Below are positions 1-64,000 of a stretch of DNA of 64,000 nt, one piece after another (positions within the stretch are counted from its first letter, which is position 1; each line of letters begins with the position of its first letter). The stretch is from Candidatus Nomurabacteria bacterium (lineage in GTDB: Bacteria > Patescibacteriota > Saccharimonadia > JAGOAT01). Position numbers and translations under genes: made by a program. The notes below the pieces were generated by a model. That model was given only the letters and a program-made list of their open reading frames with translations, was not told where the DNA came from and made no database searches. The stretch is taken from assembly GCA_020639315.1 (NCBI GenBank), contig JACKGM010000002.1, positions 286,321-350,320 of the forward strand. The letters are read 5' to 3'.

Positions 1-9
1 TACGGTCAA

Positions 10-1884
10 ATGATTGATAAAGAGCTAATCAAGGAGCTGGGCCTTGACCAGATACACCGTGACAAACTAGAGGGTATCTTAGACGAGCTAGCAGTCATCT
101 TGCAACCTGCTCTATCAGACAAGCTTGAAGCATCGCTATCAGATGAGCAATTGGATCAATTTGATCAATTTCTAATCAAAAACGACGAAATGGGAGCCTT
201 TAGCTACCTTCAGCAACAAATTCCAAACTTTACCGAAGTAATCAAAGCGGTAATCGCTGACCAGAAAGAGATTCTTCGATCTCGAGTCGAGATGTTGATC
301 GGTGGTGACCCTAGCTTACGCGCAACCTCTGAGGATCAAACTATTTTAGCAGCTGCACCTGCTAACCCCCAGCCGATTAGCCCCCAACCAAACCCTACAA
401 ATACTACCTCACCCCAGCTACCCAGCTACTCCAATCAACCACCTAAGCCTAGCAATTCAGCTACTAACAATCAGCCAATTACCAACTCTACGATTGCACC
501 TCCGCCCAAGAGCTATGCAGATAAGATTGCTAGAGATAAATCTATCAATAAACCTACTAAAGATGCCCCTCCCAATAGCCCAAAAGATTCAAAACAATCA
601 GGCGCAGGCAACTCCTCAAATCCTACCAGCCAAAATGATTCAACTAAGCTATCTGGATCCAACCAAGCACCCCACGCTTTTCATTTACATGGAGGTAATT
701 ACAACGACTACCCCAATACTCAGCCCCAAAAATCTCCTGGCAACCTAAACTCTCATCAGCAACCAGCGACTAACTCTGATGTCAAGAGCTCTACTACAAA
801 TCCAATTCCAACCCCTGCTCCTAGTTCAAATCCCCCTAAGGCCAACAACAGCACTCCATATTCCCCTTCATCTAACCCCCACCCAAGACAGATCCAAACG
901 AATCCTTCAGCTGGAACTCAACCTACTCCAAGCTTTGACTTTTCAAAACCAACCAAACCCCAACCTACTTCAAACCAAGAACAGACTACAAATGCCAAGC
1001 TAGGATCGATCCCTCAGTCTATCCCAGCTCAGCCTTTTTCACCCAAACCTCTTACTGATTGGACTACTAGCCAGAGCAAACCAACCCCTCCTCCAGTAGC
1101 TTCTACTGCTCAGAGCTTCTCTAGCTCCCAAGATCCAAAGCCCTACATTGTACCTCAGTCAACCAATGACCTTAGCCAAACCTCAGCACCAACTCCCAAC
1201 CAACCAGCTAGCACGCCTGCTCCTAGTGAATCAGCACCCAATACTCCTCCGCAAATCAAAATCCCAGATGTCAATGCTCCTGATGGCGTTCCAAATATTT
1301 ATGAGGATTCCTACCTACGTAGTAGCTTCAATCAATCAGCTCCCAGTAACCCCCAACCTCAAACAGCCCCTGATACCAACCCCCAAGCACCTGCTAAGCC
1401 TGCACCACCTACTATCAATCCCTTTGTCCAATCCGCAGGTTCATATGCTCAAAACCCAACCCAACCTGTTAGCCCCAACCCATATCCAAACAGCCCCCAA
1501 AACCCCGTAGATAGCCTAACCGATCCTTATGCTCCACCTAGAAATGTAAGCTCTACTCCTCCACCAACTACCTACTCCACTGGAATACAAACCAACCCTC
1601 AGCCTGCCGCTCCAGCTAGCTATCCTCCGGCTAGTCACCCCCTAAGCTCGACTCAATCTACCCCCAATCCCGGCTTTCCTCAAGCCAATTCCGTATCTCA
1701 ACCTAGCCCCAATAATACCCCTAATACCCCAGCTTCTGTGCCCAACTCGACTACCCAGCCAGCTCAACCCTGGCAACCTCCAGCAAACCAAGTCAATCAA
1801 CCTACCCAACCTACTACTCCCAGCTACGACTATACCAATCCTGCCACCAACCCCAATCACCCCTTAAATAGCCTTAAGCAGTAG
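10..1884 (+). CDS. hypothetical protein: ~100-aa helical N-terminal domain followed by ~520 aa of P/S/T/N/Q-rich low-complexity sequence
   Basis: 624-aa ORF. The frame has no stop back to base 1, so the true start may lie upstream of the window. Composition read from the translation. No catalytic motif recognised. Confidence 0.5.
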   Translation: MIDKELIKELGLDQIHRDKLEGILDELAVILQPALSDKLEASLSDEQLDQFDQFLIKNDEMGAFSYLQQQIPNFTEVIKAVIADQKEILRSRVEMLIGGDPSLRATSEDQTILAAAPANPQPISPQPNPTNTTSPQLPSYSNQPPKPSNSATNNQPITNSTIAPPPKSYADKIARDKSINKPTKDAPPNSPKDSKQSGAGNSSNPTSQNDSTKLSGSNQAPHAFHLHGGNYNDYPNTQPQKSPGNLNSHQQPATNSDVKSSTTNPIPTPAPSSNPPKANNSTPYSPSSNPHPRQIQTNPSAGTQPTPSFDFSKPTKPQPTSNQEQTTNAKLGSIPQSIPAQPFSPKPLTDWTTSQSKPTPPPVASTAQSFSSSQDPKPYIVPQSTNDLSQTSAPTPNQPASTPAPSESAPNTPPQIKIPDVNAPDGVPNIYEDSYLRSSFNQSAPSNPQPQTAPDTNPQAPAKPAPPTINPFVQSAGSYAQNPTQPVSPNPYPNSPQNPVDSLTDPYAPPRNVSSTPPPTTYSTGIQTNPQPAAPASYPPASHPLSSTQSTPNPGFPQANSVSQPSPNNTPNTPASVPNSTTQPAQPWQPPANQVNQPTQPTTPSYDYTNPATNPNHPLNSLKQ

Positions 1885-1887
1885 CCA

Positions 1888-2457
1888 ATGCCAATCTATA
1901 CTAAGAAAGGAGACCAAGGCAAAACTTCTCTTTTCGATGGTACTAGAGTCGATAAGACCAATGCCAGGATCAATTGCCTCGGCACAATCGATGAATTGAA
2001 TAGTACGATTGGACTACTGGCTACTCTTATAACTTATGACCAAGAGCTAAAAATCAATGATATAGTTGTAGCTAATACTACTTTGCTCAAAGATATTCAG
2101 TCTAAGCTTTTCTCGATTGGAGCAAGTATTGCCAACCCTGCCATCGAGGTATTTGAGTCTGACTACCTGGATTTTACCAGTAAGGTAGAGGATTTGATTG
2201 ACCAAATGACAACAATTTTACCCAAGCTAAAAAACTTTATTTTACCGGGTGGCAATATGACAGCTGCCCAAGCTCAAGTGACTCGTTCTGTTACTAGGCG
2301 AGCCGAAAGAACTTACTTCGGACTAGAAGAATACCCGGACATCACTATTAGCCCAGCAATTGCCAGCCTACTCAACCGTCTCTCCGATTATTTCTTTACC
2401 CTCGCTCGGTATCTAAACTTTGCCTCCAAGGTTGATGAAACTATCTGGAAGCAATAG
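1888..2457 (+). CDS. PduO-type ATP:cob(I)alamin adenosyltransferase
   Basis: 189-aa ORF. The N-terminus MPIYTKKGDQGKTSLFDGTRVDK...CLGTIDELNSTIGL matches the characteristic N-terminal motif of PduO/MMAB-type adenosyltransferases. Size is typical. Confidence 0.85.
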   Translation: MPIYTKKGDQGKTSLFDGTRVDKTNARINCLGTIDELNSTIGLLATLITYDQELKINDIVVANTTLLKDIQSKLFSIGASIANPAIEVFESDYLDFTSKVEDLIDQMTTILPKLKNFILPGGNMTAAQAQVTRSVTRRAERTYFGLEEYPDITISPAIASLLNRLSDYFFTLARYLNFASKVDETIWKQ

Positions 2458-2624
2458 AGGCCCTATTTTCTAACCCTAAAGCCCACCAATAGCATAGCAA
2501 ATCATCACTTCAGTATTAATTTCACCTGGTTGATTTGGGTCTAACCCCGAGGGGTCTGGCGCTAGCTTTGACTGATCCACCGAAACCCAAACTCCATTGC
2601 ACCCAACTGGTAAATCTATTACCG

Positions 2625-3002
2625 TTATAACCCCGGCAATAGAAAGAATGTAGACTCTGGACCTTCTTTGTCATTCTGATCAGTCGCTATCAGTTTTACC
2701 CCTTCTAGTATTGAGGATTTAGGTGGCCTAAAAAATGCAATACTAGAGACTACTTGATCCAGAAAGCATGCTCCTGCCAAGCTTTCATCCTTCAAATCAT
2801 ACAAATCGGGCTTAATAATAATAAACGGTCCACACTCTACCGAAAGTCTTTCAAAAAGAATTTCTACAAGAAATTTTTCTGGGTCTTCACAACCTAAAAA
2901 ATATAGTTTAGTAACAGTAAATCCATCAACCTCTTCCTCAATATTTCTTAAATGTCTATTAAAGTTGTCACCAGGGTTACTATTCATTTCAATCAAACCC
3001 AT
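2625..3002 (-). CDS. hypothetical protein (125 aa)
   Basis: ORF overlaps the upstream gene by 14 nt (operon-like). No recognisable motif. Confidence 0.4.
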   Translation of the reverse strand: MGLIEMNSNPGDNFNRHLRNIEEEVDGFTVTKLYFLGCEDPEKFLVEILFERLSVECGPFIIIKPDLYDLKDESLAGACFLDQVVSSIAFFRPPKSSILEGVKLIATDQNDKEGPESTFFLLPGL

Positions 3003-3510
3003 ACCCTACCCATACTGCTGTATCTACAATCCCATCTTCTGCTCCATCAGTAGCCGTTGCAGGACCTACGGAGACCAAAACGTTTCCAGCTCCTAGTGGC
3101 AAATAGACTATCTTTGCCTCACCAGGATCAAGACTAAATGTGTATGTTGTATCTGTAGCTTCACCATCCTTCATCACGGACAAAGTAATTTCCGGTAGGT
3201 TAGGCCTATTTGGATCTCTGTAAACAATCATTACTCCAGTAGTATTACTAAATAATGCACCACCTTCAATCGATCGAGAGCTAGTTCTATGCCTTTTTGG
3301 CAACACACTAGAGCATCCCTCTGGTAATTTTTCAGCTAACCGTTCCGCCAACCCCGAAGCGATATCTTGATTAGGGTCTATGGGTTTTTCCACTGCCTCA
3401 ACCCTAAACTGCCCTAGAGCACCCTTAATATCACTCCAATCAACCAAACCTTGTATATCTTGACCTAACTTATCCTCCGGAAATCCTTCTTCCCTACTAC
3501 CCTTACCCAT
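2989..3510 (-). CDS. hypothetical protein (173 aa)
   Basis: ORF lies directly downstream of the 3538-5526 gene on the same strand. No recognisable motif. Confidence 0.45.
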   Translation of the reverse strand: MGKGSREEGFPEDKLGQDIQGLVDWSDIKGALGQFRVEAVEKPIDPNQDIASGLAERLAEKLPEGCSSVLPKRHRTSSRSIEGGALFSNTTGVMIVYRDPNRPNLPEITLSVMKDGEATDTTYTFSLDPGEAKIVYLPLGAGNVLVSVGPATATDGAEDGIVDTAVWVGYGFD

Positions 3511-3537
3511 CGTTACCTCCGATTAAATTAATACCCA

Positions 3538-5526
3538 TCAGTACACCACCACCGCCTGATTCGACAAGTTGCCGTGAATATTCATATTGGCCATCAATTG
3601 AGCGGCGGTCCAGTTGAGTTGACCGCTGACTGGATCATTGATAATAAAGCTAGTTGGGTTATCAGGATTTCCCCTAAAACCAATCACAGTCCTAGCATGT
3701 TCTCCTATGTATGCTCCTACCGCTGAACCGTTGGCGTTCCAATCAATCCTCTGCCCACTATAGCTATAGCCCCAAATCACTACCGGGTTATTGTTGGCAA
3801 TCTGGTTTGCAATAAAGCTAGCCGATACTCCATAATGCACGCTACTATTCGCTCCCAATGCTTGTGCTGCTGCTGCGATTGGTGGCGCGTAAACCCCATA
3901 GCCAGTCTTAGCCGACTGACTTCCCATCACATCTCCGACAAACATTTGGTAAGGATCATCCCATTGGTTGCCATCTACTTGCCATTGTTTCGGGTTGTAG
4001 CCCACAAGACTCATTATTTGATTTTCGGTCGCACTAATCCCTCGATATGCCAATGCCATCTTCAGAGCTGCTGATTCACAAGATAGCGGCATAGTCTGAT
4101 AAAAAAATGGTACTCCTAGTATTGTCACCCTCTCCTCAGTCACAAAGCTCCCCGTAAATCCACTACTACTAGGCAAACCAAAGCCAAGATTGACCACTCC
4201 AGCTCCAACTACTACCCGGTATTCAGAGCCATACCCCAAGCTGGTGTTTGGGACTACCAAAACCGTACTATCGCTAGCCCACTCCAGATGATAATCAAAG
4301 CTCGGCGCGACCGAAATCCTACTCTCGGCTGAGGCCCGATCGACAGCCTGGGAAAAATCTACCCGAAATCTAGAATTGATCGGTAGCCCATATCCCCCAG
4401 GAGAAATCGATGCATAAACTTCACCAACTGATCTAACCCTAAAGCTCCTAGGACTTTCGGCTTCCAATCTACCTCCAGCCTCAGTCCTAGCCCCAGTCAT
4501 AACTTCAATATCATAGCTATTTCCAGGAGTAATACCAGACAAGTCTAGCTTGATATTCTGAGCATCTAGCCAGCTATATCCGCCCAGATTGGTTTGAATA
4601 GTCGTCTCTTGCTGATTCATTGGTTCTGAGAAACTCAAAACCAGATTGGAATTTGGATTAAGGCTCTCAGTCTGATTGATACTTAGCTTTGGCTCCCTGA
4701 CTGTTTGAAACTTGTACTGCTTGACTGGCTTAAGCTGATCTTTGTAGTTATCGAATACTTCTACACCGTACTCGGTAGTCTGTCGATATTCCTGCTTGGG
4801 AACAAATTTGACCTCAGTCTTATCTTGAGATAAGATCTTGTCAAACTGAATCTCTGGCTGAGTTTTGATCTGAAAATCACTCAAGTCATTGTTGGGTTCG
4901 GTTAGCTTCAGGGTCAATGTTTGGTCAAGCTTGACATTGCTTGCCTGATCAAAATCTACAGCTTCGATCTCAGGGGCATCCTGAGTCCGAAACCCAAGCT
5001 CTAGATCTTGCTTATCACCAAATTTCTTGGCAATACCATTCAGCTTGACCCTATAATCAGTCCCGGTCTTCAGTCGTCCATCTGGCACCAAGACGATCTG
5101 ATCGACAAGACCCAATGCACCAGTATGCATAAGCTCCAAATGATAATCGAAGCTTGGCTCAGTCTCAACTGCAAAATTTTGATCGAGTCCAAAATTGGAC
5201 TTGATTTTCAGAGCCTGACCAATCTCTAGCTTGGCCTCGACTGGACTTAGCTCAAGCTCCCCCTCCAGGTAATGCCAAGTATTAGAGCCAACTATTCCAG
5301 CTAGTAGTCCCAACTGTAATACCATCAGGCCAACCAAAGCCAAGCCCAATCTTCTGGATATCAGGCGCAGAAAATAACCGAAACCAAATCTCCAAAATAA
5401 GCTCGGACTTAATTGTTCTATTTCTGGCTTGGGGTCTTTTGGGTTCTTATGATTCTGATTATTTTGGTAATTTTTGTTATTTTTGTTATTTTTATTTTTG
5501 TTTTTGTTTTTATGTTTGTGGCTCAA
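3538..5526 (-). CDS. membrane-anchored protein with Ig-like beta-rich repeats and a C-terminal peptidase C39-like (YvpB-type) domain
   Basis: K/N-rich N-terminal tail and one TM helix (LALVGLMVLQLGLLAGIVG). The C-terminal ~190 aa (FFYQTMPLSCESAALKMALAYRG...GEHARTVIGF) resembles C39_2 cysteine-peptidase-like domains. Confidence 0.6.
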   Translation of the reverse strand: MSHKHKNKNKNKNNKNNKNYQNNQNHKNPKDPKPEIEQLSPSLFWRFGFGYFLRLISRRLGLALVGLMVLQLGLLAGIVGSNTWHYLEGELELSPVEAKLEIGQALKIKSNFGLDQNFAVETEPSFDYHLELMHTGALGLVDQIVLVPDGRLKTGTDYRVKLNGIAKKFGDKQDLELGFRTQDAPEIEAVDFDQASNVKLDQTLTLKLTEPNNDLSDFQIKTQPEIQFDKILSQDKTEVKFVPKQEYRQTTEYGVEVFDNYKDQLKPVKQYKFQTVREPKLSINQTESLNPNSNLVLSFSEPMNQQETTIQTNLGGYSWLDAQNIKLDLSGITPGNSYDIEVMTGARTEAGGRLEAESPRSFRVRSVGEVYASISPGGYGLPINSRFRVDFSQAVDRASAESRISVAPSFDYHLEWASDSTVLVVPNTSLGYGSEYRVVVGAGVVNLGFGLPSSSGFTGSFVTEERVTILGVPFFYQTMPLSCESAALKMALAYRGISATENQIMSLVGYNPKQWQVDGNQWDDPYQMFVGDVMGSQSAKTGYGVYAPPIAAAAQALGANSSVHYGVSASFIANQIANNNPVVIWGYSYSGQRIDWNANGSAVGAYIGEHARTVIGFRGNPDNPTSFIINDPVSGQLNWTAAQLMANMNIHGNLSNQAVVVY

Positions 5527-5537
5527 TCGTATATTCC

Positions 5538-8069
5538 TTATTTATTACTTATTATTTTTCCTCGATTTAGACTATGGTCAAAATGATGGTACAAATGAAT
5601 CATAGCCAGAGAACATCCATAAAGTAATACCGAAAAAGTGTAGATCCTAATACTGCCAAGATCATAATAATCTATCAGTTGCCAACCTGCCACTACTAGA
5701 AATAGCCCGGCTAGGTATTGACCAGCAAGCGTTCTTCTTCTCCTAGCCTCAAGCATGGTTAAGGCAAAAGCAGTAATCATAATGCCACCACAGACTAGTT
5801 CCCGATTTTCTACTGAAAGTAAAAGTTTGAAAATGATTCCAAAATATAGACCGATCAGCGCTCCTATCCTCAGCCACTGGGCATGAGCTTGCTCAAAAAA
5901 GTTTGCCATTAGATACCATCCGACCGCGGCAACTATTGGTAGCACTGCAGTCAGAAGCTCAATATCTACTAGATATAAGAATCGATATACTGCTATAAAA
6001 AATGTTAGACTAGAAGCAATTCTTGTATAGTGCAAGTGCTCCTTTTTGGTGATCAAAAGAAACAAAATAGACAATAGAACAAGTCCTGCTACACTCAACA
6101 TATCCCCAGACATTAGTAAGAATAAACTCGACAAGAAAATGCTGATCATCCCAGCTAAGTGTACGACTATCTGGCTAGATTGATAATAATCTTTAAGACT
6201 ATTATTTAATTGGTGACCTTTTTGGCTAATCTTCAATTTTTTGTCACTCAACATGATCAGTACTGCGGACAGTAACAGCCAAAGGATCCCCAACCCCGAC
6301 ATATCTAGCTGATTAAATTGCCAGCCTAGCTGCAGTGATATCAACACTAGTATTAGTAAGAACATCCCCAAATTTGCTGGATATAGTCTAGTGACTCTCT
6401 TGAGTGAAGCAAGAGTATATTCGCTAATCATTAAGCTTGCCCCAATGACTAGACTCAGTGAAGCTACTATCAACCAATCCTGTCTCCCCAGCCACCCAGA
6501 GACAATAAAGATAGTCAGATTGACAACACCAGGGACAATCAATAAGTACCTCATATCAACCCTACTCTTTTCTCCTCCAAAGGTTTGGGTTAGTCTAATC
6601 CAGATACCCACGACTGCTACAATCAAGCTCACCATATCTACAAACAACAGTCCCGACACTAGATTGTCAAAGTAGTACTCGGCTAAGAATAAACTGCTCA
6701 GTGTCAGTATTGCCTGACTCAATACAAATAGTCCGGTTTTGGTTGATAGCCTGCTTAGATTGACAGCATAAACTAGACAATAAAAGCTAGTGATCAGTAG
6801 ATAGCTAAAGGCATTTAGTCCTGAAGCAATGCCCATCAAGACAAGTATTGTAGTCATAGCTACAATAGTATTGCCCCAAATACGAATAATCATCTGCTCT
6901 TCCAGATAATGATGACGATTGGTCAGCTCAAGCAACCCAGCTAATGCTACTAAAGGCATCAGGGCTAGCCGATGATCTAGACCAAAATATACTGGCAAAC
7001 AAAATGCTAGCGAGTAGACCGAGCCTAGTACTAGATGAAAAACATATTGGTGCTTGTGCTGACTGTAGTTGTAGCCAAGCCAGGCTATACTCCATAAGCT
7101 TGCCAGACCTATGGTCAGGCTATAGCTATTAAGACCTAGTCCGATCACACTTAGCCAACCTGCAAGCAATACTGACAAAATAAATATTCCCTCCATCACC
7201 TTAAATGAACCTATCAGCAGAGGTTGATCTTCTTCAATCATCATCAGCAAGAAGTAAATCCCCACCAAGACTAAGCTACCTGCAATAAAGAAGATATTAC
7301 TATCATACAAAGCAACACCGACTAGGTTGGCAATCATTGCTATACTGACCGAGACTAAACTGAGCTTACGGAAATCAGCTGCCAAAACCTTTTCAAAAAA
7401 TGAGCTCGATAAGATGATCAGAATTACCCCGGCCATTGCCCCAGCCAGACTAAAGCTATTGATATCCCCACCTGCGGCGTAGACCAAGGACTCCAAAGCA
7501 ACAATTACCGTGATACCTAAGGTATTTGCCACTACTCTACTTCTGCGTAACTCGTAGGCAAAGAGTGTAATAATGCTAACCATCACAAATCCCACTAGCC
7601 AATACAGTTTTCCTAGGCCAAAATCGCTATAGAGCCTTAAGGTTAGAGGCAAAGCCAAGAGTGAAGTAGCCGACAAATCATACCAAGCAGACCAGCTTGG
7701 ATTGGGTTTGCTGACTAGGGCTAACCCTAAATAATACTTAGTAGCAATCAGGACGAAATTTAAACCCAGTAGTATTGTCAGCACCAGACCAAAATAACTC
7801 AAATCATAACCAAAGCTTAGGATAGCTAGTAAAACCATTGTGGCAGTATTGACCACCAGCAAAGTCTTAATCAATCTATCTAACAATTTATTCTTGGCAA
7901 CCGCTTGTTCATTTTGCTTCTTTAAATTCTTACGCTTAAGCTTAGGTTTGACACTCAGTCCGTCAATAAATTGTCCAGCTTCGCCAGTCTCAAGTGGACT
8001 AGCTGAGGCAATCAAGCTCAAAAAGATAAACAAACCCCCAGTCAAGCCCAATCCCAACCAGGCTAACAT
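5538..8069 (-). CDS. large polytopic integral membrane protein (843 aa, >20 hydrophobic segments), function unknown
   Basis: Long ORF almost entirely made of hydrophobic helices. AAGGAG Shine-Dalgarno 5 nt upstream of the ATG at 8069. Confidence 0.6.
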   Translation of the reverse strand: MLAWLGLGLTGGLFIFLSLIASASPLETGEAGQFIDGLSVKPKLKRKNLKKQNEQAVAKNKLLDRLIKTLLVVNTATMVLLAILSFGYDLSYFGLVLTILLGLNFVLIATKYYLGLALVSKPNPSWSAWYDLSATSLLALPLTLRLYSDFGLGKLYWLVGFVMVSIITLFAYELRRSRVVANTLGITVIVALESLVYAAGGDINSFSLAGAMAGVILIILSSSFFEKVLAADFRKLSLVSVSIAMIANLVGVALYDSNIFFIAGSLVLVGIYFLLMMIEEDQPLLIGSFKVMEGIFILSVLLAGWLSVIGLGLNSYSLTIGLASLWSIAWLGYNYSQHKHQYVFHLVLGSVYSLAFCLPVYFGLDHRLALMPLVALAGLLELTNRHHYLEEQMIIRIWGNTIVAMTTILVLMGIASGLNAFSYLLITSFYCLVYAVNLSRLSTKTGLFVLSQAILTLSSLFLAEYYFDNLVSGLLFVDMVSLIVAVVGIWIRLTQTFGGEKSRVDMRYLLIVPGVVNLTIFIVSGWLGRQDWLIVASLSLVIGASLMISEYTLASLKRVTRLYPANLGMFLLILVLISLQLGWQFNQLDMSGLGILWLLLSAVLIMLSDKKLKISQKGHQLNNSLKDYYQSSQIVVHLAGMISIFLSSLFLLMSGDMLSVAGLVLLSILFLLITKKEHLHYTRIASSLTFFIAVYRFLYLVDIELLTAVLPIVAAVGWYLMANFFEQAHAQWLRIGALIGLYFGIIFKLLLSVENRELVCGGIMITAFALTMLEARRRRTLAGQYLAGLFLVVAGWQLIDYYDLGSIRIYTFSVLLYGCSLAMIHLYHHFDHSLNRGKIISNK

Positions 8070-8101
8070 TTTACTCCTTGTCGCAATATCTTAGACTCAA
8101 A

Positions 8102-8150
8102 CAAAAAAGCACCCAGCTTCCAGCAATCTGCTTGGTAGTATTGGGTGCTT
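8102..8150 (-). terminator. intrinsic terminator/attenuator hairpin inside the 5' leader of the 5538-8069 gene
   Basis: On the minus strand, AAGCACCCA...TGGGTGCTT forms a 9-bp stem with an inner sub-hairpin, followed by TTTTTTGT. It sits ~22 nt upstream of the SD of the membrane-protein gene. Confidence 0.5.
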
Positions 8151-8250
8151 GTGATTTGTATTTTGCTCATTTTGTTTATTTATTTTTTAAGGCAAGGTTT
8201 TTTGCGTTGCCTTACCTGTCAACGACAAGAGACTAACCTCTTATGTCTAG

Positions 8251-8279
8251 ATTATAAAGAACTAAATATTTATACGCAA
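8251..8279 (-). promoter_or_regulatory. sigma70-like promoter for the leader and membrane-protein gene
   Basis: Minus strand reads TTGCGT (8279-8274), a 17-nt spacer, then TATAAT (8256-8251). Confidence 0.4.
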
Positions 8280-8309
8280 GGGTTTTGTTGATTTTTCTGG
8301 GGATAAATC

Positions 8310-8364
8310 AAAAAAATAGCGACTCCTGATCAAATATCCCGTATTTGATTAAGAACCGCTATTT
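8310..8364 (-). terminator. strong intrinsic terminator (minus strand)
   Basis: AAATAGCG...CGCTATTT outer stem (8 bp) plus a 10-bp inner stem (TGATCAAATA/TATTTGATTA). On the minus strand it is followed by TTTTTTTGATTTAT. Confidence 0.55.
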
Positions 8365-9425
8365 TACTAAAACTTTTTAAGACACAATTTCCCATCATAC
8401 TCTAACCACATCAAAGAGTATGATCGGGCACTATTGGCACCCTCCGTTTTAAGTGTTATAAAATATAACTAATCGTTGTGGTTTGGGGTGAAGTGCCCGA
8501 CCAAGTAATAACCTGGGTCGATTTTGGACTCAAGTTATCTGGTAAGCCTCCTCGACATCCGCCGATGAGGAACCTAGGTCTGCTCCAGAACAGCACTCTG
8601 GAGCACGCCTAGGTCCTCACCTATTACTTACTAACTAGTTTTTGACACGTTAGAAGATTTGGATTGGTTATAGCTTTGGGCTATAACTGGTGCGAGGTGT
8701 GATATCAGTCGATTTGTTTGAGTTCTTGATCAACTTAATCACAATCATTATTTTTCCCTGAAGTTGAATATTCCTTTGCCTAGCATTGAATACTACTTAG
8801 TCTACCGAGGGTAAACTGATAGCACTTGCCCCATTCTCAATCATTTGACTGATTAAGAAAAAATATTCTTTTCTCCTGGTGATAATTCTAGTTTTTAAGA
8901 GCACAACTGCTATTCTCAATCTTGCGATCAAAAATAAAATTGCTCATTTTTCGTAAGCTTGTTACAAAAAGACTAGAGAAATCTTACCTGAAGAGTTTTC
9001 AGAGAGTTCCCTTACTATCATCAGAGTAAGGGGATCTTAAGCTAGGCAAAGGGGGTATAATCCTAGCTTAAGATTCCCCTACTCTTGATTACTGTCCTTG
9101 GGCAGTAAATGATAAATACTGGCGAAGCATCCTACCCCGTTCTAGCCTTGTCAGCCAGGCTATAGCAAAAAGCGATGTTCACGCACGCTTCTATGTAAGC
9201 TAACTGCCTCCTGACACCGACTCAAGGTATATTTCTATACCTATCTAACCCTCCGGGTAGAATCAATGCTATGTATTATCTAGATCGGTAGTCAATCAGG
9301 AGTACTGATCTCAAAACCTATCTAGGTAAGGAAATTTGATTTGGCTTATGAATTGTAAAAGAACCTTATTAAACTTGATCTTGTCAAGCTCAACGTTTCG
9401 CTGATGATTTAAACTTTCATCATGG
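8310..9425 (-). ncRNA. candidate ~1.1-kb structured non-coding RNA (unclassified)
   Basis: No ORF >=60 aa in any frame. Minus-strand promoter-like TTGACA (9458-9453), 17-nt spacer, TACGAT (9435-9430). Terminator at 8310-8364. Several 9-25-bp hairpins lie at 8394-8424, 8424-8500, 8567-8618, 8666-8688 and 9022-9087. No known RNA family recognised. Confidence 0.25.
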
Positions 9426-9672
9426 CTCTATCGTAGCAAAGCATTAGCATAATGTCAACACTTTTGTAGTAATAAATGTTACATAATCTGTACCTATATC
9501 TTATCTATATAATATGATTATCACTTTTCAATAGTTATACCAGTATAATATCGTTGTTATAATATATACATTATTTGCCATCTAAACCTTCTGTACCCCT
9601 ATTGCTATCGTATCCCTCTCGCGCTATCATCCCCTTCCCCCTTAAGGTCACTCTTGTATTAGACTTGTTCCT

Positions 9673-9836
9673 TATAGCAAACTCAAAACAAAACCGGACA
9701 ATTTGAGCTGTACTATAGAGAACTAGAAAGGTAGTTATTCTTAAGAGCCATATCCATAGATATGGTGAGTAAGAAAACTAGCTTTATAGACTCTAGAGTT
9801 GGGTCAAAAGTCTGGTTTTGTTTTTAACTTGCTATA
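9673..9836. mobile_element. MITE-A copy (164 bp, long imperfect palindrome)
   Basis: Ends are TATAGCAAACTCAAAACAAAACC and GGTTTTGTTTTTAACTTGCTATA. The two ~80-bp arms are mutually complementary around a central CCATATC-CATA-GATATGG hairpin. Near-identical copies at 43360 and 58728. Confidence 0.8.
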
Positions 9837-9989
9837 ACTAAGGTTTTCGGTCCCAAACCACCTACTTTGAAATATAATAAATCTTTTCACTTCATCACCT
9901 TAATTTTGTTAGGGCTCTTTACGAAAAGGCTATTCTAGTCTCAAGCTAGACAATTTTATGCTCAAAAATTATTGGGGAACAAGTCTATT

Positions 9990-10150
9990 AACCCTGTTGC
10001 CATATAAACTTGCGAGGTCAAAGCTGATGATTTTTATTCCAGACTAGCAAAACATGACAAAGCATAACAGGAGTTACGCTGCGAAGTGTTTTGCTAGTCT
10101 GGGGCAAAAATGGCACTTTTGAAGCCGTGAGGTTATATGGCAACAGGGTT
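9990..10150. mobile_element. MITE-B copy (161 bp)
   Basis: 17-bp perfect TIRs AACCCTGTTGCCATATA / TATATGGCAACAGGGTT. Inner inverted repeat CCAGACTAGCAAAACA. Flanked by ATT/ATT 3-bp direct repeats (9987-9989, 10151-10153). Confidence 0.85.
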
Positions 10151-10200
10151 ATTGTCATCCTCCGAACTTCAGAGAACTTACAGGTATCCAGAGCATTGTC

Positions 10201-10236
10201 ATCCCCCGTAATCCTCGCAAGAGGATTACGGGGGAT
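10201..10236. terminator. very strong hairpin (16-bp stem, GCAA loop), possible terminator ~95 nt downstream of trpS
   Basis: ATCCCCCGTAATCCTC-GCAA-GAGGATTACGGGGGAT read directly. A T-rich tract follows only on the plus strand, so function is uncertain. Confidence 0.3.
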
Positions 10237-10329
10237 CTAGTATTTGTATTTTGAATAAAACCTAATTCTCCTATTTATCTTACTATACAAAATAGCAGGG
10301 TTTATAAAAATTTTATACCCTTGTCCATA

Positions 10330-11334
10330 CTAAATCAGCCCAATCAATTGCTTGACCTGATCCAGCTTCTGGTCTGCCAGTTGCTGACAATGCTCTTTTC
10401 CCTCAGCCACTACCCTACCTAGCATTGCCTGATCCTCTCTAAAACTTCGATATCTAGTTTGTAAATCAGCTAGCGTATCAGCCACCAATTCTGCTAAATC
10501 CTGCTTAAACTGACCGTATCCAAGTCCACTATAACGCTTCTGTATGGCTTCGATTGATAGATCACCATTAAACCCTCGATAAATATTGATTAGATTGCTG
10601 ATCGCAGGTTGGGTAGCTGGATGATAAACTACCTGATTATACTGATCGGTTACAGCTTTCTTAATTTTTTTATTAACTTGCTCGGGAGGATCTTCCAATA
10701 GTATATAGCTCAAATGATTATCGCTACTTTTACTCATCTTTTTGCTTGGATCTTGCAGATTCATAATCCTTGACCCCGTTTGAACTATCTGACCCTTGGG
10801 TATTACAAATACTTCTTTGTAAAGATTATTAAACCTACTAGCAATGTCCCTAGTCAGTTCAATATGCTGGATCTGGTCATCTCCCACTGGCACAATATCA
10901 GTATTGTATAGTAAAATATCAGCCGCCATCAAAACCGGATAGTTATAGAGTCCCACTAATAGCCCCTCTGGTTTCTGACCAGCAGTCTTATCCTTGAACT
11001 GAGTCATCCGGTTGAGCTCACCGATAGTCGTATAATTGTCCAATATCCACGCCAACTCGCTATGTGCAGGAACAGTAGATTGAACCATGATCTTAGCGTT
11101 ACCTTGATCTGGGTCAATCCCCAACGCCAGCAACCACGCTATCATATCAAAAGTGCGTTCCTGGAGCTGATCGGGGTCCTGTCTGACTGTAATCGCATGC
11201 AGGTTAACTATGCTAAATATCAGCTGACTATCTGGGCTATCTTCCTGCAACTCTACCCACTGTTTCATTGCCCCAATATAATTCCCAATCGTCGGCTTAC
11301 CGCTGGGCTGTATCCCCGAAAATATTCTCGTCAT
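10330..11334 (-). CDS. trpS: tryptophanyl-tRNA synthetase
   Basis: 334 aa. Class I signatures GIQPSGKPTIGNYIGA and KMSKS. Length and layout typical of bacterial TrpRS. Confidence 0.95.
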   Translation of the reverse strand: MTRIFSGIQPSGKPTIGNYIGAMKQWVELQEDSPDSQLIFSIVNLHAITVRQDPDQLQERTFDMIAWLLALGIDPDQGNAKIMVQSTVPAHSELAWILDNYTTIGELNRMTQFKDKTAGQKPEGLLVGLYNYPVLMAADILLYNTDIVPVGDDQIQHIELTRDIASRFNNLYKEVFVIPKGQIVQTGSRIMNLQDPSKKMSKSSDNHLSYILLEDPPEQVNKKIKKAVTDQYNQVVYHPATQPAISNLINIYRGFNGDLSIEAIQKRYSGLGYGQFKQDLAELVADTLADLQTRYRSFREDQAMLGRVVAEGKEHCQQLADQKLDQVKQLIGLI

Positions 11335-11419
11335 ATAGCTATAATTTTAACACACCCCTTACCCCAACCAAACCCCACATAACCCCCAGCTTCAACCTCT
11401 CGATTTCGACATCTTCAGT

Positions 11420-11482
11420 TTCGGGGTCAGACCCCGAACTCGACCTTGCTAACAGATATAAATCGTCGGGGTCTGACCCCGA
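11420..11482. repeat. REPIN-like doublet R1
   Basis: TCGGGGTCAGACCCCGA, spacer with AACAGATATAAA, then TCGGGGTCTGACCCCGA. Differs by 1 nt from R2. Confidence 0.85.
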
Positions 11483-11537
11483 CTTGTATTTTTTTTAGAC
11501 ACCATGGCCTACTCTTGTAACTACTCTTGTAATCTAC

Positions 11538-11798
11538 TTAACCGTATAGCTGCGAGTGTGTTCCTATCAAAGCAAATATGATTATTTCCTCTGACTCTCT
11601 ATAGTATAGAGCTCGCAAGTCTCCTGATATATTAATACTATAATAACTAGCAAATCTTCCCTTTAGTGGATGTAGTCTCAAAATTGGATTTACTGGATCA
11701 ATCAAAAACAGTCTTAATCGTTGATCAAATTGAACTTGTTGTTTGGCTGGTAATTTTTGATATTGTTGCTTAAACTTTTTGTCATATTTAATAATCAT
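11538..11798 (-). CDS. type II toxin, RelE/YafQ-family mRNA interferase
   Basis: 86 aa. Contains ...LHPLKGRFASYYSINISGDLRALYY...LIGTHSQLY, typical of YafQ/RelE toxins. Overlaps the upstream antitoxin gene by 4 nt. Confidence 0.75.
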   Translation of the reverse strand: MIIKYDKKFKQQYQKLPAKQQVQFDQRLRLFLIDPVNPILRLHPLKGRFASYYSINISGDLRALYYRESEEIIIFALIGTHSQLYG

Positions 11799-12064
11799 GA
11801 CTTCAGGTCTTGTAGGAAATCCTCAACATTATCAAATGCCGAGCTGATTTGACCGTCTTCCCTATCTCTCTCCACTTGAGCAATCTTCTCCTCGAGCCCT
11901 ATGCTCATCGGTTCTGGAACATATATCTCAATATGCCTAGTCACAACCACTTGTTTTAGATAGCTATTAATTAAGCTACTGAGTGTAATCCCAGCGTCCT
12001 TAGCGAGCTGTTGAGCAGCCCTCTTGGTATCATCATCTGTTTTGATAGTAATTACTTGGCTCAT
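11795..12064 (-). CDS. type II antitoxin, RelB/DinJ-like ribbon-helix-helix
   Basis: The likely start MSQVITIKTDDDTKRAAQQLAKDAGITLSSLINSYLKQ (ATG at 12064) is an RHH-type N-terminus. The ORF-track start at 12121 runs into repeat-adjacent sequence. Confidence 0.7.
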   Translation of the reverse strand: MSQVITIKTDDDTKRAAQQLAKDAGITLSSLINSYLKQVVVTRHIEIYVPEPMSIGLEEKIAQVERDREDGQISSAFDNVEDFLQDLKS

Positions 12065-12138
12065 AATACTAAATATATACGTAGTATTACATATTGTCAA
12101 CCGAGCCCTGCCATAAATCAAAATCTAGAATCATAGAA

Positions 12139-12200
12139 TCGGGGTCTGACCCCGAACTCGACCTTGCTAACAGATATAAATCGTCGGGGTCTGACCCCGA
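12139..12200. repeat. REPIN-like doublet R2
   Basis: Same architecture and near-identical sequence to R1 and R3. Lies ~130 nt upstream of the RAYT-like gene. Confidence 0.85.
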
Positions 12201-12328
12201 CTTGTATAGATTGAAGACTATTATACTTGCAAAATTACTGGGTTTGAGCAACAATGTAACTAACTTTAGTGTTAGACTCAACGATTACTGACTATCGTTG
12301 TCTCTGTAAAATATAATCAATACTAACT

Positions 12329-12979
12329 ATGCCAAATCCAAATACTATTAGACGGTACTATCCTAATACCTTTTACCACTTATACAACCGTGGTAATCAT
12401 AAGTTGCCCATATTCTTTAACCATCAAGAATATTTGAAGTTCTTGGCTATACTGAAGTTTTTATTAACATCAGACAACAAGACGGCTGATTCTCTAAAAA
12501 TATTTGCTAAACCTAGGAGAAAAGAGCAAAATTTTAGCAAGAAAATTGCGTTAGTTAGTTTCGTCTTAATGCCAAACCACTTCCATATGATAATATATGC
12601 AAAAGACCCGAAGGACATAGAGAAATTCATGGGTAGGTTAAGCATAAAATACACTCAAATAGTTAACTCTAATCACAACCTGGTAGGTCGACTCTTCCAG
12701 GGTGTATATAAGGCTAGACCAATATTATCAGAAATTGACCTGACTAACACTTCTGCTTATATACACCTAAACCCAAACGAACTCACTCCTGATAATTCAG
12801 ATTATTATCTTTCCTACCCCTATTCGAGTCTGTCCAAAAACCATACTACATTAGGGGTTATCAATTTTGATTTACTCACCGATAAGGCGGATATATCACT
12901 AATTCAATATCATCAGTATTTATTGAATAAATCAAAAAATTTCGTTGAAATGCAAATGATTAAAAAACATGGTATCTAA
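12329..12979 (+). CDS. REP-associated tyrosine transposase (RAYT)-like HUH/Y1 protein (IS200-like fold)
   Basis: 216 aa. N-terminal FYHLYNRGNHKLPIF, HUH motif LMPNHFHMII and tyrosine motif SAYIHLNP. No tnpB partner. Flanked by REPIN-like doublets on both sides. Confidence 0.8.
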   Translation: MPNPNTIRRYYPNTFYHLYNRGNHKLPIFFNHQEYLKFLAILKFLLTSDNKTADSLKIFAKPRRKEQNFSKKIALVSFVLMPNHFHMIIYAKDPKDIEKFMGRLSIKYTQIVNSNHNLVGRLFQGVYKARPILSEIDLTNTSAYIHLNPNELTPDNSDYYLSYPYSSLSKNHTTLGVINFDLLTDKADISLIQYHQYLLNKSKNFVEMQMIKKHGI

Positions 12980-13026
12980 ACTTCTGAGGTGACCAAACTA
13001 AGCTATAAGTTCTAGAGAATAGTCTT

Positions 13027-13110
13027 CCTGACTTCGTGACTTCGGGGTCTGACCCCGAACTCGACCTTGCTAACAGATATAAATCGTCGGGGTCTGACCC
13101 CGAAGTCAGG
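13027..13110. repeat. REPIN-like doublet R3 (extended outer stem)
   Basis: Core as in R1/R2, with an additional complementary CCTGACTTCG (13027-13036) / CGAAGTCAGG (13101-13110). Sits between convergent gene ends. Confidence 0.85.
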
Positions 13111-13112
13111 AT

Positions 13113-13421
13113 TTAGTAGTAGATTTTTATCCGACCTGTGATCACTACGATTAGTACTATTAGACCAAGGAATCTACGCCACAAGTTGACCCCGTAGCGA
13201 ATCTCCAAATAAGCCCAATAAATCAAGCTAATGTCTCTAATTAGCCCCAAATAATAACTGATAGAAAAGCGACTAAGTATCAGGCTCGCTAGTCCAAAAT
13301 AAAACCAAATCTTCAAGGGCAGATTAGCAGGTTGGGCGACTACAATCCTACCCTGACTATCCCTAAAGCATTTATCTACCAGGAAATTTTTACATTTACT
13401 AATCAACTGATTTGATTTCAT
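13113..13421 (-). CDS. small membrane protein (hypothetical)
   Basis: Hydrophobic segments present. The likely start is MKSNQL (13421), because the track start at 13478 overlaps the upstream giant gene by 41 nt. Confidence 0.4.
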   Translation of the reverse strand: MKSNQLISKCKNFLVDKCFRDSQGRIVVAQPANLPLKIWFYFGLASLILSRFSISYYLGLIRDISLIYWAYLEIRYGVNLWRRFLGLIVLIVVITGRIKIYY

Positions 13422-13437
13422 CAGCACTAAGTCAAAC

Positions 13438-16400
13438 TTAATTCTTAGAATAGTCCTCTTGTCTACTCTTAAGACCAATCAACCAAACTAGGCTAGCGAT
13501 TGCTACTGCAACCAAGATAATAGTGAGGATACCAGCTCCGGTCTTGGGTAGTTGTTTCACCTTATCGATTAGACTATCTTTTGCTTCTAGATAATCCGGC
13601 ACTCCATTACCATCTTTGTCAACAAAACTCTTAGAATCAGTAGGGTTAGTACCGTTTTGCTCTTCGACATAGTCGGGTACTCCGTCACCATCGGTATCGA
13701 GATAATCATCTGGGTCATTGGGATCGGTGCCCTGCTGATTTTCAACGTAGTCAGGCACTCCGTCACCGTCAGTATCAAGGAAGTCGTCCGGATCATTGGG
13801 ATCAGTCCCCTGCTCTTGTTCGACTACATCAGGCACTCCGTCACCATCGGTATCAATCCCTTCCTGATAATCAGGGATACCATTGTTATTTTCGTCTACA
13901 AAATCATCAGGGTCGTCAGGGTTAGTACCGTTTTGCTCTTCGACATAGTCGGGCACTCCATCGCCGTCAGTATCAAGGAAGTCAGTAGGATCGCTAGGAT
14001 CAGTACCCTGCTCTTCTTCAACATAGTCAGGCACCAAGTCACCATCAGTATCTGGATAGCTGTCTGGGTCACTAGGGTCTGTACCCTCCTGAATCTCTAC
14101 ATAATCAGGTACTCCGTCACCGTCGGTATCAAGGAAGTCATCAGGGTCACTCGGGTCTGTGCCCTCCGATACTTCGACATAGTCGGGTACTTCATCACCA
14201 TCATTATCAGGGTAACTACTAGAGTCATAGGGGTTTGTACCTGCAACTACTTCGATGCTGTTTGGCACACCATCTTGATCGCTATCTAAAAAATCATTAG
14301 GGTCATTAGGGTTAGTACCCTCTTGAATTTCAACATAATCAGGTACACCATCACCGTCGGTATCAAGAAAATCATCAGGATCATTGGGGTCTGTACCCTC
14401 TTGAATCTCGATTGAATCCGGTACCCCATCCCCATCAGTATCTGGCCCATCACCAGGGTCATTTGGATTATATGGATCTGTACCATCGACTAATTCTTGG
14501 TAATCCGAGATACCATCATTATCACTATCTAGGAAGTCGTTAGAGTCGCTAGGATCAGTACCCTCAGTCTCTTCTACATAATCAGGCACCCCGTCACCGT
14601 CAGTATCCAAGAAGTCATCGGGATCATTGGGATCTGTGCCCTGTTGTAGTTCAACATAATCAGGAACCCCATCACCATCGCTGTCAACAAAACTATCCGG
14701 GTTGTTTGGATCTGTTCCGTCAATGATTTCAACATAATCTGGTACCCCGTCGCCGTCAGAATCAGGATAGCTTATAGAATCATAGGGATCAGTTCCTTCC
14801 TGCTCTTCGATATAGTTAGGCACCCCGTCACCGTCAGTATCCAAGAAGTCATCGGGATCATTGGGATCTGTGCCCTGTTGTAGTTCAACATAATCCGGAA
14901 CTCCATCACCATCAGTATCAGTGGCTTCGATTACTTGAAAATCTACATAGTCATAATTGTTTCTGAAACCTACATCAATCTGTTCAATCGTATCGAGATA
15001 GCCATAGTTGGTCAAAAATTGACCTGCGTTAACACCTATATCAGCTACCAATATAAGCTCAGCTTGAGCCGAAGTAACCAAGCTTGGAATTGACCAGGTT
15101 AAACTACCCTGATCAAAACTTCCATCAGTGACTTGTATGTCTGCTACTGTTAGCCCTGTAGGCAAACTGTCCTTGATCACAATACTGGTAGCATCATTGT
15201 CCCCGATGTTATTAACAACAATCTTATATACCACCTGACCACCTTCCTGAAGATTGCTCCTGATATCTTGATCATCGATTACCTTAGTCACTTCCAAGTC
15301 AGTTACTACAGGTACGACTCCTGTGGTAAAAGCGATCAAATCATTATCATTGAGATAATTATTATCATCTTGATCAAAACCTAAGAGACTAGCAGAATTA
15401 ATCACCTCTTGACCATTAGCTGCGTCAATATTGACAGTAATATCAAGTGTAGCTGTCGCAGCTGAAGCCAAACTTGGAATTTGCCAGATACCAGTAGCTG
15501 AGTCATAACTGCCGACCGAAGGGTTGGCACTGACAAAGCTTACCCCGCTAGGCAAGTCATCATTGATCATTAGCCCTGTAGCACCAATACTCCCTAGATT
15601 GTCTACTATAATCTGATAAGTCAGACTATCATTTTGATTGAATCCGCTATTGTCAAAGTCGATTGTTTTGAAGACTGCGATATCAGTCAGCATTGGCTCA
15701 ACACCGACCGTGAAGCTTGCACCATCTGAATCATTACTATAGTCGATATCGATTTGATCTAAGCTATCTAAGTAAGCTAGATTATCAAGCTGACTATTGA
15801 GGCTAGCATTGATGGTAGCTGTAATCACCAAACTCTCTTGACCATTGGCTGCCAAGCTAGCAAACTGCCACTGACCAGTCACCGGATCATAGCTACCTGA
15901 GCTAGTGGTGGCCGAAACAAAGCTCAGACCAGCTGGCAATTGGTCAATAATCGTTAGGTTGGTAGCCGATTGAGTAGTCTGATTGGTTGCAACTACTTGA
16001 TAAGTAATAATCTGACTAGTGGCCAGCTCTGCTCCACTATTCGGATAATCAATATTCTTGATCACTGCAACATCAGTCAGGACGGGAGTCGTCCCAACGG
16101 TGAACTGAATAGTGTCATTGTCGTTAGCAGAGTTGGGGTCGACTAGATTGGTGGCTACGGCTGTAATCTCACCATAGTTGTCGACTGCTTGGCCTAGGCT
16201 AGCATTGATAGTAGCTGTAATCCTGAGCTGAGTATTACTGTAAGCTGCCAGGCTAGAAACGCTCCAGTCCCCAGTGGCCTGATTGTAGCTACCAGTATCT
16301 GGAGTAGCCGAGACGAAGCTTAGTCCAGCTGGCAAAAGGTCACTAACCACGATATTGTTAGCTGTCTGATCTCCATAATTTTCTAGATTGACGATATAGA

Positions 16401-19400
16401 CTACCATGCCTCCGGTCGAGAAATCACTAGTACTACTAGCAAAATCGATATTGGTATATACCCCGAGGTCAGTTACCACCGGAGCTACCCCGACTACAAA
16501 CTCAATACTGTCGCTATTGTTGACTGCATTGGTATCAACTTGATCGAATCCATTGATCTGAGCAAGGTTATTGATTGTAGTACCACTAGCAGCACCAATG
16601 GTAGTGGTTACTAAGATTGTCTTAGTCTGATTGACAGCTAGCGTACCTAGATTCCAAGTCGTACCATTGTAGCTACCATCCCCTTGTGTACCGACTAGGG
16701 TTAGTCCGGCTGGCAGAGGATCGTTGACTGATACCCCTGTAGCATTCAAAGGACCTTGATTGGTCACTTCTAGCTTGTAAACCAATTGGTTACCAGAGTT
16801 GTAGCCAGAATTGGCAGTATCAAAAGTCTTATTGATCGAGAGATCGGTGACTTCACTGGCATTGTTTAATACTGTGTAGACACTGTCATAATTGTTACTG
16901 AGGTTGGTATCAGTTTGGTGCATACTCAGAATGTCAGAGATATTTACTACTACGCCACTACTGAGATCAACCCTGACTAATAGATTGAGTGTTGCGGTAC
17001 TACCTGTACCCAAAGAACCCAAATCCCAGACTCCTGTTGCTTGATCATAGCTACCATAGCCATTGGTATTAGCAGACACAAAGCTTGTGCCGTTTGGAAC
17101 TGCGTCTCGGACTATTACCATACTAGCAGGGTTAGAGCCTTGATTGGTCACATCTATTACATATTGAATTTGATCATTTTGACTGTATGGTCCAGGTGTC
17201 GATGCACTAATCGACTTATTGAGTACCAAATCAGTCGCAAGAATCGTGACTGGAGTATTAACCAGATCAACATTATCGCTATAGGTATTACCGAGCTCAC
17301 TTTCTGTCTCGACTAGGACCTGATTAGCCACTTCTGGAGCAGCTGCTTCATCCACTAGTACCTTGAATTCGAGTGGCTCAAGTGCCTGACCCTCTAGGAC
17401 TGGATAATTCTGATAGGTACATTCGATATCTTGACCGGTCACTAGACAGCTCCAGTTGGTCGAGCTAACCCAGCTATCAAAGCTCAGACCAGGATCGAGG
17501 CTATCAGTCACTACAATTGGTGAGGTAGCCAAGACCTGACCGACTGGACTACCTGGGGAGCTAGTATTATTACTGACTTGAATCCTATAAGTACCCAAAC
17601 TATTTTCGACGAAGCTACCGACTGCAGTCTTTTCTACTGCTAGATCAGGCCTAATCAGATCGACAGTGAATGATACGGTATCTGTATTGTTAGCTTGATT
17701 GGTGTCAAGCTGATCAGCTGACTGAATAGTCGCAGTGTTGTCTATCTGTCCATCCTGAGCTACAGTGGCCTGAATAGTCAAGGTAGCGCTAGAATTAGCA
17801 GCAATACTAGGTATAGTCCAAGTACTGCCACTGTAGCTACCACTAGAAGCAGTAACATTAGTAACATTTAACTCCGAGGGAACAACATCTTCTACTACAA
17901 TATTGCTAGCATTGAAGTCGGTCGGGTTTGTCACGGTTATTTGGTATTCGATGGTACTACCGAATTCGATTGGGTTGTCAGCTGATGAGACTTGCTTATC
18001 TAGGCTAAGATCAAGATCGACCATCATCCCGAAATCAACTGTCTGATTGTAGTTGCTGACCCAGCCACCGGTACTGGCGGTCTCAGAACCGTAGGCTAGA
18101 TTAACCCTACCGGATACTACACCGTAAACTCCATTGGTACCATCATCATTATTGTCAGTATTGTCTAGATAAGTAACTGGTTCATATGGTCCAGTCAAAG
18201 CATTGGTTCCACTAGTACTTGTATAGCCTTCTAGTGGCTGACCAGCAGCGAACTGACTAGTCGGAATCAAGACAAAGTAATTGCCATTGGCCAAATAGTC
18301 TATTTTGTAGTTCCCTGACGGATCAGCTGTAGCAGTGTCGATAAATATATCTGTATTTGGATCAAAAGTACTATTACCATCATCTAACCACAACTCAACC
18401 CCTACTCCACCAATACCATTATCTCCAGCATCAAATAGACCATTGTAATTATTGTCTGCGAAGACTGCACTACCGATTGAATTGTAACGAACTTGGGCGG
18501 AAACGGAGTCGGAATTGTTGCCAGTATTGGCTGCTATTTCATCTACACTTGATACACTAGCCGTGTTGTTGAGAGTCGGTGCCGCACTGCGATTGATAGT
18601 GTAGCCAAAACTGATCGTCGGTAAGCTAGCACCAGGAGCTAGATTGGATCCACCAGTGTAAATACAGGTCAAATTGTTAACCCCGACCCCAGGTACGACA
18701 TTACAGCTCCAACCTGCTGGGCTAATCGGTAGATTGAGAGTAAGTGAATCTGGAATCGCATCGGTCACAGTGATCGCTGCTCCATTGTCAAAAAAGCCAG
18801 TCGAGCTAGCCGCATTGCTCACTACAATACTGTAGGTACCGATTTGACCAACTTGAGGGTTGGCACTAGCGGTCTTGTCAATCGTCAAATCACAAGGTAC
18901 TGAATAGTTGACAGTCTGGACCTCACTGCCGTCACTGGCAGTGGGGGTTAGGACGAAACCAGCTACAGTTGGGTTATTAGTTGTTTCAGCATCGATACTT
19001 ATAAAATTAAGTAAAGTTAGAGCTCCTGTAGTGTTATCTATCGAGAACAACAGTAATCTTCTATCTAAACCTAGAGGGGCTTGTACATTAGTTGCTAGTA
19101 GTCTTGTCCCATCAGGTGAAATAACCAAGGAATGAAGGTAACCACCTCCGTAGTAAACTGCACTAGTTCGAACAGGAGCAGTAGGATCCGTCATGTCGTA
19201 TAGGTAAATTCTTACCCCATCATAGTCATTGCCAGCGATAGAGTCGTCTGTCTTAAATGCTGCATATGCAAAATTTCCTACCTTACTATAGGCAACATTA
19301 CCGTACTTCCTTACGGTAGTTTCTGAGTAAACTAAGGTATGAGGTAATGTTGCGTTAACCGAATAGTGCTCAAATGTATTATCGTTGATATATGGGCCAT

Positions 19401-20235
19401 CGGTTGCAACAAAATATGTACTGCTAGGACTAATCCACTGTTCGGGTACCATATCAATTGGAACATTTGCCCACCCTGTAAAAGCCTGTACATACAACGG
19501 GGATGTAGGTGCTGCAGGGTTTGAAATATCGTATGAGACAATCTCAGTATCACTGATTAGGTATAGTAATTTACCATCATCACTAAAGCTTGAGTAACGA
19601 ATTGGGCTAGTAATCAATGCTCCAGGATTAACTGTGGCAACTGTTGTCTCGCTAATTAGGTCAATCACTTTTACATCCTTAACAGTCTCCTCTACGCTAT
19701 AACTATACCTACCAGTTGGATCTGTGCCCAACTGTTGCCAAGAAAATGTTGAAGTCGCTACCACGGTCTTTGTTCCAGTGAAACTTAATCCATCTGGTGA
19801 TAATTCGGCAATACCTGTATTACCACGACCAAATAAAGCTTTCTCCTCAAGCTCAACCGCCACTATACTATGATCCCCACAGACCATCTGGCTAGGACTT
19901 AGGGTATAGCTCCAATTACCAGTCGTGCCATCTGATTTGGTACTATATTCAAACTGTGGTCCAGCTGCGTTGGCTAAGTAATCGAGGGGGTTTGTAGTGT
20001 AATCTGTATCGAGGTAAAGGCGAATATAAGCATTGGGATGAGTGGCAGTACCAGTGATAGTCTGAGAGGTCAGATTACCACCATTGGTCGGACTAGTAAC
20101 CCCAGGCGATGCACTTGTATTGGCCACTTGGAAAAAATTACCGAAGCTAATTATTCCAGCAACTACTATTAGCCCGATCGTAATCAGACTAGTTAGCTTC
20201 TCCTTGCTTCTTTTTATACTTTTGATCTTGATCAC
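13438..20235 (-). CDS. giant LPXTG-anchored surface protein (2265 aa): N-terminal signal/TM, beta-propeller-like region, ~10 DUF11/CARDB-like repeats, ~25 Asp-rich thrombospondin type-3-like Ca-binding repeats
   Basis: Repeats are read in the translation (e.g. DTDGDGVPDYVE...GTDPNDPDDFL many times). The C-terminus reads LPKTGAG, a hydrophobic helix, then KSRQ, which is a sortase signal. Confidence 0.85.
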   Translation of the reverse strand: MIKIKSIKRSKEKLTSLITIGLIVVAGIISFGNFFQVANTSASPGVTSPTNGGNLTSQTITGTATHPNAYIRLYLDTDYTTNPLDYLANAAGPQFEYSTKSDGTTGNWSYTLSPSQMVCGDHSIVAVELEEKALFGRGNTGIAELSPDGLSFTGTKTVVATSTFSWQQLGTDPTGRYSYSVEETVKDVKVIDLISETTVATVNPGALITSPIRYSSFSDDGKLLYLISDTEIVSYDISNPAAPTSPLYVQAFTGWANVPIDMVPEQWISPSSTYFVATDGPYINDNTFEHYSVNATLPHTLVYSETTVRKYGNVAYSKVGNFAYAAFKTDDSIAGNDYDGVRIYLYDMTDPTAPVRTSAVYYGGGYLHSLVISPDGTRLLATNVQAPLGLDRRLLLFSIDNTTGALTLLNFISIDAETTNNPTVAGFVLTPTASDGSEVQTVNYSVPCDLTIDKTASANPQVGQIGTYSIVVSNAASSTGFFDNGAAITVTDAIPDSLTLNLPISPAGWSCNVVPGVGVNNLTCIYTGGSNLAPGASLPTISFGYTINRSAAPTLNNTASVSSVDEIAANTGNNSDSVSAQVRYNSIGSAVFADNNYNGLFDAGDNGIGGVGVELWLDDGNSTFDPNTDIFIDTATADPSGNYKIDYLANGNYFVLIPTSQFAAGQPLEGYTSTSGTNALTGPYEPVTYLDNTDNNDDGTNGVYGVVSGRVNLAYGSETASTGGWVSNYNQTVDFGMMVDLDLSLDKQVSSADNPIEFGSTIEYQITVTNPTDFNASNIVVEDVVPSELNVTNVTASSGSYSGSTWTIPSIAANSSATLTIQATVAQDGQIDNTATIQSADQLDTNQANNTDTVSFTVDLIRPDLAVEKTAVGSFVENSLGTYRIQVSNNTSSPGSPVGQVLATSPIVVTDSLDPGLSFDSWVSSTNWSCLVTGQDIECTYQNYPVLEGQALEPLEFKVLVDEAAAPEVANQVLVETESELGNTYSDNVDLVNTPVTILATDLVLNKSISASTPGPYSQNDQIQYVIDVTNQGSNPASMVIVRDAVPNGTSFVSANTNGYGSYDQATGVWDLGSLGTGSTATLNLLVRVDLSSGVVVNISDILSMHQTDTNLSNNYDSVYTVLNNASEVTDLSINKTFDTANSGYNSGNQLVYKLEVTNQGPLNATGVSVNDPLPAGLTLVGTQGDGSYNGTTWNLGTLAVNQTKTILVTTTIGAASGTTINNLAQINGFDQVDTNAVNNSDSIEFVVGVAPVVTDLGVYTNIDFASSTSDFSTGGMVVYIVNLENYGDQTANNIVVSDLLPAGLSFVSATPDTGSYNQATGDWSVSSLAAYSNTQLRITATINASLGQAVDNYGEITAVATNLVDPNSANDNDTIQFTVGTTPVLTDVAVIKNIDYPNSGAELATSQIITYQVVATNQTTQSATNLTIIDQLPAGLSFVSATTSSGSYDPVTGQWQFASLAANGQESLVITATINASLNSQLDNLAYLDSLDQIDIDYSNDSDGASFTVGVEPMLTDIAVFKTIDFDNSGFNQNDSLTYQIIVDNLGSIGATGLMINDDLPSGVSFVSANPSVGSYDSATGIWQIPSLASAATATLDITVNIDAANGQEVINSASLLGFDQDDNNYLNDNDLIAFTTGVVPVVTDLEVTKVIDDQDIRSNLQEGGQVVYKIVVNNIGDNDATSIVIKDSLPTGLTVADIQVTDGSFDQGSLTWSIPSLVTSAQAELILVADIGVNAGQFLTNYGYLDTIEQIDVGFRNNYDYVDFQVIEATDTDGDGVPDYVELQQGTDPNDPDDFLDTDGDGVPNYIEEQEGTDPYDSISYPDSDGDGVPDYVEIIDGTDPNNPDSFVDSDGDGVPDYVELQQGTDPNDPDDFLDTDGDGVPDYVEETEGTDPSDSNDFLDSDNDGISDYQELVDGTDPYNPNDPGDGPDTDGDGVPDSIEIQEGTDPNDPDDFLDTDGDGVPDYVEIQEGTNPNDPNDFLDSDQDGVPNSIEVVAGTNPYDSSSYPDNDGDEVPDYVEVSEGTDPSDPDDFLDTDGDGVPDYVEIQEGTDPSDPDSYPDTDGDLVPDYVEEEQGTDPSDPTDFLDTDGDGVPDYVEEQNGTNPDDPDDFVDENNNGIPDYQEGIDTDGDGVPDVVEQEQGTDPNDPDDFLDTDGDGVPDYVENQQGTDPNDPDDYLDTDGDGVPDYVEEQNGTNPTDSKSFVDKDGNGVPDYLEAKDSLIDKVKQLPKTGAGILTIILVAVAIASLVWLIGLKSRQEDYSKN

Positions 20236-20361
20236 CTCACCTCTCCTCTTTTACTTTTTATTTAAGCTATCATCCAAAAAGCACTACAAACCTTCTGAAC
20301 CAAACTTTTGCTTACTCTTACTATAATAAGCATAAAAATTTTACTCGTCAACCCCCACCCC

Positions 20362-20424
20362 TTTCAAGGGCACCCCTTGCGGTTTCGTATCTGTAAAGTC
20401 GGCGTTTTCAAGGGCACCCCTTGC
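20362..20424. repeat. two 19-bp direct repeats TTTCAAGGGCACCCCTTGC, each a small hairpin
   Basis: Copies at 20362-20380 and 20406-20424, located 130-190 nt upstream of the giant gene start and downstream of the nuclease gene. Confidence 0.6.
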
Positions 20425-20494
20425 AGAATATGGGGAAAGCCTTGTGTTTAAATTTGGCTACATTTGATGCTCAAAAACTACTACAGAAATCAGT

Positions 20495-21244
20495 CTAGTT
20501 GCAGCTGCCCCAAAGCCCAACTTGCTTATTCTGGGCAATCTGTTGATAGACAATAAACTGATCCATCTTCTCTGCCCCGTAGTCCGTAAAAGCATAGCCA
20601 AAACCTTGCTCAATCATCGTTTGATTGATCAATTCCTGACCCAGATAGACATAGCGCAATAAGCGACCGAATCGGTCCCGATCTCCTTGAGTCTGATCCT
20701 CTATAAGCTCGACCATTTGACCTTTGACCCGCTCAATCAAATAATCCTTTGCCTCCTGAGCATAGCAATCATTGCTTGATAGCTCTGGGGTATCCAGACC
20801 AACAAACCTCACGACCTCTACTTCTCCTCCATAATCGGCCTTGATTGTATCTCCATCTACTACTTCAATCACTAGGTGTAAAGTCTTATCAGTCGACTGC
20901 TGGGGTGGCTGGGGCTTTGAATTATCTACAACTAATTGGCTATCATCAGTATAGTCTTGTTCTTTTTTGGGTTGACTAGCGCTAGATGAGAGCTCGGTAT
21001 TATCTCTCGGCTGATTGTCACTTAAGAGATACTGAAAACTAACCTCACCTTGTAGGTATTGAAGCTCTGGATTATCAGCTGACGGATTTGCTACGACAGG
21101 GGTAGATACAGGTATATTTGTAGTAATAGTATCATCAGCTTCCCTGTTAATACTATTACCTGAATATGAGAATAAGACCAATAATCCCACTCCCAAAACA
21201 GCCCCACCAAGAGCCAGTCTCTGCTTACGTTCAAACTTGAGCAT
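20495..21244 (-). CDS. membrane-anchored thermonuclease (staphylococcal nuclease-like)
   Basis: N-terminal TM helix. The C-terminal domain has VVDGDTIKA...VRFVGLDTPE...DRFGRLLRYVY, typical of the SNase fold. Confidence 0.8.
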   Translation of the reverse strand: MLKFERKQRLALGGAVLGVGLLVLFSYSGNSINREADDTITTNIPVSTPVVANPSADNPELQYLQGEVSFQYLLSDNQPRDNTELSSSASQPKKEQDYTDDSQLVVDNSKPQPPQQSTDKTLHLVIEVVDGDTIKADYGGEVEVVRFVGLDTPELSSNDCYAQEAKDYLIERVKGQMVELIEDQTQGDRDRFGRLLRYVYLGQELINQTMIEQGFGYAFTDYGAEKMDQFIVYQQIAQNKQVGLWGSCN

Positions 21245-21305
21245 AATACTCCTTAAGTAGGCAATTAGCCTAAAAGATTTAATTAACCTTAGTCTAGCAA
21301 ATTAG

Positions 21306-21950
21306 CTAGGATAATCCAAGCATAAGAGATATCTCACTCAAGCTACCGACCTCTAAGATCCCCTCCGGTGTCGGGTCCTGAGAATAGTAATCCCCAGTCC
21401 TACGAATCCTAATCTGTACTAGCCCTGCTAGAGGGTCTGTGATAAAAAATTCTACTCGATTGTCCAGGTAATAAATATTTTGATAATCTTTACCTCGAAA
21501 CCTCAGTCCTTTTCCCTGACCGGCGCTAGTGAGCTCTATCAACTGACGACTCTTAGCAGCCTCAGTCTGTAAAAGATCCAGACAAGACAAGGAGCTAGTA
21601 AGATTTATCTTAAATCGTTGAAAGCGATCTGAACCTAGAGTAAATATTGTCTGATCATCATCGCCAATACTTACTAAGAAATCAGCTACATCTGGATATT
21701 GATAGTCATGACCCTTAAAGAATTCTTCAGCCTTCGCTCTAATAGTAGCTTCATCGATATCAAAATATTTGTCCAAATGACTAAAAAGGTCGTAGCTACC
21801 ATATTGATTCTTGCTTTGCTGGTAAGTAGCAAGAAATTGATCCCGATCTACTCCTACATTGCCAGCGAAGCATTCAAGGCTGGCCTTGAATGCTTCCGAG
21901 TCAAACAATGTACCATCAAAGTCTAAAAGCCATAGATTGTTAAGTTTCAT
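21306..21950 (-). CDS. HAD-superfamily hydrolase-like protein
   Basis: N-terminal LWLLDFDGTLFDS (the DxDxT motif I). Overlaps the upstream gene by 4 nt. Confidence 0.55.
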   Translation of the reverse strand: MKLNNLWLLDFDGTLFDSEAFKASLECFAGNVGVDRDQFLATYQQSKNQYGSYDLFSHLDKYFDIDEATIRAKAEEFFKGHDYQYPDVADFLVSIGDDDQTIFTLGSDRFQRFKINLTSSLSCLDLLQTEAAKSRQLIELTSAGQGKGLRFRGKDYQNIYYLDNRVEFFITDPLAGLVQIRIRRTGDYYSQDPTPEGILEVGSLSEISLMLGLS

Positions 21951-24454
21951 ACTATTTTAATATCATTGATCTTGATTAACTTCAACCTCAAAAAGCTTAT
22001 TATCCCAATCACCCCTCGATATCCAGCCTTTGCTATCAGGGCATTCAACTGATTGGTCATAGTAAGTCCTACTACAAACATTACTAACCCCAAGTAAAAT
22101 ACCCACCAAGCCTTAGACCCAGCATCTGGCAATGATGATACTTGACTGAGCTGACTAGTCTGACTGACACTCTGCTGATTATTATCACTAGCCTGGGTGC
22201 TCAAACTACTCTCGATAGCAGAAGCTTGGCTAATAGTATTACTAGCCTCAGTAATAGTGTTAGACTGACTAGCACTAGTACTAGTAGAGCTATTAGCGCT
22301 ATCACTAGACTGGCTACTTGAGCTATTTGTACTGGAATCAAGACTAGAATTATTGGTATTACTAGTCTGGTTACTAGGTTGGTAATCGGTAATATATACG
22401 CTGGCTGTATCGAAGTTATTAACGGTATTTGTTTCTGTCTTATTTGAAATAACACTAGCCTTGTTGACAAAACTTGCAGCCGCTACCTCAATATCGGCTT
22501 TGATTGTTAGCTCTATATACCTACCAGGCTCCAAGCTTGCTTGATTAAGGGAGACAGAAATCTGACTATCTCCGATCAACTCCACCTGACAATGACTCTG
22601 GCTAATCCCAGGTGGCAAACTACAACTGATATTGGCCGTACTAGTAACCAACCCTGGAGGTAAGTTGTCGGTAATCCTTATCTGATCTATGCCCGTATCC
22701 CCAATATTGGTTACCCTAATCTTATAGACAATATCTTCGCTCTTGAGATAAGTTGACTTATCAGAATCTTTTGAGAGTGATAGGTCATAGTTTGGAACTT
22801 CCGTTATTGGACACCTGTAGCTAAAATTTGTAGTAATATTATCTATATTGTATCTGTAGATGCCTGCTACTGGGCTGGCATTACTGGTGATGAGATTTGA
22901 TACACTACCGATACTCTCTGGTATAGAACCAGTCAAATCAAAAGCTTCTAAACTACCAAGTCGGAGACTGGAAGTAGACTCCTTAAGATTGCCCAAATAA
23001 AGATATTTACCATTGGTACTAGTATACAGAGTATAGAGATACCTATTACTACTAAAGTCTGCCTGAGAGAAAACAGCAGAATCAACCTTGTAAATCCCTC
23101 CAGTCTGAAGGTTATAAAAGCTAACAAATGGTATATCTGTAGGATCCTGATCATCATACCCCAAATAAGCCACCCAATCACTAGCATAAGAGTTCACCGA
23201 TCCTATACTAAAATGTGAGCTATGAACCGCAAAATTGGTAGCCGAGAGCAAAGAGAGGTCATTAGGGTTGTGTTTACCAAGATACATTTGATCTGGATTA
23301 TTCAAGTCGATATAGAAGGTATCGACTTGATCACTGTACGGATTATAAAATAAGCTGACCAGGTAGCCATTCCCAGCCGAACCAACTGCAAGTGAACTAA
23401 CCAAATTCATTGTCTTGGTGTCGATCGCCTGAATATAAGACTGATTGCCTCCATCGTCTACAAGCGATAGATAAAGCCTATCTCCGTTATTAGACACCCC
23501 TAGCTCTCCATTTACATAATAGGCATAGCTGGGGTATAAGTTGTCCAGCTGATAACTACCAACCAAACTATAATTTGTAGTATCTGCCTTATCAATCAAG
23601 TACTGATTTGACGGTGAATCATAGTCATAGTAATAGATAAAATCTCCATCAGGGGATATACCGATATCATAGCTATAATTGACCTGATCAGGGCCACGAT
23701 CAAGGCTAATCTGATCCACGACATCAGCGGTATCGTAATCTATCACTAATAGCTCTGCCTGACCATTAGTGGTATTCTCCGTAAATAGATACAACTTTGA
23801 TCCATCTGGAGACAGCGGAGGGTAGCTTCTACCATAAGTATATGTATAGTTGCTCTGTATGTAACCTGCAGGCAATACCCTATCTGAGCCAAGATCGACG
23901 GGATTGGACAAAGTCTGAGTAGTCATATCAATATATCTTAGCTCTGCCCCACTACCTGTACTATTCACCAAGTAAATCCTATCACTTCCAGGGTAGCTAA
24001 ACCCTTGGCTATAATCTTGGTATCCTGTGAGGCTCAGATTTGACTGGCTGAGGCTGATAGGATCTTCAAATGCTTGCCCAATCAAATTCTGTCCATTCAT
24101 TTGATATATCTGATCTCCATACTCAGTAGCACTGAATAGTTGTTGAGAACTAGAGCAAACTAGCTGTTGGTTAGCTGGTAAAGTGTAGCTCCAGTCGCCC
24201 TGTGCGTCTGGTTCTACTGTAGTAATATATTGACCATTGATCGCAAGCTCAACTGTATTGCCTACTTCTGCCTTGCCACGAAAGGTCGGCTGACTAGTGT
24301 CAAAGTTCTGGCTAGATATGGGGTTGGTAACTGCCACCGCCTGAGCTTGCTTGACAGTTTGATAATCATATATCAGCCCCAAAATCAAAAGAACCCCACC
24401 TAGTATCAATAGACTAAGTGAGATCCGATTTTGATTTTGTTTACTTCTGATCAT
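21947..24454 (-). CDS. surface protein (835 aa): N-terminal TM, beta-propeller-like repeats, DUF11-like domain, Ser-rich stalk, LPDAG-type C-terminal anchor
   Basis: Domain pattern read from the translation. The C-terminus reads SSLPDAGSKAWWVFYLGLVMFVVGL. Confidence 0.65.
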   Translation of the reverse strand: MIRSKQNQNRISLSLLILGGVLLILGLIYDYQTVKQAQAVAVTNPISSQNFDTSQPTFRGKAEVGNTVELAINGQYITTVEPDAQGDWSYTLPANQQLVCSSSQQLFSATEYGDQIYQMNGQNLIGQAFEDPISLSQSNLSLTGYQDYSQGFSYPGSDRIYLVNSTGSGAELRYIDMTTQTLSNPVDLGSDRVLPAGYIQSNYTYTYGRSYPPLSPDGSKLYLFTENTTNGQAELLVIDYDTADVVDQISLDRGPDQVNYSYDIGISPDGDFIYYYDYDSPSNQYLIDKADTTNYSLVGSYQLDNLYPSYAYYVNGELGVSNNGDRLYLSLVDDGGNQSYIQAIDTKTMNLVSSLAVGSAGNGYLVSLFYNPYSDQVDTFYIDLNNPDQMYLGKHNPNDLSLLSATNFAVHSSHFSIGSVNSYASDWVAYLGYDDQDPTDIPFVSFYNLQTGGIYKVDSAVFSQADFSSNRYLYTLYTSTNGKYLYLGNLKESTSSLRLGSLEAFDLTGSIPESIGSVSNLITSNASPVAGIYRYNIDNITTNFSYRCPITEVPNYDLSLSKDSDKSTYLKSEDIVYKIRVTNIGDTGIDQIRITDNLPPGLVTSTANISCSLPPGISQSHCQVELIGDSQISVSLNQASLEPGRYIELTIKADIEVAAASFVNKASVISNKTETNTVNNFDTASVYITDYQPSNQTSNTNNSSLDSSTNSSSSQSSDSANSSTSTSASQSNTITEASNTISQASAIESSLSTQASDNNQQSVSQTSQLSQVSSLPDAGSKAWWVFYLGLVMFVVGLTMTNQLNALIAKAGYRGVIGIISFLRLKLIKINDIKIV

Positions 24455-24547
24455 TTTTAATTTTAGTTTTATTTATTATTTAGCAACTAACTCCTTAAGT
24501 TTATCATAGACTAACCCCAAAAGCCACAGCTAACGCCCTTGTGCTTT

Positions 24548-24612
24548 TGCGGGGTCTGACCCCGCACTTGACCCTTTTAACAGATATAAACTTGCGGGGT
24601 CTGACCCCGCAA
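24548..24612. repeat. REPIN-like doublet R4
   Basis: TTGCGGGGTCTGACCCCGCA...AACAGATATAAA...TTGCGGGGTCTGACCCCGCAA. The outer stem bases changed in a compensatory way relative to the other copies. Confidence 0.85.
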
Positions 24613-24625
24613 TGGGTTTTTTGGA

Positions 24626-25651
24626 TCAATCTTCGCTAGAGTTTTGAGGCAATAAAGCTCGAGAATTACCGATCTGGATAGCTAGCTTATCATGATCTTT
24701 GATTGATGACTCAAAAGCTCGCTGAGCGTTACCAAGGTGCTTCCCTGTCAACTGTAAATTGTCCCCGAGCTTACCTGACTGCGTAGCAATTGCCGAAATC
24801 GAAGCAATAATCTGCTTGGCCTTCTCTTCTATCTTCTCTCCCTCCATAGCTAGTAGTACCGTTTGCAAAAAATAATAAAATGAGTTTGGTGACACCATAA
24901 ATACTCTCTGGTCCACCCCATATTGCTGCAAATCAGTATCACTCAAAATATGATAATAAATGTTTTCACTGGGAATATACATCATGGCAAAATCAACAGT
25001 CCCCTCATCAGGTAGGATATACTTTTTGGATATTGAACGGATATGCACTTTGACGTCTTTAGCAAAATCTTTCAAGCTCTGCCCCGAATCTCCAGAATCA
25101 GCCTTCATAGCCTTAGTAAAGTTTTCCAAAGGAAATTTGCTATCAATCGGGATTAATCCATTCTTGGTCCTGATCACTGCATCGACTTTGACCCCCGAAC
25201 GAAATCCGTATTGCAAACTAAAGCTCCTCAAGGGCAACATTTGCGTCAAAAGGTCTTTCATCACCTGCTCACCAATATTACCTCGCAGCTTTGGTGACCT
25301 CAAGAAGTCTTGCAATTCCTTCATATTGCGACCAATCTCACTAAACTTGCCGACTTCTCTACTCAGATCCGAGTAAGCTTTAGCAGCATTGTTAAGCCGA
25401 TCTTGCATTTGACGCTGATTATCTGCTATCGAACGGTTGATATTGTCCAAATCAGCCTTCAATAGATTGACGGTACTATCATTTCTAATCTGTTCTCTTA
25501 ATACCTCGATTGACTTGGATTGAAAAATCATCTGCCTCAACACCAACCCAACTATCCCGATCAAAACCACAATCAAGGCCAATACCAAAATCTCCATCTG
25601 CTTATTATAAATCATAAGCATTATTCCCCCAAATATTAACCCTGTTGCCAT
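24626..25651 (-). CDS. rmuC: DNA recombination protein RmuC
   Basis: N-terminal TM, coiled coil and C-terminal RmuC-type domain (AMMYIPSENIYY, VSPNSFYYFL). The first 14 nt of the track ORF lie inside the MITE-B TIR, so the true start is probably an internal Met (25621 to 25597). Confidence 0.8.
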   Translation of the reverse strand: MATGLIFGGIMLMIYNKQMEILVLALIVVLIGIVGLVLRQMIFQSKSIEVLREQIRNDSTVNLLKADLDNINRSIADNQRQMQDRLNNAAKAYSDLSREVGKFSEIGRNMKELQDFLRSPKLRGNIGEQVMKDLLTQMLPLRSFSLQYGFRSGVKVDAVIRTKNGLIPIDSKFPLENFTKAMKADSGDSGQSLKDFAKDVKVHIRSISKKYILPDEGTVDFAMMYIPSENIYYHILSDTDLQQYGVDQRVFMVSPNSFYYFLQTVLLAMEGEKIEEKAKQIIASISAIATQSGKLGDNLQLTGKHLGNAQRAFESSIKDHDKLAIQIGNSRALLPQNSSED

Positions 25652-25798
25652 ATAACCTCACGGCTTCAAAACTGCCATTTTTGCCCCAGACTAGCAAAAC
25701 ACTTCGCAGCGTAACTCCTGTTGTGCTTTGTCGTGTTTTGCTAGTCTGGAATAAAAATCATCAGCTTTGACCTCGCAAGTTTATATGGCAACAGGGTT
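25638..25798. mobile_element. MITE-B copy (161 bp, reverse orientation) between divergent rmuC and tyrS
   Basis: Same TIRs as the other copies. ATT/ATT TSD at 25635-25637 and 25799-25801. Confidence 0.85.
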
Positions 25799-25838
25799 AT
25801 TGAAAGAAACCTCATCAGATGATAAGCTTATATCAGAT

Positions 25839-27050
25839 ATGACAAAAGTAGTTTTAGATCCAGACAAGATTGACCAAGCTTTGACTCGTTCGGTGGCAGA
25901 AATATTACCAACTCCAGAGGGACTCAAGCAACAGCTAACTAGCGGTCGACGACTAACCTTTTACCTTGGAATTGACCCGACAGCTGACTATATCCATTTG
26001 GGGCACTCGACCAATTATCTGATGCTAGAAAGGTTTCACCAGCTCGGTCACAAGATTATTGTTCTGATCGGTGATTTCACTGCAATGATTGGAGATCCTA
26101 GTGACAAGAGCTCGATGCGGGTTCAACTGACCAAGGAGCAAGTCTTAAAAAACCTCAAGACCTTCAAGTCCCAGATTGGCAAAATCCTAGACTTTGAATC
26201 TACAGACAACCCGATAGAGTTCAAATTCAATTCCGAGTGGCTTTCCAAGCTAACCTTCGAAGACTCAGTGGAATTGGCTTCAAACTTCACAGTCCAACAA
26301 ATGCTGGAGCGAGACTCCTTTGCCAAAAGAATATCTGAAAATAAGCCCCTATTTGTCCATGAGTTTTTCTATCCCTTGATGCAAGGTTATGATTCGGTAG
26401 CAATGGACGTCGATGTAGAGATCGGAGGGACTGATCAGACCTTTAATATGTTGGCTGGCCGCACTCTGCTCAAACGCTATAAATCCAAAGAAAAATACAT
26501 CATAGCCTCTACCCTACTGGTCAACCCAGAGACTGGCGAAAAGTTGATGAGCAAGAGCCTGGGGACAGGGGTCGGGCTAGATTTACCTGCCAAGGAAATG
26601 TACTTTAAAATCATGCAGTTGCCAGATGCGGGTATCATCCAATGCTTTATTGACTGCACCCGGCTGAGTCTAGATCAGATTGGTCAAATCGAGCTCAGAC
26701 TTCAATCTGGGGTTAACCCGCGTGATATCAAACAGGAATTAGCAACTGAGATTGTCACAATGTATCACAGTGCCAAACAGGCTGAACAGGCTCAAGCTGA
26801 GTGGACATCTGAAGTCAGCCAAGGCAATATCGCAAAAGACATTCGCAATATCCAGCTCGGTCCCAATGAATCACTGACAGAAGTAATAGTTAGGGTTGGG
26901 ATAGCAGGTAGTAAGAGCGAGGTTCGTCGACTATTAGCCCAGGGGGGGATCAAGGTTGATCAAAATAAAATTGGTTCAGACCTGACAAAGCTTGAGGATG
27001 GATCAATAGTCCAAGTCGGCAAGAAACATGCTTTTAGAATCGTGTTGTAG
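25839..27050 (+). CDS. tyrS: tyrosyl-tRNA synthetase
   Basis: YLGIDPTADYIHLGH (HIGH region), KLMSKSLG (KMSKS-type) and a C-terminal S4-like domain. The start is placed at MTKVVLDPDK because the track start (TTG 25767) and ATG 25785 lie inside MITE-B. Confidence 0.9.
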   Translation: MTKVVLDPDKIDQALTRSVAEILPTPEGLKQQLTSGRRLTFYLGIDPTADYIHLGHSTNYLMLERFHQLGHKIIVLIGDFTAMIGDPSDKSSMRVQLTKEQVLKNLKTFKSQIGKILDFESTDNPIEFKFNSEWLSKLTFEDSVELASNFTVQQMLERDSFAKRISENKPLFVHEFFYPLMQGYDSVAMDVDVEIGGTDQTFNMLAGRTLLKRYKSKEKYIIASTLLVNPETGEKLMSKSLGTGVGLDLPAKEMYFKIMQLPDAGIIQCFIDCTRLSLDQIGQIELRLQSGVNPRDIKQELATEIVTMYHSAKQAEQAQAEWTSEVSQGNIAKDIRNIQLGPNESLTEVIVRVGIAGSKSEVRRLLAQGGIKVDQNKIGSDLTKLEDGSIVQVGKKHAFRIVL

Positions 27051-27845
27051 CCTTATCGCATGATCGCTATCGGGTGAATTACTGCTATTATCAATAATCC
27101 CGTGCAGGTTAATCGTAATAATACTTACAATGATTGCCCCAATAATCAACATCAAAGACTGCCACCCTGCGACCTTTCTATCCTCCCCTGAGTGAATCTC
27201 GGGAATAATGTCGCTAACCGCAATATAGATAAAAAATCCTGCCACCAACCCAAGCACCGCACCGAGAGAAACCTCAACCGACTGCCCTAGCTGGAAAAAC
27301 ACTACCGCTGCTATAGTCGTAGCTAAAGCGCTCAATATATTGACCCAAACCACCTTGGTCCTACTAAGACCTTTGTGTAAAAGTAGACCAAAGTCCCCAA
27401 TCTCCTGAGGTATCTCATGGGTAGCTACTGCCAAAGTGACAACCACCCCCGTCTCTGGACTGACCAAAAATCCAGCCGCGATTGCAATCCCATCAATAAA
27501 ATTATGGAGGCTATCTCCGATAATTACCAAGGCTACCGTAGGGTCTGTATGCTGATCCTGATGTGGATGATGGTGATGAAACCAGTGAATAAACCTTTCC
27601 AGTATAAAAAAGGTTAAGATTCCGATCATAGTAAAGCTAAGAGCTGTATCTATATCTCCTTCATGAGCAGCTTCGGGTAGCAAATCGACAAAGGCCGCTG
27701 CGATCAACGCTCCAGCTGCAAATGGAGTAGCGTAAGTGGTGAGCAAGCTTGCCCGCTTTTTACTAGCAATCAACAGCATCCCACCGACCAGTGAGAAAAT
27801 CCCACCGACCAGTGAGAAAAATATTACCTGCCATAAAGTTGCCAT
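27003..27845 (-). CDS. ZIP-family divalent metal transporter (ZupT-like)
   Basis: HNFIDGIAIAAGF and HEIPQEIGDFGLL signature helices, plus a His-rich loop HHHHPHQDQH. The 3' end overlaps tyrS convergently. Confidence 0.85.
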   Translation of the reverse strand: MATLWQVIFFSLVGGIFSLVGGMLLIASKKRASLLTTYATPFAAGALIAAAFVDLLPEAAHEGDIDTALSFTMIGILTFFILERFIHWFHHHHPHQDQHTDPTVALVIIGDSLHNFIDGIAIAAGFLVSPETGVVVTLAVATHEIPQEIGDFGLLLHKGLSRTKVVWVNILSALATTIAAVVFFQLGQSVEVSLGAVLGLVAGFFIYIAVSDIIPEIHSGEDRKVAGWQSLMLIIGAIIVSIITINLHGIIDNSSNSPDSDHAIRLQHDSKSMFLADLDY

Positions 27846-27900
27846 ACTATAGTCTATTTTACCCCAAACATTCCAGCCTGAAAATAGCCCTATAGCCGCC

Positions 27901-27952
27901 TATAGCAAGCTCAAAACAAAACCGGACAATTTGAGCTGTACTATAGAGAACT
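27901..27952. mobile_element. truncated MITE-A (left ~50 bp only)
   Basis: TATAGCAAGCTCAAAACAAAACCGGACAATTTGAGCTGTACTATAGAGAACT is identical to the left arm of full copies, after which similarity is lost. Confidence 0.7.
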
Positions 27953-28063
27953 ATAGCCCCCGTAAAACAAAACCTGTTTGTTTTGGGTGATTAGATTATC
28001 GATCTAGAATTGTCGGATGCAAAAATCCTATTTATATCATGCTATAATTGCTATAATAAAATC

Positions 28064-29551
28064 ATGCAAGATGACAAACCCCTAAACCCAGATCCAGAGT
28101 TTGCTAGTCTGATCCAAGATGCCCTGTCTGATGACACTAAGAAGTCCAAAGAAGCAATTCAAAAGATCAACAAGCATAAATACCAGATAGACACCTCCAA
28201 TGCAAAACAAATTCTAGACCTGATTAAGATAAGACAAACCTTCAATCAATCCCAAATATACACGCTCTATAGGATGGTAATAACTGCAGTCATAGGCTCG
28301 ACGGGGAGGGATTACTATGACCAGATTGTAGACTTCTTTTATGAAGGAATTACGAGTGACGACGGCAGAATCCGTGAACTCAGTCGAAAGCTCATCATGA
28401 ATTATAGCTTTTTTGCCCCCTTAGACAAAGCTGACCCCAGAGGATATAAAGCCTGGGATAAAGTAGTTGCTGAGATCGAAAAATTAATTTCACAATACAG
28501 CCCTAGTCAAAAACCCAACAATATCGAAGAGGCCAAACCATCTATTTACAAATCTCTAGCCCTTACTTGGTACGATGCTACAAAAGTGTTGCTTTACCAC
28601 CAGCGAAATGACCTAGAACAAGCAGTCATAGACTTAGACCTCCCCCCAGAATACCCGGACTACAATGACTTGGCCTACCAATTCACCAAAGACAAAGCAA
28701 TTGCCCAAATCTCGGCCTACTATCAAGAGCATGACCTCACCCAGACAAAAGAGCTACTAAAACAAATCGAAAACCGTTCAAAAAAAGATCTTAAATCGGT
28801 TCTCAAGAAACTAGGTAAATCCGAATACTACGCCAACTTGATAAAAGCAGCCAAAGCTGCAGTAGACGGCAAAATATCAGGGGAATACCTCTCAAGTGTT
28901 TTAGCCGAAATAGTACCAGAAATCTACAACCTAGACCCAGGAGAAGATGAGCAAAACTTAGATACTATCAGAAAATACAACCCAATCCTTAGATCAGTGA
29001 TGGATTTAAACGACAATCTGATTCTGGCTATTCCTCGATCTGTTCCTCACTCTATGCAAATGGTTCAGCCTGGATTCCAGGAGTATAATCGATCAAAACC
29101 AAAAAGAGTTGATTATAATCAATTTTTACAATCAATAATCAATATTCATGATGAAATTGACGCTTTTTATCAAGAAATCAGTACCAAGTGGAATAATGAA
29201 GTCAAAGAGTTTGAAAAACAATTCGGCAAGTCAAATATAGTAAAAAGCTATGACTTTAGTGAACTGACCCAAGTAGTTCACTTCGTTTTGACTTATCTAA
29301 TAGATGTCGACTATAGAATGCTTTTGACCAAGACACCGAAACAGATTGTTGCTATTTTGACTGCTATTATCTACTCCGTACCTCTTAGTTTTAATTTTAG
29401 ATTTGCAATGATATCAAATCAGGAATTAGCAGAATATGCGGGATGGAAATCAACCTCTAGCTTGCCTACTGGTTACGATAGTCTGACCCAAGAAGTTATA
29501 AGTAATCTACCAGACCCCACACTAATCTTGATCTCAGAACAAGACTCTTAA
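28064..29551 (+). CDS. hypothetical protein (~495 aa)
   Basis: Long ORF. The start is placed at ATG 28064 (MQDDKPLNPD) because TATAAT (28052-28057) lies 6 nt upstream. The track uses TTG at 28010. Confidence 0.5.
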   Translation: MQDDKPLNPDPEFASLIQDALSDDTKKSKEAIQKINKHKYQIDTSNAKQILDLIKIRQTFNQSQIYTLYRMVITAVIGSTGRDYYDQIVDFFYEGITSDDGRIRELSRKLIMNYSFFAPLDKADPRGYKAWDKVVAEIEKLISQYSPSQKPNNIEEAKPSIYKSLALTWYDATKVLLYHQRNDLEQAVIDLDLPPEYPDYNDLAYQFTKDKAIAQISAYYQEHDLTQTKELLKQIENRSKKDLKSVLKKLGKSEYYANLIKAAKAAVDGKISGEYLSSVLAEIVPEIYNLDPGEDEQNLDTIRKYNPILRSVMDLNDNLILAIPRSVPHSMQMVQPGFQEYNRSKPKRVDYNQFLQSIINIHDEIDAFYQEISTKWNNEVKEFEKQFGKSNIVKSYDFSELTQVVHFVLTYLIDVDYRMLLTKTPKQIVAILTAIIYSVPLSFNFRFAMISNQELAEYAGWKSTSSLPTGYDSLTQEVISNLPDPTLILISEQDS

Positions 29552-29591
29552 TAGACTTGTCCACCAGAACGGAATTTTACAAAATCTTCAT

Positions 29592-29655
29592 TTCGGGGTC
29601 TGACCCCGAACCCGACCTATATAACAGATATAAATGGTCGGGGTCTGACCCCGAA
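29592..29655. repeat. REPIN-like doublet R5
   Basis: TTCGGGGTCTGACCCCGAA...AACAGATATAAA...TCGGGGTCTGACCCCGAAG. Confidence 0.85.
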
Positions 29656-29737
29656 GTAGGGGTTTTGGGGTGTTGCCAAAAGAAGAGAAAAAGATGATTT
29701 TAGCTTCAAATTACGCTATAATAGTCTAGGCATCTAT

Positions 29738-29814
29738 AGGGGTGTAGCTCAGTTGGCTAGAGCATCGGTCTCCAAAACCGAGGGCCGCGGGTTCGAATCC
29801 TGCCACCCCTGCCA
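29738..29814 (+). tRNA. tRNA-Trp (anticodon CCA), CCA end encoded
   Basis: The cloverleaf was folded by hand. Acceptor AGGGGTG/CACCCCT, anticodon arm TCGGT-CTCCAAA-ACCGA, T-loop GGTTCGAATCC. Confidence 0.95.
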
Positions 29815-29898
29815 TTTTGTCTCAAACTATGCTAGAATGATTTCTAGCTCAAAACCCAGAACATCTGTACTTCCCCACTTCTGGTTTGAGAAACCCAT

Positions 29899-29949
<51 letters not shown>

Positions 29950-29973
<24 letters not shown>

Positions 29974-30083
29974 TACAGAATTTCACACAATGCATTTGAT
30001 AATCTCAATCTAGACTAAATTCTACCTTGGGCTACTAGTCTCAATTTTAACTGAGTTTTGAGTTTACACAATTTAGTTTATAA
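29950..30083 (+). repeat. att-like repeat copy A (tRNA-Asn 3' end plus ~110 bp downstream)
   Basis: Homologous to 31721-31854. The 24 bp GTTCGAATCCTCTCCCCGGAGCCA are identical, and the downstream TTGATAATCTCAATCTAGACTA...GAGTTTACACAATTTAGTTTATAA is ~85-90% identical. Confidence 0.8.
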
Positions 30084-30361
30084 TCTCTGCCCTTGGGGTT
30101 TTAAGAGAATTTGAACAAAGGTTAAGTAAATCTTTACCAGAATTAGGCTTATCGTTGGTTTAGAGAAGCTACACTCTATTAAGACTTACAGTTTAAAATT
30201 ACCAGATGGCTCTACAGTACCCGTAGATACAGACTTAACAAAAACACAAAGTATCTTGATGAAGTTATCTAGGGCGTGATTTGGGTGACCTAAACCGTGA
30301 AGTCAGGAACATCGTCGCGCCCATTTTTTGTATATCTCTAGCTTTTAGCTATCGTCCATAG

Positions 30362-31414
30362 CTACTTCTTTTTATAGCGCGTTGTTCGTCCTTGACCAAT
30401 TCGTTCCACTTTTTTGATATCAAGCAACCTGTTGAGTGCCTGAGACACCGTTGCCCTGGCTACCCCAGTTTTATCTGCAATCTCACCTGGCATGGCTTCT
30501 TCAACAGTCTGCAGATAACGCCAGACCTTGATTTGCTGGGGCGACAGGGTTTTTTCTAGGTTTTCATTTTCAACCAGCTTTATTGCTTGCTGAGCCTGCT
30601 CTAAAAGAAGCCCCAGAAAATAGACAGTCCAGTCGTTTATAGAATCGTCTTCAGTGTCAAAGGTTGCTTGACTTCTTCGTAGTGCCAAATAGTAGTTTGA
30701 CTTACTTTGTTCGACTAGTTTCTCGTGTGAAACGTATGGGGTGTATTCATAGCCTCTAGACAAAAGCAAATAATTAGTTAGCAGCCTTGACATACGGCCG
30801 TTGCCATCTAAGAATGGGTGAATCTTTAGGAAAGATACAATAAAGTTGGATATGATCAACAAAGGATGGTATTTGTTCTCGTGTAGAGCTTCAGTGTACC
30901 AGTCTACAAGTTCTTGCATTTCTTTGGGGGTTAGATACGCGGGAGTAGTTTCAAAGATTACCGCCAAAATATTACCTTCAACATCAGTCATCTCTACCTT
31001 ATTTTCTAGGTTTTTGTATTCACCTTTGTGCCAAACATCTTTGCTGGAGTATTGCAGCAACTGAGCGTGTAAATATTTGATTGTATTTTCGCTAAAATCA
31101 ATCGATTTATGGTTATCAAAGATAAATTCTAGTGTTTCATAGTAGCCTTGAACTTCTTGGGTGTCTCTTTCTGAAAATTTCTGTATTTTGAGATTGTCTA
31201 TATATTCTTCAACATCAGTATCAGACATTTCTGAGCCTTCGATACGTGTTGAGGAGCCAGTCGAGGTAATCAACGTAGAGCGCTTTAATGTACCCAGAAT
31301 CTGCGGGTTTAAGTTTGTCTTTCCAGACCATCGTCCTTTTAACTCATCTATCTGAGCAACAAGATTAATAACTTCCTTGGGTAACTTTTCTATACGCTTG
31401 TCATTGCTATTCAT
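30362..31414 (-). CDS. Fic/DOC-family protein with C-terminal winged-helix DNA-binding domain
   Basis: Canonical Fic motif HPFLDGNGRMSRLL. The C-terminus GEIADKTGVARATVSQALNRLL is HTH-like. Confidence 0.9.
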   Translation of the reverse strand: MNSNDKRIEKLPKEVINLVAQIDELKGRWSGKTNLNPQILGTLKRSTLITSTGSSTRIEGSEMSDTDVEEYIDNLKIQKFSERDTQEVQGYYETLEFIFDNHKSIDFSENTIKYLHAQLLQYSSKDVWHKGEYKNLENKVEMTDVEGNILAVIFETTPAYLTPKEMQELVDWYTEALHENKYHPLLIISNFIVSFLKIHPFLDGNGRMSRLLTNYLLLSRGYEYTPYVSHEKLVEQSKSNYYLALRRSQATFDTEDDSINDWTVYFLGLLLEQAQQAIKLVENENLEKTLSPQQIKVWRYLQTVEEAMPGEIADKTGVARATVSQALNRLLDIKKVERIGQGRTTRYKKK

Positions 31415-31502
31415 AATCTAATATAGAGTATATATGAGATTATATTAGATTACAAGAGATTAACGCCAAAAAAACTTGATTAATCTACAAATGGAACTAA
31501 GA

Positions 31503-31686
31503 TATAGCAAGCTCAAAACAAAATCCAATTCCCTGACTAAGATAATAGAGAACCAGTAGTTGAGTTCTTCTACTGAATCATATCCATGATATGGTGAAGG
31601 AGAAAACTCAGTCTAATGGACTCTAGTGTCTAGTCAGGAATTGTGATTGATAGAAATATCTGATTTTGTTTTTAACTTGCTGTATA
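31503..31686. mobile_element. MITE-A subfamily-2 copy (184 bp), uninterrupted
   Basis: Ends are TATAGCAAGCTCAAAACAAAATC and GATTTTGTTTTTAACTTGCTGTATA. Collinear with the 50071-50419 copy except for the MITE-B insertion there. Confidence 0.8.
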
Positions 31687-31720
31687 AAAGCCATACAGAG
31701 GCAGGTTATCTATGCCAAAA

Positions 31721-31854
31721 GTTCGAATCCTCTCCCCGGAGCCAAGTTGAATTTTACAAAATACGGTTGATAATCTCAATCTAGACTAGATTCTACCCTA
31801 GACTACTAGTCTCAATTTTAACTGAGATTTGAGTTTACACAATTTAGTTTATAA
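31721..31854 (+). repeat. att-like repeat copy B (displaced 24-bp tRNA-Asn 3' end plus downstream homology)
   Basis: See copy A. It also shares 39 bp (GAGCCAAGTTGAATTTTACAAAATACGGTTGATAATCTC) with copy C at 38500. Confidence 0.8.
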
Positions 31855-31952
31855 CTCAGTTCTGTGATCTGAGGCGAAATTCATATGACCAATGTCATAA
31901 TTCATACTAGCAGGATTTGAGGAGGTGCGAAACTCGTGTACAATAATGTTAT

Positions 31953-32135
31953 ATGGCAAACGACAAACTACCAGAGTATCTAACACTAAGTGAAGGGAGT
32001 AAGATGCTAAAAGTGCATCCAAACACCCTATGCAACTGGGATAAGAGTGGTACGCTCAAGCACATTCGGATTGGCGAGCGTAAGATACGCCGATACAAAA
32101 AAGAAGATGTACTAAAGTTTTTGGAGCTGAATTAG
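31953..32135 (+). CDS. excisionase-family helix-turn-helix DNA-binding protein (HTH_17/MerR-like)
   Basis: 60 aa. LTLSEGSKMLKVHPNTLCNWDKSGTLKHIRIGERKIRRY is typical of Xis/AlpA-type HTH proteins. First gene of the island operon. Confidence 0.7.
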   Translation: MANDKLPEYLTLSEGSKMLKVHPNTLCNWDKSGTLKHIRIGERKIRRYKKEDVLKFLELN

Positions 32136-32795
32136 ATGCGATTGTTAAACCACCAACCTGGTGAGCTACAAGAGAAGCTATCTGAGTACCTCAAGAAAGA
32201 CGCACTTTATAAAGCAGTTTTTGAATACACAAAAAGCCGATTTGAAAAAGCAAACCATTTGCCAGCACATAATTGGTCACACGCTTACAGGGATACCTTG
32301 AATGCGATTGTTATAGGCGAAGCAGAAAATGCAGATATGGCTATTGTTTTGCCAGCGATAACTATGCACGATATTGGCTTCCTGTACGGTGCTAGTGGTA
32401 AAACACACGGGGCTGTCGGTGCTGACAAGCTGGCTGAATACCTAAAAGAAGGTAACATCCAGTATTCTGATGATGCCATTGAAAAAATCGCTGCCTGCAT
32501 ACGTACCCATAAAGGAAGTATGCACAATGAAAAACCTGAAAGCTTGGAGGCGAAAGTTGTCGCAGATGCAGATTTACTTGAGAAGTTTGGACCATTTGGC
32601 GTCTACCAGAATATACGTACATTTACTGAGTTTAATTGGGCATTAGAGAAAAACCTTGAGCGTGCAACACAGATATTCAACCTAACTCTTGAAACTGGAA
32701 CAGGTAGACGATTAGCAGAGCCTGGCAGAAAATTTGTAGCTAATTTCTACAACCAACTAGCGGAAGCTTATGAACCATATCAGGAGCAGGAGTGA
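32136..32795 (+). CDS. HD-domain phosphohydrolase
   Basis: H...HD pattern (HNWSHAYR ... ITMHDIGF ... RTHKG ... DADLLE). Confidence 0.7.
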   Translation: MRLLNHQPGELQEKLSEYLKKDALYKAVFEYTKSRFEKANHLPAHNWSHAYRDTLNAIVIGEAENADMAIVLPAITMHDIGFLYGASGKTHGAVGADKLAEYLKEGNIQYSDDAIEKIAACIRTHKGSMHNEKPESLEAKVVADADLLEKFGPFGVYQNIRTFTEFNWALEKNLERATQIFNLTLETGTGRRLAEPGRKFVANFYNQLAEAYEPYQEQE

Positions 32796-33274
32796 CCGAC
32801 GAAGACTTTATCAAACTAGCCATTCAAGCTGCTAAAGATGCTGAGGCATCAGGCGGTGCTGCGATTGGGGCGATAATGGTCAAAGACGGTAAGGTTATCG
32901 CAAAAGGTTGGAGTAACCCCTACGGTAAGCGTGACCCGTCAAATCACGGCGAGATTGACTGTATCCGCAATTGTGCCAAAGAGAACGACTTGATGGATAT
33001 GCAAGGATGTACTTTATATGGAACACTTGAGCCTTGCTCTATGTGTACTGGTGCGGCATTGTGGGCTGGAGTAGACAGAATAGTATTCGGTGCATATGCA
33101 GCCGATGTAGCTGGTAACGACTACGAATATGATGATTATAGTTCTGAAAAATTAGCAAAGACTTCAAGAAAGTTAGCCGACCCAAGCCGAGGCAACATTG
33201 AGGTTGTTGGCGGCGTACTACGTGATGAGTGCAAAGAACTGCTTAAAGACTACAAAGGTTGGCAGAAGCAATGA
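32792..33274 (+). CDS. CDA-fold nucleoside/nucleotide deaminase (TadA/guanine-deaminase-like)
   Basis: HGEIDCI (H[AG]E) and LEPCSMCTGA (PCxxC) zinc-binding motifs. GTGA overlap with the upstream gene. Confidence 0.85.
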   Translation: MTDEDFIKLAIQAAKDAEASGGAAIGAIMVKDGKVIAKGWSNPYGKRDPSNHGEIDCIRNCAKENDLMDMQGCTLYGTLEPCSMCTGAALWAGVDRIVFGAYAADVAGNDYEYDDYSSEKLAKTSRKLADPSRGNIEVVGGVLRDECKELLKDYKGWQKQ

Positions 33275-33849
33275 AAAATGCAATCCTAGTTCCTGGCAGA
33301 CCAGATAAAGACGAATACTACGACCCAAAGTATCCAACCAACAGTAATGGACACTGGTTTCCTTGGTTGTCAAAGCAGTTACAAATCAATGATGTGTTTG
33401 CCGTGGCTATTGAACCGCCAAAACCTTGGCAACCAAGATATGATGTTTGGAAAAAAGAGTTTGAAAAGTTTGATATTACGCCTGAAACTGTCTTGGTAGG
33501 TCATAGCTGTGGTGGTGGTTTCCTGGTTCGCTGGCTCAGCGAGAACAAGGACAAAAAGGTTGGCAAAGTCATATTGGTCGCTCCTTGGCTAAATCCAGAG
33601 AACAACCCTGTTTCTGACACGGCTGACTTCTTTGAGTTTGAGATTGACCCAGACTTGGTTAGCCGCACTGCTGGCGTGACTATCTTCAATTCCGACAACG
33701 ACCAAGCAACGATACACAAGTCCGTTCAAATCATTCGTGATGAAGTCAAAGATGTTAGCTACAAAGAGTTTCACGACTATGGTCACTTCTGTTTTGAGGA
33801 TATGAACACCGAGGAGTTTCCTGAGCTAGCTGAGGAAGCGATAAAGTGA
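33271..33849 (+). CDS. alpha/beta serine hydrolase, YdeN/RBBP9-like
   Basis: ILVPGRPDKDEYYD...WFPWL...LVGHSCGGGF...ILVAPW. The start is placed at the ATGA overlap (33271) rather than the track TTG at 33259. Confidence 0.55.
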   Translation: MKNAILVPGRPDKDEYYDPKYPTNSNGHWFPWLSKQLQINDVFAVAIEPPKPWQPRYDVWKKEFEKFDITPETVLVGHSCGGGFLVRWLSENKDKKVGKVILVAPWLNPENNPVSDTADFFEFEIDPDLVSRTAGVTIFNSDNDQATIHKSVQIIRDEVKDVSYKEFHDYGHFCFEDMNTEEFPELAEEAIK

Positions 33850-34961
33850 GTGAGCAAATGACGAACCTTGATATGGAAAAAATCAATGCAGGTATAGCCG
33901 ATAGAACGGATGTTTTCTACTGGCAGACAGACCGTGCTGTTGACCCAGTCGAAGCTGGACATATCTGGGCAGACAGACACAGATACTTTACTGACAGTGA
34001 GCTGGTTGAGCGAGTAAACACGGCATTAAGTGACGCTAAACTAGCTGGTATTGAGCCACTGGACTTAGATGCTCAGACCAACCTAGGTAACGTAAACTCT
34101 GTTCGTGTAGGAACACTTGTGTCTGGTAAAGAAGTAATCTTGCGATGCCATCCAAAAGGTGTACGCAACGGTTATTTCCACGCCGAGGCAGCCGCATCAC
34201 ATCTTGCAAAAGAAACTGGCTTACCAAGCTACGATACGCTTGCTGTTCACGATTACGAGAACGGCGAAGACTTTGCCTTCCACGTCCTGGAAAAACTCTC
34301 AGGCACAGCTATCAAGAAGTGGCTTGAAGCTCATCCTGATGACGAAGCAGCCTTATTGCCTCAAATTGGCAGGATGATGGCACGACTACATCAAGTAAAA
34401 GTTGATGGTTTTGGACCATTTGATAATGAATGTGCTAAAACTGGTGAGCTTGTTGGGCTACACAAGACATTCGGCGAGGCAGTACGAGCTGGTTTGCCGT
34501 TTAATCTAGATGTATTGCAGAAAGAGGGCGTACTGACTGACGAGCAAACATCTGCCATTACTAAGTTGTTTGGCGACGACAATCCTTTGCTTACACTTGA
34601 ACAAGGTGTCTTGGTTCATAATGATTTTGCTGACTGGAACTTGCTGACTGACGGCAAAGACGTGACAGGTATTTTGGACTGGGACGAATGTGTGTCTGGT
34701 GATGCCGTTAGCGACATTGCTTGTTGGAGTACGTTCTTTGACCCTGAGCGATTAGAGGGTTTCTTGGAAGGCTATTGGCAGGTTGCGGATAAGCCATCCG
34801 ACTTCCAAGACAGGTTTGAGCTACTACGCTTACGATACGTGTTGTCTAAGATGACACTTCGTTTACGTCGCTATACCTGGGAACAAACTGACTTTATGCG
34901 TGAAAAAATTGAAACGGGTAAAGTACACTTGGCTCAATCAATGGAGTACTTTGGGATATGA
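33846..34961 (+). CDS. aminoglycoside-phosphotransferase (APH)/choline-kinase-family small-molecule kinase
   Basis: Brenner motif VLVHNDFADWNLL followed by GILDWDE. Size 371 aa. Confidence 0.75.
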   Translation: MSEQMTNLDMEKINAGIADRTDVFYWQTDRAVDPVEAGHIWADRHRYFTDSELVERVNTALSDAKLAGIEPLDLDAQTNLGNVNSVRVGTLVSGKEVILRCHPKGVRNGYFHAEAAASHLAKETGLPSYDTLAVHDYENGEDFAFHVLEKLSGTAIKKWLEAHPDDEAALLPQIGRMMARLHQVKVDGFGPFDNECAKTGELVGLHKTFGEAVRAGLPFNLDVLQKEGVLTDEQTSAITKLFGDDNPLLTLEQGVLVHNDFADWNLLTDGKDVTGILDWDECVSGDAVSDIACWSTFFDPERLEGFLEGYWQVADKPSDFQDRFELLRLRYVLSKMTLRLRRYTWEQTDFMREKIETGKVHLAQSMEYFGI

Positions 34962-35503
34962 AATTATACAGATTTAGTCCAATAGAGAATAAGGCGAGCC
35001 TGATAGAAGCCGTCAAATATACACACTTTGCCTGTTATGAACTTTGTAAGCAATCCTTTGGCTCATACTTACCTAACGCAGGTAATATGGGCATCTTTTG
35101 CCATTACGACGATGAATTTGAACAGCTTGTAACAATCCGCAAGGAACTGACAGAACCCTCTGATGACCCAAATCAGAAGTATTTCAAGCTACACGAACCG
35201 ATTGTTGTGCCTGAGCAAGATGGCGTACCAGAAACAACCTACACACATTTGTACATCCGAAAGCCAGACCCATATCGTCATCACGTTGGCGATGTTGATT
35301 TTTATCTTGAGCAACAGCAATACGATGAGCTGAAACAGTCGCTCATTGACGGCAAGCAAGTAAAGGGTGCAAGAGTATTCCCACGCAATGACCTGGATAT
35401 GGTTGAACTTTATGACCCTGATGTTGATGCACTTGGCTATGTAAGCACCAACACAATGACCGAGAAAGTAAGAATAAAACTATCTGACGAAACAAAACTA
35501 TGA
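34958..35503 (+). CDS. hypothetical protein (181 aa)
   Basis: ORF with ATGA overlaps at both ends. No motif recognised. Confidence 0.5.
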   Translation: MKLYRFSPIENKASLIEAVKYTHFACYELCKQSFGSYLPNAGNMGIFCHYDDEFEQLVTIRKELTEPSDDPNQKYFKLHEPIVVPEQDGVPETTYTHLYIRKPDPYRHHVGDVDFYLEQQQYDELKQSLIDGKQVKGARVFPRNDLDMVELYDPDVDALGYVSTNTMTEKVRIKLSDETKL

Positions 35504-36390
35504 GTAAGATTGCCGTAATTGCTGATGTACACCTTTTGCCTGAAACTCAGGAATTGATTAGCCAGTTATCCGCAACTACACTCGCTTTTCCGTCACAAGA
35601 CACTCAGCCAAGTGCTGATGAGCTTATTGAACGTACTGCGGATGCAGATGCCGTGTTAGTTAGCCCAGGAACTAAAATTACCGAGGAATATCTTAGTTCC
35701 TGTCCGTCCGTTAAATACATAGGCATTTGTGGTACTTCAAAGGAAAATGTTGACCTAGATGCTGTTGAAAAACGGCACATTACTCTTACGAACGTAGTTG
35801 ATTACGGCGATGAGCCAGCAGCTGAGTTTATCTTTATGCAACTTGAATACCTTGTCAGAGGTATGGGTCAGAACCAATGGAAAGATTATCCAACTGAGCT
35901 TATGGGCAAGAAAATGGGAATTATCGGCTTAGGTGCTTTAGGCACAGCTATTGCAAACCTGGCTCTGGCATACAAAATGGATGTTTCTTATCACAGCAAA
36001 ACGAGGAGGCCAGAGCAAGAACAACTTGGAGTTTCATATTCTGAAAAAGATGAGCTACTAAAAACCTGCCAAATCATCGTAATCTGCACACCTAGCAACC
36101 TTGTTGCAATTTCCAAGGACGATTTTGAACTTATTCAGTCCAATGTCATCATCGTTCAGGCAAGTATGGGTATGTGCCTAGACCAAGGAGCATTTCTTGA
36201 TTGGATAAAACAAGATAGCAACTTTGCATTGTTTGACTACTCGGCTGGTAACGAAAGCTACGAAGCCTACAAAGATTTACCAAGAGTTATTTTCCCTAAG
36301 GTTATCGCTGGTCACACTCAAGAAACCAAACAAAGACTTGGCGATAAAGTAATTCAAAACCTCAAGAAATATCTTGAAGGAAATGTATGA
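35500..36390 (+). CDS. D-isomer-specific 2-hydroxyacid dehydrogenase family protein
   Basis: NAD-binding GIIGLGALGTAIA (GxGxxG) and the overall two-domain layout. Confidence 0.75.
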   Translation: MSKIAVIADVHLLPETQELISQLSATTLAFPSQDTQPSADELIERTADADAVLVSPGTKITEEYLSSCPSVKYIGICGTSKENVDLDAVEKRHITLTNVVDYGDEPAAEFIFMQLEYLVRGMGQNQWKDYPTELMGKKMGIIGLGALGTAIANLALAYKMDVSYHSKTRRPEQEQLGVSYSEKDELLKTCQIIVICTPSNLVAISKDDFELIQSNVIIVQASMGMCLDQGAFLDWIKQDSNFALFDYSAGNESYEAYKDLPRVIFPKVIAGHTQETKQRLGDKVIQNLKKYLEGNV

Positions 36391-37049
36391 GCAAGCACGT
36401 AGTAATCTATTCACACGGTTTTGGTGTTCGCAAAGACGATAGAGGCTTGTTTACTGATATTGCCGATGCCATACCAGAAGCAAACCACGTGATGTTTGAC
36501 TACAACCACGTTGATGAGCGAGCAAATACGCTCACAGTCAGCCCATTACAAGAGCAAGTTCAAAAGCTCAGAGAGCAGCTTGAAAAGATTGAGGGTGATG
36601 CAATTATTGACGTTGTGGCACACTCCCAAGGTTGCCTCATAGCAGCACTTGCGAAACCACAGAATGTTCGGCAGATACTATGCCTTGCACCGCCAGATAA
36701 TGTGGACACCGAACGGCTAATCAACTTCTTCGGAAACCGTGAAGGTAGTATCGTTGATTTGGAAGGTCAATCACGAATACCCAGATGTGACGGCACTACA
36801 ACCATCATCCCTTCTGCATATTGGCAGAGCTTAAAGGGACTTGATGCCATTCGCTTATACAATCGCTTACCAGACTTAGCTAAGGTTAAGTTCGTAATTG
36901 CCAATGACGATGAAGTGCTTGGTATGAGCAATTTTGACAATACTGACGAACGCATTGAATTAGCTCAACTAGACGGCAGTCACGATTTTACAGATGAAGC
37001 TAGACAACCATTGGTTGATTTGGTTAGAAACGAGCTACTGAATGCCTGA
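36387..37049 (+). CDS. alpha/beta hydrolase
   Basis: VIYSHGFG (oxyanion region) and VAHSQGC (nucleophile elbow). A late GSHDF supplies the candidate His. Confidence 0.6.
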   Translation: MSKHVVIYSHGFGVRKDDRGLFTDIADAIPEANHVMFDYNHVDERANTLTVSPLQEQVQKLREQLEKIEGDAIIDVVAHSQGCLIAALAKPQNVRQILCLAPPDNVDTERLINFFGNREGSIVDLEGQSRIPRCDGTTTIIPSAYWQSLKGLDAIRLYNRLPDLAKVKFVIANDDEVLGMSNFDNTDERIELAQLDGSHDFTDEARQPLVDLVRNELLNA

Positions 37050-37422
37050 TGCGAAACAAAAGTTTGAAGTACGTAATTCCAGTATTTCAGGGAAAGGCTT
37101 GTTTGCTACGACATTGATTAAAGCAAGTGAAGCCGTTATTTCCTGGCATCCAAAAGTACTGACACGTGAAGAAGCTGATGCCTTACCATCATCCGAGCAT
37201 CACTATCTTTATCCTGATGGCGACAAGATGCTGTATATGCAAGCACCTGAGCGGTTTATGAACCATTCTTGCGAGCCTAATACGCACGTTGTCGGCAAAA
37301 GCGATGTTGCTATACGTGATATTGAACCTGGTGAAGAAATAACCTCAGACTATATGGACTTAGAAACTGAGAACTTTATTTGTCATTGTGGTTTAGAAAA
37401 TTGTAGGGGCAAGAAAAAGTGA
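37042..37422 (+). CDS. SET-domain methyltransferase with post-SET Cys cluster
   Basis: GKGLFA, FMNHSCEPN, GEEITSDY and C-terminal CHCGLENCRG. Confidence 0.9.
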   Translation: MPDAKQKFEVRNSSISGKGLFATTLIKASEAVISWHPKVLTREEADALPSSEHHYLYPDGDKMLYMQAPERFMNHSCEPNTHVVGKSDVAIRDIEPGEEITSDYMDLETENFICHCGLENCRGKKK

Positions 37423-37431
37423 GTATATGAT

Positions 37432-38166
37432 ATGGAAAATGAATCAAACATAAAGATTAACCTTACTCAAAATCCTGACAGCAATAAAAAGCATAGACTT
37501 CTATGCGCAAGTTGTCGTAGGAAAACAAATCACACTACCCAGCAATCGTTAAGACGGGGATGGGAAACAGATGATAGCCATATAGCTGGTTACGACGATT
37601 TTCTTATTGTGAAATGCGATGGCTGCGAAACGGTACAGTTCTGCCAAATATCATCCTGCTCGGAATATTATTATAGTGCCGAAAACCCACAAACAGGCGA
37701 GATGGAAACATATTATAGTGAGAAAATTGACCAATATCCTGCGGTTAACACTTCTTATGAGAAACCAAGCACATTCCACAGTATGCCGAGCGAGATTAAA
37801 GACGCCTGTGCCGAAACCTACTCAGCTTTATGTGGCGACTTACCCAAGCTCGGAGCGGCTGGCACAAGATTGATAATTGAAACCTTGTGCCTAGTAAATA
37901 ACATTGGAAACGGCAATCTTAAGCAGAAAATCAACGCCTTGGCTAAAAAAGGTGTAATCACTGGCTCAATGAGGACAATGCTGCACAAGGTTAGGCTATT
38001 TGGGAACGACAAACTGCATACAACTGCAACCCCCAAGAAGGTTGACCTTGAGCAAGCTTGGAGTGCAGTCTGTAATTTACTTCGTTCGGTCTATGGCACA
38101 AAAGACACGACAGCCTATTTCAAGGCTTTTAGTCAAGATAAAGTAAAACCAAAGGCAGACAAATAG
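37432..38166 (+). CDS. zinc-ribbon plus DUF4145-like protein
   Basis: N-terminal CASCRRKTNH...CDGCETVQFC. The C-terminus IIETLCLVNNIG...LAKKGVITGSMRTMLHKVRLFGNDKLH resembles the DUF4145 helical domain. Confidence 0.5.
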   Translation: MENESNIKINLTQNPDSNKKHRLLCASCRRKTNHTTQQSLRRGWETDDSHIAGYDDFLIVKCDGCETVQFCQISSCSEYYYSAENPQTGEMETYYSEKIDQYPAVNTSYEKPSTFHSMPSEIKDACAETYSALCGDLPKLGAAGTRLIIETLCLVNNIGNGNLKQKINALAKKGVITGSMRTMLHKVRLFGNDKLHTTATPKKVDLEQAWSAVCNLLRSVYGTKDTTAYFKAFSQDKVKPKADK

Positions 38167-38260
38167 CTAGCCGACGAAAAACGCTTGGTAATTCTGCTCC
38201 CACAAATTAGGGATATATACGGCGGAGTGCTATTTTGGCAGAACTAAGGGCGACCACCCC

Positions 38261-38416
38261 CTAGGTATAGCTGTCAAAATCAAACGGTTCAAACTCAGGT
38301 AATTCAAGCTCAGGGAAAGGTTCAAGCTCAAGCATTACAGCCTCAAAATCTAAACTCACAAACTCTAAGTGCAAATCAGGAAGCTCCAACATTTCAAGTT
38401 CAGGAAGGTCTATCAT
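38261..38416 (-). CDS. possible 51-aa highly acidic repeat peptide (MIDLPELEMLELPDLHLEFVSLDFEAVMLELEPFPELELPEFEPFDFDSYT)
   Basis: Hand-translated ORF below the track's apparent ~60-aa size floor. Weak SD. Could be fortuitous. Confidence 0.2.
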   Translation of the reverse strand: MIDLPELEMLELPDLHLEFVSLDFEAVMLELEPFPELELPEFEPFDFDSYT

Positions 38417-38499
38417 ACTGCAACCAGTAGTTCCTTCATGGCATTTAACTTATACTCATCATAGTCCGCACTAGCAGTTCGCAACGTGTCCGCTACTGC

Positions 38500-38538
38500 G
38501 AGCCAAGTTGAATTTTACAAAATACGGTTGATAATCTC
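38500..38538 (+). repeat. att-like repeat copy C (39 bp)
   Basis: GAGCCAAGTTGAATTTTACAAAATACGGTTGATAATCTC is identical to 31739-31777. Confidence 0.75.
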
Positions 38539-38666
38539 CGATAATGGTAACTTTGAGGATCTTAAAACTAGGTTTGTTGTCAACCTAAACTTTAGGTCTT
38601 TTAGATACCGTATATAATACAAACAGATGGACGGTTTTGTTTTGAGTATGCTATACAACTTAGGGC

Positions 38667-39770
38667 TTATATGTTTTCGGCAGGTATATGTCCACCCTGC
38701 ACTGTGGTACTCCTAGCCTCATCCACTGTGTGCTGCCATCTATTCACAGCATTCTCCAGTGAGAGTAAGCTACGGTCTACTACATTCAATACCTTAGCTT
38801 GCCCTTCATCTACAAGTCTACTTTCTAGGATTAAGCGGTATTGTTGCAATATCTGCAGAATAGCCTTTTTTAGCTCTAATAACCCAGCCTCACCACCACT
38901 AACCTCTTGAGGATAATCGGGACTATCGTGGGAACCGAGATATTCTAGCCATACAACTGAACCTATTAGATCCTCTTCAAGCCCACCTATGCGATCCATG
39001 TTGGCCCCATAGTCAACTATTCCGAAACCCTCCAGGGGATCGTATAGGACATTTGAAAGTTTATGATCAATTGCAATACCGTTTTTATTAGCAATCTCTA
39101 TAGTATCTACAAGTCTAGATAACTGTTCACTAGTTATGCTTCTAACCTCATCAAGCGTCAACTCCCAAATCTCTCTACCCGGTATTATTTCAGCTATAGT
39201 AACACCCTCTACATATGAAGCAGCTATTATCTGCTCTAGATGATGAATACCCTTACCCAACACAGCACCTTCTAGGTTAATATCTATTGTCGAAGCATCA
39301 GTATTATTATCCCCATATGGCAATCTGACAGCATATGTCTTATCATCTAGCGTTATTGAAAAGACTACAGAGTTTCCCCCTCTGCCCAAGAAGCCAGGGT
39401 GATTTTCGGGCTTATCAATAGTAAGTAGTTCTTGCCTTAAGGTATCTACAGAGGATGCAAAATAGTCATATGCTTCTAGCATTGCAAGGCGACCCTTAAT
39501 GGGTTCATACTCATAACCACCTACTGAATGCAAAAAATCACTATAATCGTCTGGATCTACAGGTAACGATTCTGCTACAGCCCTATTCGGCCCGTGACTT
39601 AATCCAATACCTACCCCATGACCCAACGCCAATCGGGCAATCTCGTGGAAAAACCTTATTCTCTCGCCCCAGTCAGTAACTTTCTCAGCAAAGAAAGTTG
39701 CCATAGCGGCTTGATCTCCTAAGGCGTGACCCCTTACATTATCGTGATTCCTAGTAGCGTCTTCAGACAT
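38667..39770 (-). CDS. protein-kinase-like fold protein (atypical)
   Basis: GGNSVVFSI...YAVRLP (P-loop/Lys region), IAIDHKLSNVLY (catalytic-loop-like D-x-K-x-x-N) and IVDYG (DFG-like). Confidence 0.45.
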   Translation of the reverse strand: MSEDATRNHDNVRGHALGDQAAMATFFAEKVTDWGERIRFFHEIARLALGHGVGIGLSHGPNRAVAESLPVDPDDYSDFLHSVGGYEYEPIKGRLAMLEAYDYFASSVDTLRQELLTIDKPENHPGFLGRGGNSVVFSITLDDKTYAVRLPYGDNNTDASTIDINLEGAVLGKGIHHLEQIIAASYVEGVTIAEIIPGREIWELTLDEVRSITSEQLSRLVDTIEIANKNGIAIDHKLSNVLYDPLEGFGIVDYGANMDRIGGLEEDLIGSVVWLEYLGSHDSPDYPQEVSGGEAGLLELKKAILQILQQYRLILESRLVDEGQAKVLNVVDRSLLSLENAVNRWQHTVDEARSTTVQGGHIPAENI

Positions 39771-39993
39771 TGTATTTTTTTATTTTTTTTAATCCTATAA
39801 CAGTACTATAATAATAATGTATCCTGTGGTCAATGCAACGATCAATATACATCTAGTACTGTAATGATTTGTCCCCCTCCCCAAATCACAAACACCTTGT
39901 CTATTCTCTAGGTATATCTCCAATTATATCCGAAATATCAACGAGAAAGGGCTTGATTGAGATTAAATTGAAGTTTTTTGTTATACTTGATTT

Positions 39994-40461
39994 ATGACTA
40001 AAACGGTTATCACAATTTGCTCAAGTGCAGCCTTCTATAGACAAGCAGTAGAAATACAAGACCAACTCAGCAGGCTTGGTGTCGAGGTTATAGTACCCAA
40101 AACAGCAACACGGATGAAAGAGTCTGATGATTTTGATGTTAGTCACTACAAAACATGGTTTGCCGATGCAAATGACTACCACAAAAAAGCAGAGCTCATG
40201 CGTGCTCACTTTGAGGAGATAGAGAAAAGCAATGCGATTCTTGTCCTAAATTATGAAAAGCACGGTGTCGATAACTATATAGGCGGTAATGTGCTGATGG
40301 AGATGGCCTTAGCATTTTGGCTTAAAAAGCCAATATTTATCATGAATGGACTTCCCGAAAAATCAGCATTTGAAGAAGAGATTAAAGGTATGGAACCGAT
40401 TCTATTACACGGTGATGCTAATGCTCTACCTAAACTTTATGAAGAAATAATCAGCATGTAG
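39994..40461 (+). CDS. nucleoside 2-deoxyribosyltransferase-like superfamily protein (tentative)
   Basis: 155 aa. The flavodoxin-like pattern ITICSSAAF...ILVLNYEKHGVDNYIGGNVLMEMALAFWLKKPIFI resembles NDT-like/YtoQ-like proteins. Confidence 0.35.
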   Translation: MTKTVITICSSAAFYRQAVEIQDQLSRLGVEVIVPKTATRMKESDDFDVSHYKTWFADANDYHKKAELMRAHFEEIEKSNAILVLNYEKHGVDNYIGGNVLMEMALAFWLKKPIFIMNGLPEKSAFEEEIKGMEPILLHGDANALPKLYEEIISM

Positions 40462-41007
40462 ATGGAAGAGCTTTGGCAACTCTACGACAAACAAGGTCGA
40501 GCAATAAGTAGCAAAGGGGCTACAAAAGACGATGTCTTTAATAATGGCCTACTTCATAGTTCATCGCATGTATGGATCTGGCGGGCAAGAGAAAATCAAC
40601 GAGAAATCTTGCTTCAGCAACGTGCTTCCGATAAGCATATATGGCCTAACCGTTTTGATACTTCGGCAGCTGGACATATAGATTTAGATGAAAAACCACT
40701 TGATGCAGCTATACGTGAAATAGCTGAAGAGATTGGACTTACAATAGTAGGTGATGAGCTAAACTTATTCTGTGTGCATCGAACCTATCTAAAAGCTGAA
40801 AATGGTTCGATAGAAAACGAATTCCAGTGGCTCTATAGCCTAGAGCTTACTAATAAAACTGACTTTGTTCTACAGCCCACAGAAGTAAAGTCACTAAAAT
40901 GGATACCACTTGAGCAGTTCAAAGCAGAAAACAAAAGCGAGCAATATCTTCCCCACGGTGAACTATACTACAATACAGTTGTATCTGCCATAGAGTCTGC
41001 TGAATAA
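40462..41007 (+). CDS. NUDIX hydrolase
   Basis: Nudix box GHIDLDEKPLDAAIREIAEEIGL. Confidence 0.85.
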   Translation: MEELWQLYDKQGRAISSKGATKDDVFNNGLLHSSSHVWIWRARENQREILLQQRASDKHIWPNRFDTSAAGHIDLDEKPLDAAIREIAEEIGLTIVGDELNLFCVHRTYLKAENGSIENEFQWLYSLELTNKTDFVLQPTEVKSLKWIPLEQFKAENKSEQYLPHGELYYNTVVSAIESAE

Positions 41008-41086
41008 TAATTAGACAGTACTACTCGAGTCTAGAACCCTTACAACTTTGTTTTTTACTTGGGTTGCATGATAAGATACTGTCATA

Positions 41087-41200
41087 ATGGATACAAGGGT
41101 AGACAGACTATCATCGCTTGAGCAAGTAGGCGAGCTACTTCAAGTGTACCCTAGTCCCCTGCGAAACTGGGATAAAGACAGAACACTCAGACCAATTTGA
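41087..41200 (+). pseudogene. truncated excisionase-like HTH gene (38 codons then TGA)
   Basis: Hand translation gives MDTRVDRLSSLEQVGELLQVYPSPLRNWDKDRTLRPI*. This parallels LTLSEGSKMLKVHPNTLCNWDKSGTLKHIRIG of the 31953 gene but stops early. Confidence 0.5.
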
Positions 41201-41263
41201 CTTAGTGGACAAAAATACGGCGGTATTAAGTATAATTAGATATTAAAGGAGTTAAGTGGAACA

Positions 41264-41671
41264 ATGAACAAAGATTTTATCAAAGATATTATACCTAGGG
41301 GCTACAAAACTAGAGGTAGCTATACTCCAGCTAATAAAATTGACCTGGGCAGTCATTATCTAATATTTGTGTCTGGCGTACAAGCACCGAAAAATGACGA
41401 CCACAGCGTAGTCACAGACGATATTGAAGAACAAACTAAATTTGTGTTTGAGGATATTATTAAGATTTTACAGCTGGCAGACGCAACAATTGATGATGTA
41501 GTAAAAGCGGTCATATACATTACCGATATAGACGACTTTGACAAAATATCTGCCATTAGAGGTGAGTATTTCAAGAATCCAATGCCAGTTAGTACATTGA
41601 TTGAGGTTAATCGTATGAATAGGGATGGTGCAAAGATAGAAATAGAAGTAACTGCGGTGGTAAAAAAGTGA
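41264..41671 (+). CDS. RidA/YjgF/L-PSP family protein
   Basis: 135 aa. LIFVSGVQAP...TKFVFEDIIKILQLADATIDDVVKAVIYI...PVSTLIEV...KIEIEVTA. Confidence 0.8.
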   Translation: MNKDFIKDIIPRGYKTRGSYTPANKIDLGSHYLIFVSGVQAPKNDDHSVVTDDIEEQTKFVFEDIIKILQLADATIDDVVKAVIYITDIDDFDKISAIRGEYFKNPMPVSTLIEVNRMNRDGAKIEIEVTAVVKK

Positions 41672-42258
41672 TTATTTACCTTACCAGACACGGGCAAACA
41701 ACTGGCGATATTGAAAACCGTTATGGTGGCGACTACGATGACCACTTAACTGATATAGGCAAGCAACAGTCTGCACAGTTGGCTGAACGATTATCAAATA
41801 AAGGTATTGGTCTACTTTTTGCTAGTCCGCTCATTAGGACAAAAGAAACCGCTACAGTGATAGCTGAGAGGCTGAGTCTTGTAACAAATATCTTTGATGA
41901 TTTTAGAGAACGCAACAGCTACGGTATTTTGACTGGAATGACCAAAGACGAAGCATTGCAAAAATATCCTGATCAAATACAAATACTGAAAGATGTTCGC
42001 GCTACGGTTGAAGGTGCTGAAGAGTATGCGTCGTTTCAGCAACGCATCATCAATGCTCTAGCGACTATTAGCCAGGAGCAGGTAGATAGGATTGCAATAG
42101 TAACACACGGTGGACCAATGCGCCTTATATTTAGAGATATTCTTGAACTGGGTGAGATTGATGTGGATGACTGTGCATTTGCCGTCCTTGAAGCAGATAA
42201 CGATACGTATACCCTACTAGATAAAAGTGGTATTACCATAAAGAAACAACTATCCTAA
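41668..42258 (+). CDS. histidine phosphatase (phosphoglycerate-mutase-like) family protein
   Basis: IYLTRHGQT catalytic motif, SPLIRTKETA, VTHGGPMR. Confidence 0.85.
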   Translation: MIIYLTRHGQTTGDIENRYGGDYDDHLTDIGKQQSAQLAERLSNKGIGLLFASPLIRTKETATVIAERLSLVTNIFDDFRERNSYGILTGMTKDEALQKYPDQIQILKDVRATVEGAEEYASFQQRIINALATISQEQVDRIAIVTHGGPMRLIFRDILELGEIDVDDCAFAVLEADNDTYTLLDKSGITIKKQLS

Positions 42259-42349
42259 ATTTTACCCATTACTAGGACACTCGTCCAACATTAATCCTTT
42301 CTCGTAAGCATATTGTATTACTAATCAAGATGGGTTACACTACTGGTAC

Positions 42350-43138
42350 ATGTCAGAAAATTTCAATGGGTATACTCCTGAACAAGGACCTAGTGGTATC
42401 GTTGCTATGTATCAAGATGCTACATCTGATCCTGATCGAGATCTCCCTAGCCATACTATCTTACCCCCCAATATGTGTTTTGCACTATTTAGCACCATAC
42501 TAAGGGAAAAGCAAATATCTCGTACTGGCACATATGACTATGATAGCGAGCCTCCTACAATATCCCGAGAAGCTACGGAAGATACCCATCAATATCTTGC
42601 AGAATTTTGCGAGACTAATTGCGACAGCGGGTGTGCAGTTACCCAGGCTTATAGCGATCAAGAAATACGCGAGCGATTATCGTTATCGGGTTTTCGTATT
42701 GTTCATGATAACCCAGATACGGTTACTCAGGCAGATGCTATTACCGACGCCCTAATCAGCTACTTTCAAGGTATACTGACACCCGATGAAGAACCAGATG
42801 AGTATTCATATATTCAGGGTGAGAGTTTCCTGCGGAGACTTTACAAACAAGTATGCGACGGGCTGACCACAGCAATTACTCCAGAGGTAGACGGTAATAC
42901 CTTAGCCGGTTTGATGGTAATATGTATATCCAATATACAAATATTTAAAGATATCCTAAGAAAAGTTATTATAAAAAATATGCCAAATTCAGAAGATAAA
43001 GTACCCTTAGAAATAACTCCTGCAATGATCATAGATTACTTACTAACTATGCCTCAAGATGATAGTAACGCATACTGCCTCAAAGTTACACCTAGGGGTA
43101 GTACTTTCGGGTTTCCTATCTCCCTATATAATGAGTAG
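42350..43138 (+). CDS. hypothetical protein (262 aa)
   Basis: ORF only. No motif recognised. Confidence 0.45.
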   Translation: MSENFNGYTPEQGPSGIVAMYQDATSDPDRDLPSHTILPPNMCFALFSTILREKQISRTGTYDYDSEPPTISREATEDTHQYLAEFCETNCDSGCAVTQAYSDQEIRERLSLSGFRIVHDNPDTVTQADAITDALISYFQGILTPDEEPDEYSYIQGESFLRRLYKQVCDGLTTAITPEVDGNTLAGLMVICISNIQIFKDILRKVIIKNMPNSEDKVPLEITPAMIIDYLLTMPQDDSNAYCLKVTPRGSTFGFPISLYNE

Positions 43139-43359
43139 GTGTCTAAGCCCATGCTCTAAACTATACTACTCTAGTCTAGAACCTTTACAACCTGGTCTTA
43201 AGGTATCAAAAGACTGCAATCGCCAAATCATTACAGATACTACTGTGGAGCAACCAAGGCCTATAACCAGAAACGCTACCTTAATAGATAGAGATAACTA
43301 CTAAATCTAATGGCTAAAGGAATAATATATCTAATGACATCAGCGGTATCGGGCTTGGT

Positions 43360-43523
43360 TATAGCAAGTTAAAAACAAAACCAGCCTTTTGACCCAACTC
43401 TAGAGTCTATAAAGCTAGTTTTCTTACTCACCATATCTATGGATATGGCTCTTAAGAAGAACTACCTTTCTAGTTCTCTATAGTACAGCTCAAATTGTCC
43501 GGTTTTGTTTTTAACTTGCTATA
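43360..43523. mobile_element. MITE-A copy (164 bp, reverse orientation)
   Basis: Reverse complement is ~95% identical by eye to 9673-9836. It directly abuts REPIN R6. Confidence 0.8.
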
Positions 43524-43524
43524 C

Positions 43525-43589
43525 TTTCGGGGTCAGACCCCGTCATTTTATATCTGTTGGAAGGGTTCAGTACGGGGTCTGACCCCGAA
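43525..43589. repeat. REPIN-like doublet R6 (reverse orientation)
   Basis: TTCGGGGTCAGACCCCGTC...TTTATATCTGTT...TACGGGGTCTGACCCCGAA. Confidence 0.85.
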
Positions 43590-43620
43590 AAGAAGGTGGC
43601 TACCATCAAGCCCGACAACC

Positions 43621-44262
43621 CTACTTCCCCGCCATCAAAGGATTAGGCTCAGGTCGCTCTACCCTGGAAAGCAAATGCCTATCCGTATGAGCAAACGCTT
43701 GATCACGATCAGGAATTATTAGCATAGTAGTCTCATCATACTTCCAGGAATTGTTGTCCAAGATCTCGACTATAATATTAGCCTTGGTAGTCTTAAAATT
43801 TTTCTCAAGAAATGGATTGGAACAAATACCATTGGTCGTGGATCCTCTCTCGGCTCGTAGCTCAAACTTCTTCTCCCTCTCAGTAACCTTACCACTATAG
43901 AGAGCTATTTGCCCCCTTGGAATTGCTAAGGTCAAGTAAACAATTTCTTGATCAGGATCCCAGAGCCAATACCCAACTTGGTCGTGAAAAGTCTCGACCT
44001 GACCAAGCTTGACGATATGTGTATGATACCTTAGGCCATATAAAAGCTGAGGGCCATTGGTCTGAGGATCAATCGGTCTTAGTTGGTATTTCTCAAAATA
44101 TTGACGCTGCCTTGCCCCATCGTCTTCACTAGGATCGACTGGATGCAAATCGTGCCCAATCGAGCCTTCAAATACCCCAGCCAATGACTTCAATGGGCCT
44201 AAATTGGCCAAGGTATCTGGACTATTGTCTGGCTCTGTATAGATATCTTGATGTAATTTCAT
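43621..44262 (-). CDS. heme-binding beta-barrel (nitrobindin/THAP4-like, DUF1794) domain protein (tentative)
   Basis: LGPLKSLAGVFEGSIG...QVGYWLWDP pattern. 4-nt overlap with msrA. Confidence 0.4.
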   Translation of the reverse strand: MKLHQDIYTEPDNSPDTLANLGPLKSLAGVFEGSIGHDLHPVDPSEDDGARQRQYFEKYQLRPIDPQTNGPQLLYGLRYHTHIVKLGQVETFHDQVGYWLWDPDQEIVYLTLAIPRGQIALYSGKVTEREKKFELRAERGSTTNGICSNPFLEKNFKTTKANIIVEILDNNSWKYDETTMLIIPDRDQAFAHTDRHLLSRVERPEPNPLMAGK

Positions 44263-44759
44263 TTTGATACCAACCCTTTGCCAGACCTAAGATAATGACA
44301 GCTATATCCACCTGGGTTCTTCTGCAGATAATCCTGATGATATGCTTCAGCCGGATAGAAAGTACTCAGTGGCTCTATACTGGTCTGGACTGGATCTGAA
44401 TAAAGCTTCGAGTCATTGACTAGCCTGATCATGCTCTCGGCAGCTTGCCTCTCTGATTCACTAGTATAAAAAATCGCCGAACGGTAACTTGTCCCTATAT
44501 CATTACCCTGTTGATTCTTAGTCGTAGGATCATGAATTCGAAAAAAATAGTCAAGCAGCTGATCCCTACTAATCAGACTTGGATCGTATTTGATCCTGAC
44601 AGCCTCGGCGTGACCTGGATGATTGTGATAATCTGGATCTTTGTTTTGTCCGCCAGTATAACCGACTTCGGTATCGACTACCCCTGGCTGATGACGAATC
44701 AAATCCTCTAGACCCCAAAAACAGCCTCCCGCCAAGACCAGCTCCTCAGACTTGATCAT
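44259..44759 (-). CDS. msrA: peptide-methionine (S)-S-oxide reductase
   Basis: [12 protein letters not shown] active-site motif, [17 protein letters not shown]. Confidence 0.9.
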
Positions 44760-45136
44760 CTCTTCTCTGCCCTCGGATCAAAATCAAGCGCCAATGAATT
44801 GATACAGTAACGCCTGCCAGTAGTTTCTTTGGGCCCATCAGTAAAGACATGCCCCAAGTGACCTCCGCAGTTAGCACAAGTCACCTCTGTCCTAATCATC
44901 CCATGTGAGTCATCAATAATTTCCTTGACCGCACCTTCGACTGCCTGGTCAAAGCTTGGCCACCCAGATCCAGAATCAAATTTTGTATCAGAATTAAACA
45001 AAATTGCACCACAGCCAGCACAATGATAGCTACCATCAGCCTTATTGTTGAGTAATTTCCCACTAAATGGCGCCTCTGTCTCTTTATCCAGCAAGATAGC
45101 CTTTTGCTTGGCACTCAATTTGGGTTTACCTATCAT
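44756..45136 (-). CDS. msrB: peptide-methionine (R)-S-oxide reductase
   Basis: CAGCG...GWPSF...[12 protein letters not shown]...RYCINS. Confidence 0.9.
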
Positions 45137-45291
45137 CTAGTAAGATTATATAGCATGCTCAAAACAAAACCAACACTCGGGTCCTCTCCTCTGACCAAGA
45201 TGTCAAATCGTATTTTTGTTTTATCTAGCTATTTGAGATAAAATTAAATCTAGCTACCGACTGTGGCCAACCAATACGTAAGGAGTTTGTT

Positions 45292-47124
45292 ATGAAAAAA
45301 ATTATCAATTTTAGCAAAGAATACCCATTTGTAGCTGGAGTGATGATCATCATTATACTGGCAATCATCCTAGACCTGGCCGGCCTGACTAGTCAGTCAG
45401 ATCTGCTACTGGGTAGCTTTTCAATCCTCATGGCATTGCGCCTCAGTACTGATATGTTAAAAACTCTGAAGGAAGGACGCTATGGGATAGATATCCTAGC
45501 AGTCGTAGCTATCATTAGCACCGTAGCAGTCGGCGAATACTGGGCATCTATTGTGATAGTTTTGATGCTGACAGGTGGTGAAGCTCTAGAAGACTATGCC
45601 TCAGGTCGGGCCCAAAGAGAGCTCAACGCTCTGCTCGATAGGGCCCCAAAAACTGCCCATTTGGTGACCGGTGACAAATTCAAGACTGTAGCACTTTCTA
45701 CAATCAAGCCTGGAGATATTCTACTGGTCAAGCCAGGTGAAGTCATCCCGGTCGATGCCATACTACTTGATCAATCAGCAGAATTCGATGAATCTTCATT
45801 GACTGGTGAGAGTCTGCCGGTCGAGCATCATCAGGGAGAAGCGCTCCTCAGTGGTTCAATCAATGGCGGAGAGGCAATCCGAATCGAGGCACTTAGATCA
45901 TCAGACCAGAGCCAGTACCAGCAAATCATTGAGTTGGTCAAATCTGCGACTGGCACTGAAGCACCCTTCGTCCGTCTAGCCGATCGTTACGCTGTACCTT
46001 TCACCCTGATTTCATTTACTATCGCTGGTATCGCCTGGATCAGCTCAGGCGAAGCACTTAGGTTTGCTCAAGTCTTAGTAGTAGCTACACCCTGCCCTCT
46101 CTTGCTTGGAGCACCGATTGCCCTAGTCTCTGGTATGAGTCGAGCTGCCAAGCATGGGATTATTGTCAAAAGTGGCTCAATCTTAGAGCGTCTGGCTACT
46201 ATCAAGAGCGTAGCTTTTGATAAAACTGGCACCTTGACTAGTGGTGAGCCAGTAGTCAGCTTGGTCAACCCTCAGCCAGGATTTAAGGATCAAGACATCT
46301 TACTCTATGCTGCTAGCGCCGAACAACAATCTGCTCATATTCTAGCCCGAGCACTAGTCAGCGAAGCCATCAATCAGAAGCTGGCTCTTGTCTCACCCAA
46401 GAAGCTTCAAGAGACTACTGCTTATGGCGTATCGGCTACGATCGAGGGCAAAAAGATCCTAGTCGGCAAACATAGCTTCCTCACCAGTAACCAAGTCGAT
46501 CTATCCGATCGGCAAATTAGTCAGGCTGGTGAGACTATTGTCTATGTAGCGATTGATCAACAATTCGCTGGTACGATTGCTTTCCGGGATCAAGTCCGAC
46601 CCGAAACCAAACAAACTTTAGCTAATCTCAAGTCCCTTGGCATCAACAGTACCTTGATGCTGACTGGTGACAACCAGGCTACTGCCAGACGGATTGCTAA
46701 AGAGATCGGGATTGTTGATTTCCAAGCTGACTGCCTGCCGATTGACAAAGTCAATGCGATCAAAAATGCTCCGATTCGTCCAATCATGATGGTTGGTGAT
46801 GGTGTCAATGATGCACCCGTGCTAGCGTCCGCCGATGTTGGCCTAGCAATGGGAGCGCGTGGCTCGACTGCAGCCAGCGAAACTGCTGATGTCGTAGTCC
46901 TAGTCGATGACTTGTCCAGAAGCTACCAAGCAATCCAGATAGCCAAAGATACTATGCAAATCGCGACCCAGAGTATTTGGATCGGTATTGCTATCAGCGT
47001 AGGGTTGATGTTGATCGCTTCTACCGGCGTTCTGCCAGCCGTGGTGGGTGCTGGACTCCAAGAAGTAGTTGATGTCGTGGTGATGATCAATGCCTTGAGA
47101 GCCCATGGCTCATGGCGTAGTTAG
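45292..47124 (+). CDS. P1B-type heavy-metal-translocating ATPase (no N-terminal HMA domain; TPCP transmembrane motif)
   Basis: LTGESLPV, ATPCPLLLGAP, DKTGTLT and GDGVNDAP. AAGGAG SD upstream. Confidence 0.9.
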   Translation: MKKIINFSKEYPFVAGVMIIIILAIILDLAGLTSQSDLLLGSFSILMALRLSTDMLKTLKEGRYGIDILAVVAIISTVAVGEYWASIVIVLMLTGGEALEDYASGRAQRELNALLDRAPKTAHLVTGDKFKTVALSTIKPGDILLVKPGEVIPVDAILLDQSAEFDESSLTGESLPVEHHQGEALLSGSINGGEAIRIEALRSSDQSQYQQIIELVKSATGTEAPFVRLADRYAVPFTLISFTIAGIAWISSGEALRFAQVLVVATPCPLLLGAPIALVSGMSRAAKHGIIVKSGSILERLATIKSVAFDKTGTLTSGEPVVSLVNPQPGFKDQDILLYAASAEQQSAHILARALVSEAINQKLALVSPKKLQETTAYGVSATIEGKKILVGKHSFLTSNQVDLSDRQISQAGETIVYVAIDQQFAGTIAFRDQVRPETKQTLANLKSLGINSTLMLTGDNQATARRIAKEIGIVDFQADCLPIDKVNAIKNAPIRPIMMVGDGVNDAPVLASADVGLAMGARGSTAASETADVVVLVDDLSRSYQAIQIAKDTMQIATQSIWIGIAISVGLMLIASTGVLPAVVGAGLQEVVDVVVMINALRAHGSWRS

Positions 47125-47159
47125 GTTATGCTATAATTTAGTTAATTATTAGGAGGACT

Positions 47160-48200
47160 ATGCAAAAAATCATTCCCAATCTCTGGTTTGATCGTAACGC
47201 TCGCCAGGCGGTCGAGTATTATAAGTCAATTTTTGACGACTTAGCATTGACAGGATCCAGCCAATATCCCAAAAGCAAAGATCAACTCGACTTACGCAAA
47301 ACCTCGGATACTCCAGGCTTGCCTTCCGAAGATTCAGAAATTCTTTTATCTGATGGAAGCGATGCTGATGCATCGGTGACAGCAGAAAAAGTAGTTCTGG
47401 ACTTCGGAGGCGATCCTGGGGATGCAGGGATTTTGAGTAAGTCGAGTCAAAGTCTCGCAGATTTTCAGACTGACTTGGCCGGCCAAGACCTGACTATCAG
47501 TATTTCGATCTATGGTTATGACTTCACCTTGATCAACGCCGGGCCAGAATTCAAAGCTACTCCCTCCAACTCCTTCATGATCTATTTCAACCCAACCAAA
47601 CCTGGACAATCCAAACAAGACCTGACCAAAATCGCCAACCGTCTACTCGAAAAGGGAACTGCCCTGATGCCCCTTCAGGAGTATGACTTTAGTCCTTGGT
47701 TTGCTTGGATAGAAGACAAATACGGATTCAGCTGGCAATTAATCTTAATCGAACCCCAAGACCCCGAATATCCTCGAATCGTACCTGCTTGGATGTTTGG
47801 TGGACCAGTTCAAAATCAAGCAAAATCAGCGTCGAGTTACTATCAATCTGTATTCAAGCATTCTAGTCGGGGCCTAGAGTTCAGCTATCCGAAGGCTACT
47901 GGCCCTGCCCAGGCAGGCTCAATCATGTACTCTGACTTCAAGCTAGAAAACCAATGGTTTGCTGCTAATGATGCAGGGGTAAACCAAGATTTTAGCTTTA
48001 CAGAAGCTGTGTCTTATCAGATTAACTGTGCCGATCAAGCAGAGATTGATTATTATTGGTCCAAACTATCTAATGACCCAGCTAGTGAGCAGTGTGGCTG
48101 GTGCAAGGACCGATATGGCATATCCTGGCAAATCGTACCCGCTAATATCGAAAAGTTGATGAATCAGAAAAAAATCATTATTGACCAGTATGAACAGTGA
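47160..48200 (+). CDS. tandem PhnB-like/VOC-fold (3-demethylubiquinone-9 3-methyltransferase-domain, PF06983-like) protein carrying an in-frame MITE-C insertion
   Basis: Two domains: MQKIIPNLWFDRNARQAVEYYKSIF...FSWQLIL and RIVPAWMFGG...CGWCKDRYGISWQIVP. An extra ~55 aa sits in domain 1, encoded by 47285-47449. Confidence 0.65.
   Translation: MQKIIPNLWFDRNARQAVEYYKSIFDDLALTGSSQYPKSKDQLDLRKTSDTPGLPSEDSEILLSDGSDADASVTAEKVVLDFGGDPGDAGILSKSSQSLADFQTDLAGQDLTISISIYGYDFTLINAGPEFKATPSNSFMIYFNPTKPGQSKQDLTKIANRLLEKGTALMPLQEYDFSPWFAWIEDKYGFSWQLILIEPQDPEYPRIVPAWMFGGPVQNQAKSASSYYQSVFKHSSRGLEFSYPKATGPAQAGSIMYSDFKLENQWFAANDAGVNQDFSFTEAVSYQINCADQAEIDYYWSKLSNDPASEQCGWCKDRYGISWQIVPANIEKLMNQKKIIIDQYEQ
47285..47447. 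mobile_element. MITE-C full-length copy (163 bp palindrome) inside a CDS
   Basis: TIRs are ACTCGACTTACGCAAAACC and GATTTTGAGTAAGTCGAGT. The arms are ~70% complementary. CA/CA flanks are present. Element plus 2-bp duplication is 165 nt, or 55 codons. Confidence 0.7.
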
Positions 48201-48537
48201 TACCAAGGTAGCACCTGCACCAAGCGGTGATGGCTGCAAAGAATGCCTAGCGATGGATGGATGGTGGCTTCATTTGCGTCGTTGTCTGGCATGCGGGCAG
48301 ATTGGATGCTGTGACAGCTCACCTAGTCAGCACGCAAGAGGACATTGGCAAGAGTCGGGACATAGGCAGATCATGAGCTATGAACCCGGAGAGTCCTGGT
48401 ACTATGACTGGGAGGACAATACGATGATTGATCTGCCAGACATCACCATCACTCCTCCTTTACACCATCCCCTATCTCAACCTGCACCTGGACCCGCAGG
48501 CAAAGTACCCGATGACTGGGAATACCTACTTAATTAG
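48181..48537 (+). CDS. UBP-type zinc-finger domain protein
   Basis: CKEC...HLRRCLACGQIGCCDSSPSQHARGHWQESGH is the Cys/His pattern of zf-UBP. Confidence 0.65.
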   Translation: MTSMNSDTKVAPAPSGDGCKECLAMDGWWLHLRRCLACGQIGCCDSSPSQHARGHWQESGHRQIMSYEPGESWYYDWEDNTMIDLPDITITPPLHHPLSQPAPGPAGKVPDDWEYLLN

Positions 48538-48556
48538 TAACCACAATAATCTGCAC

Positions 48557-48745
48557 TTATCCGAAAAGTGGTTTACCCGAACTATAATGTAAGTTCAGCT
48601 CTTTTAACACTTCGATCAATGTACCTTGATCAAGATCCTCATACTTTTTAAAGCGAATACAACTTTTCCCGACACTCACCTTACCGAGTTTACCAGCGTA
48701 GCTTTCTGCAATATACTTACCATCTATCACTGCACAGAGATAGAT
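48557..48745 (-). pseudogene. C-terminal fragment of a DUF1801 (YdhG-like) gene split by IS30
   Basis: IYLCAVIDGKYIAESYAGKLGKVSVGKSCIRFKKYEDLD... continues the N-terminal fragment at 49827-50062 once the IS is removed. Confidence 0.75.
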
Positions 48746-49826
48746 CCTAGATTCTATTTCCAAATGCAACCTTAGCTAAGTCTAACTCACTATTAGGGTT
48801 AGAAGCAAGCCAATCGTAAACCTCTTGAGGTGTATGCCACCCTAGTCTTTTTCTAGGCTTGTTATTAAGCTCCCAGGCTATATCATCTAGCTCTTGTTGG
48901 GTTAGTCCCCTAATATCACTACGCTTAGGGAGATACGCCCTAAGTTGTCCGTTGATATTCTCGTTAGCTCCTCTCTGCCAAGAGCTATATGGATCAGCAA
49001 AGTATACCTCTATACCAATAGCTTCTGTGATTCTCTCGTGTTTAGTGAACTCAGTACCATTATCAAAGGTGATGGTATGGGCAACAAGACCTCTAAGCCC
49101 GTCTATTACTGCATTGGCTGTCTCCTCTGCTGTCTTACGGTCTAGTTTAGTAAATACTACTAAACTACTAATTCTCTCGTTTACAGTGTTAATAGCTTGT
49201 TTATGTAGGTATAAGACACTATCACCCTCCCAATCTCCTAGTCTGGTTCTTTGATTTACAACTTCTGGTCTTTTATGGATAGATACTCGATTTGGTATCT
49301 TAGACCTATGAGATGACCTACCTTGATTCTTGGTTCTCTTTTTCTTGCCTTGTCTAAGATATTGATAGAGCTTTTCCTCTTTAGCCCAAGAGCTAGTATA
49401 TATCCAGTTATAGATAGTTTCAGCAGAGACTGATGGGTGTCCTTCTTTCTTTAATCTACCTGAGATAGTTACTGGATTCCAGCCCTTCTGTAGGCAGTCT
49501 ACTACTCGACTGCGTAAACGATGATTAACTGGGTTATCTAAGATTGGTATCTGTCTAGATTCTTGTCGGTTCTCTTCATAGCTAGATTGAGCTATCCAGG
49601 TATGATAGATACCTTTACCATCAAGCCCTCTTTTGATCTCTCTACCTATAGTAGATTTATCTTTACCAATTCGCTTTGCTATTTGATTATTTGTATAATT
49701 GTCTTGGAGTAAGACTTCTATCTTACCCCGTTCTGCAGCCGTTAGGTGACTCATGCAATCCTTTCGTTTAATTGTATGTATTATTCTAACGGTTGCATTT
49801 GATATTGGAACTATGGGATCGCCATA
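48746..49826 (-). mobile_element. IS30-family insertion sequence (1081 bp)
   Basis: Imperfect 26-bp IRs (CCTAGATTCTATTTCCAAATGCAACC and GGTTGCATTTGATATTGGAACTATGG, 18/26). 3-bp TSD GAT at 48743-48745 and 49827-49829. Confidence 0.85.
48747..49754 (-). CDS. IS30-family DDE transposase
   Basis: N-terminal HTH (LTAAERGKIEVLL..NNQIAKRIGKDKSTIGREI), DWEGD, TFDNGTEF, YFADPYSSWQRGANEN. The start is placed at MSHL (49754). The track start at 49862 lies outside the IS. Confidence 0.9.
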   Translation of the reverse strand: MSHLTAAERGKIEVLLQDNYTNNQIAKRIGKDKSTIGREIKRGLDGKGIYHTWIAQSSYEENRQESRQIPILDNPVNHRLRSRVVDCLQKGWNPVTISGRLKKEGHPSVSAETIYNWIYTSSWAKEEKLYQYLRQGKKKRTKNQGRSSHRSKIPNRVSIHKRPEVVNQRTRLGDWEGDSVLYLHKQAINTVNERISSLVVFTKLDRKTAEETANAVIDGLRGLVAHTITFDNGTEFTKHERITEAIGIEVYFADPYSSWQRGANENINGQLRAYLPKRSDIRGLTQQELDDIAWELNNKPRKRLGWHTPQEVYDWLASNPNSELDLAKVAFGNRI

Positions 49827-50062
49827 TAATTTTTCTGATTCATAAGAGCAATAATTGGCCACCGACCAGGCTGCTTCATACTACTACTCTGATAGTCCAT
49901 CATCCCATACCCGAGGCCTACTCCTCCACCCATACCTTTGTAGATTGTCGGTTGACAATCCGGTGCATATTGCCGAATCAAAGCATCTACCTTACGCAAG
50001 TCAGACTCTCGCTCTCCAGTCTTGGCAAAGTATTCTTCGGCAGTCTTAGCTTCAATTTTCAT
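49827..50062 (-). pseudogene. N-terminal fragment of the IS30-split DUF1801 gene
   Basis: MKIEAKTAEEYFAKTGERESDLRKVDALIRQYAP...WPIIALMNQKNYMA. Joins in frame to the fragment at 48745. Confidence 0.75.
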
Positions 50063-50070
50063 TGTTATAT

Positions 50071-50419
50071 TATACAGCAAGTTAAAAACAAAATCAGATA
50101 TTTCTATTAATCACAATAACCCTGTTGCCATATAACCTCACGGCTTCAAAACTGCCATTTTTGCCCCAGACTAGCAAAACACTTCGCAGCGTAACTCCTG
50201 TTATGCTTTGTCGTGTTTTGGTATTCTGGAATAAAAAATCATCAGCTTTGACCTCGCAAGTTTATATGGCAACAGGGTTAATTCCTGACTAGACTCTAGA
50301 GTCCATTAGACTGAGTTTTCTCCTTCACCATATCATGGATATGATTCAGTAGAAGAACTCAACTACTGGTTCTCTATTATCTTAGTCAGGGAATTGGATT
50401 TTGTTTTGAGCTTGCTATA
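50071..50419. mobile_element. MITE-A subfamily-2 copy (reverse) carrying a nested MITE-B
   Basis: Collinear with the reverse complement of 31503-31686, except for a 162-bp insertion plus 3-bp duplication. Confidence 0.85.
50118..50279. mobile_element. MITE-B copy (162 bp) nested in MITE-A
   Basis: Same TIRs as the other copies. AAT/AAT TSD at 50115-50117 and 50280-50282. The uninterrupted target CACAATTCCTG is seen in the 31503 copy. Confidence 0.9.
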
Positions 50420-50431
50420 TCATCAATTACC

Positions 50432-50493
50432 TCGCGAACTGTTCGCGAATTTTGCCATCTCACCAGATTATAGATGTCGCGAACTGTTCGCGA
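50432..50493. promoter_or_regulatory. two copies of the 17-bp perfect palindrome TCGCGAAC-T-GTTCGCGA (candidate operator pair)
   Basis: Copies at 50432-50448 and 50477-50493, 45 bp start-to-start, both followed by ATT(T). Upstream of the DUF1697 gene. Confidence 0.4.
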
Positions 50494-50586
50494 ATTTGCG
50501 CTATTCTGATATCTGTCAAGGTCTGCTAGTAGGGCGTTAAAGACACTGGCAAGAAAATGGAAGTACTATATAATAGAATAATAACT

Positions 50587-51129
50587 ATGAAATTTGTTGC
50601 ACTACTACGCGGAATCAATGTCGGAGGCAAAAATAAAATCCCAATGTCCGAACTAAAGAGATTATTTGAGGACTTGGGTTTTGATAATGTCTTGACCTAT
50701 ATCAATTCAGGCAATGTTATTTTTGAAACAGAACCGACTGAGACACCTATCCTCAATCAAGCCTGCGAGCAAGCAATAGCCAAGCACTTTGGTTTTCATA
50801 TTGTCTGTTCGGTGATTGAGGCCAATCGACTTATTAAGGCTCTAGATAATAGTCCTAGTTGGTGGGATCAAGATGAAGGTAAGCACAATGCAATATTTGT
50901 CATAGCACCCAAAACTACTGCTCAAGTCATTGACGAGATAGGTGATACCAAGCCAGAGTACGAAAAGATTTCTGCCTTTGAGCCAATTATCTTCTGGTCG
51001 GCACCGATTGAAACTTTCAGTAAGACTCGCTATAGCCAGATAGTTGGCTCAAAGGCCTACCAATTTATCACAATTCGCAATGCCAATACTACCAAAAAGC
51101 TTGCTCAGCTCTGCAGATTGGAAACTTAA
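50587..51129 (+). CDS. DUF1697 family protein
   Basis: MKFVALLRGINVGGKNKIPMSELKRLFEDLGF...INSGNVIF is the family-typical N-terminus. The track start at 50557 adds 10 aa. Confidence 0.8.
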   Translation: MKFVALLRGINVGGKNKIPMSELKRLFEDLGFDNVLTYINSGNVIFETEPTETPILNQACEQAIAKHFGFHIVCSVIEANRLIKALDNSPSWWDQDEGKHNAIFVIAPKTTAQVIDEIGDTKPEYEKISAFEPIIFWSAPIETFSKTRYSQIVGSKAYQFITIRNANTTKKLAQLCRLET

Positions 51130-51132
51130 GAT

Positions 51133-51528
51133 CTACCGAGTGACTTCCCCACCCAGACTTTGCCAATTGTCCAAAGATACCAGGTCGGTCAGATTATGAT
51201 AGCCAGCTTGTTTTAGGATCTCGATTGCCTGAGCGCTCCTATTACCACTTCTACAATATACATATATCTGTTGTTCTGGGCTAATGTTGCCGTATTGCCC
51301 GGACTGAATTTGCTGAAGGGGGATATTGATAGCTTTGGCGGCATGCCCAGATTGGTACTCTTCCGCCGTCCGGACATCTACAAGCACTGCCCCATTGTCA
51401 AGATTTTGTTCGATAGTGGTGATTTGTGAGCTAGGACTTTGGGCTGCTTGCTCCGAATTGTCTCCACCTGCCAAAATAATTCCTATCAAACCAAGAATTA
51501 TACATAAGCCTATGATCCATTTCTTCAT
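51133..51528 (-). CDS. membrane-anchored/secreted rhodanese-domain sulfurtransferase
   Basis: N-terminal hydrophobic helix. LVDVRTAEEYQSGH and active-site loop YCRSGNRS. Confidence 0.85.
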   Translation of the reverse strand: MKKWIIGLCIILGLIGIILAGGDNSEQAAQSPSSQITTIEQNLDNGAVLVDVRTAEEYQSGHAAKAINIPLQQIQSGQYGNISPEQQIYVYCRSGNRSAQAIEILKQAGYHNLTDLVSLDNWQSLGGEVTR

Positions 51529-51590
51529 AATTTATACTATAGCATACTAATCATAATCCTACCCTCCTTTGGTATGATTATCTGAATTGA

Positions 51591-53351
51591 TTATATAGTA
51601 GACTTGTTTTTAATGCCAACCGATAGCTCTTCAAGCTGCTTATCATCTACCTGACTTGGACTATTCATCATCAGATCCACCCCCGAACCATTTTTGGGGA
51701 AAGCAACTACCTCACGAATATTACCCTCTCCCATTAGTTCCATAAACATCCGATCCACCCCAAAGGCGCACCCTGCATGAGGAGGAGCACCGTATTTAAA
51801 AGCTCCAATCATTGCCCCAAACTTACTATCAACATACTCCCTACTGTGTCCCAAGACCGCAAATGCCCGATACATTGACTCTGGATGATAGTTTCGTACT
51901 CCCCCAGAACATACCTCATAACCATTCATCACCATATCAAACTGATCAGCCAAAATCGCAAGCTTATCTTCTCTCTCAAAATCTTTGGGGCCCCTGAGTG
52001 GCATGGTAAATGGGTTGTGACCGAAATCTAGCTTACCGGTAATCGAATCCAGCTCATAAAATGGAAAGTCAATGACCCAAGCCAAAGCCAAAACATTCGG
52101 ATCTTTGAGACCGAGGTCGGTGCCAAGCTTGCTTCGTAAGGCACCGAGCAAATGATTGACCTTTACTCTATCACCAACGCCAAAAAATATTGTACCTCCC
52201 TCTTCTGCTTCGGTAATCTGGACAATTGATTCAAGCTCTTGATCACTCAAAAATTTGGCAATTGCTGAGCTAGCAGTACCATATTCTACCTTGAGGTATG
52301 GTAATCCCCCAGCTCCATTGAGCCTAGCAAACTCAGTCAACTGATCGATTTCTTTGCGACTAAAGCCAGCTGGTGCGACTATTGCCTTTACCACACCACC
52401 CGAACTAATAGCATTAGCAAATACTCCAAAATCTGTACCACTCAAAGCTTCTGTCAGATCCACTAGCTCCATACCAAAACGTAGATCGGGTTTGTCACTA
52501 CCATAACGATCCAGTGCCTCTCTATAGCTGATCCGTGGTATCTGCTCAGTCTTGAGCTGTTTTCTAGCAAAGTTGACCACCAAATCTGTGATCAAAGGCT
52601 CGATCAATTGACGCACCTCTTCTCCATCCTCGACAAAAGACATTTCGAGATCTAGCTGGTAAAATTCACCGTACAAACGATCTGCTCTCGGATCCTCATC
52701 TCGGAAACAGGTAGCTAGCTGATAATATCTAGGTATACCTGCAGTCATCAGTAGCTGCTTAAATTGCTGGGGAGCTTGGGGTAGTGCGTAAAATTTACCC
52801 GGATGCAACCTAGATGGTACCAAGAAATCTCTGGCTCCTTCGGGACTAGAATTTGCTAGTATTGGTGTAGTAATCTCTACAAAATCTTTGGATTTCATAA
52901 AATCTCTGATCTGACTAAAATATTCTGATCGCCTGACAAGCATTTTTTGCATTTTATCACGCCTCAGATCTAGGTAGCGATACTTGAGACGAACTTCTTC
53001 ACTGACTGATTGACTATCATTGATTGGAAACGGCAAAGGCTCTGAGCTATTGAGTACTTGGAGCTGATCGACTACTATCTCGATTGATCCTGAATCAATA
53101 TTGGGATTGACTAATTTTTCGGCTCGATTGACCACCTTACCTATAGCTCGAATCACAAACTCATCACGCAAGCTTTCAGCAAGATCAAACTGCTGATGGC
53201 CACTGGCAATAGTCAACTGGACTATCCCGGTGTGGTCTCTCAAATCGATAAATATTAGACCCCCATGATCCCGTCGAGAATTAACCCACCCCTCGACCTG
53301 CACCTCTTGACCAATCTGACCTACCGTCTCACTCGCAAGTATTCTTTTCAT
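51591..53351 (-). CDS. aspS: aspartyl-tRNA synthetase
   Basis: OB-fold GWVNSRRDHGGLIFIDLRDHTGIVQ, class II motifs FRDEDPRADR and GAPPHAGCAFGVDR. The start is placed at MKRILA (53351). The track start at 53372 adds 7 aa. Confidence 0.95.
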   Translation of the reverse strand: MKRILASETVGQIGQEVQVEGWVNSRRDHGGLIFIDLRDHTGIVQLTIASGHQQFDLAESLRDEFVIRAIGKVVNRAEKLVNPNIDSGSIEIVVDQLQVLNSSEPLPFPINDSQSVSEEVRLKYRYLDLRRDKMQKMLVRRSEYFSQIRDFMKSKDFVEITTPILANSSPEGARDFLVPSRLHPGKFYALPQAPQQFKQLLMTAGIPRYYQLATCFRDEDPRADRLYGEFYQLDLEMSFVEDGEEVRQLIEPLITDLVVNFARKQLKTEQIPRISYREALDRYGSDKPDLRFGMELVDLTEALSGTDFGVFANAISSGGVVKAIVAPAGFSRKEIDQLTEFARLNGAGGLPYLKVEYGTASSAIAKFLSDQELESIVQITEAEEGGTIFFGVGDRVKVNHLLGALRSKLGTDLGLKDPNVLALAWVIDFPFYELDSITGKLDFGHNPFTMPLRGPKDFEREDKLAILADQFDMVMNGYEVCSGGVRNYHPESMYRAFAVLGHSREYVDSKFGAMIGAFKYGAPPHAGCAFGVDRMFMELMGEGNIREVVAFPKNGSGVDLMMNSPSQVDDKQLEELSVGIKNKSTI

Positions 53352-53419
53352 AGCCATTATTATATAGCACATACCCCCTAAAACAAAACCTATTCACCGA
53401 ACCCAGACATAGGATCTAA

Positions 53420-53485
53420 CTTCGGGGTCTGACCCCGAAACAGGTACTGCCAACAGATATAAATCGACGGGGTCTGACCCCGAAG
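53420..53485. repeat. REPIN-like doublet R7
   Basis: CTTCGGGGTCTGACCCCGAAA...AACAGATATAAA...GACGGGGTCTGACCCCGAAG. Confidence 0.85.
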
Positions 53486-53556
53486 TGACGAGATAAGATT
53501 TGCTCTTTATATAGAACTCTAGCAAAAGTATACGGAAGTCCGATATAATACCCACC

Positions 53557-53904
53557 ATGACAGTGGATCAATATCTTGCAAATTTTAATGGTGAAGTTTA
53601 CGCCAGACTCCAGGCAGTCCGTAAACTGATCAGAACAGAAGTGCCAGAGGCAACCGAGTCGATTGCCTACGGTATGCCAGCTTACAAATTTTCTGGTAAG
53701 CCACTAGTCTATTTTGCTGGCTATGCCCAGCATCTAGGACTCTATGCTACACCGAGTAGCCATCAAGCTTTTGCCAAGCAACTTTCTAAATACAAGCAAG
53801 GCAAGGGGTCTGTCCAATTCCCCCTGGATCAACCCTTGCCACTTGATCTAATCAGGGAGATTATTAGATACAAAGCTCAACAAATTAGTAATGATCGACT
53901 TTGA
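53557..53904 (+). CDS. DUF1801 (YdhG-like) domain protein
   Basis: VDQYL...RLQAVRKLIRTEVPEATESIAYGMPAYKFSGKPLVYFAGYAQHLGLY. Confidence 0.75.
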   Translation: MTVDQYLANFNGEVYARLQAVRKLIRTEVPEATESIAYGMPAYKFSGKPLVYFAGYAQHLGLYATPSSHQAFAKQLSKYKQGKGSVQFPLDQPLPLDLIREIIRYKAQQISNDRL

Positions 53905-53936
53905 TAGCTAGGATTAAGTTATAATAACTAATAACG

Positions 53937-54560
53937 ATGGAATGCAGTAATACTGAACCCACTTTAGAAGCCAAGATTCAACAAGGTCGTGAACTTATTA
54001 TTCAAGCTCCTCAATTATTTATATCAGTGGACATAGAGGCAGACGGAATTGCTGGTCGGGGTTCTATCCTAGAAATAGCCGGAGTAAGCCCGGATGGTCA
54101 ATCTATATTTTCCAGCTTAGTATTTCCAAAAAATCAATTGTTTATTCCTGAGTATCAGCAATTCTGCGATAATCATGGTCTTAGCAGGGATCAGCTCAGA
54201 GATGCACCAAGATCCCCTGTAGTCATACGAGAATTTGCTGACTGGGTTGAATCGCTTTGTAAAATGTATCAAAAAGAAGCCGTTTTTACTGGATTTAATG
54301 CTGGATATGATAAAGCACTATTTGATCTCTACTGTATAGAGCTAGGAATACAAAACCCCTTTGTCACCTCACCTCTAGATATCAAAAGTATGGTCTTTGG
54401 ATTATTGGGTTCTCCATGGGGCTGGGATGCAACAAAAAAATCATCTTTGCCCGATAATCTAAAGCCGGAAAGAAAATTTAGCCACCAGGCCCTTGATGAT
54501 GCAAAGTACCAGCTTGAAATACTGTGCCTAATCGCATATGAATCCACAAACCTTAACTAA
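53937..54560 (+). CDS. DEDDh-type 3'-5' exonuclease (DnaQ-like)
   Basis: ISVDIEADG (Exo I) and HQALDDAKY (Exo III). Confidence 0.6.
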   Translation: MECSNTEPTLEAKIQQGRELIIQAPQLFISVDIEADGIAGRGSILEIAGVSPDGQSIFSSLVFPKNQLFIPEYQQFCDNHGLSRDQLRDAPRSPVVIREFADWVESLCKMYQKEAVFTGFNAGYDKALFDLYCIELGIQNPFVTSPLDIKSMVFGLLGSPWGWDATKKSSLPDNLKPERKFSHQALDDAKYQLEILCLIAYESTNLN

Positions 54561-54629
54561 CATGTTCCGAAACTACTCAACCCTATAATTGCGGGCTATA
54601 GAACAGACAACCGACCTGTGGCAAGATAG

Positions 54630-54724
54630 ACTCGACTTACGTAAAATCCCTGAACTCCCAGACTCACCTCCAGCGTCCAGAACTCCTTTTTTAAGCTGTC
54701 ACCGAGGTTTTGCATAAGTCGAGT
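54630..54724. mobile_element. MITE-C short derivative (95 bp)
   Basis: TIRs are ACTCGACTTACGTAAAATC and GGTTTTGCATAAGTCGAGT. Its reverse complement aligns to both ends of the 47285 copy, with the central ~68 bp missing. Confidence 0.65.
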
Positions 54725-54749
54725 AAAGTGTTAGGTCTATAGATCCTAG

Positions 54750-55010
54750 CTAGTACAAGTAAATCCGACAATGCCTCAGTCTACTGAGGCAATTTTGAAT
54801 GGCCTTCAAGAGGTTGCGGTGATCTGGGTAAACATCAGGGTTATAATAAATTGTCAGAATTCCTTTGCGCTCTTTTGCGCTCTCGACTCCCCCCAATTTG
54901 CTGATATAAATGCTATCAAAACGGTTGAAATACACCTGATCATCATTAAACCAAAGCACCAAAGAACCTGATCTATAATATTTATATCTGATGCTTAGGC
55001 TATTTGACAT
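54750..55010 (-). CDS. hypothetical protein (86 aa)
   Basis: ORF only. Confidence 0.3.
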   Translation of the reverse strand: MSNSLSIRYKYYRSGSLVLWFNDDQVYFNRFDSIYISKLGGVESAKERKGILTIYYNPDVYPDHRNLLKAIQNCLSRLRHCRIYLY

Positions 55011-55027
55011 CTCTGCCCCAGATTAGC

Positions 55028-55876
55028 CTAAAGCTTTTCAAAGAAGAAATTGTTGGTCTCCAGCCAACCCTCTAGATTGCCACAATCTAGGTGCTTACCC
55101 TGACTGATATATGGTATCAATTTTTTGTCTTTTGCAAATTGGAGCATTGGTATAGTAAAAAAGTATTCTCCTTGCTCGGTCTTATTTTCAGCAAGCTGTT
55201 CACTGGTATATTCAAAGATTCGATCGTCAAAGATATACCGCCCAAGATTGATCAGATTGGAAGGAGCCTGACCTGACTCTGGCTTCTCTACTACCTGGTC
55301 AATGTAGCTTTGACCGTCCTGCTCTCGCAAGCCAAATACACCATACCGATAGAGCTGATCATCTGGTCTTTTTTGGGTAACCACCAACCCATCTGCCTCA
55401 CTATCATAGAAATAGTCAAGCATTTCTTTGATGTCATTATTGGGATGATAAACATAATCATCACCCATGACCATCAAGAAATACTTGTTACCAATCTGAT
55501 CTCTGACTAGCTCAAAAGGAATAGAAGTACCATGAGGTGCCTCTGGCCTGACATCCTGCTCAATAAAATGCAGATTGACCGATTGGTAAAACTCTTCATA
55601 TCGAGCCAATCGGTCCAGTTTACCATGCGCCTGCAAAAAGCCATTGATCTCTGGATTTGGACTAAAGTGACGCTTAATCTGATCATTGCCCTGAGCCACA
55701 ATAATATAAATATCTTTAATCCCAGCCCCTATCATATCTTCGATAATATATTCGATTACCGGACGATTGAGTATAGGTAACATTGGCTTGGCGATAGTTT
55801 TGGTCACTGGCAAAAACCTTGAGCCATAACCTGCGGCCGCAATTACCCCCTTGGTCACTACCCTAGACTTTGCCAT
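55028..55876 (-). CDS. UTP-glucose-1-phosphate uridylyltransferase-like sugar nucleotidyltransferase
   Basis: GVIAAAGYGSRFLPVTKTIAKPMLPILNRPVIEY, the GalU-type N-terminal motif. Confidence 0.8.
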   Translation of the reverse strand: MAKSRVVTKGVIAAAGYGSRFLPVTKTIAKPMLPILNRPVIEYIIEDMIGAGIKDIYIIVAQGNDQIKRHFSPNPEINGFLQAHGKLDRLARYEEFYQSVNLHFIEQDVRPEAPHGTSIPFELVRDQIGNKYFLMVMGDDYVYHPNNDIKEMLDYFYDSEADGLVVTQKRPDDQLYRYGVFGLREQDGQSYIDQVVEKPESGQAPSNLINLGRYIFDDRIFEYTSEQLAENKTEQGEYFFTIPMLQFAKDKKLIPYISQGKHLDCGNLEGWLETNNFFFEKL

Positions 55877-56156
55877 TGTCTACCTCTAGGCTAGCTGGTT
55901 GCCAGCGTTGCAATTTTGGAATTTTTTTGACCATTTGCCTAGCGACGAAACGCGGGAAGCGCATCTCGACTAGCTTCTGTTCGACTATAGCTTGCATCTC
56001 CTGACAATTACAATTTCGAGTAAATTGACCTTCCCGATAGCAGTACTTGCAGTATTGATCGACTAGCACACCGCCTTGATCTGTACCCCAATTGGCCATC
56101 TGCTTATCTAGTGGCATCCCACAGCTTTGACAAAATTTCTTATTTCTAAAAATCAT
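55863..56156 (-). CDS. zinc-ribbon domain protein
   Basis: CQSCGMPL...YCKYCY, a two CxxC pattern. Overlaps the downstream gene by 14 nt. Confidence 0.55.
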   Translation of the reverse strand: MIFRNKKFCQSCGMPLDKQMANWGTDQGGVLVDQYCKYCYREGQFTRNCNCQEMQAIVEQKLVEMRFPRFVARQMVKKIPKLQRWQPASLEVDNGKV

Positions 56157-56204
56157 TTTTCACTATTACCTTTCTTGTAAAATAACCCCTTAACTATTTA
56201 GCCC

Positions 56205-56489
56205 TTAGCTTTCCAGATAAATTTTATCAATATTTTTCGCCAATTCATAATCTTTGTCGGTTAGTCCCCCCTCAGAGTGAGTAATAGTGCTGACTCCTAG
56301 CTCCGAGTAATTGATTACTAGTCTAGGGTGATGCCCCATCAGCTCAGCCAACTCGGCGATCTCGACACTGATACGAATAGAATCGACAAAATTCTTAGTC
56401 TGATAATGCTTGACTAGCCCGAGATGTTTATCAATCGTCCACCCCTCAGGCAACTGTCGCTTTTCTGTCTGCTTGCTTTTTCTAATCAT
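56205..56489 (-). CDS. pterin-4a-carbinolamine dehydratase
   Basis: GHHPRLVINYSELGVSTITHSEGGLTDKDYELAKNID matches the PCD signature. Confidence 0.85.
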   Translation of the reverse strand: MIRKSKQTEKRQLPEGWTIDKHLGLVKHYQTKNFVDSIRISVEIAELAELMGHHPRLVINYSELGVSTITHSEGGLTDKDYELAKNIDKIYLES

Positions 56490-56505
56490 AATGATGATTA
56501 TACCA

Positions 56506-56570
56506 CTTCGGGGTCAGACCCCGTCAATTTATATCTGTTAGCAACCCCTGGTTCGGGGTCAGACCCCGTC
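56506..56570. repeat. REPIN-like doublet R8 (reverse orientation)
   Basis: CTTCGGGGTCAGACCCCGTC...TTTATATCTGTT...TTCGGGGTCAGACCCCGTCAG. Confidence 0.85.
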
Positions 56571-56661
56571 AGTACCTGAGAATGATTTGAGCTTATGCTT
56601 GCAAGTAATAACCAACAGTGATATATAAATGATTAAGACTATTATGAGCTAAGGGGTACAT

Positions 56662-58497
56662 ATGAATAATCCTAACCGATCAAGAGGTGATAGACGGAAC
56701 AAAAGACGCCCGACTAGGCTAACTTTGGCTATAGTAGTTAGTATCATGGGGCTATTTCCCACAAACGCTACAGCTAACGAACCTGCAAAAGCTCCAGTCA
56801 GTGTAGAAATAAAGACTCCAACCAGTAATGCAATTGGCTTCGGTCCCGAAGGTGGTGCTATTACTCCTCTACCAAATGTTGGCATCACTAACCCAGAACT
56901 AGTCCGACCACAAATTGCTAACCTGTATCCAAATACCAATCACGCGATCGAGGCAATCACCCAAGGTCAACCTTTGCCAGGGACTGTAGATGTAGCAATC
57001 CAATTTGAAGGCAAGGTTGACCTGGAGTCTACCGAAGACAACATCTTGATCATCAACCTCACTACTGGCGAGGTTGAACCAGGAGACCCCAGACTCAGTC
57101 TCTTCGACTCTGGTGATCCAGATCAAGATGACGCCAAGAGCAATACTATTCTGGTCTCCAGAGCTGGTAGATTATATGAACCAAATACTCAGTATCTAGT
57201 AGTAGTATTCAAAGGGGTTAAGGACACCAATGGCAAGCTTTTTAAGCCGAGCAATAATGTCACTCAAGCTCTCGACCCAGAATTTGGAAGTGGTTCCTTA
57301 AGAGAGTATGGCAATACAGTACTTGGTCAACTAGATGCACGCGGGATTAAACCTAGCGATGTCCTAGCCTTCACCAGCTTTGAGACCTCAGACTACGAAA
57401 ATCAAGCCCGAGTGCAATTCTCTACCATGGCAGATGTTGTCAAAGCCCACTCACCGGAAACCAAGATTAGCAGTGTCGAAAGACCAAACCACCCAGGCCA
57501 TCCTGGTGCCATTCGAGTCAGAGGTACTTTTAGCTCCCCCCAGTTTGAAACTCTTAGTTTTGGAGCCAACAATTTCAACAACTCCCCCGAAGCAATCCCA
57601 TTCATCCTAGATCTACCCAGCCCCCAGGTAGCATCTAGCCAAGGTGTTGACATCCAGAATACCCCGATAGTGGTCCTAGCACCTGGTGTTGGTACAGGCA
57701 AAGAGCTAGCCTTTAGCTATAGCACTGTCTTACTACCGATGGGCATTGCTACCCTGAGCATTGATCCTGCTTATCACGGAGAGCGCGGTAGCTTAACTGA
57801 TCTAATCAAGCCCGACACAGCCTACAAAATCTCTCAGATCCTTGCTGGATATGGTCTCGACCTAATCGGTGCTGAAAATGCGATCTTATCTGGCAAAGTC
57901 AACCAGGCACTCGCAGAAAATGGAATAAGTATGCGACTCACTAATGACCCAACCAAAGTTGGGCTGGCTGGGATCTCGCTTGGTTCGCAGGCAGCTGGAA
58001 TTGCTACAGAATATCGCCTTGGCACTGGTCCTGTCCTATCAGGCGTCAGTGGTGCTGGAGCTGTCGATACTATTGCCAGAGTCGATAATCCTCTAGGTGT
58101 GGCATTTTACGGGCTGCTTCCATCTGATATTACCTCGACTGAAGCAATGGTAGCAATTCAATCCCTGATGTATTTACAGTCCCTCAGGGCAGATGCTTTG
58201 GCCGATCCAAACTCAGACCAAACGGTTCACCACATAGTGTCTCCCCAGGATACAACGGTCAATTATGCTACCTTTGTTCGGCTGGCAATTGAGCAAGGGT
58301 TTGACCCAGCTCAAGGTTGGTCTAGGGGCGAAGCTGGTACTTATATTGGGAAGCGAGGTACTATTATGGTCATCGATATGCCAAACATAGTTATTATTGG
58401 CAGAAGACCTGGAGGCTTGGTTGGGCATATGGCGTTTAATACCCAATATGCAAGGAATACTATTTGGCAAGTGTATAACCCACTCCGACAGTCTTAA
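56662..58497 (+). CDS. secreted protein, possible alpha/beta hydrolase
   Basis: Basic N-terminus plus a hydrophobic signal (RRNKRRPTRLTLAIVVSIMGLFPTNATA). GISLGS (GxSxG) at ~aa 430. Confidence 0.4.
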   Translation: MNNPNRSRGDRRNKRRPTRLTLAIVVSIMGLFPTNATANEPAKAPVSVEIKTPTSNAIGFGPEGGAITPLPNVGITNPELVRPQIANLYPNTNHAIEAITQGQPLPGTVDVAIQFEGKVDLESTEDNILIINLTTGEVEPGDPRLSLFDSGDPDQDDAKSNTILVSRAGRLYEPNTQYLVVVFKGVKDTNGKLFKPSNNVTQALDPEFGSGSLREYGNTVLGQLDARGIKPSDVLAFTSFETSDYENQARVQFSTMADVVKAHSPETKISSVERPNHPGHPGAIRVRGTFSSPQFETLSFGANNFNNSPEAIPFILDLPSPQVASSQGVDIQNTPIVVLAPGVGTGKELAFSYSTVLLPMGIATLSIDPAYHGERGSLTDLIKPDTAYKISQILAGYGLDLIGAENAILSGKVNQALAENGISMRLTNDPTKVGLAGISLGSQAAGIATEYRLGTGPVLSGVSGAGAVDTIARVDNPLGVAFYGLLPSDITSTEAMVAIQSLMYLQSLRADALADPNSDQTVHHIVSPQDTTVNYATFVRLAIEQGFDPAQGWSRGEAGTYIGKRGTIMVIDMPNIVIIGRRPGGLVGHMAFNTQYARNTIWQVYNPLRQS

Positions 58498-58526
58498 CCT
58501 CTTCCTGTCACAGATTTATCTTCCAG

Positions 58527-58652
58527 TCACCAAACCAAATTTCCATCACTTCTCCTCTGTCATCTTCCAAATTTACTTCCTCCTATCGCATCACCAAGCC
58601 AAATTTCCGTACCCTCTCACGTCACCAAGCCAAATTTCCGTACCCTCTCACG
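58527..58652. repeat. tandem array of ~31-bp units (2 identical, 2-3 degenerate)
   Basis: TCACCAAGCCAAATTTCCGTACCCTCTCACG occurs at 58591-58621 and 58622-58652. Degenerate units lie at 58527, 58560 and 58653. Confidence 0.7.
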
Positions 58653-58655
58653 TCA

Positions 58656-58688
58656 TCTCCCATAATTTCCGTAGGAAATTATGGGAGA
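58656..58688 (+). terminator. 15-bp-stem hairpin TCTCCCATAATTTCC-GTA-GGAAATTATGGGAGA
   Basis: Read directly. Lies ~160 nt downstream of the 56662-58497 stop. The following T-tract is weak. Confidence 0.35.
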
Positions 58689-58727
58689 CCCAGTATTTGA
58701 ATTGAAGTATTCAGAGAATGGCAGACC

Positions 58728-58888
58728 TATAGCAAGCTCAAAGCAAAACCGGACAATTTGAGCTGTACTATAGAGAACTAGAAAGGTAGTTCTTCTTAAG
58801 AGCCATATCCATAGATATGGTGAGTAAGAAAACTAGCTTTATAGACTCTAGAGTTGGGTCAAAAGTCTGGTTTTGGTTTTAACTTGCT
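58728..58888. mobile_element. MITE-A copy
   Basis: Near-identical to 9673-9836. Confidence 0.8.
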
Positions 58889-58940
58889 ATGGGATCAAGA
58901 ATTTATTTGCGACACAAGACAAAGTGTTAGTTCAATAAAA

Positions 58941-59030
58941 TGGCGGAGAGGGTGGGATTCGAACCCACGAGACGGTTTCCCGCCCGCTGGTTTTCAAGAC
59001 CAGTACCTTCAACCACTCGGTCACCTCTCC
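58941..59030 (-). tRNA. tRNA-Ser (anticodon TGA), long variable arm, CCA encoded
   Basis: Reverse complement reads GGAGAGGTGACCGAGTGG...CTGGT-CTTGAAA-ACCAG...GGTTCGAATCCCAC-CCTCTCC-G-CCA. Confidence 0.95.
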
Positions 59031-59051
59031 AGCAGGTAAGATTATACCACA

Positions 59052-60848
59052 CTAATCCCCCAAAAAATCCCCGACCTGATGACTCCAAAGCTCTGCGTAT
59101 TTGCCCTGACTAGCAATCAGCTGATCATGACTACCTTCCTCGACAATCTTGCCTGAGTCAATATAAATAATTCGATCCATCTGCTTGATAGTACTCAGTC
59201 TATGAGCGACTACCACGGTAGTCCGATTTTGCATCAAATTGCCCAAAGACTCCGAAATATACTTCTCACTCCTACTATCGAGGGCTGAAGTCGCCTCATC
59301 AAGTAGCAAAATCGGTGAGTTGACTAACATTGCTCGAGCAATCGCCACCCTCTGCCTTTGACCACCGGATAGTTTGAGCCCTCTTTCTCCGACCATTGAA
59401 TCATAGCCATGCGTGAAACTACGGATGAATTTATCAGCGTGGGCCAATCTAGCTACCTCTATCACCTGCTGGTCACTCGCTTCCCGGTTGCCATACCGAA
59501 TATTATCTTTTAGGCTGCGATGAAAAAGTGAGGTATCTTGGGGGACATAGGCAATACTTCGCCTGAAATACTCTTGCTGATAATCCCGAACATCTATCCC
59601 ATCGACCTCTATGGTCCCCGAGTCAATGTCATAAAACCTCTGAATCAATTTGATAATCGTACTCTTGCCCCCTCCACTCGGCCCAACTAGCCCAACTCTT
59701 TAACCCGGCTCAATTTGCAGACTAAAGCCCTCAAAGACCGAGCTCTGCTCATTGGCATAACCAAACCCCACCTGCTTAAACTCGATCCTACCGAGAGTAA
59801 CCCCTTTGCCAACCGCACTAGTCTTGTCCAGTATATCAGGAATGGTATCAATGATTTCAAGCATTTCCCAAGATTCATGCAGAGCTTGCTCAATTCCTTC
59901 TATCAACTTCCCTAGATCCCACAGATCAGAAAATACTCTTCTGAAATAAAACTGCATCAGGATTGCCATACCTAGAGTCAAGCTACCTCTAGCTACTGCT
60001 ACGATAGTCAGGTACAAAGTAAGAGTCTCAAATATCGAGATCCCTATCACCTGAACAAATCGTAGCAAATTACTCCTCTTCCAGTACCCTAGATAAGCAG
60101 TTAGTTGAGCTTGGACCACAGTAGCAAACCTTCTCTCCTCATATTCACTACTACCAAAAGCCTTGATCGTAATTCCATTGCTCAGATTGTCTGACAAAAT
60201 ACCAGTGACAAGCGTATCTTCCCTGGTTGCTCGATCAGCATAGTCAGAACTACGCCTATATAGATAGATCATCACGACTGAAAAAATCATAACCCATGCT
60301 ACAAATGCTAGTCCGATTGCCGGTGATGCAATTGATACAATCACTGCAGCAGCAATAATTCTTACCGACATAGTCAGAATACTAAACATAAATTCCCTAT
60401 AAATTACTCGGTAATTCTTAAAGAATCTTTTATACTTATTGACCAAAGATCCAGCAAATTGATCGGTAAAAAACTGATAGCTCTGGGAGATTAAGCTCTT
60501 AAAACTCTCTTGGGATAGTGTGTTTGAAGCCCGAACCATTAATTTATCAGAGGTGAATTCGGCAATTCTCCAGCCAAAATTTAACGTCATCGAGCTGATG
60601 AAGAGGTATATTGCCAATTGAATAAGCTGATAATATACCGGGCTCGTGCCTTGTCCTTCTAGTGACACTAGACCATCCAGTATCCTTGATATCAAGTATG
60701 GGCTTAGAGAGTACCCTATTAGTACTGATGCAGTTACCAGTGTTGCTGCTACTAAGAGTAGTTTCCAACTAGGAGCGGTATACTGCCAATATATCTTAAG
60801 TACGGCTAAATATTTGGTCTTATTGGTCGGTTTTTTTGATTTTAACAC
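59052..60848 (-). pseudogene. MsbA-like ABC exporter (fused TMD-NBD) interrupted by one in-frame TAA just before Walker A
   Basis: The TMD ORF ends ...FSLQIEPG-TAA. The next in-frame codons read RVGLVGPSGGGKSTIIKLIQRF... (Walker A), then LSGGQRQR, LLLDEATSALD and H-loop AHRL. Confidence 0.8.
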
Positions 60849-61069
60849 TAATTTCTCCTTTCTCTTGATGTATACTACTTCTTACTAAACTTAAGACCTA
60901 AGTATTTTGAGCCGTAACCCTACCTGGGCGCAGACCCAATGTTGAGTAGAATTATAGCAATAACCCTGGTATCACAACAAGTATACTCTATCCACTTCAC
61001 CTCCGTACCAAGACCATACTAGAATGCCTCAGATCATATCTACACCTTATCAATAATAACCCTGAAATA

Positions 61070-61771
61070 TCAAGTTGTGCGAGACCTCCAGGGAAGGGTA
61101 AATCTTTTACCACCTGTATGTTGTTCTGATTGCGAGATAGCACAACCAGACCCTAGCAAGGTTAGAGTATCCTTAATACTGCTTAGTCTTTCTGGAAATA
61201 TTTGCCCGAAGTCATTTATCCAATCTTCTAGCGTTTGCTCCTCACTTCGAAAAACCAAATTATCAAATATATCAATCTCGCCAATACCTATTCGCCTAGC
61301 TCCCATAAAGTCACGTTCGAATTCCTCACGGAAAACCTCAACAGCTGTATCAACAGGATTACCCTTGCCATCATAGCCAATCCTTTTATCCTCATGGGTT
61401 CTTGCAGTCGGGGGTTTCTGGTAGTAGTAGACAACCTCTATCATGCCTCCTAATCTAGACCGGACTCTAGCAACCACCCACGCCTTTACATGTAAGGTAT
61501 CTTCCCCTATATCAACGGGTTGCTCCCCTAAATCAAATAGTGTCTCCACTGGTAATTGACTATTTCTGTCATTTTGCCTATCACCCAAGATGAGTCCTTC
61601 TAATCCATCATATATTGGATTCCAACCTCCTAATTGGTCTAATACTCTGCCTACTTCCATTTTAAGCCTAGCTTGCTCATTCTGCCGTCCGATGTCACTC
61701 AAAACTTTACCCTGACTCTCTTCGAAATAATCTCCAGTTTTTTCACCAAATATTGGCACTCCCGCCGCCAT
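61070..61771 (-). CDS. hypothetical protein (~233 aa)
   Basis: ORF only. The start is tentatively placed at MAAGVPIF (61771), avoiding overlap with the upstream gene. Confidence 0.4.
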   Translation of the reverse strand: MAAGVPIFGEKTGDYFEESQGKVLSDIGRQNEQARLKMEVGRVLDQLGGWNPIYDGLEGLILGDRQNDRNSQLPVETLFDLGEQPVDIGEDTLHVKAWVVARVRSRLGGMIEVVYYYQKPPTARTHEDKRIGYDGKGNPVDTAVEVFREEFERDFMGARRIGIGEIDIFDNLVFRSEEQTLEDWINDFGQIFPERLSSIKDTLTLLGSGCAISQSEQHTGGKRFTLPWRSRTT

Positions 61772-61790
61772 AATATACCTCCTATCTGCT

Positions 61791-62084
61791 TTACAGCTTA
61801 TAAACAAACTTCTGTGAGCTACTAGGCTCCTTGTCTGTTCGATGGATACATCCAGCCCAGCAACATGGTCGACGCTTGCCTTCCTCTAGCTCCTCGATTG
61901 ACCTTCTGACCCTTCTAGCCCTAGTCTGCTCCTGCTTGGCATTTTCTACCCAACAAATAAACTCATTCCTTGCCAGAGGTGTCAAACCTTGCCAAATATC
62001 TATGACTGCACTCTGATCCAGTGCCTTAGCCAAATCCTCAGGCATCTGATGAACTACTCCTCCGGATAGACTTGATTGTTTCAT
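61791..62084 (-). CDS. YdeI/OmdA-family protein
   Basis: MPEDLAKALD...WQGLTPLARNEFICWVENAKQEQTRARRVRRSIEEL. The start is at ATG 62084, with TATAAT 6 nt upstream. Confidence 0.65.
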   Translation of the reverse strand: MKQSSLSGGVVHQMPEDLAKALDQSAVIDIWQGLTPLARNEFICWVENAKQEQTRARRVRRSIEELEEGKRRPCCWAGCIHRTDKEPSSSQKFVYKL

Positions 62085-62281
62085 AATCTGATTATAGCAG
62101 AATCTAATCCTCGCCTTCAATAACCGTAGTACCATCCGAAATGCGACTAACAGTACATCTCTGCTATCTTAATTCTAGTATTATCCTAGTTACTTACAGG
62201 TTAGAAAAGTATGGGTGAGTCAAATTCTCAAGTCGCTTATTTTGTTCTGGGGTAAAATATTGGTTGTTAGTAACTACTATT

Positions 62282-63451
62282 TTAGGCATTTCTAAACCTA
62301 CTAAAACTAAACTTGCTAACATCAATATCACTCTTACCCGTTTTTGCTAGTTGCGATAGTGTCTCGCCGATGGCAGCAGAGTGCTTAAAGCCGTGCCCAG
62401 AACAAGGCGATGCTATGATTACATTTTTATGTTTGGGGTGAAAATCAATCACAAACTTAGCATCAGGAGTGTCTGTGTACATACACGTCACAGCCTTGAT
62501 ACATTTGCTAGTAAGGTGCGGAAACTGCTCTTTAACGTAATGGTCGTAGACAGATTGTATCTCTTCCGACGTAACTTCCCTCTCGATGTCATCTGGTGAT
62601 GTATCTGTGTCATAAGTCTCAGTAGCTAACTTGATGCCACCTTGAGGCCCGTCAACTGCTGGGAATCCATAAAAATTGTCGTACCTCTGATTACTAAATT
62701 CCCAGACGAAGATAGGCATCTCACGAAACGCTTCGTAATTTTTCTCGTCATCAATATCAAACCAATAAAGCACTTGGCGGTGGATTTTGAATATATCCCT
62801 ATACTTAGGTAAGAAGTCAGTGACCCACGGTCCAGCAGAGATAATGAGCTTATCAGCTTTATATCTACCTCTATCAGTTGCTATAGTCACAGAACTGTTG
62901 TCAGCCGTAAATCCTTTGACTTTTTCATTTAGGTTGAGTGTAGCTCCGTATTTTTTAGCAAGCTCTAACTGTACCTCAATGCACCTTTCAGGACGCACAT
63001 AACCCGCTTCGGGTTCATAGTAACCTCTCTCGTCACTCCTGATATTGAATAAGGGGAAGCGTTGCTTAATCTCTAAATTGGTTAGCTTCTCATGCTTAAT
63101 GCCGTATTTATCAGCAGCATCATACGTATTTTGCAAAAAGTCACTGCTCTTGTGTTGCCCGTAACCATCCGAAACGGTCATTATTAAACCACCGCATTGA
63201 TTTAGTAGCTCTTTTCCTGTTTCTTTCTCAATCTCATACCAAATCTCATGTGAACGTCGAACGAGAGGAACATATTCCATTCCTTCGCCGATTGCCAATC
63301 GTGTAATCCTTGTGTTGCCGTGTGTAGAGCCTAATTTATGCGGTGGAGCAAACTGGTCAATACCTAAAACGTTCACGCCAGACTTTGCTAATTGATAGAC
63401 GGTAGCACTCCCCATTGCTCCAAGTCCGACAACGATTACGTCATATCTCAT
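62282..63451 (-). CDS. FAD-dependent sarcosine/N-methyltryptophan oxidase-like oxidoreductase
   Basis: YDVIVVGLGAMGSATVYQLA (dinucleotide-binding site) and ASPCSGHGFKH (the covalent-FAD Cys region of MSOX/SolA). Confidence 0.8.
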   Translation of the reverse strand: MRYDVIVVGLGAMGSATVYQLAKSGVNVLGIDQFAPPHKLGSTHGNTRITRLAIGEGMEYVPLVRRSHEIWYEIEKETGKELLNQCGGLIMTVSDGYGQHKSSDFLQNTYDAADKYGIKHEKLTNLEIKQRFPLFNIRSDERGYYEPEAGYVRPERCIEVQLELAKKYGATLNLNEKVKGFTADNSSVTIATDRGRYKADKLIISAGPWVTDFLPKYRDIFKIHRQVLYWFDIDDEKNYEAFREMPIFVWEFSNQRYDNFYGFPAVDGPQGGIKLATETYDTDTSPDDIEREVTSEEIQSVYDHYVKEQFPHLTSKCIKAVTCMYTDTPDAKFVIDFHPKHKNVIIASPCSGHGFKHSAAIGETLSQLAKTGKSDIDVSKFSFSRFRNA

Positions 63452-63664
63452 GCTCCTTATTATAACAGAGCAAAGCAGCAGAGACTGTCAACTCTATTAG
63501 ACTTGTTCCCCAATAAGGTTTCTGGCACCATATAGCAAGTTAAAAACAAAATCAGATTTCTAGATTCTAGCAAACATTAGGGCTATTTGATTAGTCTAAT
63601 ATGGTTACTCTGGGTGGTGAGTAAATATGAAATCTAATATGCAAAAATGCTTTTTAGCGATCTG

Positions 63665-64000
63665 TCAAAAGATGGTTCTATAGAATGTATTATATTGACC
63701 TGACGCGGAAGCTACAAAATCTATTGTGCAATTCCTTTTGTTAGGAACGAAACCACCATTAGTGATTATTCCTATTGCGACCGCTCTCATATACCCTGGG
63801 TCAATTAAAACCGTATTCTCTGGTAAAGCAATTTGGCCCTCCAAAGAATTAATGAATGAATTGGTGGGACGATTTGGATCTTTATTATCTATAAAGCTAA
63901 CCATCCTTGCGGCCCATTCTGGTATTTCATAAAATGAATCTCCCTGAGATAGGCAATAATAATTACCCTTAATTTTTTCAACATCTTTTTTCGATAAATC
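63665..64000 (-). CDS. hypothetical protein, 5'-truncated by the window edge
   Basis: The track lists 63665-63904. Hand translation shows the frame stays open to base 64000 (…DLSKKDVEKIKGNYYCLSQGDSFYEIPEWAARMVSF…). Confidence 0.4.
   Translation of the reverse strand, partial: DLSKKDVEKIKGNYYCLSQGDSFYEIPEWAARMVSFIDNKDPNRPTNSFINSLEGQIALPENTVLIDPGYMRAVAIGIITNGGFVPNKRNCTIDFVASASGQYNTFYRTIF

Follow-up and report, generated by a model that had tools for sequence, protein, structure and literature searches.

Does the 2260-bp stretch between the gene for an 843-aa membrane protein and trpS, which is devoid of any open reading frame (ORF) of at least 60 aa, encode a functional RNA, or does it represent a decayed region interspersed with mobile repeats? 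This question is raised by a stretch of DNA of 64,000 nucleotides (in the following referred to as the window), to whose ORFs identical proteins carrying the name Candidatus Saccharibacteria exist in NCBI. The initial annotation of the gap (positions 8070-10329) favored a large, unclassified, structured non-coding RNA (ncRNA) on the minus strand and kept a decayed region as its fallback.

Extent, coding potential and repeats of the gap

When spacers are computed between ORFs of at least 100 aa, this gap is the widest in the 64-kb window, with the runner-up measuring 810 bp and the median spacer 76.5 bp, which bears out that an unusually large spacer lacking ORFs of at least 60 aa is present at this site. 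Within positions 8296-9432, the longest stop-free stretch comprises 50 aa and rises to just 61 aa when UGA is read as sense; an alternative genetic code was therefore rejected. The ten longest stop-free segments of the gap obtained no match in a Pfam search, gene callers applied to two other assemblies called nothing in the gap, and remnants of the genes that the close relative described below carries at the same place were sought in the gap and not found.

The right third of the gap had been attributed to two miniature elements and a hairpin with a 16-bp stem, which was confirmed by the copies and the palindrome listed in Table 1: both elements occur in multiple near-identical dispersed copies, as is characteristic of mobile palindromic repeats. 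Apart from two 15-nt chance words, positions 8070-9672 have no second copy within the 64-kb window. The concern that the hairpins in this part might themselves be scattered palindromic repeats was addressed within the same 64 kb, and no repeat copies were detected.

Table 1. Features of the gap and adjoining sequences, with coordinates referring to the window.
Feature	Position	Strand	Remarks
16-bp perfect palindrome	10201-10236	unspecified	downstream of trpS
MITE-B copy	9987-10158	unspecified	96-100% copies at 25637-25799 and 50110-50282
MITE-A copy	9673-9842	unspecified	96-98% copies at 43354-43523 and 58728-58890
AT-rich stretch upstream of promoter	9459-9575	minus	~79% conserved with relative
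Sigma-70-type promoter TTGACA-17 nt-TACGAT, extended -10 TG	9430-9458	minus	top-scoring site in gap
Inferred ncRNA transcript, ~1,120 nt	about 9423 to 8305	minus	conserved promoter and terminator at ends
5' conserved block, two small hairpins	9311-9423	minus	87.5% identical to L005
Variable segment 1	9088-9310	minus	49% identity, many indels
Signature hairpin H-A, 25-bp stem (9022-9087), apical loop AUUAUACCCCCUUUG	9014-9089	minus	96% identical to L005
Variable segment 2	8869-9005	minus	50% identity; about 145 extra nt in L005
3' conserved domain, multi-helix, including ~26-bp hairpin 8567-8618 and hairpin 8420-8503	8392-8868	minus	88% identity
Intrinsic terminator with 24-bp hairpin 8313-8365 and subsequent U7 (8316-8310)	8305-8365	minus	inverted repeat I2
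Second conserved promoter TTGCGT-17-TATAAT, for 843-aa membrane-protein gene	8251-8279	minus	not part of ncRNA
Conserved leader of 843-aa gene, three hairpins	8070-8244	minus	RNAalifold: 30 pairs, 7 with compensatory change

Conservation, transcription signals and folding

The only close relative found is represented by assembly GCA_017983775.1 (loci L005/L006). Upstream of its ortholog of the 843-aa gene, locus L005 contains a 2-kb gene-free gap that aligns to window positions 9575-8141 at about 80% identity. The conserved blocks within this alignment (87.5%, 96% and 88% nucleotide identity) exceed the coding sequences of trpS (78%) and of the 843-aa gene (64%) in identity, further coding values being 70% and 59%, and are separated by unalignable, indel-rich segments. 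Invariant blocks within the 3' conserved domain reach up to 48 nt. Single-base indels are present inside the conserved blocks and thus exclude a reading frame; moreover, the longest candidate ORF is interrupted by a stop codon in L005. In this genome, the RNA is still located between trpS and pheST, its distance from trpS differs from that in the window genome by about 1.5 kb and three genes, and the small membrane-protein gene of the lineage lies about 8 kb away from the RNA.

A third sequence of this long form was sought via the 843-aa protein, for which only one homologue was found, and via TrpS, for which identities in the homologue list fall from 76% to 57%; the TrpS relative at 76% resides on a 2-kb contig without the RNA. 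The candidate P0006 was rejected as an unrelated Firmicute, and no other homologue of the neighboring PHP gene was found. GTDB species genomes were scanned for the exact word CCAAACCACAACGATTAG and JGI metagenomes for GGAGGGTGCCAATAGTGCC; these scans with conserved 18-20-mers returned chance matches only, which were rejected by nhmmer. Furthermore, three IMG/VR scans and a blastn search against phage genomes yielded no match to the conserved blocks.

The promoter proposed in the initial annotation at 9458-9430 proved to be the top-scoring site of the gap, and its ortholog in L005 (TTGACA-17-TAAGAT) is the best-scoring promoter site of the corresponding gap, with both hexamers conserved in the alignment. 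Overall, the region shows no excess of promoter-like sites (6 found vs. 6.7 expected). As deduced from the promoter position, transcription would start near 9423 on the minus strand. The AT-rich stretch upstream may contain an UP element or regulator sites, and blastn aligned window positions 9575-9315 with positions 3396-3653 of L005 at 79% identity. At the opposite end, the intrinsic terminator previously noted at 8310-8364 was recovered as a conserved and covarying element: compared to L005, it features three compensatory pairs as well as G-U pairs that are valid solely on the minus strand, and a terminator scan of L005 also called its ortholog. Promoter and terminator alike rank first among the scan hits of either genome. 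The transcript delimited in the same way would measure about 1,320 nt in L005.

The minimum free energy (MFE) of positions 8300-9440 amounts to -375 kcal/mol, compared to -283 +/- 10 in dinucleotide shuffles (z = -9.2). Most of the helices initially listed were found again, either as inverted repeats (8391-8427, 8421-8432/8492-8503, 8572-8614, 9023-9085 and the terminator hairpin) or, in the case of the 8666-8688 hairpin, in the consensus fold. The long-range helix 8506-8513/8622-8629 was discarded, as it comprises 7 bp by direct reading of the sequence and is absent from the consensus fold. A pairwise covariation test of the whole RNA with the single-sequence MFE structure gave a weak signal; the informative test was the domain-wise one accompanied by simulation. 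For the 3' domain (8392-8868), the sense strand retains 15 of 23 altered pairs vs. 35% expected (P<0.0005), corresponding to 15 kept and 8 broken pairs vs. 11.6 and 21.5 in the simulations, and the antisense strand gave no signal (7 of 24 changed pairs kept, P=0.8). Since the long form is known from just two sequences, covariation inside the domains specific to it is thin. In addition, a perfect complementarity of 12 nt exists between GCUAGGCAAAGG (8784-8773, 3' domain) and the loop and 3' arm of hairpin H-A (9052-9041). Judged from its sequence, the predicted transcript would qualify as a large stand-alone structured ncRNA, being longer than 400 nt, non-coding, equipped with its own signals and endowed with a structure supported by compensatory changes.

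The initial annotation had been unable to match the region to a known RNA class, a statement upheld by searches with covariance models. At gathering score, Rfam 15 identified only three tRNAs in the window, all of them located elsewhere than in the gap; the families covered included RNase P, SRP, 6S, OLE, GOLLD, ROOL, raiA, HEARO, T-box and group I/II introns. At E<=10, the gap merely received hairpin-type chance matches to miRNA models far below threshold. In the relatives, no Rfam match was obtained at E<=10 in L018, L019 and L022, at E<=5 in a fourth relative, and at gathering score in L016 and L005. ARAGORN predicted 0 tmRNA genes in window positions 7000-11500 and in L005, L014 and L016. 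Furthermore, reading the sequences by eye revealed no 5'/3' closing helix, P4-type motifs, tag ORF, GNRA-capped SRP helix, GUGYG or domain V. Assignments to RNase P, SRP, 6S, tmRNA, T-box and group I/II introns were rejected on these grounds.

Downstream of the terminator, the second promoter (8251-8279) lies within a block of roughly 60 nt that is almost invariant between the window and L005; its -35 element is too weak for listing by the promoter scan. The last hairpin of the leader that follows (8149-8109) is succeeded by U6 (8108-8103), the ATG at 8069 being located about 35 nt further on; this leader, which has no Rfam match, looks like an attenuator or cis-regulator of the 843-aa gene. 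The features of a cis-regulatory leader are thus found at 8070-8244 and not in the 1.1-kb RNA, which is set apart from the gene by the covarying terminator and the TATAAT promoter. Regarding neighboring genes, Pfam and NCBIfam assigned no function to the 843-aa gene, to the downstream genes of 173 and 125 aa, and to the small transmembrane (TM) protein. A protein of 662 aa matches Peptidase_C39_2 and Big_5 in Pfam.

Hairpin H-A and the trpS-adjacent RNA of other Saccharibacteria

In six other Saccharibacteria, the TrpS proteins of which are 52-57% identical to that of the window, a gene-free gap of 546-1,013 nt or larger directly follows trpS. The gene order in these distant relatives is RmuC, trpS, the RNA, a small membrane protein, pheS and pheT. 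Each gap comprises an RNA of ~0.5 kb, a terminator and a promoter (TTGACA/TTGACT-17-TATACT, TATAAT, TAAGAT or TAAGTT). The two members of this short form that were folded (L014 and L016) showed MFE z values of about -8, and RNAalifold applied to five short-form species predicted 78 pairs, 39 of which feature compensatory changes. A published description of a trpS-adjacent RNA family in Saccharibacteria was not found.

A covariance model (CM R1) built from five short-form RNAs alone, with the window sequence left out, matches window positions 9014-9089 (minus strand) with a score of 30.9 bits (E 4.7e-6); its match in L005 scores 32.7 bits. These H-A matches are the best in the 150 kb searched, and the other long hairpins and the MITEs of the window received no score. 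With the same model, reverse strands of true members reach 30-49 bits; part of the 30.9-bit score therefore comes from hairpin shape alone. In a joint alignment of eight H-A sequences, 85% of cells are paired vs. 39-54% when slid, 18 of the 26 pairs show compensatory changes, and 0 of 500 shuffles were as good. The apical loop CCCCCUU is invariant in all eight sequences, and AGUAGGGG and CCCUUACU occupy matching structural positions at the stem base in the window and the short-form RNAs.

Among the features of the family, the window RNA possesses the long covarying hairpin, whose shape alone gives about 30 bits, with ACAGUAGGG/CCCUACUGU at the base of the stem and CCCCCUU in the apical loop, as well as its own TTGACA-17-TAnnnT promoter and terminator on the trpS strand between trpS and pheST; the placement relative to pheST is adopted from L005 because pheST lies beyond the left window edge. 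It lacks the 3' hairpin CGGGCC...UAACAYUU...GGCCCGUAACC and, at 1.1-1.3 kb, the length of ~0.5 kb, and is therefore termed an expanded, diverged relative instead of a typical member. A model of the short family's 3' hairpin (CM R2) found no match in the window or L005, and a model of the window's 3' end (CM R3) found none in the short RNAs; homology between the 3' hairpins, plausible by eye, was accordingly dropped as unsupported by the models in either direction. Likewise, nhmmer with the whole short-family sequence profile obtained no match in the window. Evidence for homology between the long and the short form thus consists of one hairpin plus position. The 17.6-kb L005 locus was screened for a second H-A RNA, and none was detected. 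No universal, conserved pseudoknot partner for the CCCCCUU loop was found, the sequence (A)AGGGGG about 65 nt downstream of the loop in L014 and L018 not being general.

Interpretation and comparison with known systems

Based on these results, positions 9423 to 8305 of the minus strand probably represent, in a Saccharibacteria (TM7) bacterium, a stand-alone gene for a highly structured ncRNA of ~1.1 kb, an expanded member of a new Saccharibacteria-wide family. The underlying proposal of a large unclassified minus-strand RNA is supported by sequence conservation, transcription signals, structure preserved on one strand, and the negative outcome of the Rfam, protein and repeat searches. Hairpin and position moderately support the view that the 1.1-kb RNA corresponds, as a positional ortholog of about double size, to the ~0.5-kb trpS-adjacent RNA. 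A lineage-restricted orphan ncRNA, whose H-A resembles the trpS-adjacent RNA by convergence or chance, appears unlikely but deserves serious consideration: H-A alone is detectably shared, nhmmer, CM R2 and CM R3 being negative, long hairpins reach about 30 bits with CM R1 even when reversed, and the long form was found in just two genomes. However, the H-A match is the best in 150 kb with the window's other long hairpins and MITEs unscored, stem-base sequences and loop coincide in structural position, strand and trpS-pheST location are the same in L005 with no second H-A RNA in its 17.6-kb locus, and long and short forms share the promoter/terminator layout.

Far less probable is a very long cis-acting 5' leader of the operon of the 843-aa gene or a processed 3' UTR of trpS. 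Both neighbors are encoded on the same strand, conservation extends beyond the terminator to 8141, an attenuator-like hairpin precedes the ATG, and no evident terminator separates trpS from the RNA promoter in relatives. This reading is opposed by the covarying intrinsic terminator (8365-8305) that ends the RNA, by the conserved TATAAT promoter (8279-8251) coming after it, and by the fact that the H-A RNA precedes a different gene in other Saccharibacteria, with only one homologue of the 843-aa gene found; moreover, the distance to trpS is not the same in the two genomes, the difference being about 1.5 kb and three genes. A highly divergent housekeeping RNA (RNase P, tmRNA, SRP, 6S) or an ORF-less intron missed by current models is very improbable. 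In its favor, the short form keeps its synteny and seems to be universal, as a housekeeping RNA would be, PGAP annotates just 2 ncRNAs in one complete Saccharibacteria genome (PMC8830319), so that one standard RNA may go undetected, and Patescibacteria have introns hidden in their tRNA genes (PMC13011429), but Rfam and ARAGORN were negative in the window and relatives, and hallmark motifs are absent by eye. That one or more small proteins are translated from the transcript, making it an mRNA or a dual-function RNA, is highly improbable: several conserved SD-like GGAGG motifs can be read from the alignment and ORFs of 35-50 aa exist, yet in L005 the best candidate, with 25 codons from a TTG start behind GGAGG, runs into a stop at codon 5, the conserved blocks are riddled with one-base indels, no ORF is conserved in both genomes, invariant runs of 48-62 nt lack third-position wobble, and Pfam gave no match. 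Finally, the fallback of a decayed gene, or of palindromic or mobile-element debris, is hardly credible. Two MITEs adjoin the region, half of the RNA length (9310-9088 and 9005-8869) is essentially unconserved and the genome is rich in repeats; nevertheless, blocks more conserved than trpS, a conserved promoter and terminator, pairs preserved on the minus strand alone, and the absence of Pfam or L005-gene remnants and of hairpin copies elsewhere in the 64 kb weigh against it.

For the preferred stand-alone RNA gene, the anatomy hints at a mechanism. The RNA might fold stably and act in trans, be it as a ribonucleoprotein (RNP) or as an RNA-only assembly. A protein or a G-rich RNA partner could dock at the invariant H-A base and loop, the variable segments could be tolerated expansion helices, and the lineage-specific 3' domain might add contacts, including the 12-nt pairing to the H-A apex. 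The adjacent membrane-protein gene, having its own promoter and attenuator-like leader, would not be regulated by the RNA. The idea of an anti-SD mimic or of SD targeting was rejected, as SDs of the window are GGAG-type and would mismatch the CCCCCUU loop. A wider, tentative reading is that all Saccharibacteria carry a so far overlooked, vertically inherited, probably essential trpS-adjacent RNA of ~0.5 kb with a long hairpin and a CCCCCUU loop, which functions as RNP or RNA-only assembly. Gain of a new, strongly conserved 3' domain of 480 nt would have doubled its size in the lineage of the window, and the conserved small membrane protein from the neighboring gene would possibly be its partner, by analogy with OLE/OapA. 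If true, this would mean a new class of large functional RNA kept in some of the smallest bacterial genomes known.

To our knowledge, large bacterial RNAs without a known function are few (OLE, GOLLD, ROOL, raiA). For three of these, RNA-only assemblies of an unprecedented kind have recently been demonstrated (PMC12286853). A further class from the candidate phyla radiation (CPR) would extend this list to an episymbiotic, genome-reduced lineage. Saccharibacteria genomes measure about 0.7-1 Mb at a coding density of about 94% (PMC10768705), and the retention in such genomes of 0.5-1.3 kb of non-coding DNA that is constrained more strongly than the gene of an aminoacyl-tRNA synthetase therefore implies an important function. 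Since Saccharibacteria are now culturable and genetically manipulable (PMC10187176), the role of the RNA is directly testable. Moreover, the locus illustrates RNA expansion by means of conserved cores and fast-evolving insertion segments. Such RNA genes are invisible to current annotation, having neither an Rfam model nor gene calls; one should therefore avoid writing off long 'empty' gaps in CPR genomes as assembly noise or decay.

Like housekeeping RNAs, the short form behaves as a clade-wide, syntenic, single-copy gene with a strong promoter and terminator, but Rfam models and ARAGORN are negative and hallmark motifs are absent. With the C-rich-loop sRNAs RsaE/RoxS and the sponges CsrB/RsmZ it shares a conserved unpaired C-run (CCCCCUU) on a stable stem, which could pair with G-rich or SD-like sequence or bind a protein; unlike these, the RNA is 5-10 times larger, its loop would mispair with the GGAG-type SDs of the window, and GGA motifs are apparently not enriched according to a rough hand count in one short-form member. 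The genome's own MITE/REP-like repeats likewise form long near-perfect hairpins and are adjacent in the same gap, whereas the RNA hairpins are single-copy in 64 kb, orthologously placed in another species, and covarying.

GOLLD and ROOL are giant 'ornate' RNAs assembling into homo-oligomeric cages (Kretsch et al. 2025, PMC12286853). The RNA described here resembles them in belonging to the 0.5-1.3 kb class, in having conserved cores with variable helices in between, and in constituting an independent transcription unit; in principle, separate molecules could pair through the perfect 12-nt complementarity of the H-A apex to the 3' domain. It differs in lacking an Rfam match and in being located neither beside tRNAs nor in prophage or phage DNA, with no phage or IMG/VR matches. 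OLE RNA (RF01071) and OapA offer a further parallel, the ole RNA gene being accompanied by a gene for the membrane partner OapA. In contrast to OLE, which occurs in anaerobic Firmicutes, the RNA of Saccharibacteria does not match the Rfam model, and in the window lineage it lies about 8 kb from the small membrane-protein gene. As with OLE, it is a large, stand-alone, multi-helix RNA among housekeeping genes, and the short-form RNA gene followed by a conserved gene for a small protein with four TM segments is reminiscent of the ole-oapA arrangement.

The gap between trpS and the 843-aa membrane-protein gene

Between trpS and the gene encoding an 843-aa membrane protein, ORFs of at least 60 aa are absent, as stated in the initial annotation, and the gap (2260 bp) is the largest in the window (next largest 810 bp; median 76.5 bp). 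The window belongs to a Candidatus Saccharibacteria (TM7) genome; proteins identical to TrpS and the 843-aa ORF product are listed under that name for MAG GCA_020428505.1. The two MITEs recognized earlier within the gap are indeed multi-copy elements, and the hairpin at 10201-10236 is a perfect 16-bp palindrome. Folding of 8300-9440 on the minus strand yielded z = -9.2 against dinucleotide shuffles. Most of the helices originally described for this region are present; the helix joining 8506-8513 to 8622-8629 comprises only ~7 bp and is absent from the consensus fold.

The previously suggested promoter at 9458-9430 (TTGACA-17-TACGAT, with TG) represents the best site in the gap; in L005, a locus of the close relative GCA_017983775.1, its ortholog (TTGACA-17-TAAGAT) also ranks first among the sites of the gap. 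The suggested terminator, a hairpin at 8313-8365 with U7 behind it, is likewise conserved in L005, showing three double compensatory changes, and the L005 ortholog was also scored as a terminator by the scan. Several of its pairs are G-U, which would become A-C if read on the opposite strand. The candidate RNA, referred to as the long form, is predicted to span ~9423 to ~8305 (~1,120 nt); the L005 RNA measures ~1,320 nt, with the extra length residing in the variable segments.

Among 5.8 billion proteins, one homologue of the 843-aa protein was found (65% identity), encoded on GCA_017983775.1; upstream of this ortholog (L005/L006), too, 2 kb of sequence contain neither called genes nor ORFs. 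In the long-form comparison, which comprises two sequences (window and L005), the L005 stretch aligns to 9575-8141 at ~80% identity, distributed over blocks as listed in the table. At the nucleotide level, the coding sequence of trpS is 78% identical between the window and L005, that of the 843-aa gene 64%, and those of two additional neighbours 70% and 59%.

Features of the candidate RNA, its surroundings and related loci (window positions unless a locus is named)
Feature	Position	Strand	Remarks
5' block	9432-9311		87.5% identity to L005
Variable segment 1	9310-9088		49% identity to L005
Hairpin block	9087-9006		96% identity to L005
Variable segment 2	9005-8869		50% identity to L005, plus 145 gap columns
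3' domain	8868-8392		88% identity to L005; invariant runs up to 48 nt
Terminator	8365-8308		78% identity to L005
Promoter TTGCGT-17-TATAAT	8279-8251	minus	within a nearly invariant ~60-nt block downstream of RNA terminator
Leader of 843-aa gene, ~175 nt	within 8070-8279, 3' of promoter	minus	three hairpins, 7 compensatory pairs
843-aa gene	5538-8069	minus	~25 hydrophobic segments
662-aa Big_5 and C39-like peptidase protein	3538-5526	minus	next after 843-aa gene
trpS	10330-11334	minus	right border of gap
RelB antitoxin/YafQ toxin pair	11538-12121	minus	directly upstream of trpS
Y1 transposase-like ORF	12329-12979		IS200/Y1-like; Pfam Y1_Tnp
2265-aa ORF	13438-20235		~10 tandem 78-nt repeats at 13604-14968
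TCGGGGTCTGACCCCGA doublets	11421-11500, 12139-12218, 13042-13121, 24549-24628, 29593-29672, 53422-53501
TCGGGGTCTGACCCCGA doublets, inverted copies	43526-43595, 56504-56584
MITE-like family (MITE-A)	9673-9842, 43354-43523, 58728-58890, 27899-27953
MITE-like family (MITE-B)	9987-10158, 25637-25799, 50110-50282
Third MITE-like family	31501-31687, 50070-50421
Small 4-TM protein	L015 12001-12384; L016 11811-12194; L019 3374-3745; L020 12699-13169; L022 7878-8252; L005 13358-13804

The RNA region appears to be neither coding nor decayed, since repeated one-base indels occur within its conserved blocks, a stop interrupts the L005 counterpart of its sole SD-preceded ORF, its stop-free segments lack a Pfam match, no frame is opened when UGA is read as sense, and the window gap holds no remnant of the three genes located between trpS and the RNA in L005. 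The decayed region that had been offered as a fallback thus fails on block-wise conservation and on the lack of protein remnants in the Pfam and L005-gene searches. Had the hairpins been scattered palindromic repeats, further copies would be expected; within the 64 kb, those of 8300-9440 are single-copy. Conservation with L005 does reach 8141, which is explained by a separate promoter and leader belonging to the 843-aa gene, and this arrangement speaks against the 1.1-kb RNA itself being the leader of that gene. The last leader hairpin (8149-8109) is terminator-like and followed by U6, ~35 nt before the 843-aa ATG; an Rfam match to the leader was not found. By its layout it looks like a candidate transcription attenuator or riboswitch-like cis-regulator.

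In order to evaluate pair preservation, L005 substitutions were placed on the MFE structure of the window sequence alone and compared with 2000 simulations placing the same substitutions randomly. On the minus strand of the 3' domain, 15 changed pairs were kept and 8 broken, compared with 11.6 and 21.5 in simulations (P<0.0005); on the plus strand, 7 were kept and 17 broken, which is not better than simulation (P=0.8). In the terminator, 4/4 were kept. Across the whole RNA the signal was weak, as expected because the variable segments are unalignable. Conserved promoter and terminator, sense-strand pairing, and the conservation and covariation found in relatives support the initial reading of a structured minus-strand ncRNA, and we consider it very probable that the RNA is real.

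A predicted short-form RNA beside trpS in distant Saccharibacteria

TrpS homologues of the window comprise two close relatives (79% and 76% identity), followed by proteins of at most 57%. We examined seven loci whose TrpS is 52-57% identical to that of the window, and six of them (L014/15, L016/17, L018, L019, L020/21, L022) share the order RmuC, trpS, gene-free gap, small membrane protein, pheS, pheT; the gaps range from 546 nt to at least 1,013 nt. Two of these six are incomplete at the far end: the L018 contig stops before pheS, and L020 contains an inserted methyltransferase gene. Each of the six gaps harbors a promoter (TTGACA/TTGACT-17-TATACT, TATAAT, TAAGAT or TAAGTT), an RNA of ~0.5 kb (the short form) and then a G+C-rich terminator. 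L023, the one Saccharibacteria locus in which trpS has different surroundings, shows 700 nt of gap upstream of trpS that by eye resemble tRNA genes rather than the RNA family (5340-5600, minus strand), and the signature hairpin described below (H-A) is absent within +/-6 kb.

Both short-form members folded (L014, L016) gave MFE z values of about -8, and RNAalifold on five species returned 78 pairs, 39 of them with compensatory changes. For the 3' hairpin alone, 87.5% of cells were paired, compared with 31-46% when slid. Furthermore, the short form carries a hairpin of ~30 bp that is capped by a CCCCCUU loop; its stem base (ACAGUAGGG/CCCUACUGU) is conserved, and its middle covaries freely. A covariance model of this hairpin (R1), built from five short-form RNAs without the window or L005, recovered the sixth species, L022 (46.5 bits), and also matched the 25-bp hairpin of the window (9014-9089, minus strand; 30.9 bits, E 4.7e-6) and its L005 ortholog (32.7 bits). 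These two were the top matches in 150 kb, MITEs and other long hairpins giving no match. In the joint alignment of eight H-A sequences, pairing covers 85% of cells (39-54% after sliding), 18/26 pairs show double changes, none of 500 shuffles was as good, and CCCCCUU is invariant. Moreover, the long-form RNA is the sole H-A-bearing element between trpS and pheST in L005, a layout consistent with positional orthology and the insertion of gene blocks on either side of the RNA.

The whole-family sequence profile of the short form and the model of its 3' hairpin did not match the window, and a model of the window 3' end did not match the short RNAs. Reverse strands of true short-form members reach 30-49 bits with R1, and hairpin shape therefore contributes to the score. 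For these reasons, that the candidate RNA is an expanded ortholog of the short form, linked by one hairpin plus position, is rated as moderately probable.

Neighbouring genes and repeats

Immediately upstream of pheS, and directly after the RNA in most Saccharibacteria examined, a conserved small protein of ~125-150 aa is encoded, probably 4-TM, with motifs GPxGVTFWF and SLRSLSWRD...VE.Y. No Pfam or NCBIfam family was found for it. Translational coupling is suggested by the overlap of its gene with the pheS start in L016, L019, L020 and L022. In the window lineage, the operon of the 843-aa and 662-aa genes, with DUF5663 and Cob_adeno_trans genes, is apparently an insertion that separates the RNA from pheST.

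The 2265-aa ORF contains CLIPPER and SdrD_B-type surface-protein domains according to the MAG annotation. REP-like doublets of the palindrome TCGGGGTCTGACCCCGA occur at least eight times in the window, one cluster flanking the Y1 transposase-like ORF; this arrangement suggests a putative REP/RAYT-type system, unusual in a reduced CPR genome. At least three MITE-like families are present in the 64 kb, each with several copies of 96-100% identity. MAG assemblies of the organism break exactly at such repeats, and contig ends fall inside the gap.

Proposed mode of action and comparison with known RNAs

Judged from sequence, the conserved promoter and terminator define a predicted autonomous transcription unit, whose discrete blocks are under apparent strong purifying selection, with pairing selected on the sense strand. 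The long form tolerates large insertions at two sites and displays an invariant loop atop a long helix. This anatomy would suit a stable, folded molecule acting in trans, and a protein or a G-rich RNA would most obviously dock at the invariant hairpin base and C-rich loop. The H-A loop plus the first 7 nt of the 3' arm (9052-9041, minus strand, CCUUUGCCUAGC) is perfectly complementary over 12 nt to 8784-8773 in a conserved 3'-domain block (chance expectation estimated at ~5e-4; 11/12 in L005); this pairing could form within one molecule, as an alternative fold, or between molecules. No general pseudoknot partner of the CCCCCUU loop was evident. Pairing of the loop with SDs was rejected, since the GGAG-type SDs of the window genome would mismatch.

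Rfam 15 at gathering thresholds detected only three tRNAs in the window, all outside the gap, and at E<=10 the sole matches in the gap were hairpin-type ones to miRNA models, below threshold; L005, L014, L016, L018, L019 and L022 were equally negative. ARAGORN found no tmRNA, phage genomes and IMG/VR contigs contained no similarity to the RNA region, and no report of a comparable Saccharibacteria or CPR ncRNA was found in the full-text literature. By these searches, none of the described families fits the candidate RNA; in general kind it resembles OLE, GOLLD and ROOL, yet it is unrelated to them. Only by analogy to OLE and its protein OapA, an RNA with a membrane-protein partner, the 4-TM protein (~125 aa) whose gene follows the short-form RNA may be a candidate partner; in the window lineage, the 4-TM protein gene does not adjoin the RNA.

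Follow-up and report, generated by a model that had tools for sequence, protein, structure and literature searches.

Genes and Repeats at the Locus

The window (the whole 64-kb stretch of DNA analyzed) belongs to a genome of Candidatus Saccharibacteria, so the host is CPR-like, as the first-pass annotation had supposed. It harbors a gene for a Y1 protein of the HUH type, present in one copy per assembly and surrounded by palindromic doublets, each composed of two palindromes (H1 and H2). No tnpB lies near this gene, in agreement with the same annotation; its neighbors are the RelB/YafQ genes and a gene encoding a 102-aa protein. Exact-protein look-ups for the latter, as well as for trpS, the toxin, and the DUF1801 protein, returned nothing new. 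The features are as follows:

11422–11481, plus strand: doublet A, between trpS and the toxin gene; central base of H1 is A; identical to doublet B from H1 to 8 nt past H2 (ACTTGTAT)
11538–12064, minus strand: YafQ-type toxin (11538–11798; Pfam YafQ_toxin, 35 bits) and RelB-type antitoxin (11795–12064; Pfam RelB, 27.3 bits), a cassette enclosed between doublets A and B, missing from one related strain
12140–12199, plus strand: doublet B, 130 nt 5' of the Y1 start codon
12288–12317: promoter-like site ahead of the Y1 gene
12329–12979, plus strand: Y1/HUH endonuclease gene, 216 aa, class 2, subclass 2.1-like (TIRYT or Group-1 RAYT type); evidence from ORF, Pfam, NCBIfam, and AlphaFold2
13043–13102, plus strand: doublet C, 64 nt 3' of the Y1 stop codon; 6 further bp paired in the outer flanks (tgactt/aagtca)
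24550–24609, plus strand: doublet #4, between two tandem minus-strand genes; flanks G...C, not T...A
29594–29653, plus strand: doublet #5, between a gene for a 513-aa protein and tRNA-Trp
43528–43587, minus strand: doublet #6, reverse-oriented, between convergent genes; outer flanks pair (ttt/aaa), local flanks unpaired
53423–53482, plus strand: doublet #7, between the divergent aspS and DUF1801 genes; this site harbors the Y1 gene in L003, a related strain, and in L135, the sister species
56509–56568, minus strand: doublet #8, reverse-oriented, within a divergent promoter region; the orthologous site in the sister species is without an intact doublet

Identity and Class of the Y1 Protein

The motifs FYHLYNRGN, PNHFHMII, and SAYIHLNP, on which attention was drawn to the protein, are all present in its translation, and its Y1/HUH identity holds in the profile search: Pfam PF01797 (Y1_Tnp) matches residues 70–146 of the 216-aa protein with 31.6 bits against a cut-off of 23. 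The HUH metal-binding motif (H84-F-H86) and the single catalytic tyrosine (Y144) are invariant among 52 homologs, together with H17, N20, the entire MPNHFH stretch (81–86), and G120. Pfam domains other than Y1_Tnp, including the C-terminal HTH types (Bac_DnaA_C, HTH_23, HTH_28), gave no match at E ≤ 1, and the C-terminal tail of the AlphaFold2 model (pLDDT 92) comprises only two helices, at 180–187 and 191–214.

A search of the PDB with the single sequence yielded no match, and a family profile was required. The search with the profile placed E. coli TnpA-REP (4ER8; E = 2.5e-6) ahead of ISDra2 TnpA (E = 1e-3). The profile built here finds 5,672 clusters (50% identity) at E ≤ 1e-30, and the family numbers 27,961 clusters at E ≤ 1e-10. 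The same ranking emerged from Foldseek with the AlphaFold model, where 4er8_A was the top match (E = 6e-6, TM 0.68 on the target) and TnpA of IS608 and ISDra2 appeared at ~4e-3 or weaker. Of the earlier description of the protein as RAYT-like, the greater proximity to TnpA-REP than to IS200/IS605 TnpA is thus upheld; still, it is not a canonical RAYT, a type comprising subclasses 2.2 and 2.5 (Groups 2 and 3 of Bertels et al.), since it stays below the cut-off of the NCBIfam model REP_Tyr_transpos (NF047646; 38.8 bits vs. 80) and its repeats are without the GTAG tag. Specifically, none of the eight doublets displays GTAG or GTGG at the hairpin foot, where the flanks are tt/aa, tg/ca, or aagt. 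The lone gene bracketed by an abundant extragenic repeat, as expected of a canonical RAYT, is nevertheless found in the window. NF047646 was the sole NCBIfam match at E ≤ 1, with no IS200 model among the matches; the protein also differs from IS200/IS605 TnpA (subclass 1.1) in having YIHLNP instead of Y---Q and 216 aa instead of ~150.

The motifs PNHFHM, LFQG, YIHLNP, and YPYSSL fit the signature of subclass 2.1 (NH[YF]H, FQ, Y[IV]HLNP, and an SS tail; Table 1 in PMC6006769), so the protein seemingly represents this type, an assignment made by motifs alone. Subclass 2.1 (Quentin et al. 2018, PMC6006769) is equivalent to the TIRYT enzymes of TIRtrons (Di Nocera et al. 2013, PMC3733652) and to RAYT Group 1 (Bertels et al. 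2017, PMC5581495). The likeness to TIRYT extends to the protein length (~220–240 aa) and the low gene copy number. A possible difference is the tail, with no Pfam-detectable HTH and two helices at 180–214 in the model; in subgroup 2.1.2, the tail is heterogeneous (PMC6006769).

Architecture of the Palindromic Doublets

The palindrome CGGGGTCWGACCCCG occurs in the window 16 times with no mismatches, against 0.00 copies expected from 100 shuffles, and relaxing the search to three mismatches adds one doubtful site, at 2535. The 16 copies form eight doublets of 60 bp, with palindrome starts 45 nt apart, all located between ORFs, i.e., one doublet per 8 kb; six of the 16 palindromes lie less than 900 nt from the Y1 gene. 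The number of doublets and palindromes and their intergenic location agree with the first-pass annotation. Its distances from the gene are right for the upstream element (doublet B, 130 nt) but not for the downstream one, which is 64 nt away instead of ~50, because the core of the third doublet starts at 13043, not at 13027.

The layout of the doublets is fixed: palindrome H1 (15 nt), a variable linker of 14 nt, the invariant 12-mer box AACAGATATAAA, a variable linker of 4 nt, and palindrome H2 (15 nt). The strict conservation claimed for the box is real: it is exact in 8/8 doublets, one per doublet, and has no exact copy elsewhere in the window. Across the eight doublets, none of the 40 module columns is variable vs. 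17 of the 18 linker columns (Fisher p = 9e-14), the mean pairwise difference at the 18 linker positions being 0.53. Doublets A, B, and C have identical linkers; these three copies bracket the YafQ/RelB pair and the Y1 gene, and the stretch common to A and B amounts to 76 nt. Neither solo nor clearly decayed copies were found in the window. Judging by the central base (T/T in six of the eight pairs), the two palindromes of a doublet are mostly direct, not inverted.

A single long hairpin is the minimum-energy fold of single-stranded DNA in 8/8 copies (z-scores from −4.5 to −8.3), which is compatible with the REPIN-like fold proposed earlier, with the reservation that the palindromes are self-complementary and that the T/T central bases in 6/8 doublets would produce a T–T mismatch in this hairpin. 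Of the outer pairing described for most copies (cttcgggg...ccccgaag), C and #7 alone have an exact version; #5 and #6 show part of it, while A, B, and #8 have none. The co-variation noted in the copy at 24548 (G...C) exists, but it involves all four flanks, so this copy alone is compatible both with two local hairpins and with a long one. In the comparison including the sister species, the long-hairpin model pairs 91.6% of cells vs. 87.3% for two local hairpins, and at the one pair discriminating the models (8–65 in the long model) GC is found in 12 sequences and AU in two, with none unpaired, whereas the local model mismatches those two. This covariation would slightly favor the long hairpin.

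One explanation for such rigid modules is that the doublets are regulatory or structural elements of the host (transcription terminators, mRNA stabilizers, or sites for nucleoid or other host proteins) under selection at each locus, with the Y1 protein as a domesticated partner or mere neighbor and nothing transposing. The identity of 40 module positions in all copies next to linkers approaching saturation is in line with it, as is the lack of decayed or solo copies, since perfect conservation is equally expected from per-site selection. Furthermore, bottom-strand H2 followed by GATTTATATC scores as terminator-like, and the placement of doublets A, C, #4, and #6 would allow it to end an upstream gene; co-option of RAYTs by the host has also been argued for by Bertels et al. 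(PMC5581495). On the other hand, no transcript ends at three of the eight doublets (B, #7, and #8), which reside in divergent promoter regions, and the orientation of #5 is wrong. A terminator function is only partly compatible with the data. An outward promoter in the 12-mer (TATAAA) was rejected, since four of the eight copies have no gene start ahead of them and the −35-like hexamer is wrongly spaced; reading the box for an IHF site revealed no match to WATCAANNNNTTR, and the search of Rfam with the doublets revealed no matching RNA family.

Association of Related Genes and Repeats across Lineages

The core GGGGTCAG, readable on one strand of every palindrome, fits GGGGWSAS, the consensus of the inverted repeats flanking TIRYT genes, and some TIR families likewise occur as genomic repeats that are self-complementary and form dimers (PMC3733652). 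At the same time, no REP-like repeats were reported near subclass 2.1 genes by Quentin et al. (PMC6006769), in contrast to the REP-like density observed here. Palindromes of the GGWCNGWCC type, each gene having its own, adjoin eight of nine related Y1 genes examined, which come from CPR lineages and from metagenome bins of Actinomycetota, e.g., those in L126, L133, L056, L089, and both genes of L134, a genome with two Y1 genes and a separate palindrome family for each. Together with the three of eight doublets bracketing the gene in the window, this bears out the suggestion of a cognate gene–repeat pair.

In the sister species (L125/L135), the Y1 protein is 62% identical, and the 15-14-12-4-15 layout is retained with CGAGGTCTRACCTYG and AACAGATYAAAA as its modules; thus, palindromes and box have changed in concert, in step with the enzyme. 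When orthologous intergenic sites of these two species were compared, the doublet sites proved to differ. Likeness of the 14-nt linkers is 4–10 positions within a genome vs. 3–7 between genomes; retention of doublet #7 as an ortholog in the sister species, with its modules converted in situ, was not supported, the linker similarity being at background level. The concerted change of modules with the enzyme, the different sites in the two species, and the separate palindrome families of the two L134 genes all speak against elements maintained by the host at each locus, which we regard as an unlikely explanation.

The palindrome itself is a cross-phylum motif: among the matches listed in a scan of a genome collection for 15-mer doublets, there were high-GC bacteria and no Saccharibacteria. 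No spacer box common to these high-GC doublets and the present family was recognized, and the enrichment there is due mostly to one family from Thermoleophilia. The 12-mer version appears to be lineage-specific, since a metagenome scan with the pattern of box and H2 matched one contig only. No report of RAYT/REP systems in CPR or Saccharibacteria was found in the literature.

Positions of the Gene and Doublets in Related Genomes

The Y1 gene adjoins trpS in the window and in strains L001 and L002 but aspS in L003, whose DNA is 98–99% identical, and it resides within the aspS–DUF1801 interval in the sister species L135. The junction in L003 is a hybrid doublet in which the crossover interval is narrowed to 15 nt, AACAGATATAAATCG; if an exchange at the two boxes took the L003 cassette out, the predicted product would be exactly doublet #7 of the window. 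In strain L002, only one doublet separates the trpS flank from the Y1 gene; the difference of 718 bp corresponds to the absence of the toxin–antitoxin cassette. In L135, an accessory DUF5996 gene with no homolog in the window is enclosed by doublets of the same orientation.

These strain differences were read from short metagenome contigs, possibly mis-joined at repeats, and they could represent assembly artifacts or RecA recombination between 60-bp repeats, with the Y1 protein having no current role and the repeats being relics. The contigs of L002, L003, L004, and L124 are indeed short and start or end in doublets, the coverage of L124 is 2.4x, and the 76 nt identical in A and B suffice for a deletion by homologous recombination; L002 is especially open to a mis-join because of this shared stretch. 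Such an origin nevertheless seems rather doubtful. The Y1–aspS arrangement of L003 recurs in the sister species, in an NCBI assembly that is independent, and by this synteny it alone among the rearrangements has independent backing. The identity of #7 and B at the L003 crossover (15 nt, or 31–32 nt if one SNP is allowed) is poor for RecA and marginal for a mis-join at k = 31. In addition, neither the Y1 ORF, which retains every catalytic residue, nor any of the doublets is disrupted. Strain L124 was also considered as a case of doublet-mediated inversion, which was discarded when the joined segment turned out to be an IS30-like insertion sequence.

The Y1 gene appears to relocate and is, therefore, more IS-like than "domesticated". 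Taken further, the gene with its two flanking doublets might be an autonomous IS200-like insertion sequence, and the solo doublets its MITE derivatives or excision scars. The different loci in near-identical strains, the gene-flanking copies identical in the window or 2 nt apart in L135, and the status of RAYT Group 1 as the most IS-like group (6.3% duplicates and some members on plasmids; PMC5581495) would be accounted for. This is quite improbable for our locus, considering that each assembly contains one gene copy while the other six doublets are gene-less, that the protein has the class-2 Y---NP motif and 216 aa and matches no IS200 model at E ≤ 1, and that tnpB is absent. Moreover, instead of a left and a right end of different kinds, the gene is flanked by direct repeats of the full two-hairpin unit, and what L003 has at the junction is a hybrid doublet in place of a transposed intact end.

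A Putative REPtron/TIRtron-Type System

The reading preferred here, with a probability of roughly 0.7, is a system of the REPtron/TIRtron type composed of a single class-2 Y1 HUH endonuclease (subclass 2.1-like) and its cognate palindromic doublets of ~60–67 bp. In such a system, palindromes with the GGTCWGACC core would fold on single-stranded DNA into two small stem-loops or, more likely, into one hairpin of 15–22 bp with AACAGATATAAA in the loop. By analogy with TnpA-REP (4ER8) and IS608, the enzyme is expected to bind these stem-loops and to cut and rejoin the DNA via Tyr144 and the His84/His86 metal site. H1, the box, and H2 would each be required in cis, and this requirement would explain their invariance while the 18 linker positions diverged by ~53%. 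The doublets would spread as non-autonomous units and serve as strand-exchange sites by which entire genes are moved, namely that of the Y1 enzyme and, probably, the toxin–antitoxin pair, with the exchange point inside or beside the 12-mer box. We infer that they are mobile, indirect hints being the differing sites in the two sister species and the hybrid doublet of L003, and that the rearrangements are probably due to the enzyme and not to recombination by the host. Against this reading, a simple model of exchange at the box leaves the identical linkers of A, B, and C unexplained.

Among known systems, TIRYT is set apart by its host range, Saccharibacteria being outside the sampling of the studies cited above, and from it the doublet differs by the rigid 15-14-12-4-15 layout with an invariant asymmetric 12-mer. 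The RAYT/REPIN systems and the E. coli TnpA-REP REPtron with its BIMEs (Bertels & Rainey 2011; Ton-Hoang 2012; Messing 2012) resemble the present one in the single Y1 gene bracketed by its own palindromes and in the dispersed intergenic repeat pairs able to form one long hairpin. Conserved motifs between two REPs are found in E. coli BIMEs as well, and TnpA-REP is the best structural and profile match. The differences include, apart from the subthreshold RAYT score and the missing 5' GT[AG]G, the perfect 15-mer palindromes, mostly direct by central base, and a gene changing its locus between strains.

With TnpA of IS200/IS605 (IS608, ISDra2), the protein shares the HUH/Y1 fold; the subterminal hairpins would likewise be the recognition elements, target duplication would not be expected, and the hairpin–~30 nt–hairpin spacing recalls the right-end/left-end circle junction. 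At variance with this family are the Y---NP motif in place of Y---Q, ~65 additional aa, the single copy without tnpB, the weaker PDB match (E ~1e-3 vs. 2.5e-6 for 4ER8), and the fact that both "ends" are the same palindrome.

A further possibility, tentative and rather unlikely, is that the doublets are attC-like sites, i.e., folded single-strand recombination sites for the HUH enzyme, and that exchange inside the 12-mer moves single-gene cassettes (Y1, toxin–antitoxin, DUF5996). By analogy only, the inverted repeats could act as folded single strands like those of integron attC; the toxin–antitoxin pair, Y1, and DUF5996 are each bounded by same-orientation sites, and the hybrid site left after relocation fits exchange inside the site. 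The analogy is limited by the nature of the enzyme (an HUH nuclease, not a tyrosine recombinase) and by the absence of an attI or Pc platform; besides, most doublets lie between core genes, and cassette exchange would be deduced from three cases only.

Biological Implications

Overall, the locus represents a known kind of system in a new host. Genomes of CPR bacteria, including Saccharibacteria, are ~1 Mb in size and tightly packed, yet the REP-like repeat in the window is denser than the REPs of E. coli. A Y1 protein of the subclass 2.1 type is tied here to a sharply defined DNA partner, while this subclass, the largest and most widespread group of class 2, has so far had no known function and was reported without REPs. 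With the naturally occurring hybrid doublet, the point of exchange can probably be placed within 15 nt, so binding and cleavage are testable with short oligonucleotides. Since the same palindrome accompanies related Y1 genes in phyla far apart, the recognition code seems to be conserved. If the attC-like interpretation proved true, subclass 2.1 would constitute a widespread cassette-shuffling system, in which recognition of the GGWCNGWCC stem-loop would be conserved from CPR bacteria to Actinomycetota.

Palindrome Doublets in the Window

The 15-nt palindrome CGGGGTCWGACCCCG is present in the window in 16 exact copies, against none expected from dinucleotide-preserving shuffles, and a window scan at ≤3 mismatches yielded just one further, doubtful site (2535). 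As the first-pass annotation had it, the 16 palindromes form eight doublets, all of them intergenic (three in divergent, two in convergent, and three in tandem gene contexts); the third doublet starts at 13043, not at 13027. Each doublet comprises 60 bp with fixed spacing, i.e., 5′→3′, H1 (15 nt), a 14-nt linker, the 12-nt box AACAGATATAAA, a 4-nt linker, and H2 (15 nt). Neither the core GGTCNGACC nor the box was found by exact search elsewhere in the window outside the doublets. The box lies on the plus strand in 6/8 doublets, #6 and #8 being reversed.

11422, doublet A
11538-12064, minus strand, toxin–antitoxin pair (YafQ/RelB)
12140, doublet B
12329-12979, plus strand, Y1 gene (216 aa)
13043, doublet C
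24550, 29594, and 53423, doublets #4, #5, and #7
43528 and 56509, reverse, doublets #6 and #8

Since doublets A, B, and C are identical, the alignment columns were compared across six independent copies: 17/18 linker columns were variable vs. 0/40 in the modules, i.e., H1, box, and H2 (Fisher p = 9e-14), and the mean linker divergence was 0.53.

The sequence TTGGGTCTAACCCCGAGGGGTCTGG at 2535-2560, in a convergent intergenic region, may be the window's only decayed relic of a palindrome pair. Directly left of doublet C, an 8-nt tandem near-duplication (13027-13042, CCTGACTT CGTGACTT), with its distal copy perfectly complementary to this doublet's right flank (AAGTCAGG), may represent a footprint of insertion or excision.

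Other Repeats and Elements

9671-9836, 27899-27953, 31501-31684, 38625-38655, 43358-43523, 50072-50108, 50389-50419, 58726-58891, and 63530-63566, second dispersed intergenic repeat family
9986-10151, 25634-25799, and 50114-50280, third repeat family, MITE-like, ~165 nt
13438-20235, minus strand, giant surface-type protein (2,265 aa; CLIPPER, SdrD_B, TSP3-like repeats)
13604-14968, 78-nt tandem array inside the giant protein gene
48746-49816, 1,071-bp IS30-like insertion sequence (HTH_38 + rve; ORF 48747-49862, minus strand)
49817-50062, 81-codon remnant of a DUF1801-like gene

The second family contains TATAGCAAGYTMAAAACAAAA with its complement and the promoter-like TTGTTTTTAACTTGCTATA; two of its copies, 163 nt long, share 98% identity, and one copy abuts doublet #6. 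The three copies of the third family, two of them 98% identical, carry long internal inverted repeats (ATTTTTGCCCCAGACTAGCAAAACAC...GTGTTTTGCTAGTCTGG...). Counting all families together, intergenic repeats are unusually abundant in this small genome. The IS30-like element splits the DUF1801-like gene, which is intact in the sister species (contig L135, 15922-16353); in the low-coverage related contig L124, the same element lies 12 nt from a #6-like doublet with a different left half, and it may target or rearrange doublets. The tandem array varies in length between strains, the giant protein comprising 2,187 aa in GCA_020428505.1 vs. 2,265 aa in the window.

The Y1 Protein and Its Class

The coding sequence at 12329-12979 and its motifs are as first annotated, and the host belongs to Candidatus Saccharibacteria. 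The 216-aa protein exceeds the Pfam Y1_Tnp cut-off (31.6 vs. 23 bits), and no IS200 model matched it at E ≤ 1 in the NCBIfam search. The best PDB match of the family profile (53 sequences) is E. coli TnpA-REP (4ER8, E = 2.5e-6), with ISDra2 TnpA at 1e-3; the AlphaFold2 model (pLDDT 92, pTM 0.88) has 4er8_A as its top fold match (E = 6e-6, target TM 0.68), with IS608 and ISDra2 TnpA at E ~4e-3 or weaker. Throughout the family, residues H17, N20, M81-PNHFH86, G120, and Y144 do not vary. The motif set (NHFH, LFQG, YIHLNP, YPYSSL) matches the second signature of subclass 2.1 (Table 1 in Quentin et al. 2018, PMC6006769), the subclass corresponding to Bertels Group 1 and equated by its authors with the TIRYT proteins of Di Nocera et al. 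2013. These findings are evidence that the protein is a class-2 Y1 enzyme. The first-pass label "RAYT-like" is apt insofar as TnpA-REP is its best profile and fold match; still, the protein is not a canonical RAYT, because it scores below the equivalog cut-off (NCBIfam REP_Tyr_transpos, 38.8 vs. 80 bits) and its repeats lack the GTAG tag, nor is it an IS200 TnpA. The family is large, with 5,672 clusters at 50% identity at E ≤ 1e-30 and 27,961 at E ≤ 1e-10.

Sequence Evidence That the Repeats Belong to the Y1 Gene

Inverted repeats of consensus GGGGWSAS border TIRYT genes, and some of these repeats are self-complementary, recur in the genome, and are arranged as dimers (Di Nocera et al. 2013, PMC3733652). 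In the window, GGGGTCAG can be read on one strand of every palindrome, and 3/8 doublets bracket the Y1 gene with its toxin–antitoxin neighbour. A like arrangement is seen at independent Y1 genes of this family, each with its own palindrome variant, except for the related CPR gene of L127, beside which no palindromes were seen.

L125/L135, sister species, Y1 62% identical: doublet layout as in the window, own sequence
L126, related CPR Y1: AGGGTCSGACCCT on both sides of the gene
L133, related CPR Y1: CTGAAGGACGGTCCTTCAG upstream, inside, and downstream of the gene
L134, two different Y1 genes: AGGGTCWGACCCT doublets for one, ACGAGGTCCGACCTCGT for the other, each upstream, inside, and downstream
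L056 and L089, high-GC Actinomycetes metagenome bins: identical CGGGGTCWGACCCCG doublets abutting a Y1 homologue (L056 3370-4229, L089 2459-3050)

At L133 10172 and at L134 10444-10477 and 19683, the Y1 coding sequence itself also contains the cognate palindrome or doublet; in-gene REP insertions have been reported for subclass 2.4 only (Quentin et al., PMC6006769). Among the matches listed, CGGGGTCWGACCCCG occurs as doublets and clusters across many bacteria of high GC content (L005-L123), including Thermoleophilia/Gaiellaceae, Actinomycetes metagenome bins, Massilia/Duganella, Parapusillimonas, Acidobacteriota, and Planctomycetota; in one Thermoleophilia-type family, the spacer measures 35 nt and its inner flanks pair (GAACG...CGTTC).

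The sister species (AspRS 83% identical) harbors five doublets in 21.7 kb, with the exact 15-14-12-4-15 spacing, palindromes CGAGGTCTRACCTYG, and box AACAGATYAAAA; the stem changes G3A and C13T relative to the window are compensatory. In 22 kb of a more distant relative (AspRS 72% identical), neither the palindromes nor the Y1 gene were found.

Hairpin Folding

For every copy, the optimal fold as single-stranded DNA is a single long hairpin whose loop holds the box (−19 to −28 kcal/mol; z-scores −4.5 to −8.3). Across 14 doublets of both species, 91.6% of cells are paired under the long model vs. 87.3% under the two-hairpin model; the discriminating column 8 (sister copies s1 and s2) pairs A-U with column 65 in the former and is mismatched in the local model. 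The first position of the outer flanks is paired in 11/14 sequences, the H2 local flanks in just 7/14; the outer-flank pairing noted in the first pass is exact in some copies but not in all. Two points count against a strict REPIN, as originally proposed: the palindromes are self-complementary, and their central bases are T/T in 6/8 copies, resulting in a central mismatch in the long hairpin. Hence, the whole-doublet dyad is the favoured reading, short of proof; a protein dimer reading double-stranded DNA would likewise produce symmetric changes.

Apparent Movement of the Y1 Gene and Turnover of Doublet Sites

An identical 216-aa protein is encoded beside trpS in the window and in the related-strain contigs L001 and L002; in L003 (98-99% DNA identity), the gene follows aspS instead. 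The L003 junction is a hybrid doublet consisting of H1 and linker of #7, the box, and then TCGT, H2, and the right flank of doublet B, which places the crossover within 15 nt (AACAGATATAAATCG). Cassette removal by exchange at both boxes predicts exactly the window's doublet #7. In the sister species, Y1 (L135) occupies the same interval and is oriented the same way with respect to aspS, which makes it unlikely that L003 contains an assembly chimera. L002 is devoid of YafQ/RelB, and the only doublet there joins A's left side to the right flank of B; this difference may reflect a genuine indel, a deletion by RecA between 76 identical nt, or a mis-join.

The gene order in L135 is DUF1801, d1, Y1, d2, DUF5996, d3, aspS. 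Its DUF5996 gene, without a homologue in the window, lies between two same-orientation doublets next to Y1 (8894-9841), which adds a third doublet-bounded single-gene unit to the toxin–antitoxin pair and Y1.

The L135 orthologue of site #8 has no intact doublet, and nothing in the window corresponds to the L135 doublet d4. Linkers match at 4-10 of 14 positions within a genome vs. 3-7 of 14 between genomes, as separate amplification within each genome would produce. The invariant modules and diverged linkers fit a replicating population needing H1, box, and H2 in cis; a host function under selection at every site would leave the same conservation pattern.

Proposed Mechanism and Relation to Known Systems

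The proposed mechanism is modelled by analogy on 4ER8 and IS608: the enzyme would bind the GGTCWGACC stem-loop on single-stranded DNA, and Y144 with the HUH site would cut and rejoin DNA. The exchange point would lie in or beside the box, as the hybrid doublet points to. In its simple form, this box-exchange model does not explain the identical linkers of A, B, and C, which would need recent seeding from a gene-adjacent master copy or gene conversion. On the bottom strand, H2 and the T-rich box are terminator-like; such behaviour may be incidental in four copies, but a terminator role is inapplicable where copies lie in divergent promoter regions, as three do. Reading the doublets as integron-like cassette sites, again by analogy, seems rather improbable.

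The system is best filed with the TIRtrons (subclass 2.1, Group 1), and by analogy it would work like a REPtron/REPIN system. No paper connecting RAYT/REP with Saccharibacteria or Patescibacteria turned up in the literature search, nor one containing the palindrome sequence. New here are the host group and the pairing of a clearly defined repeat with a subclass in which REPs were reportedly missing (Quentin et al., PMC6006769), together with the rigid doublet with its invariant box and the natural variants localising the exchange point.

Follow-up and report, generated by a model that had tools for sequence, protein, structure and literature searches.

Repeats behind tRNA-Asn in a Saccharibacteria genome probably mark a decayed tandem array of elements with a large serine recombinase

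Behind the tRNA-Asn gene in a 64,000-nt stretch of a Saccharibacteria genome (the window), parts of the tRNA 3' end and of its downstream sequence recur and delimit two segments, E1 and E2 (Table 1). The first-pass annotation read this pattern as serial integration into the tRNA 3' end by islands without an integrase, either decayed or mobilised in trans. Integrases at tRNAs are usually of the tyrosine type, and the locus raises the question of which kind of recombination, if any, brought the two segments here. In our reading, the region is probably a decayed tandem array at the attachment site of small elements of Saccharibacteria that encode a large serine recombinase (LSR).

Repeat copies and segments behind tRNA-Asn

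The tRNA-Asn gene terminates in GAGCCA (29968-29973). Its last 24 nt were repeated exactly at 31721-31744, with 0 occurrences expected in shuffles, and the annotated homology of about 110 bp behind both tRNA ends was recovered as part of a gapless alignment of copy 1 (29950-30083) with copy 2 over 134 nt at 90% identity. The identity was distributed unevenly: the tRNA end matched at 24/24 positions, the 33-nt block behind it at 24/33, and the remaining 77-nt block at 72/77. A third copy of 39 bp had been reported at 38500-38538, and the 39-nt GAGCCAAGTTGAATTTTACAAAATACGGTTGATAATCTC was indeed exact there and at 31739-31777; its 33-nt part occurred in the window only in copies 2 and 3 (0 expected). 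Copy 3 is preceded by a degenerate T-arm-like stretch, GTTCGcaacgtgTCCgCTaCtgcGAGCCA, and its right flank past the 39 nt had no significant similarity to the 77-nt arm (290/500 and 318/500 shuffles scored at least as high). The 33-nt block of copy 2 is identical to the copy-3 flank and its 77-nt block is 94% identical to the copy-1 arm; copy 2 is a mosaic that resembles an unoccupied attB, not a canonical attL. Window-wide repeat searches with shuffle controls showed that the att-region repeats are not a dispersed family. The 11-mer AGCCATACAGA was present at both annotated places, the copy-1 tRNA/arm junction at 29969 and 31689, but is weaker evidence than had been assumed, with a third occurrence at 10539 on the minus strand, inside a tRNA-synthetase-family gene (tRNA-synt_1b). 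Its count in the window was 3 versus 0.04 expected, and the occurrence at 31689 is a possible, unproven att remnant.

Table 1. Features of the tRNA-Asn region and transposase genes of the window
Feature	Position	Strand	Evidence or remark
Y1/IS200-like transposase	12329-12979
tRNA-Trp	29738-29814		ARAGORN
tRNA-Asn(GTT)	29899-29973	+	ARAGORN; Rfam tRNA 72 bits
Copy-1 arm	29974-30083	+	33 nt + 77 nt, directly 3' of tRNA-Asn
Segment E1, 1.75 kb	29974-31720		Fic/SoFic-like gene and MITE-A
Fic/SoFic-like gene, C-terminal wHTH	30362-31414	-	Pfam Fic 3e-17; PADLOC SoFic 4.9e-40; PHROG 5978 1e-47
MITE-A	31501-31687		Terminal inverted repeats
11-mer AGCCATACAGA	31689-31699	+	Identical to copy-1 tRNA/arm junction
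Copy 2	31721-31854	+	24-nt tRNA-Asn 3' end, 33 nt, 77 nt
Segment E2, 6.7 kb	31745-38505
HTH_17 gene (MerR/excisionase family)	31953-32135	+	Pfam HTH_17 4.8e-10
Cargo operon	32136-38166	+	Nine co-directional ORFs, most overlapping or abutting
Conserved right-end block of element family	38176-38266		84-92% identical to L131, L133
Small acidic ORF, 51 aa	38261-38416	-
LSR gene remnant, last 33 codons, NSTWLAVADTLRTASADYDEYKLNAMKELLVAV	38416-38514	-	tblastn with L055 LSR, E 9e-12
Copy 3	38500-38538	+	Core GAGCCA and 33-nt right flank (B'), same as copy 2
Solitary MITE-A-terminal-repeat-like sequence	38635-38658		97 nt right of copy 3; 75% direct, 90% inverted
IS30-like transposase	48747-49862

The gene content of both segments was as annotated, a Fic gene and MITE-A in E1 and an excisionase-like gene with nine ORFs in E2. 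MITE-A, which has a second copy at 50070-50421 split by another MITE, is an unrelated, later insertion. The cargo operon of E2 encodes, in order, HD, dCMP/cytidine deaminase, Ser hydrolase, APH-family kinase, a 181-aa unknown, 2-hydroxyacid dehydrogenase, alpha/beta hydrolase, SET, and DUF4145 proteins. A GC scan, suggested by the first-pass annotation, gave a small composition shift, 0.42-0.47 in E2 versus 0.38-0.41 in the flanks. Domain scans of 43 window ORFs of at least 150 aa gave neither a tyrosine nor a serine recombinase; they left out two listed ORFs, one of 2265 aa (13438-20235) and one of 210 aa nested inside it. E1 had neither a recombinase nor a tblastn match to the backbone proteins of the element family described below. 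The annotated absence of an integrase from the window was true of intact genes, but an LSR gene remnant remains where E2 meets its right flank.

The right end of E2 and its parent family

The LSR gene remnant was 79% identical over the C-terminal 33 aa to the LSR of L055, a circular relative of E2, and forms the P arm of an attR that terminates at the core GAGCCA (38500-38505). In the alignment with L055, E2 diverged within a few bases past GAGCCAA, and the matches to the P arms of two further relatives stopped at the same core (window 38394-38505, 90% identical to L133; 38391-38508, 89% identical to L131). The right-end match of E2 halts exactly at GAGCCA, like attP in the circular relatives and attR in those integrated at tRNA-Asn. 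In the circular relatives, the ATG of the small acidic ORF overlaps the LSR stop codon (ATGA). Farther inward, window 38177-38266 was 92% identical to L133, and the block also aligned in L055, whereas the cargo beside it differs; no Rfam match and no significant fold were found for 38176-38266. The HTH_17 protein shares 88% aa identity with that of L055 and 81% with that of L145, and occupies the same position at the cargo operon start in L131-L136. Its assignment to the MerR/excisionase family stands, but in all family members this conserved gene opens the cargo operon. Individual E2 cargo genes recur in other elements in shuffled combinations, and the backbone from the 317-aa protein to the LSR, including Rep, is absent. 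Judging from these matches, E2 appears to be a degraded, backbone-less member of an LSR mobile-element family.

The intact relatives of E2 measure about 8-10 kb and share a backbone of a 317-aa protein, a 42-aa ORF, a SpoVG-like protein, a Phage_CRI-type rolling-circle Rep, and the LSR, with the HTH_17-led cargo operon divergent from it. By gene content, the family would comprise small integrative and replicative elements of Saccharibacteria; no description of it was found in the literature searched. Two relatives appear as circular contigs with a contiguous, uninterrupted attP (terminal overlaps of 172 nt in L055 and of 253 nt with one mismatch in L145), and their LSRs are full-length at 531-532 aa. 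The LSR has Resolvase, Recombinase, and Zn_ribbon_recom domains that score above the Pfam cut-offs and an RVS motif in its N-terminal part, and phmmer against the PDB returned no relative at E<=1e-3. The integrase of the parent family is accordingly typed here by its predicted domains as a large serine recombinase, not a tyrosine one; from sequence, we infer its activity and the exact crossover dinucleotide. Homologues with E<1e-20 numbered 877, and among the best 120 cluster representatives the C terminus carried a tRNA-antisense tail (WLxxxxSN) in 100 and an attP-type tail in 13. The cargo of relatives includes Gabija (GajA 2e-213, GajB 1e-127), type II restriction-modification with a Drt6/Drt4-like RT, and HAD, AKR, NUDIX, and GNAT enzymes, and elsewhere ALDH, APH, and DUF3800.

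Three independent relatives adjoin tRNA-Asn. In L133/L134 and L135/L136, whose LSRs are 86% and 54% identical to that of L055, the 3' end of the LSR gene runs into tRNA-Asn on the other strand, and in L008 a canonical P' arm lies behind tRNA-Asn. The LSR ORF spans attP; integration leaves the tRNA intact, and the final ~30 codons of the LSR are replaced by a tRNA-antisense tail. GAGCCA is the sole sequence common to attP, attB, attL, and attR of the family, and in L133 attL and attR have it alone in common. The GAGCCA of tRNA-Asn is thus the putative crossover core, with tRNA-Asn as the B side of attB. Because attL and attR of intact relatives share only GAGCCA, the 24-, 39-, and 134-nt repeats are not the footprint of the LSR.

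Site use and the origin of the segments

The junction between the tRNA and E1 was occupied differently in L142, a contig of a sister population of the same organism in another sample, which matched window 29967-35103 over 5,137 nt at 100%. The opening 75 nt of this contig, or 82 nt counting the window-shared GGAGCCA core, shared 92.7% identity with the left arm of attP in L144. This foreign P arm joins the copy-1 arm exactly at GGAGCCA. A different LSR element occupies the junction in L142, with the copy-1 arm as its B' side. With the arm of another element at the same GAGCCA, the site is therefore still in use. No empty tRNA-Asn site was found in the collections searched, because these contain no close relative of the window genome.

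The two segments presumably arrived by insertion. A full element would have integrated at GAGCCA by LSR recombination and later lost its backbone to become E2; alternatively, a backbone-less derivative may have entered through recombination within the 39-nt identity. E1 would be a second integrase-less module, added via recombination within the 24-134-nt att-region homology or brought in by another integrase with specificity for tRNA-Asn. The left border of E2 has no canonical P' arm (ATTTTGACTTTTAG...), but the 33 nt identical to copy 3 followed by the 77 nt shared with copy 1, an arrangement that simple LSR integration would not yield. This border is attB-like, not attL-like, and E2 is therefore probably no longer excisable by the LSR. 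Since E1 lacks any family hallmark, we only infer its origin through site-specific integration. Serial integration into the tRNA 3' end with loss of the recombination genes, as first annotated, was thus borne out by the P arm of E2 and by the serial use in L142, but not by E1.

Homologous (Campbell-type) recombination or natural transformation via the 39-134-nt homology is a possible, if doubtful, way in for the backbone-less modules, with no LSR acting in cis or in trans. The repeats that flank the segments, exact over 39 nt and 90% identical over 134 nt, fit a single crossover between circle and chromosome, copy 2 is a mosaic of copy-3 and copy-1 types, and in established LSR biology an LSR is not expected to pair an attB-like site, such as the left border of E2, with attR. 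However, 39 nt is short for RecA-dependent recombination, no circular E1 or E2 was seen, and all borders lie exactly at GAGCCA, so that site-specific recombination fits equally well. Such an entry would also explain only the last step, the descent of E2 from the LSR family still being required.

An origin as tyrosine-integrase islands, with the 24-nt tRNA end duplicated, the integrase lost, and E1, E2, or both unrelated to the LSR family, is improbable. The usual footprint of tyrosine integrases, a perfect 24-nt repeat of the tRNA 3' end starting at the T-loop, is present, the attL/attR pairs of the LSR family share 6 nt only, and the related cargo locus L053 has a Phage_integrase gene. A 25-nt tRNA-end fragment also lies left of the intact LSR element in L132. 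Against this, E2 closes on the right with a canonical P arm that contains LSR coding sequence and ends in GAGCCA, and neither a gene nor a fragment of a tyrosine recombinase turned up in the parts of the window scanned. E1 may still have such an origin.

An ancestral gene order without mobile history, in which the tRNA 3' end and its downstream sequence were duplicated locally, is very unlikely. The weak composition shift, the lack of an empty site, and the APH kinase, with its very wide distribution and good conservation across Saccharibacteria, would agree with it, but the APH gene has different neighbours in nearly all genomes, the flanking gene (513-aa product) is an orphan, junction occupancy is polymorphic, and the right end of E2, with an LSR gene fragment inside, matches circular attP and integrated attR. 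Misjoining or misbinning of contigs at the repeats is the least credible account, for although the source is a MAG and several contigs in public data stop at the repeats or close to them, independent assemblies from different samples cross each junction at 99.96-100% identity (copy 1 in L138; copy 2 in L142 and L140; copy 3 in L001, L003, L140, and L141).

Comparison with known systems

The preferred reading, a decayed array of LSR elements, has a counterpart in SCC and pseudo-SCC of staphylococci, where Ccr large serine recombinases insert cargo at the 3' end of a conserved gene that stays functional. Composite tandem arrays are common there, and many units have no recombinase. The SCC target is rlmH (orfX), and the recombinase gene is not known to extend across att; we know of no SCC replication module of the kind in the LSR family. 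Compared by description, the E2 family shares with SCC the use of an LSR, the 3'-end target, and recombinase-less tandem units, and differs in its tRNA target, its replication module, and its LSR gene across att. The phage LSRs of phiC31, Bxb1, A118/LI, and TP901-1 have, like the family LSR, Resolvase, Recombinase, and zinc ribbon domains, a short common core of attP and attB, and unrelated P and B arms. To our knowledge, no characterised phage-type large serine integrase targets a tRNA 3' terminus.

CIMEs and tandem ICE/IME arrays, such as those related to ICESt1 in Streptococcus thermophilus, also integrate at the 3' end of a conserved gene; CIMEs lose integration and transfer genes and keep att-like borders, and accretion builds tandem arrays with later elements beside and most units decayed (PMC5704250). 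These systems mostly have tyrosine integrases, identical att cores at both borders, and conjugative movement (PMC5704250), unlike the parent family of E2 with its LSR, 6-nt core, rolling-circle Rep, and no conjugation genes. A strict CIME keeps both attL and attR, whereas E2 has a canonical attR only and an attB-like left border. For IMEs with a serine recombinase, insertion is typically intragenic and disrupts the target gene (PMC5704250).

Tycheposons of Prochlorococcus are likewise small, cargo-carrying elements with integrase and replication genes and tRNA targets in a streamlined genome, are stacked with partial tRNAs between them, and leave degenerate remnants in islands (bioRxiv 10.1101/2020.12.28.424599). 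Compared by description, they belong to another host phylum and replicate with primases/helicases instead of a rolling-circle Rep, and tyrosine recombinases were found in 910/937 of them (bioRxiv 10.1101/2020.12.28.424599). In the SSV-type 'suicidal' integrases of archaea, the att site also lies inside the integrase ORF and integration alters the gene, but these are tyrosine recombinases split mid-gene and reported only from archaea (PMC8371274). The family LSR, in contrast, is a bacterial serine recombinase that loses its ~30 last codons and gains a tRNA-antisense tail, and its catalytic and DNA-binding domains stay intact after integration.

Direct repeats and dispersed families around tRNA-Asn

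The tRNA-Asn gene is followed directly on its 3' side by segment E1 (Fic gene and MITE-A), which starts one base past the tRNA end at 29974, and then by segment E2 (HTH_17 gene and cargo operon), with three att-like repeats, copies 1 to 3, at the borders. The tRNA-end and att-like repeats claimed in the first-pass annotation were confirmed at the same coordinates. The last 24 nt of tRNA-Asn have an exact second copy at 31721-31744, and a 39-nt string (GAGCCA and 33 further nt) occurs identically at 31739-31777 and 38500-38538. Copies 1 and 2 gave a gap-free 134-nt alignment at 90% identity, with 24/24 matches within the tRNA end, 24/33 in the adjoining block, and 72/77 in the one after it. The 24-nt, 39-nt and 134-nt direct repeats all include the tRNA 3' end, and none is expected by chance. 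All three junctions were reproduced in independent public assemblies at 99.96-100% identity. A degenerate T-arm-like stretch precedes copy 3; reading its right flank as a diverged 77-nt arm was rejected, the sequence past the 39 nt being unrelated. The 11-bp repeat noted earlier at 29969 and 31689 (AGCCATACAGA) is present and carries little weight, because the third of its occurrences in the window lies inside an unrelated gene.

A dispersed repeat or MITE family unrelated to tRNA-Asn is not the source of the att repeats, which self-comparison of the window confined to these three sites and which are distinct from the genuine MITE and REP families. The dispersed families comprise palindromic MITE-like elements of ~165 nt (96-98% mutual identity, one inside the second MITE-A copy), MITE-A, whose second copy adjoins the IS30-like transposase gene, and palindromic REP-like units of 62-74 nt that flank the Y1 transposase and are scattered in the window, one of them shortly upstream of tRNA-Trp. 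Promoter and terminator scans stayed at chance level, so the reading of the 33-nt repeat as just a promoter was dropped. For the arms and the conserved right-end block, neither Rfam nor folding gave support for structured RNA. In two other Saccharibacteria, a group I intron (Rfam RF00028, 93-101 bits) splits tRNA-Asn (L031 5179-5419; L052 29-260, equal to L051 ~8586-8817); in L051, the intron-bearing gene is followed by NUDIX and APH kinase genes.

Features of the window, att arms and related loci
Feature	Position	Strand	Remarks
tRNA-Trp	29738-29814	+
tRNA-Asn(GTT)	29899-29973	+
Copy 1	29950-30083
E1	29974-31720
MITE-A	31501-31687; 50070-50421		first copy lies in E1
Copy 2	31721-31854
E2	31745-38505
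HTH_17 protein			60 aa, first gene of E2
E2 cargo			nine co-directional ORFs after HTH_17, mostly overlapping or abutting: HD, dCMP deaminase, Ser hydrolase, APH-family kinase, 181-aa unknown, 2-hydroxyacid dehydrogenase, alpha/beta hydrolase, SET, DUF4145
Conserved right-end block	38176-38266		E2
Acidic mini-ORF	38261-38416	-	E2; intact in the window despite LSR loss
LSR remnant	38416-38514	-	last 33 codons; E 9e-12; ends at core
Core	38500-38505		GAGCCA, E2 right end
Copy 3	38500-38538
P arms			...GTCCGCTACTGC, or other types
P' arms			ATTT(T/G)(G/T)A(C/G)T.TT.G...; canonical start ATTTTGAG
B' arms			mutually unrelated
Y1 transposase	12329-12979		IS200-like, RAYT-like
Y1-associated REP-like units	11411-11489, 12139-12207, 13041-13114, 24547-24624, 29584-29668, 43525-43595, 53419-53487, 56503-56568
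~165-nt MITE-like copies	9673-9842, 9987-10158, 25637-25799, 43354-43523, 50110-50282, 58728-58890
~165-nt MITE-like partial copy	27901-27953
IS30-like transposase	48747-49862
2265-aa ORF	13438-20235	-
Distant LSR clade	L053 13575-15263, L059 2429-4369, L062 2015-3871, L064 2135-3823

The parent element family in Saccharibacteria

Homologues of the E2 APH kinase were found by the hundreds in Saccharibacteria contigs (67-92% identity), in very different neighbourhoods and frequently no more than a few kb from a tRNA gene. Both the tRNA-Asn sequence and the named kinase homologues point to Saccharibacteria/Saccharimonadales, and the NCBI MAG is labelled 'Candidatus Nomurabacteria bacterium'. One contig, L055 (MWVW01000449.1), has in common with the window the HTH_17 protein (88% at the amino acid level), the kinase (87%), and the stretch 38176-38516, where the alignment is near-identical through ...GTCCGCTACTGCGAGCCAA and then breaks. 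Its terminal overlap of 172 nt indicates a circle of ~9.19 kb. It codes for a 532-aa large serine recombinase (LSR) with Resolvase, Recombinase and Zn ribbon domains, a Phage_CRI-type Rep, a SpoVG-like protein and a 316-aa protein, with HTH_17 and then cargo divergent to the LSR/Rep genes. A second circular contig, L145 (overlap of 253 nt with one mismatch), has the same backbone, a contiguous attP and other cargo. By its domains, the integrase of this parent family is assigned to the large serine recombinases (45.0, 55.8 and 28.8 bits for Resolvase, Recombinase and zinc ribbon in Pfam, all above the curated cut-offs), with ARVSDPSQ as the N-terminal catalytic serine motif; phmmer against the PDB gave no match.

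Integrated relatives occupy tRNA-Asn. In L133/L134 and L135/L136, whose LSRs are 86% and 54% identical to that of L055, the 3' end of the LSR gene extends into tRNA-Asn, which lies on the other strand, and in L008 a P' arm (P and P', element side; B and B', chromosome side) of the family sits behind tRNA-Asn. At its far end, the L133 element has a P arm with 90% identity to window 38394-38505, beyond which lies terminator-like chromosomal sequence; the attL and attR of L133 have only GAGCCA, the tRNA-Asn 3' terminus, in common. The LSR ORF spans this core and reads Trp-Leu from TGGCTC, the antisense of GAGCCA. The family is abundant, with 877 LSR homologues at E<1e-20; most of the best 120 cluster representatives are apparently integrated, 100 carrying a tRNA-antisense tail (WLxxxxSN...) and 13 an attP-type tail of one of three types. 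In the L055 subfamily, a small acidic ORF (Leu/Glu/Pro-rich, 33-69 aa, with equivalents in L055, L131 and L145) starts at the LSR stop codon (ATGA), so that its coupling to the LSR is confined to the circular state.

The relatives' cargo includes a complete Gabija pair, type II restriction-modification with a Drt6/Drt4-like reverse transcriptase, and mixed small enzymes. The family moves such Gabija, restriction-modification, DRT and enzyme cassettes into a single defined place, the tRNA-Asn 3' end, which explains how genomes of this kind maintain a variable accessory region. A second, distant LSR clade (21% identical to the LSR of L055) adjoins tRNA-Pro or tRNA-Arg(CCG). Here too the ORF runs into the tRNA in antisense orientation, and three of the four loci have an APH kinase gene directly upstream of it. 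L062 has a minimal HTH_17-X-APH-LSR unit of ~3.8 kb. The kinase may be more than passive cargo. In the L053 contig, the last 18 nt of tRNA-Arg(TCT) (3812-3829) have an exact repeat 153 nt downstream (3965-3982), a further case of a short reiterated tRNA end in Saccharibacteria.

Gene content and borders of the two segments

E1 encodes a Fic protein with a C-terminal wHTH (PADLOC SoFic match, 4.9e-40). In E2, as in the parent family, the HTH_17 gene heads the co-directional cargo operon. Window 38391-38508 is 89-90% identical to the right (P) arm of two relatives, L131 and L133, terminating at GAGCCA, and the LSR tail peptide encoded there has 26 of 33 residues identical to L055. The earlier statement that the window holds no integrase stood in that no tyrosine or serine recombinase domain was detected among the 43 substantial ORFs (150 aa or longer) that were scanned, a set leaving out the 2265-aa ORF and a 210-aa ORF nested in it; it was amended by the 33-codon LSR tail on the minus strand. 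The 2265-aa ORF has many internal diverged tandem-repeat copies (64-78% between offset copies). Searches of the window by tblastn with the L055 backbone proteins matched this tail alone, with nothing more of the LSR and no Rep, SpoVG-like or 316-317-aa gene, so that E2 is a derivative and not a functional member of the family. By its sequence, E2 is identified as a backbone-less derivative with a canonical attR. The proposed GC scan registered only a slight rise in E2.

LSR homology that seemed to continue past copy 3 as far as 38583 was rejected as alignment drift across a stop codon. The 367-aa ORF right of copy 3 was rejected as a hidden integrase; it looks kinase-like, with no Pfam, NCBIfam, PHROG or PADLOC match. 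The region 38539-43350 looks accessory, with this protein and a 155-aa protein, both without family matches, followed by NUDIX, RidA, His_Phos and a 262-aa unknown, up to a MITE/REP pair at its end, and may represent an older, third island. MsrA and its neighbour lie beyond this region in the window, and their homologues in L037 (65-69% identical) are only ~4 kb away from tRNA-Asn. In GCA_020428505.1 (L140), with one mismatch to the window in 9,136 nt, the DUF4145 gene is called at 154 aa (L140 6043-6507, window 37432-38166) versus 244 aa; either a truncating mutation or a different start call could account for the smaller size.

The left border of E2 is attB-like, and the right sides of copies 1 and 2 differ from the canonical P' arm, so neither is a canonical attL. 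Copy 2 is a mosaic. Its last 77 nt match the arm behind the real tRNA, and the 57 nt before them (tRNA end, 24 nt, then 33 nt) resemble an unoccupied attB, provided that copy 3 has the native B' side as its right flank. In another locus, L132, a 25-nt tRNA-end fragment similar to that of the window lies left of an intact element, and such fragments therefore recur in these arrays; similarity of its B' flank to the window arms past ~30 nt was not robust.

Origin of the islands, site occupancy and known systems

The tRNA-Asn 3' 25-mer was located at 44 loci in GTDB genomes (Saccharibacteria and Ilumatobacteraceae), none syntenic with the window; the Saccharibacteria loci share the tRNA alone, most with a terminator-like hairpin directly behind it. 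The search for an empty tRNA-Asn site was negative: a degenerate 29-nt core pattern had no match in viral or JGI metagenome contigs, no close relative of the source genome was present in the genome, metagenome or viral collections searched, and the left-flank 513-aa protein is an orphan that matched only itself (H6792_03330, 371-kb contig). Exact-protein look-ups (ZIP, 367-aa, Fic, HD) returned the same arrangement only, except for L142 (Logan, SRR28385527), a contig 100% identical to window 29967-35103 over 5,137 nt. Upstream of GGAGCCA, it carries 75 nt without counterpart in the window. Together with the shared core they form an 82-nt stretch that matches the attP left arm of a related element, L144 (LSR 62% identical to that of L055), at 92.7% identity, the match stopping exactly at the core. 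The L142 population carries another LSR element between tRNA-Asn and E1, and the tRNA-arm junction of the window therefore behaves as an attB. The tRNA-Asn site is still in use; polymorphism was seen for the additional element at this junction only and not for E1 or E2.

Serial site-specific integration at tRNA-Asn, as first proposed, was supported, with corrections, for E2 by the P arm and LSR tail and for serial use of the site by L142; E1 may have had another origin. The LSR would catalyse integration at GAGCCA, and E2 may once have been a complete element; it is now probably immobile, because its left border is attB-like. The predicted empty site reads ...CCTCTCCCCGGAGCCA/AGTTGAATTTTACAAAATACGGTTGATAATCTC/CGATAATGGTAAC and the tRNA-Asn/P' junction GGAGCCA/ATTTTGAG..., with expected circle junctions of the P arm, 39 nt and then AATCTAGACTAG for E2, and ...GCCAAAAGTTCGAATCCTCTCCCCGGAGCCA/TACAGAATTT for E1. 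Intact elements leave a 6-nt repeat only, and the 24-nt, 39-nt and 134-nt repeats therefore need something more. Possible routes are backbone loss followed by recombination in att-region homology, or the entry of backbone-less circles by a single crossover within 39-134 nt; E1 possibly arrived through a different (tyrosine) integrase. A prophage remnant was rejected, since 29974-38538 holds no phage structural, packaging or lysis genes (Pfam, PHROGs), and neither the core pattern nor the P-arm, conserved-block and 77-nt-arm patterns had a match in viral contigs. An integron cassette array was dismissed, as no integrase was detected and the overlapping or abutting cargo genes leave no room for attC-type inter-cassette repeats.

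Integration at the tRNA-Asn CCA end would replace the C-terminal ~30 residues of the LSR by a tRNA-antisense tail, a swap with a putative regulatory role, and would also uncouple the translationally coupled acidic mini-ORF; both changes could jointly set the direction of recombination, with HTH_17 as a candidate regulator or directionality factor. It is conceivable, if rather unlikely in so complete a form, that the parent family represents undescribed, Saccharibacteria-wide integrative rolling-circle episomes that shuttle defence and small-enzyme cargo, that the attP-in-LSR tail swap is their direction switch, and that the window units have this switch module deleted.

The window feature is an ordinary decayed island with probably immobile cargo, and its interest lies in the family it reveals. 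Saccharibacteria are ultra-small epibionts with reduced genomes, and the literature searched described no such LSR/Rep mobile elements of theirs. For genetically intractable organisms, an integration tool could be built on such an LSR, whose attB is short, conserved and located in an essential tRNA.

Conceptually nearest is the three-step course described for ICEs and IMEs (PMC5704250), in which integration is followed by decay to a CIME and then by accretion of another element. The tycheposons of Prochlorococcus, which form arrays with partial tRNAs, likewise come close to the window array. SCC and pseudo-SCC cassettes are serine recombinase-based and form the nearest serine-recombinase analogue of the parent family, which is set apart by an LSR aimed at a tRNA 3' terminus, a rolling-circle Rep and an att site within the recombinase ORF. 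An att site inside the recombinase reading frame is exclusive to archaea according to one review of tyrosine recombinases (PMC8371274). Bacterial precedents may exist outside the literature searched; the parent family would be a case in a bacterial serine recombinase.
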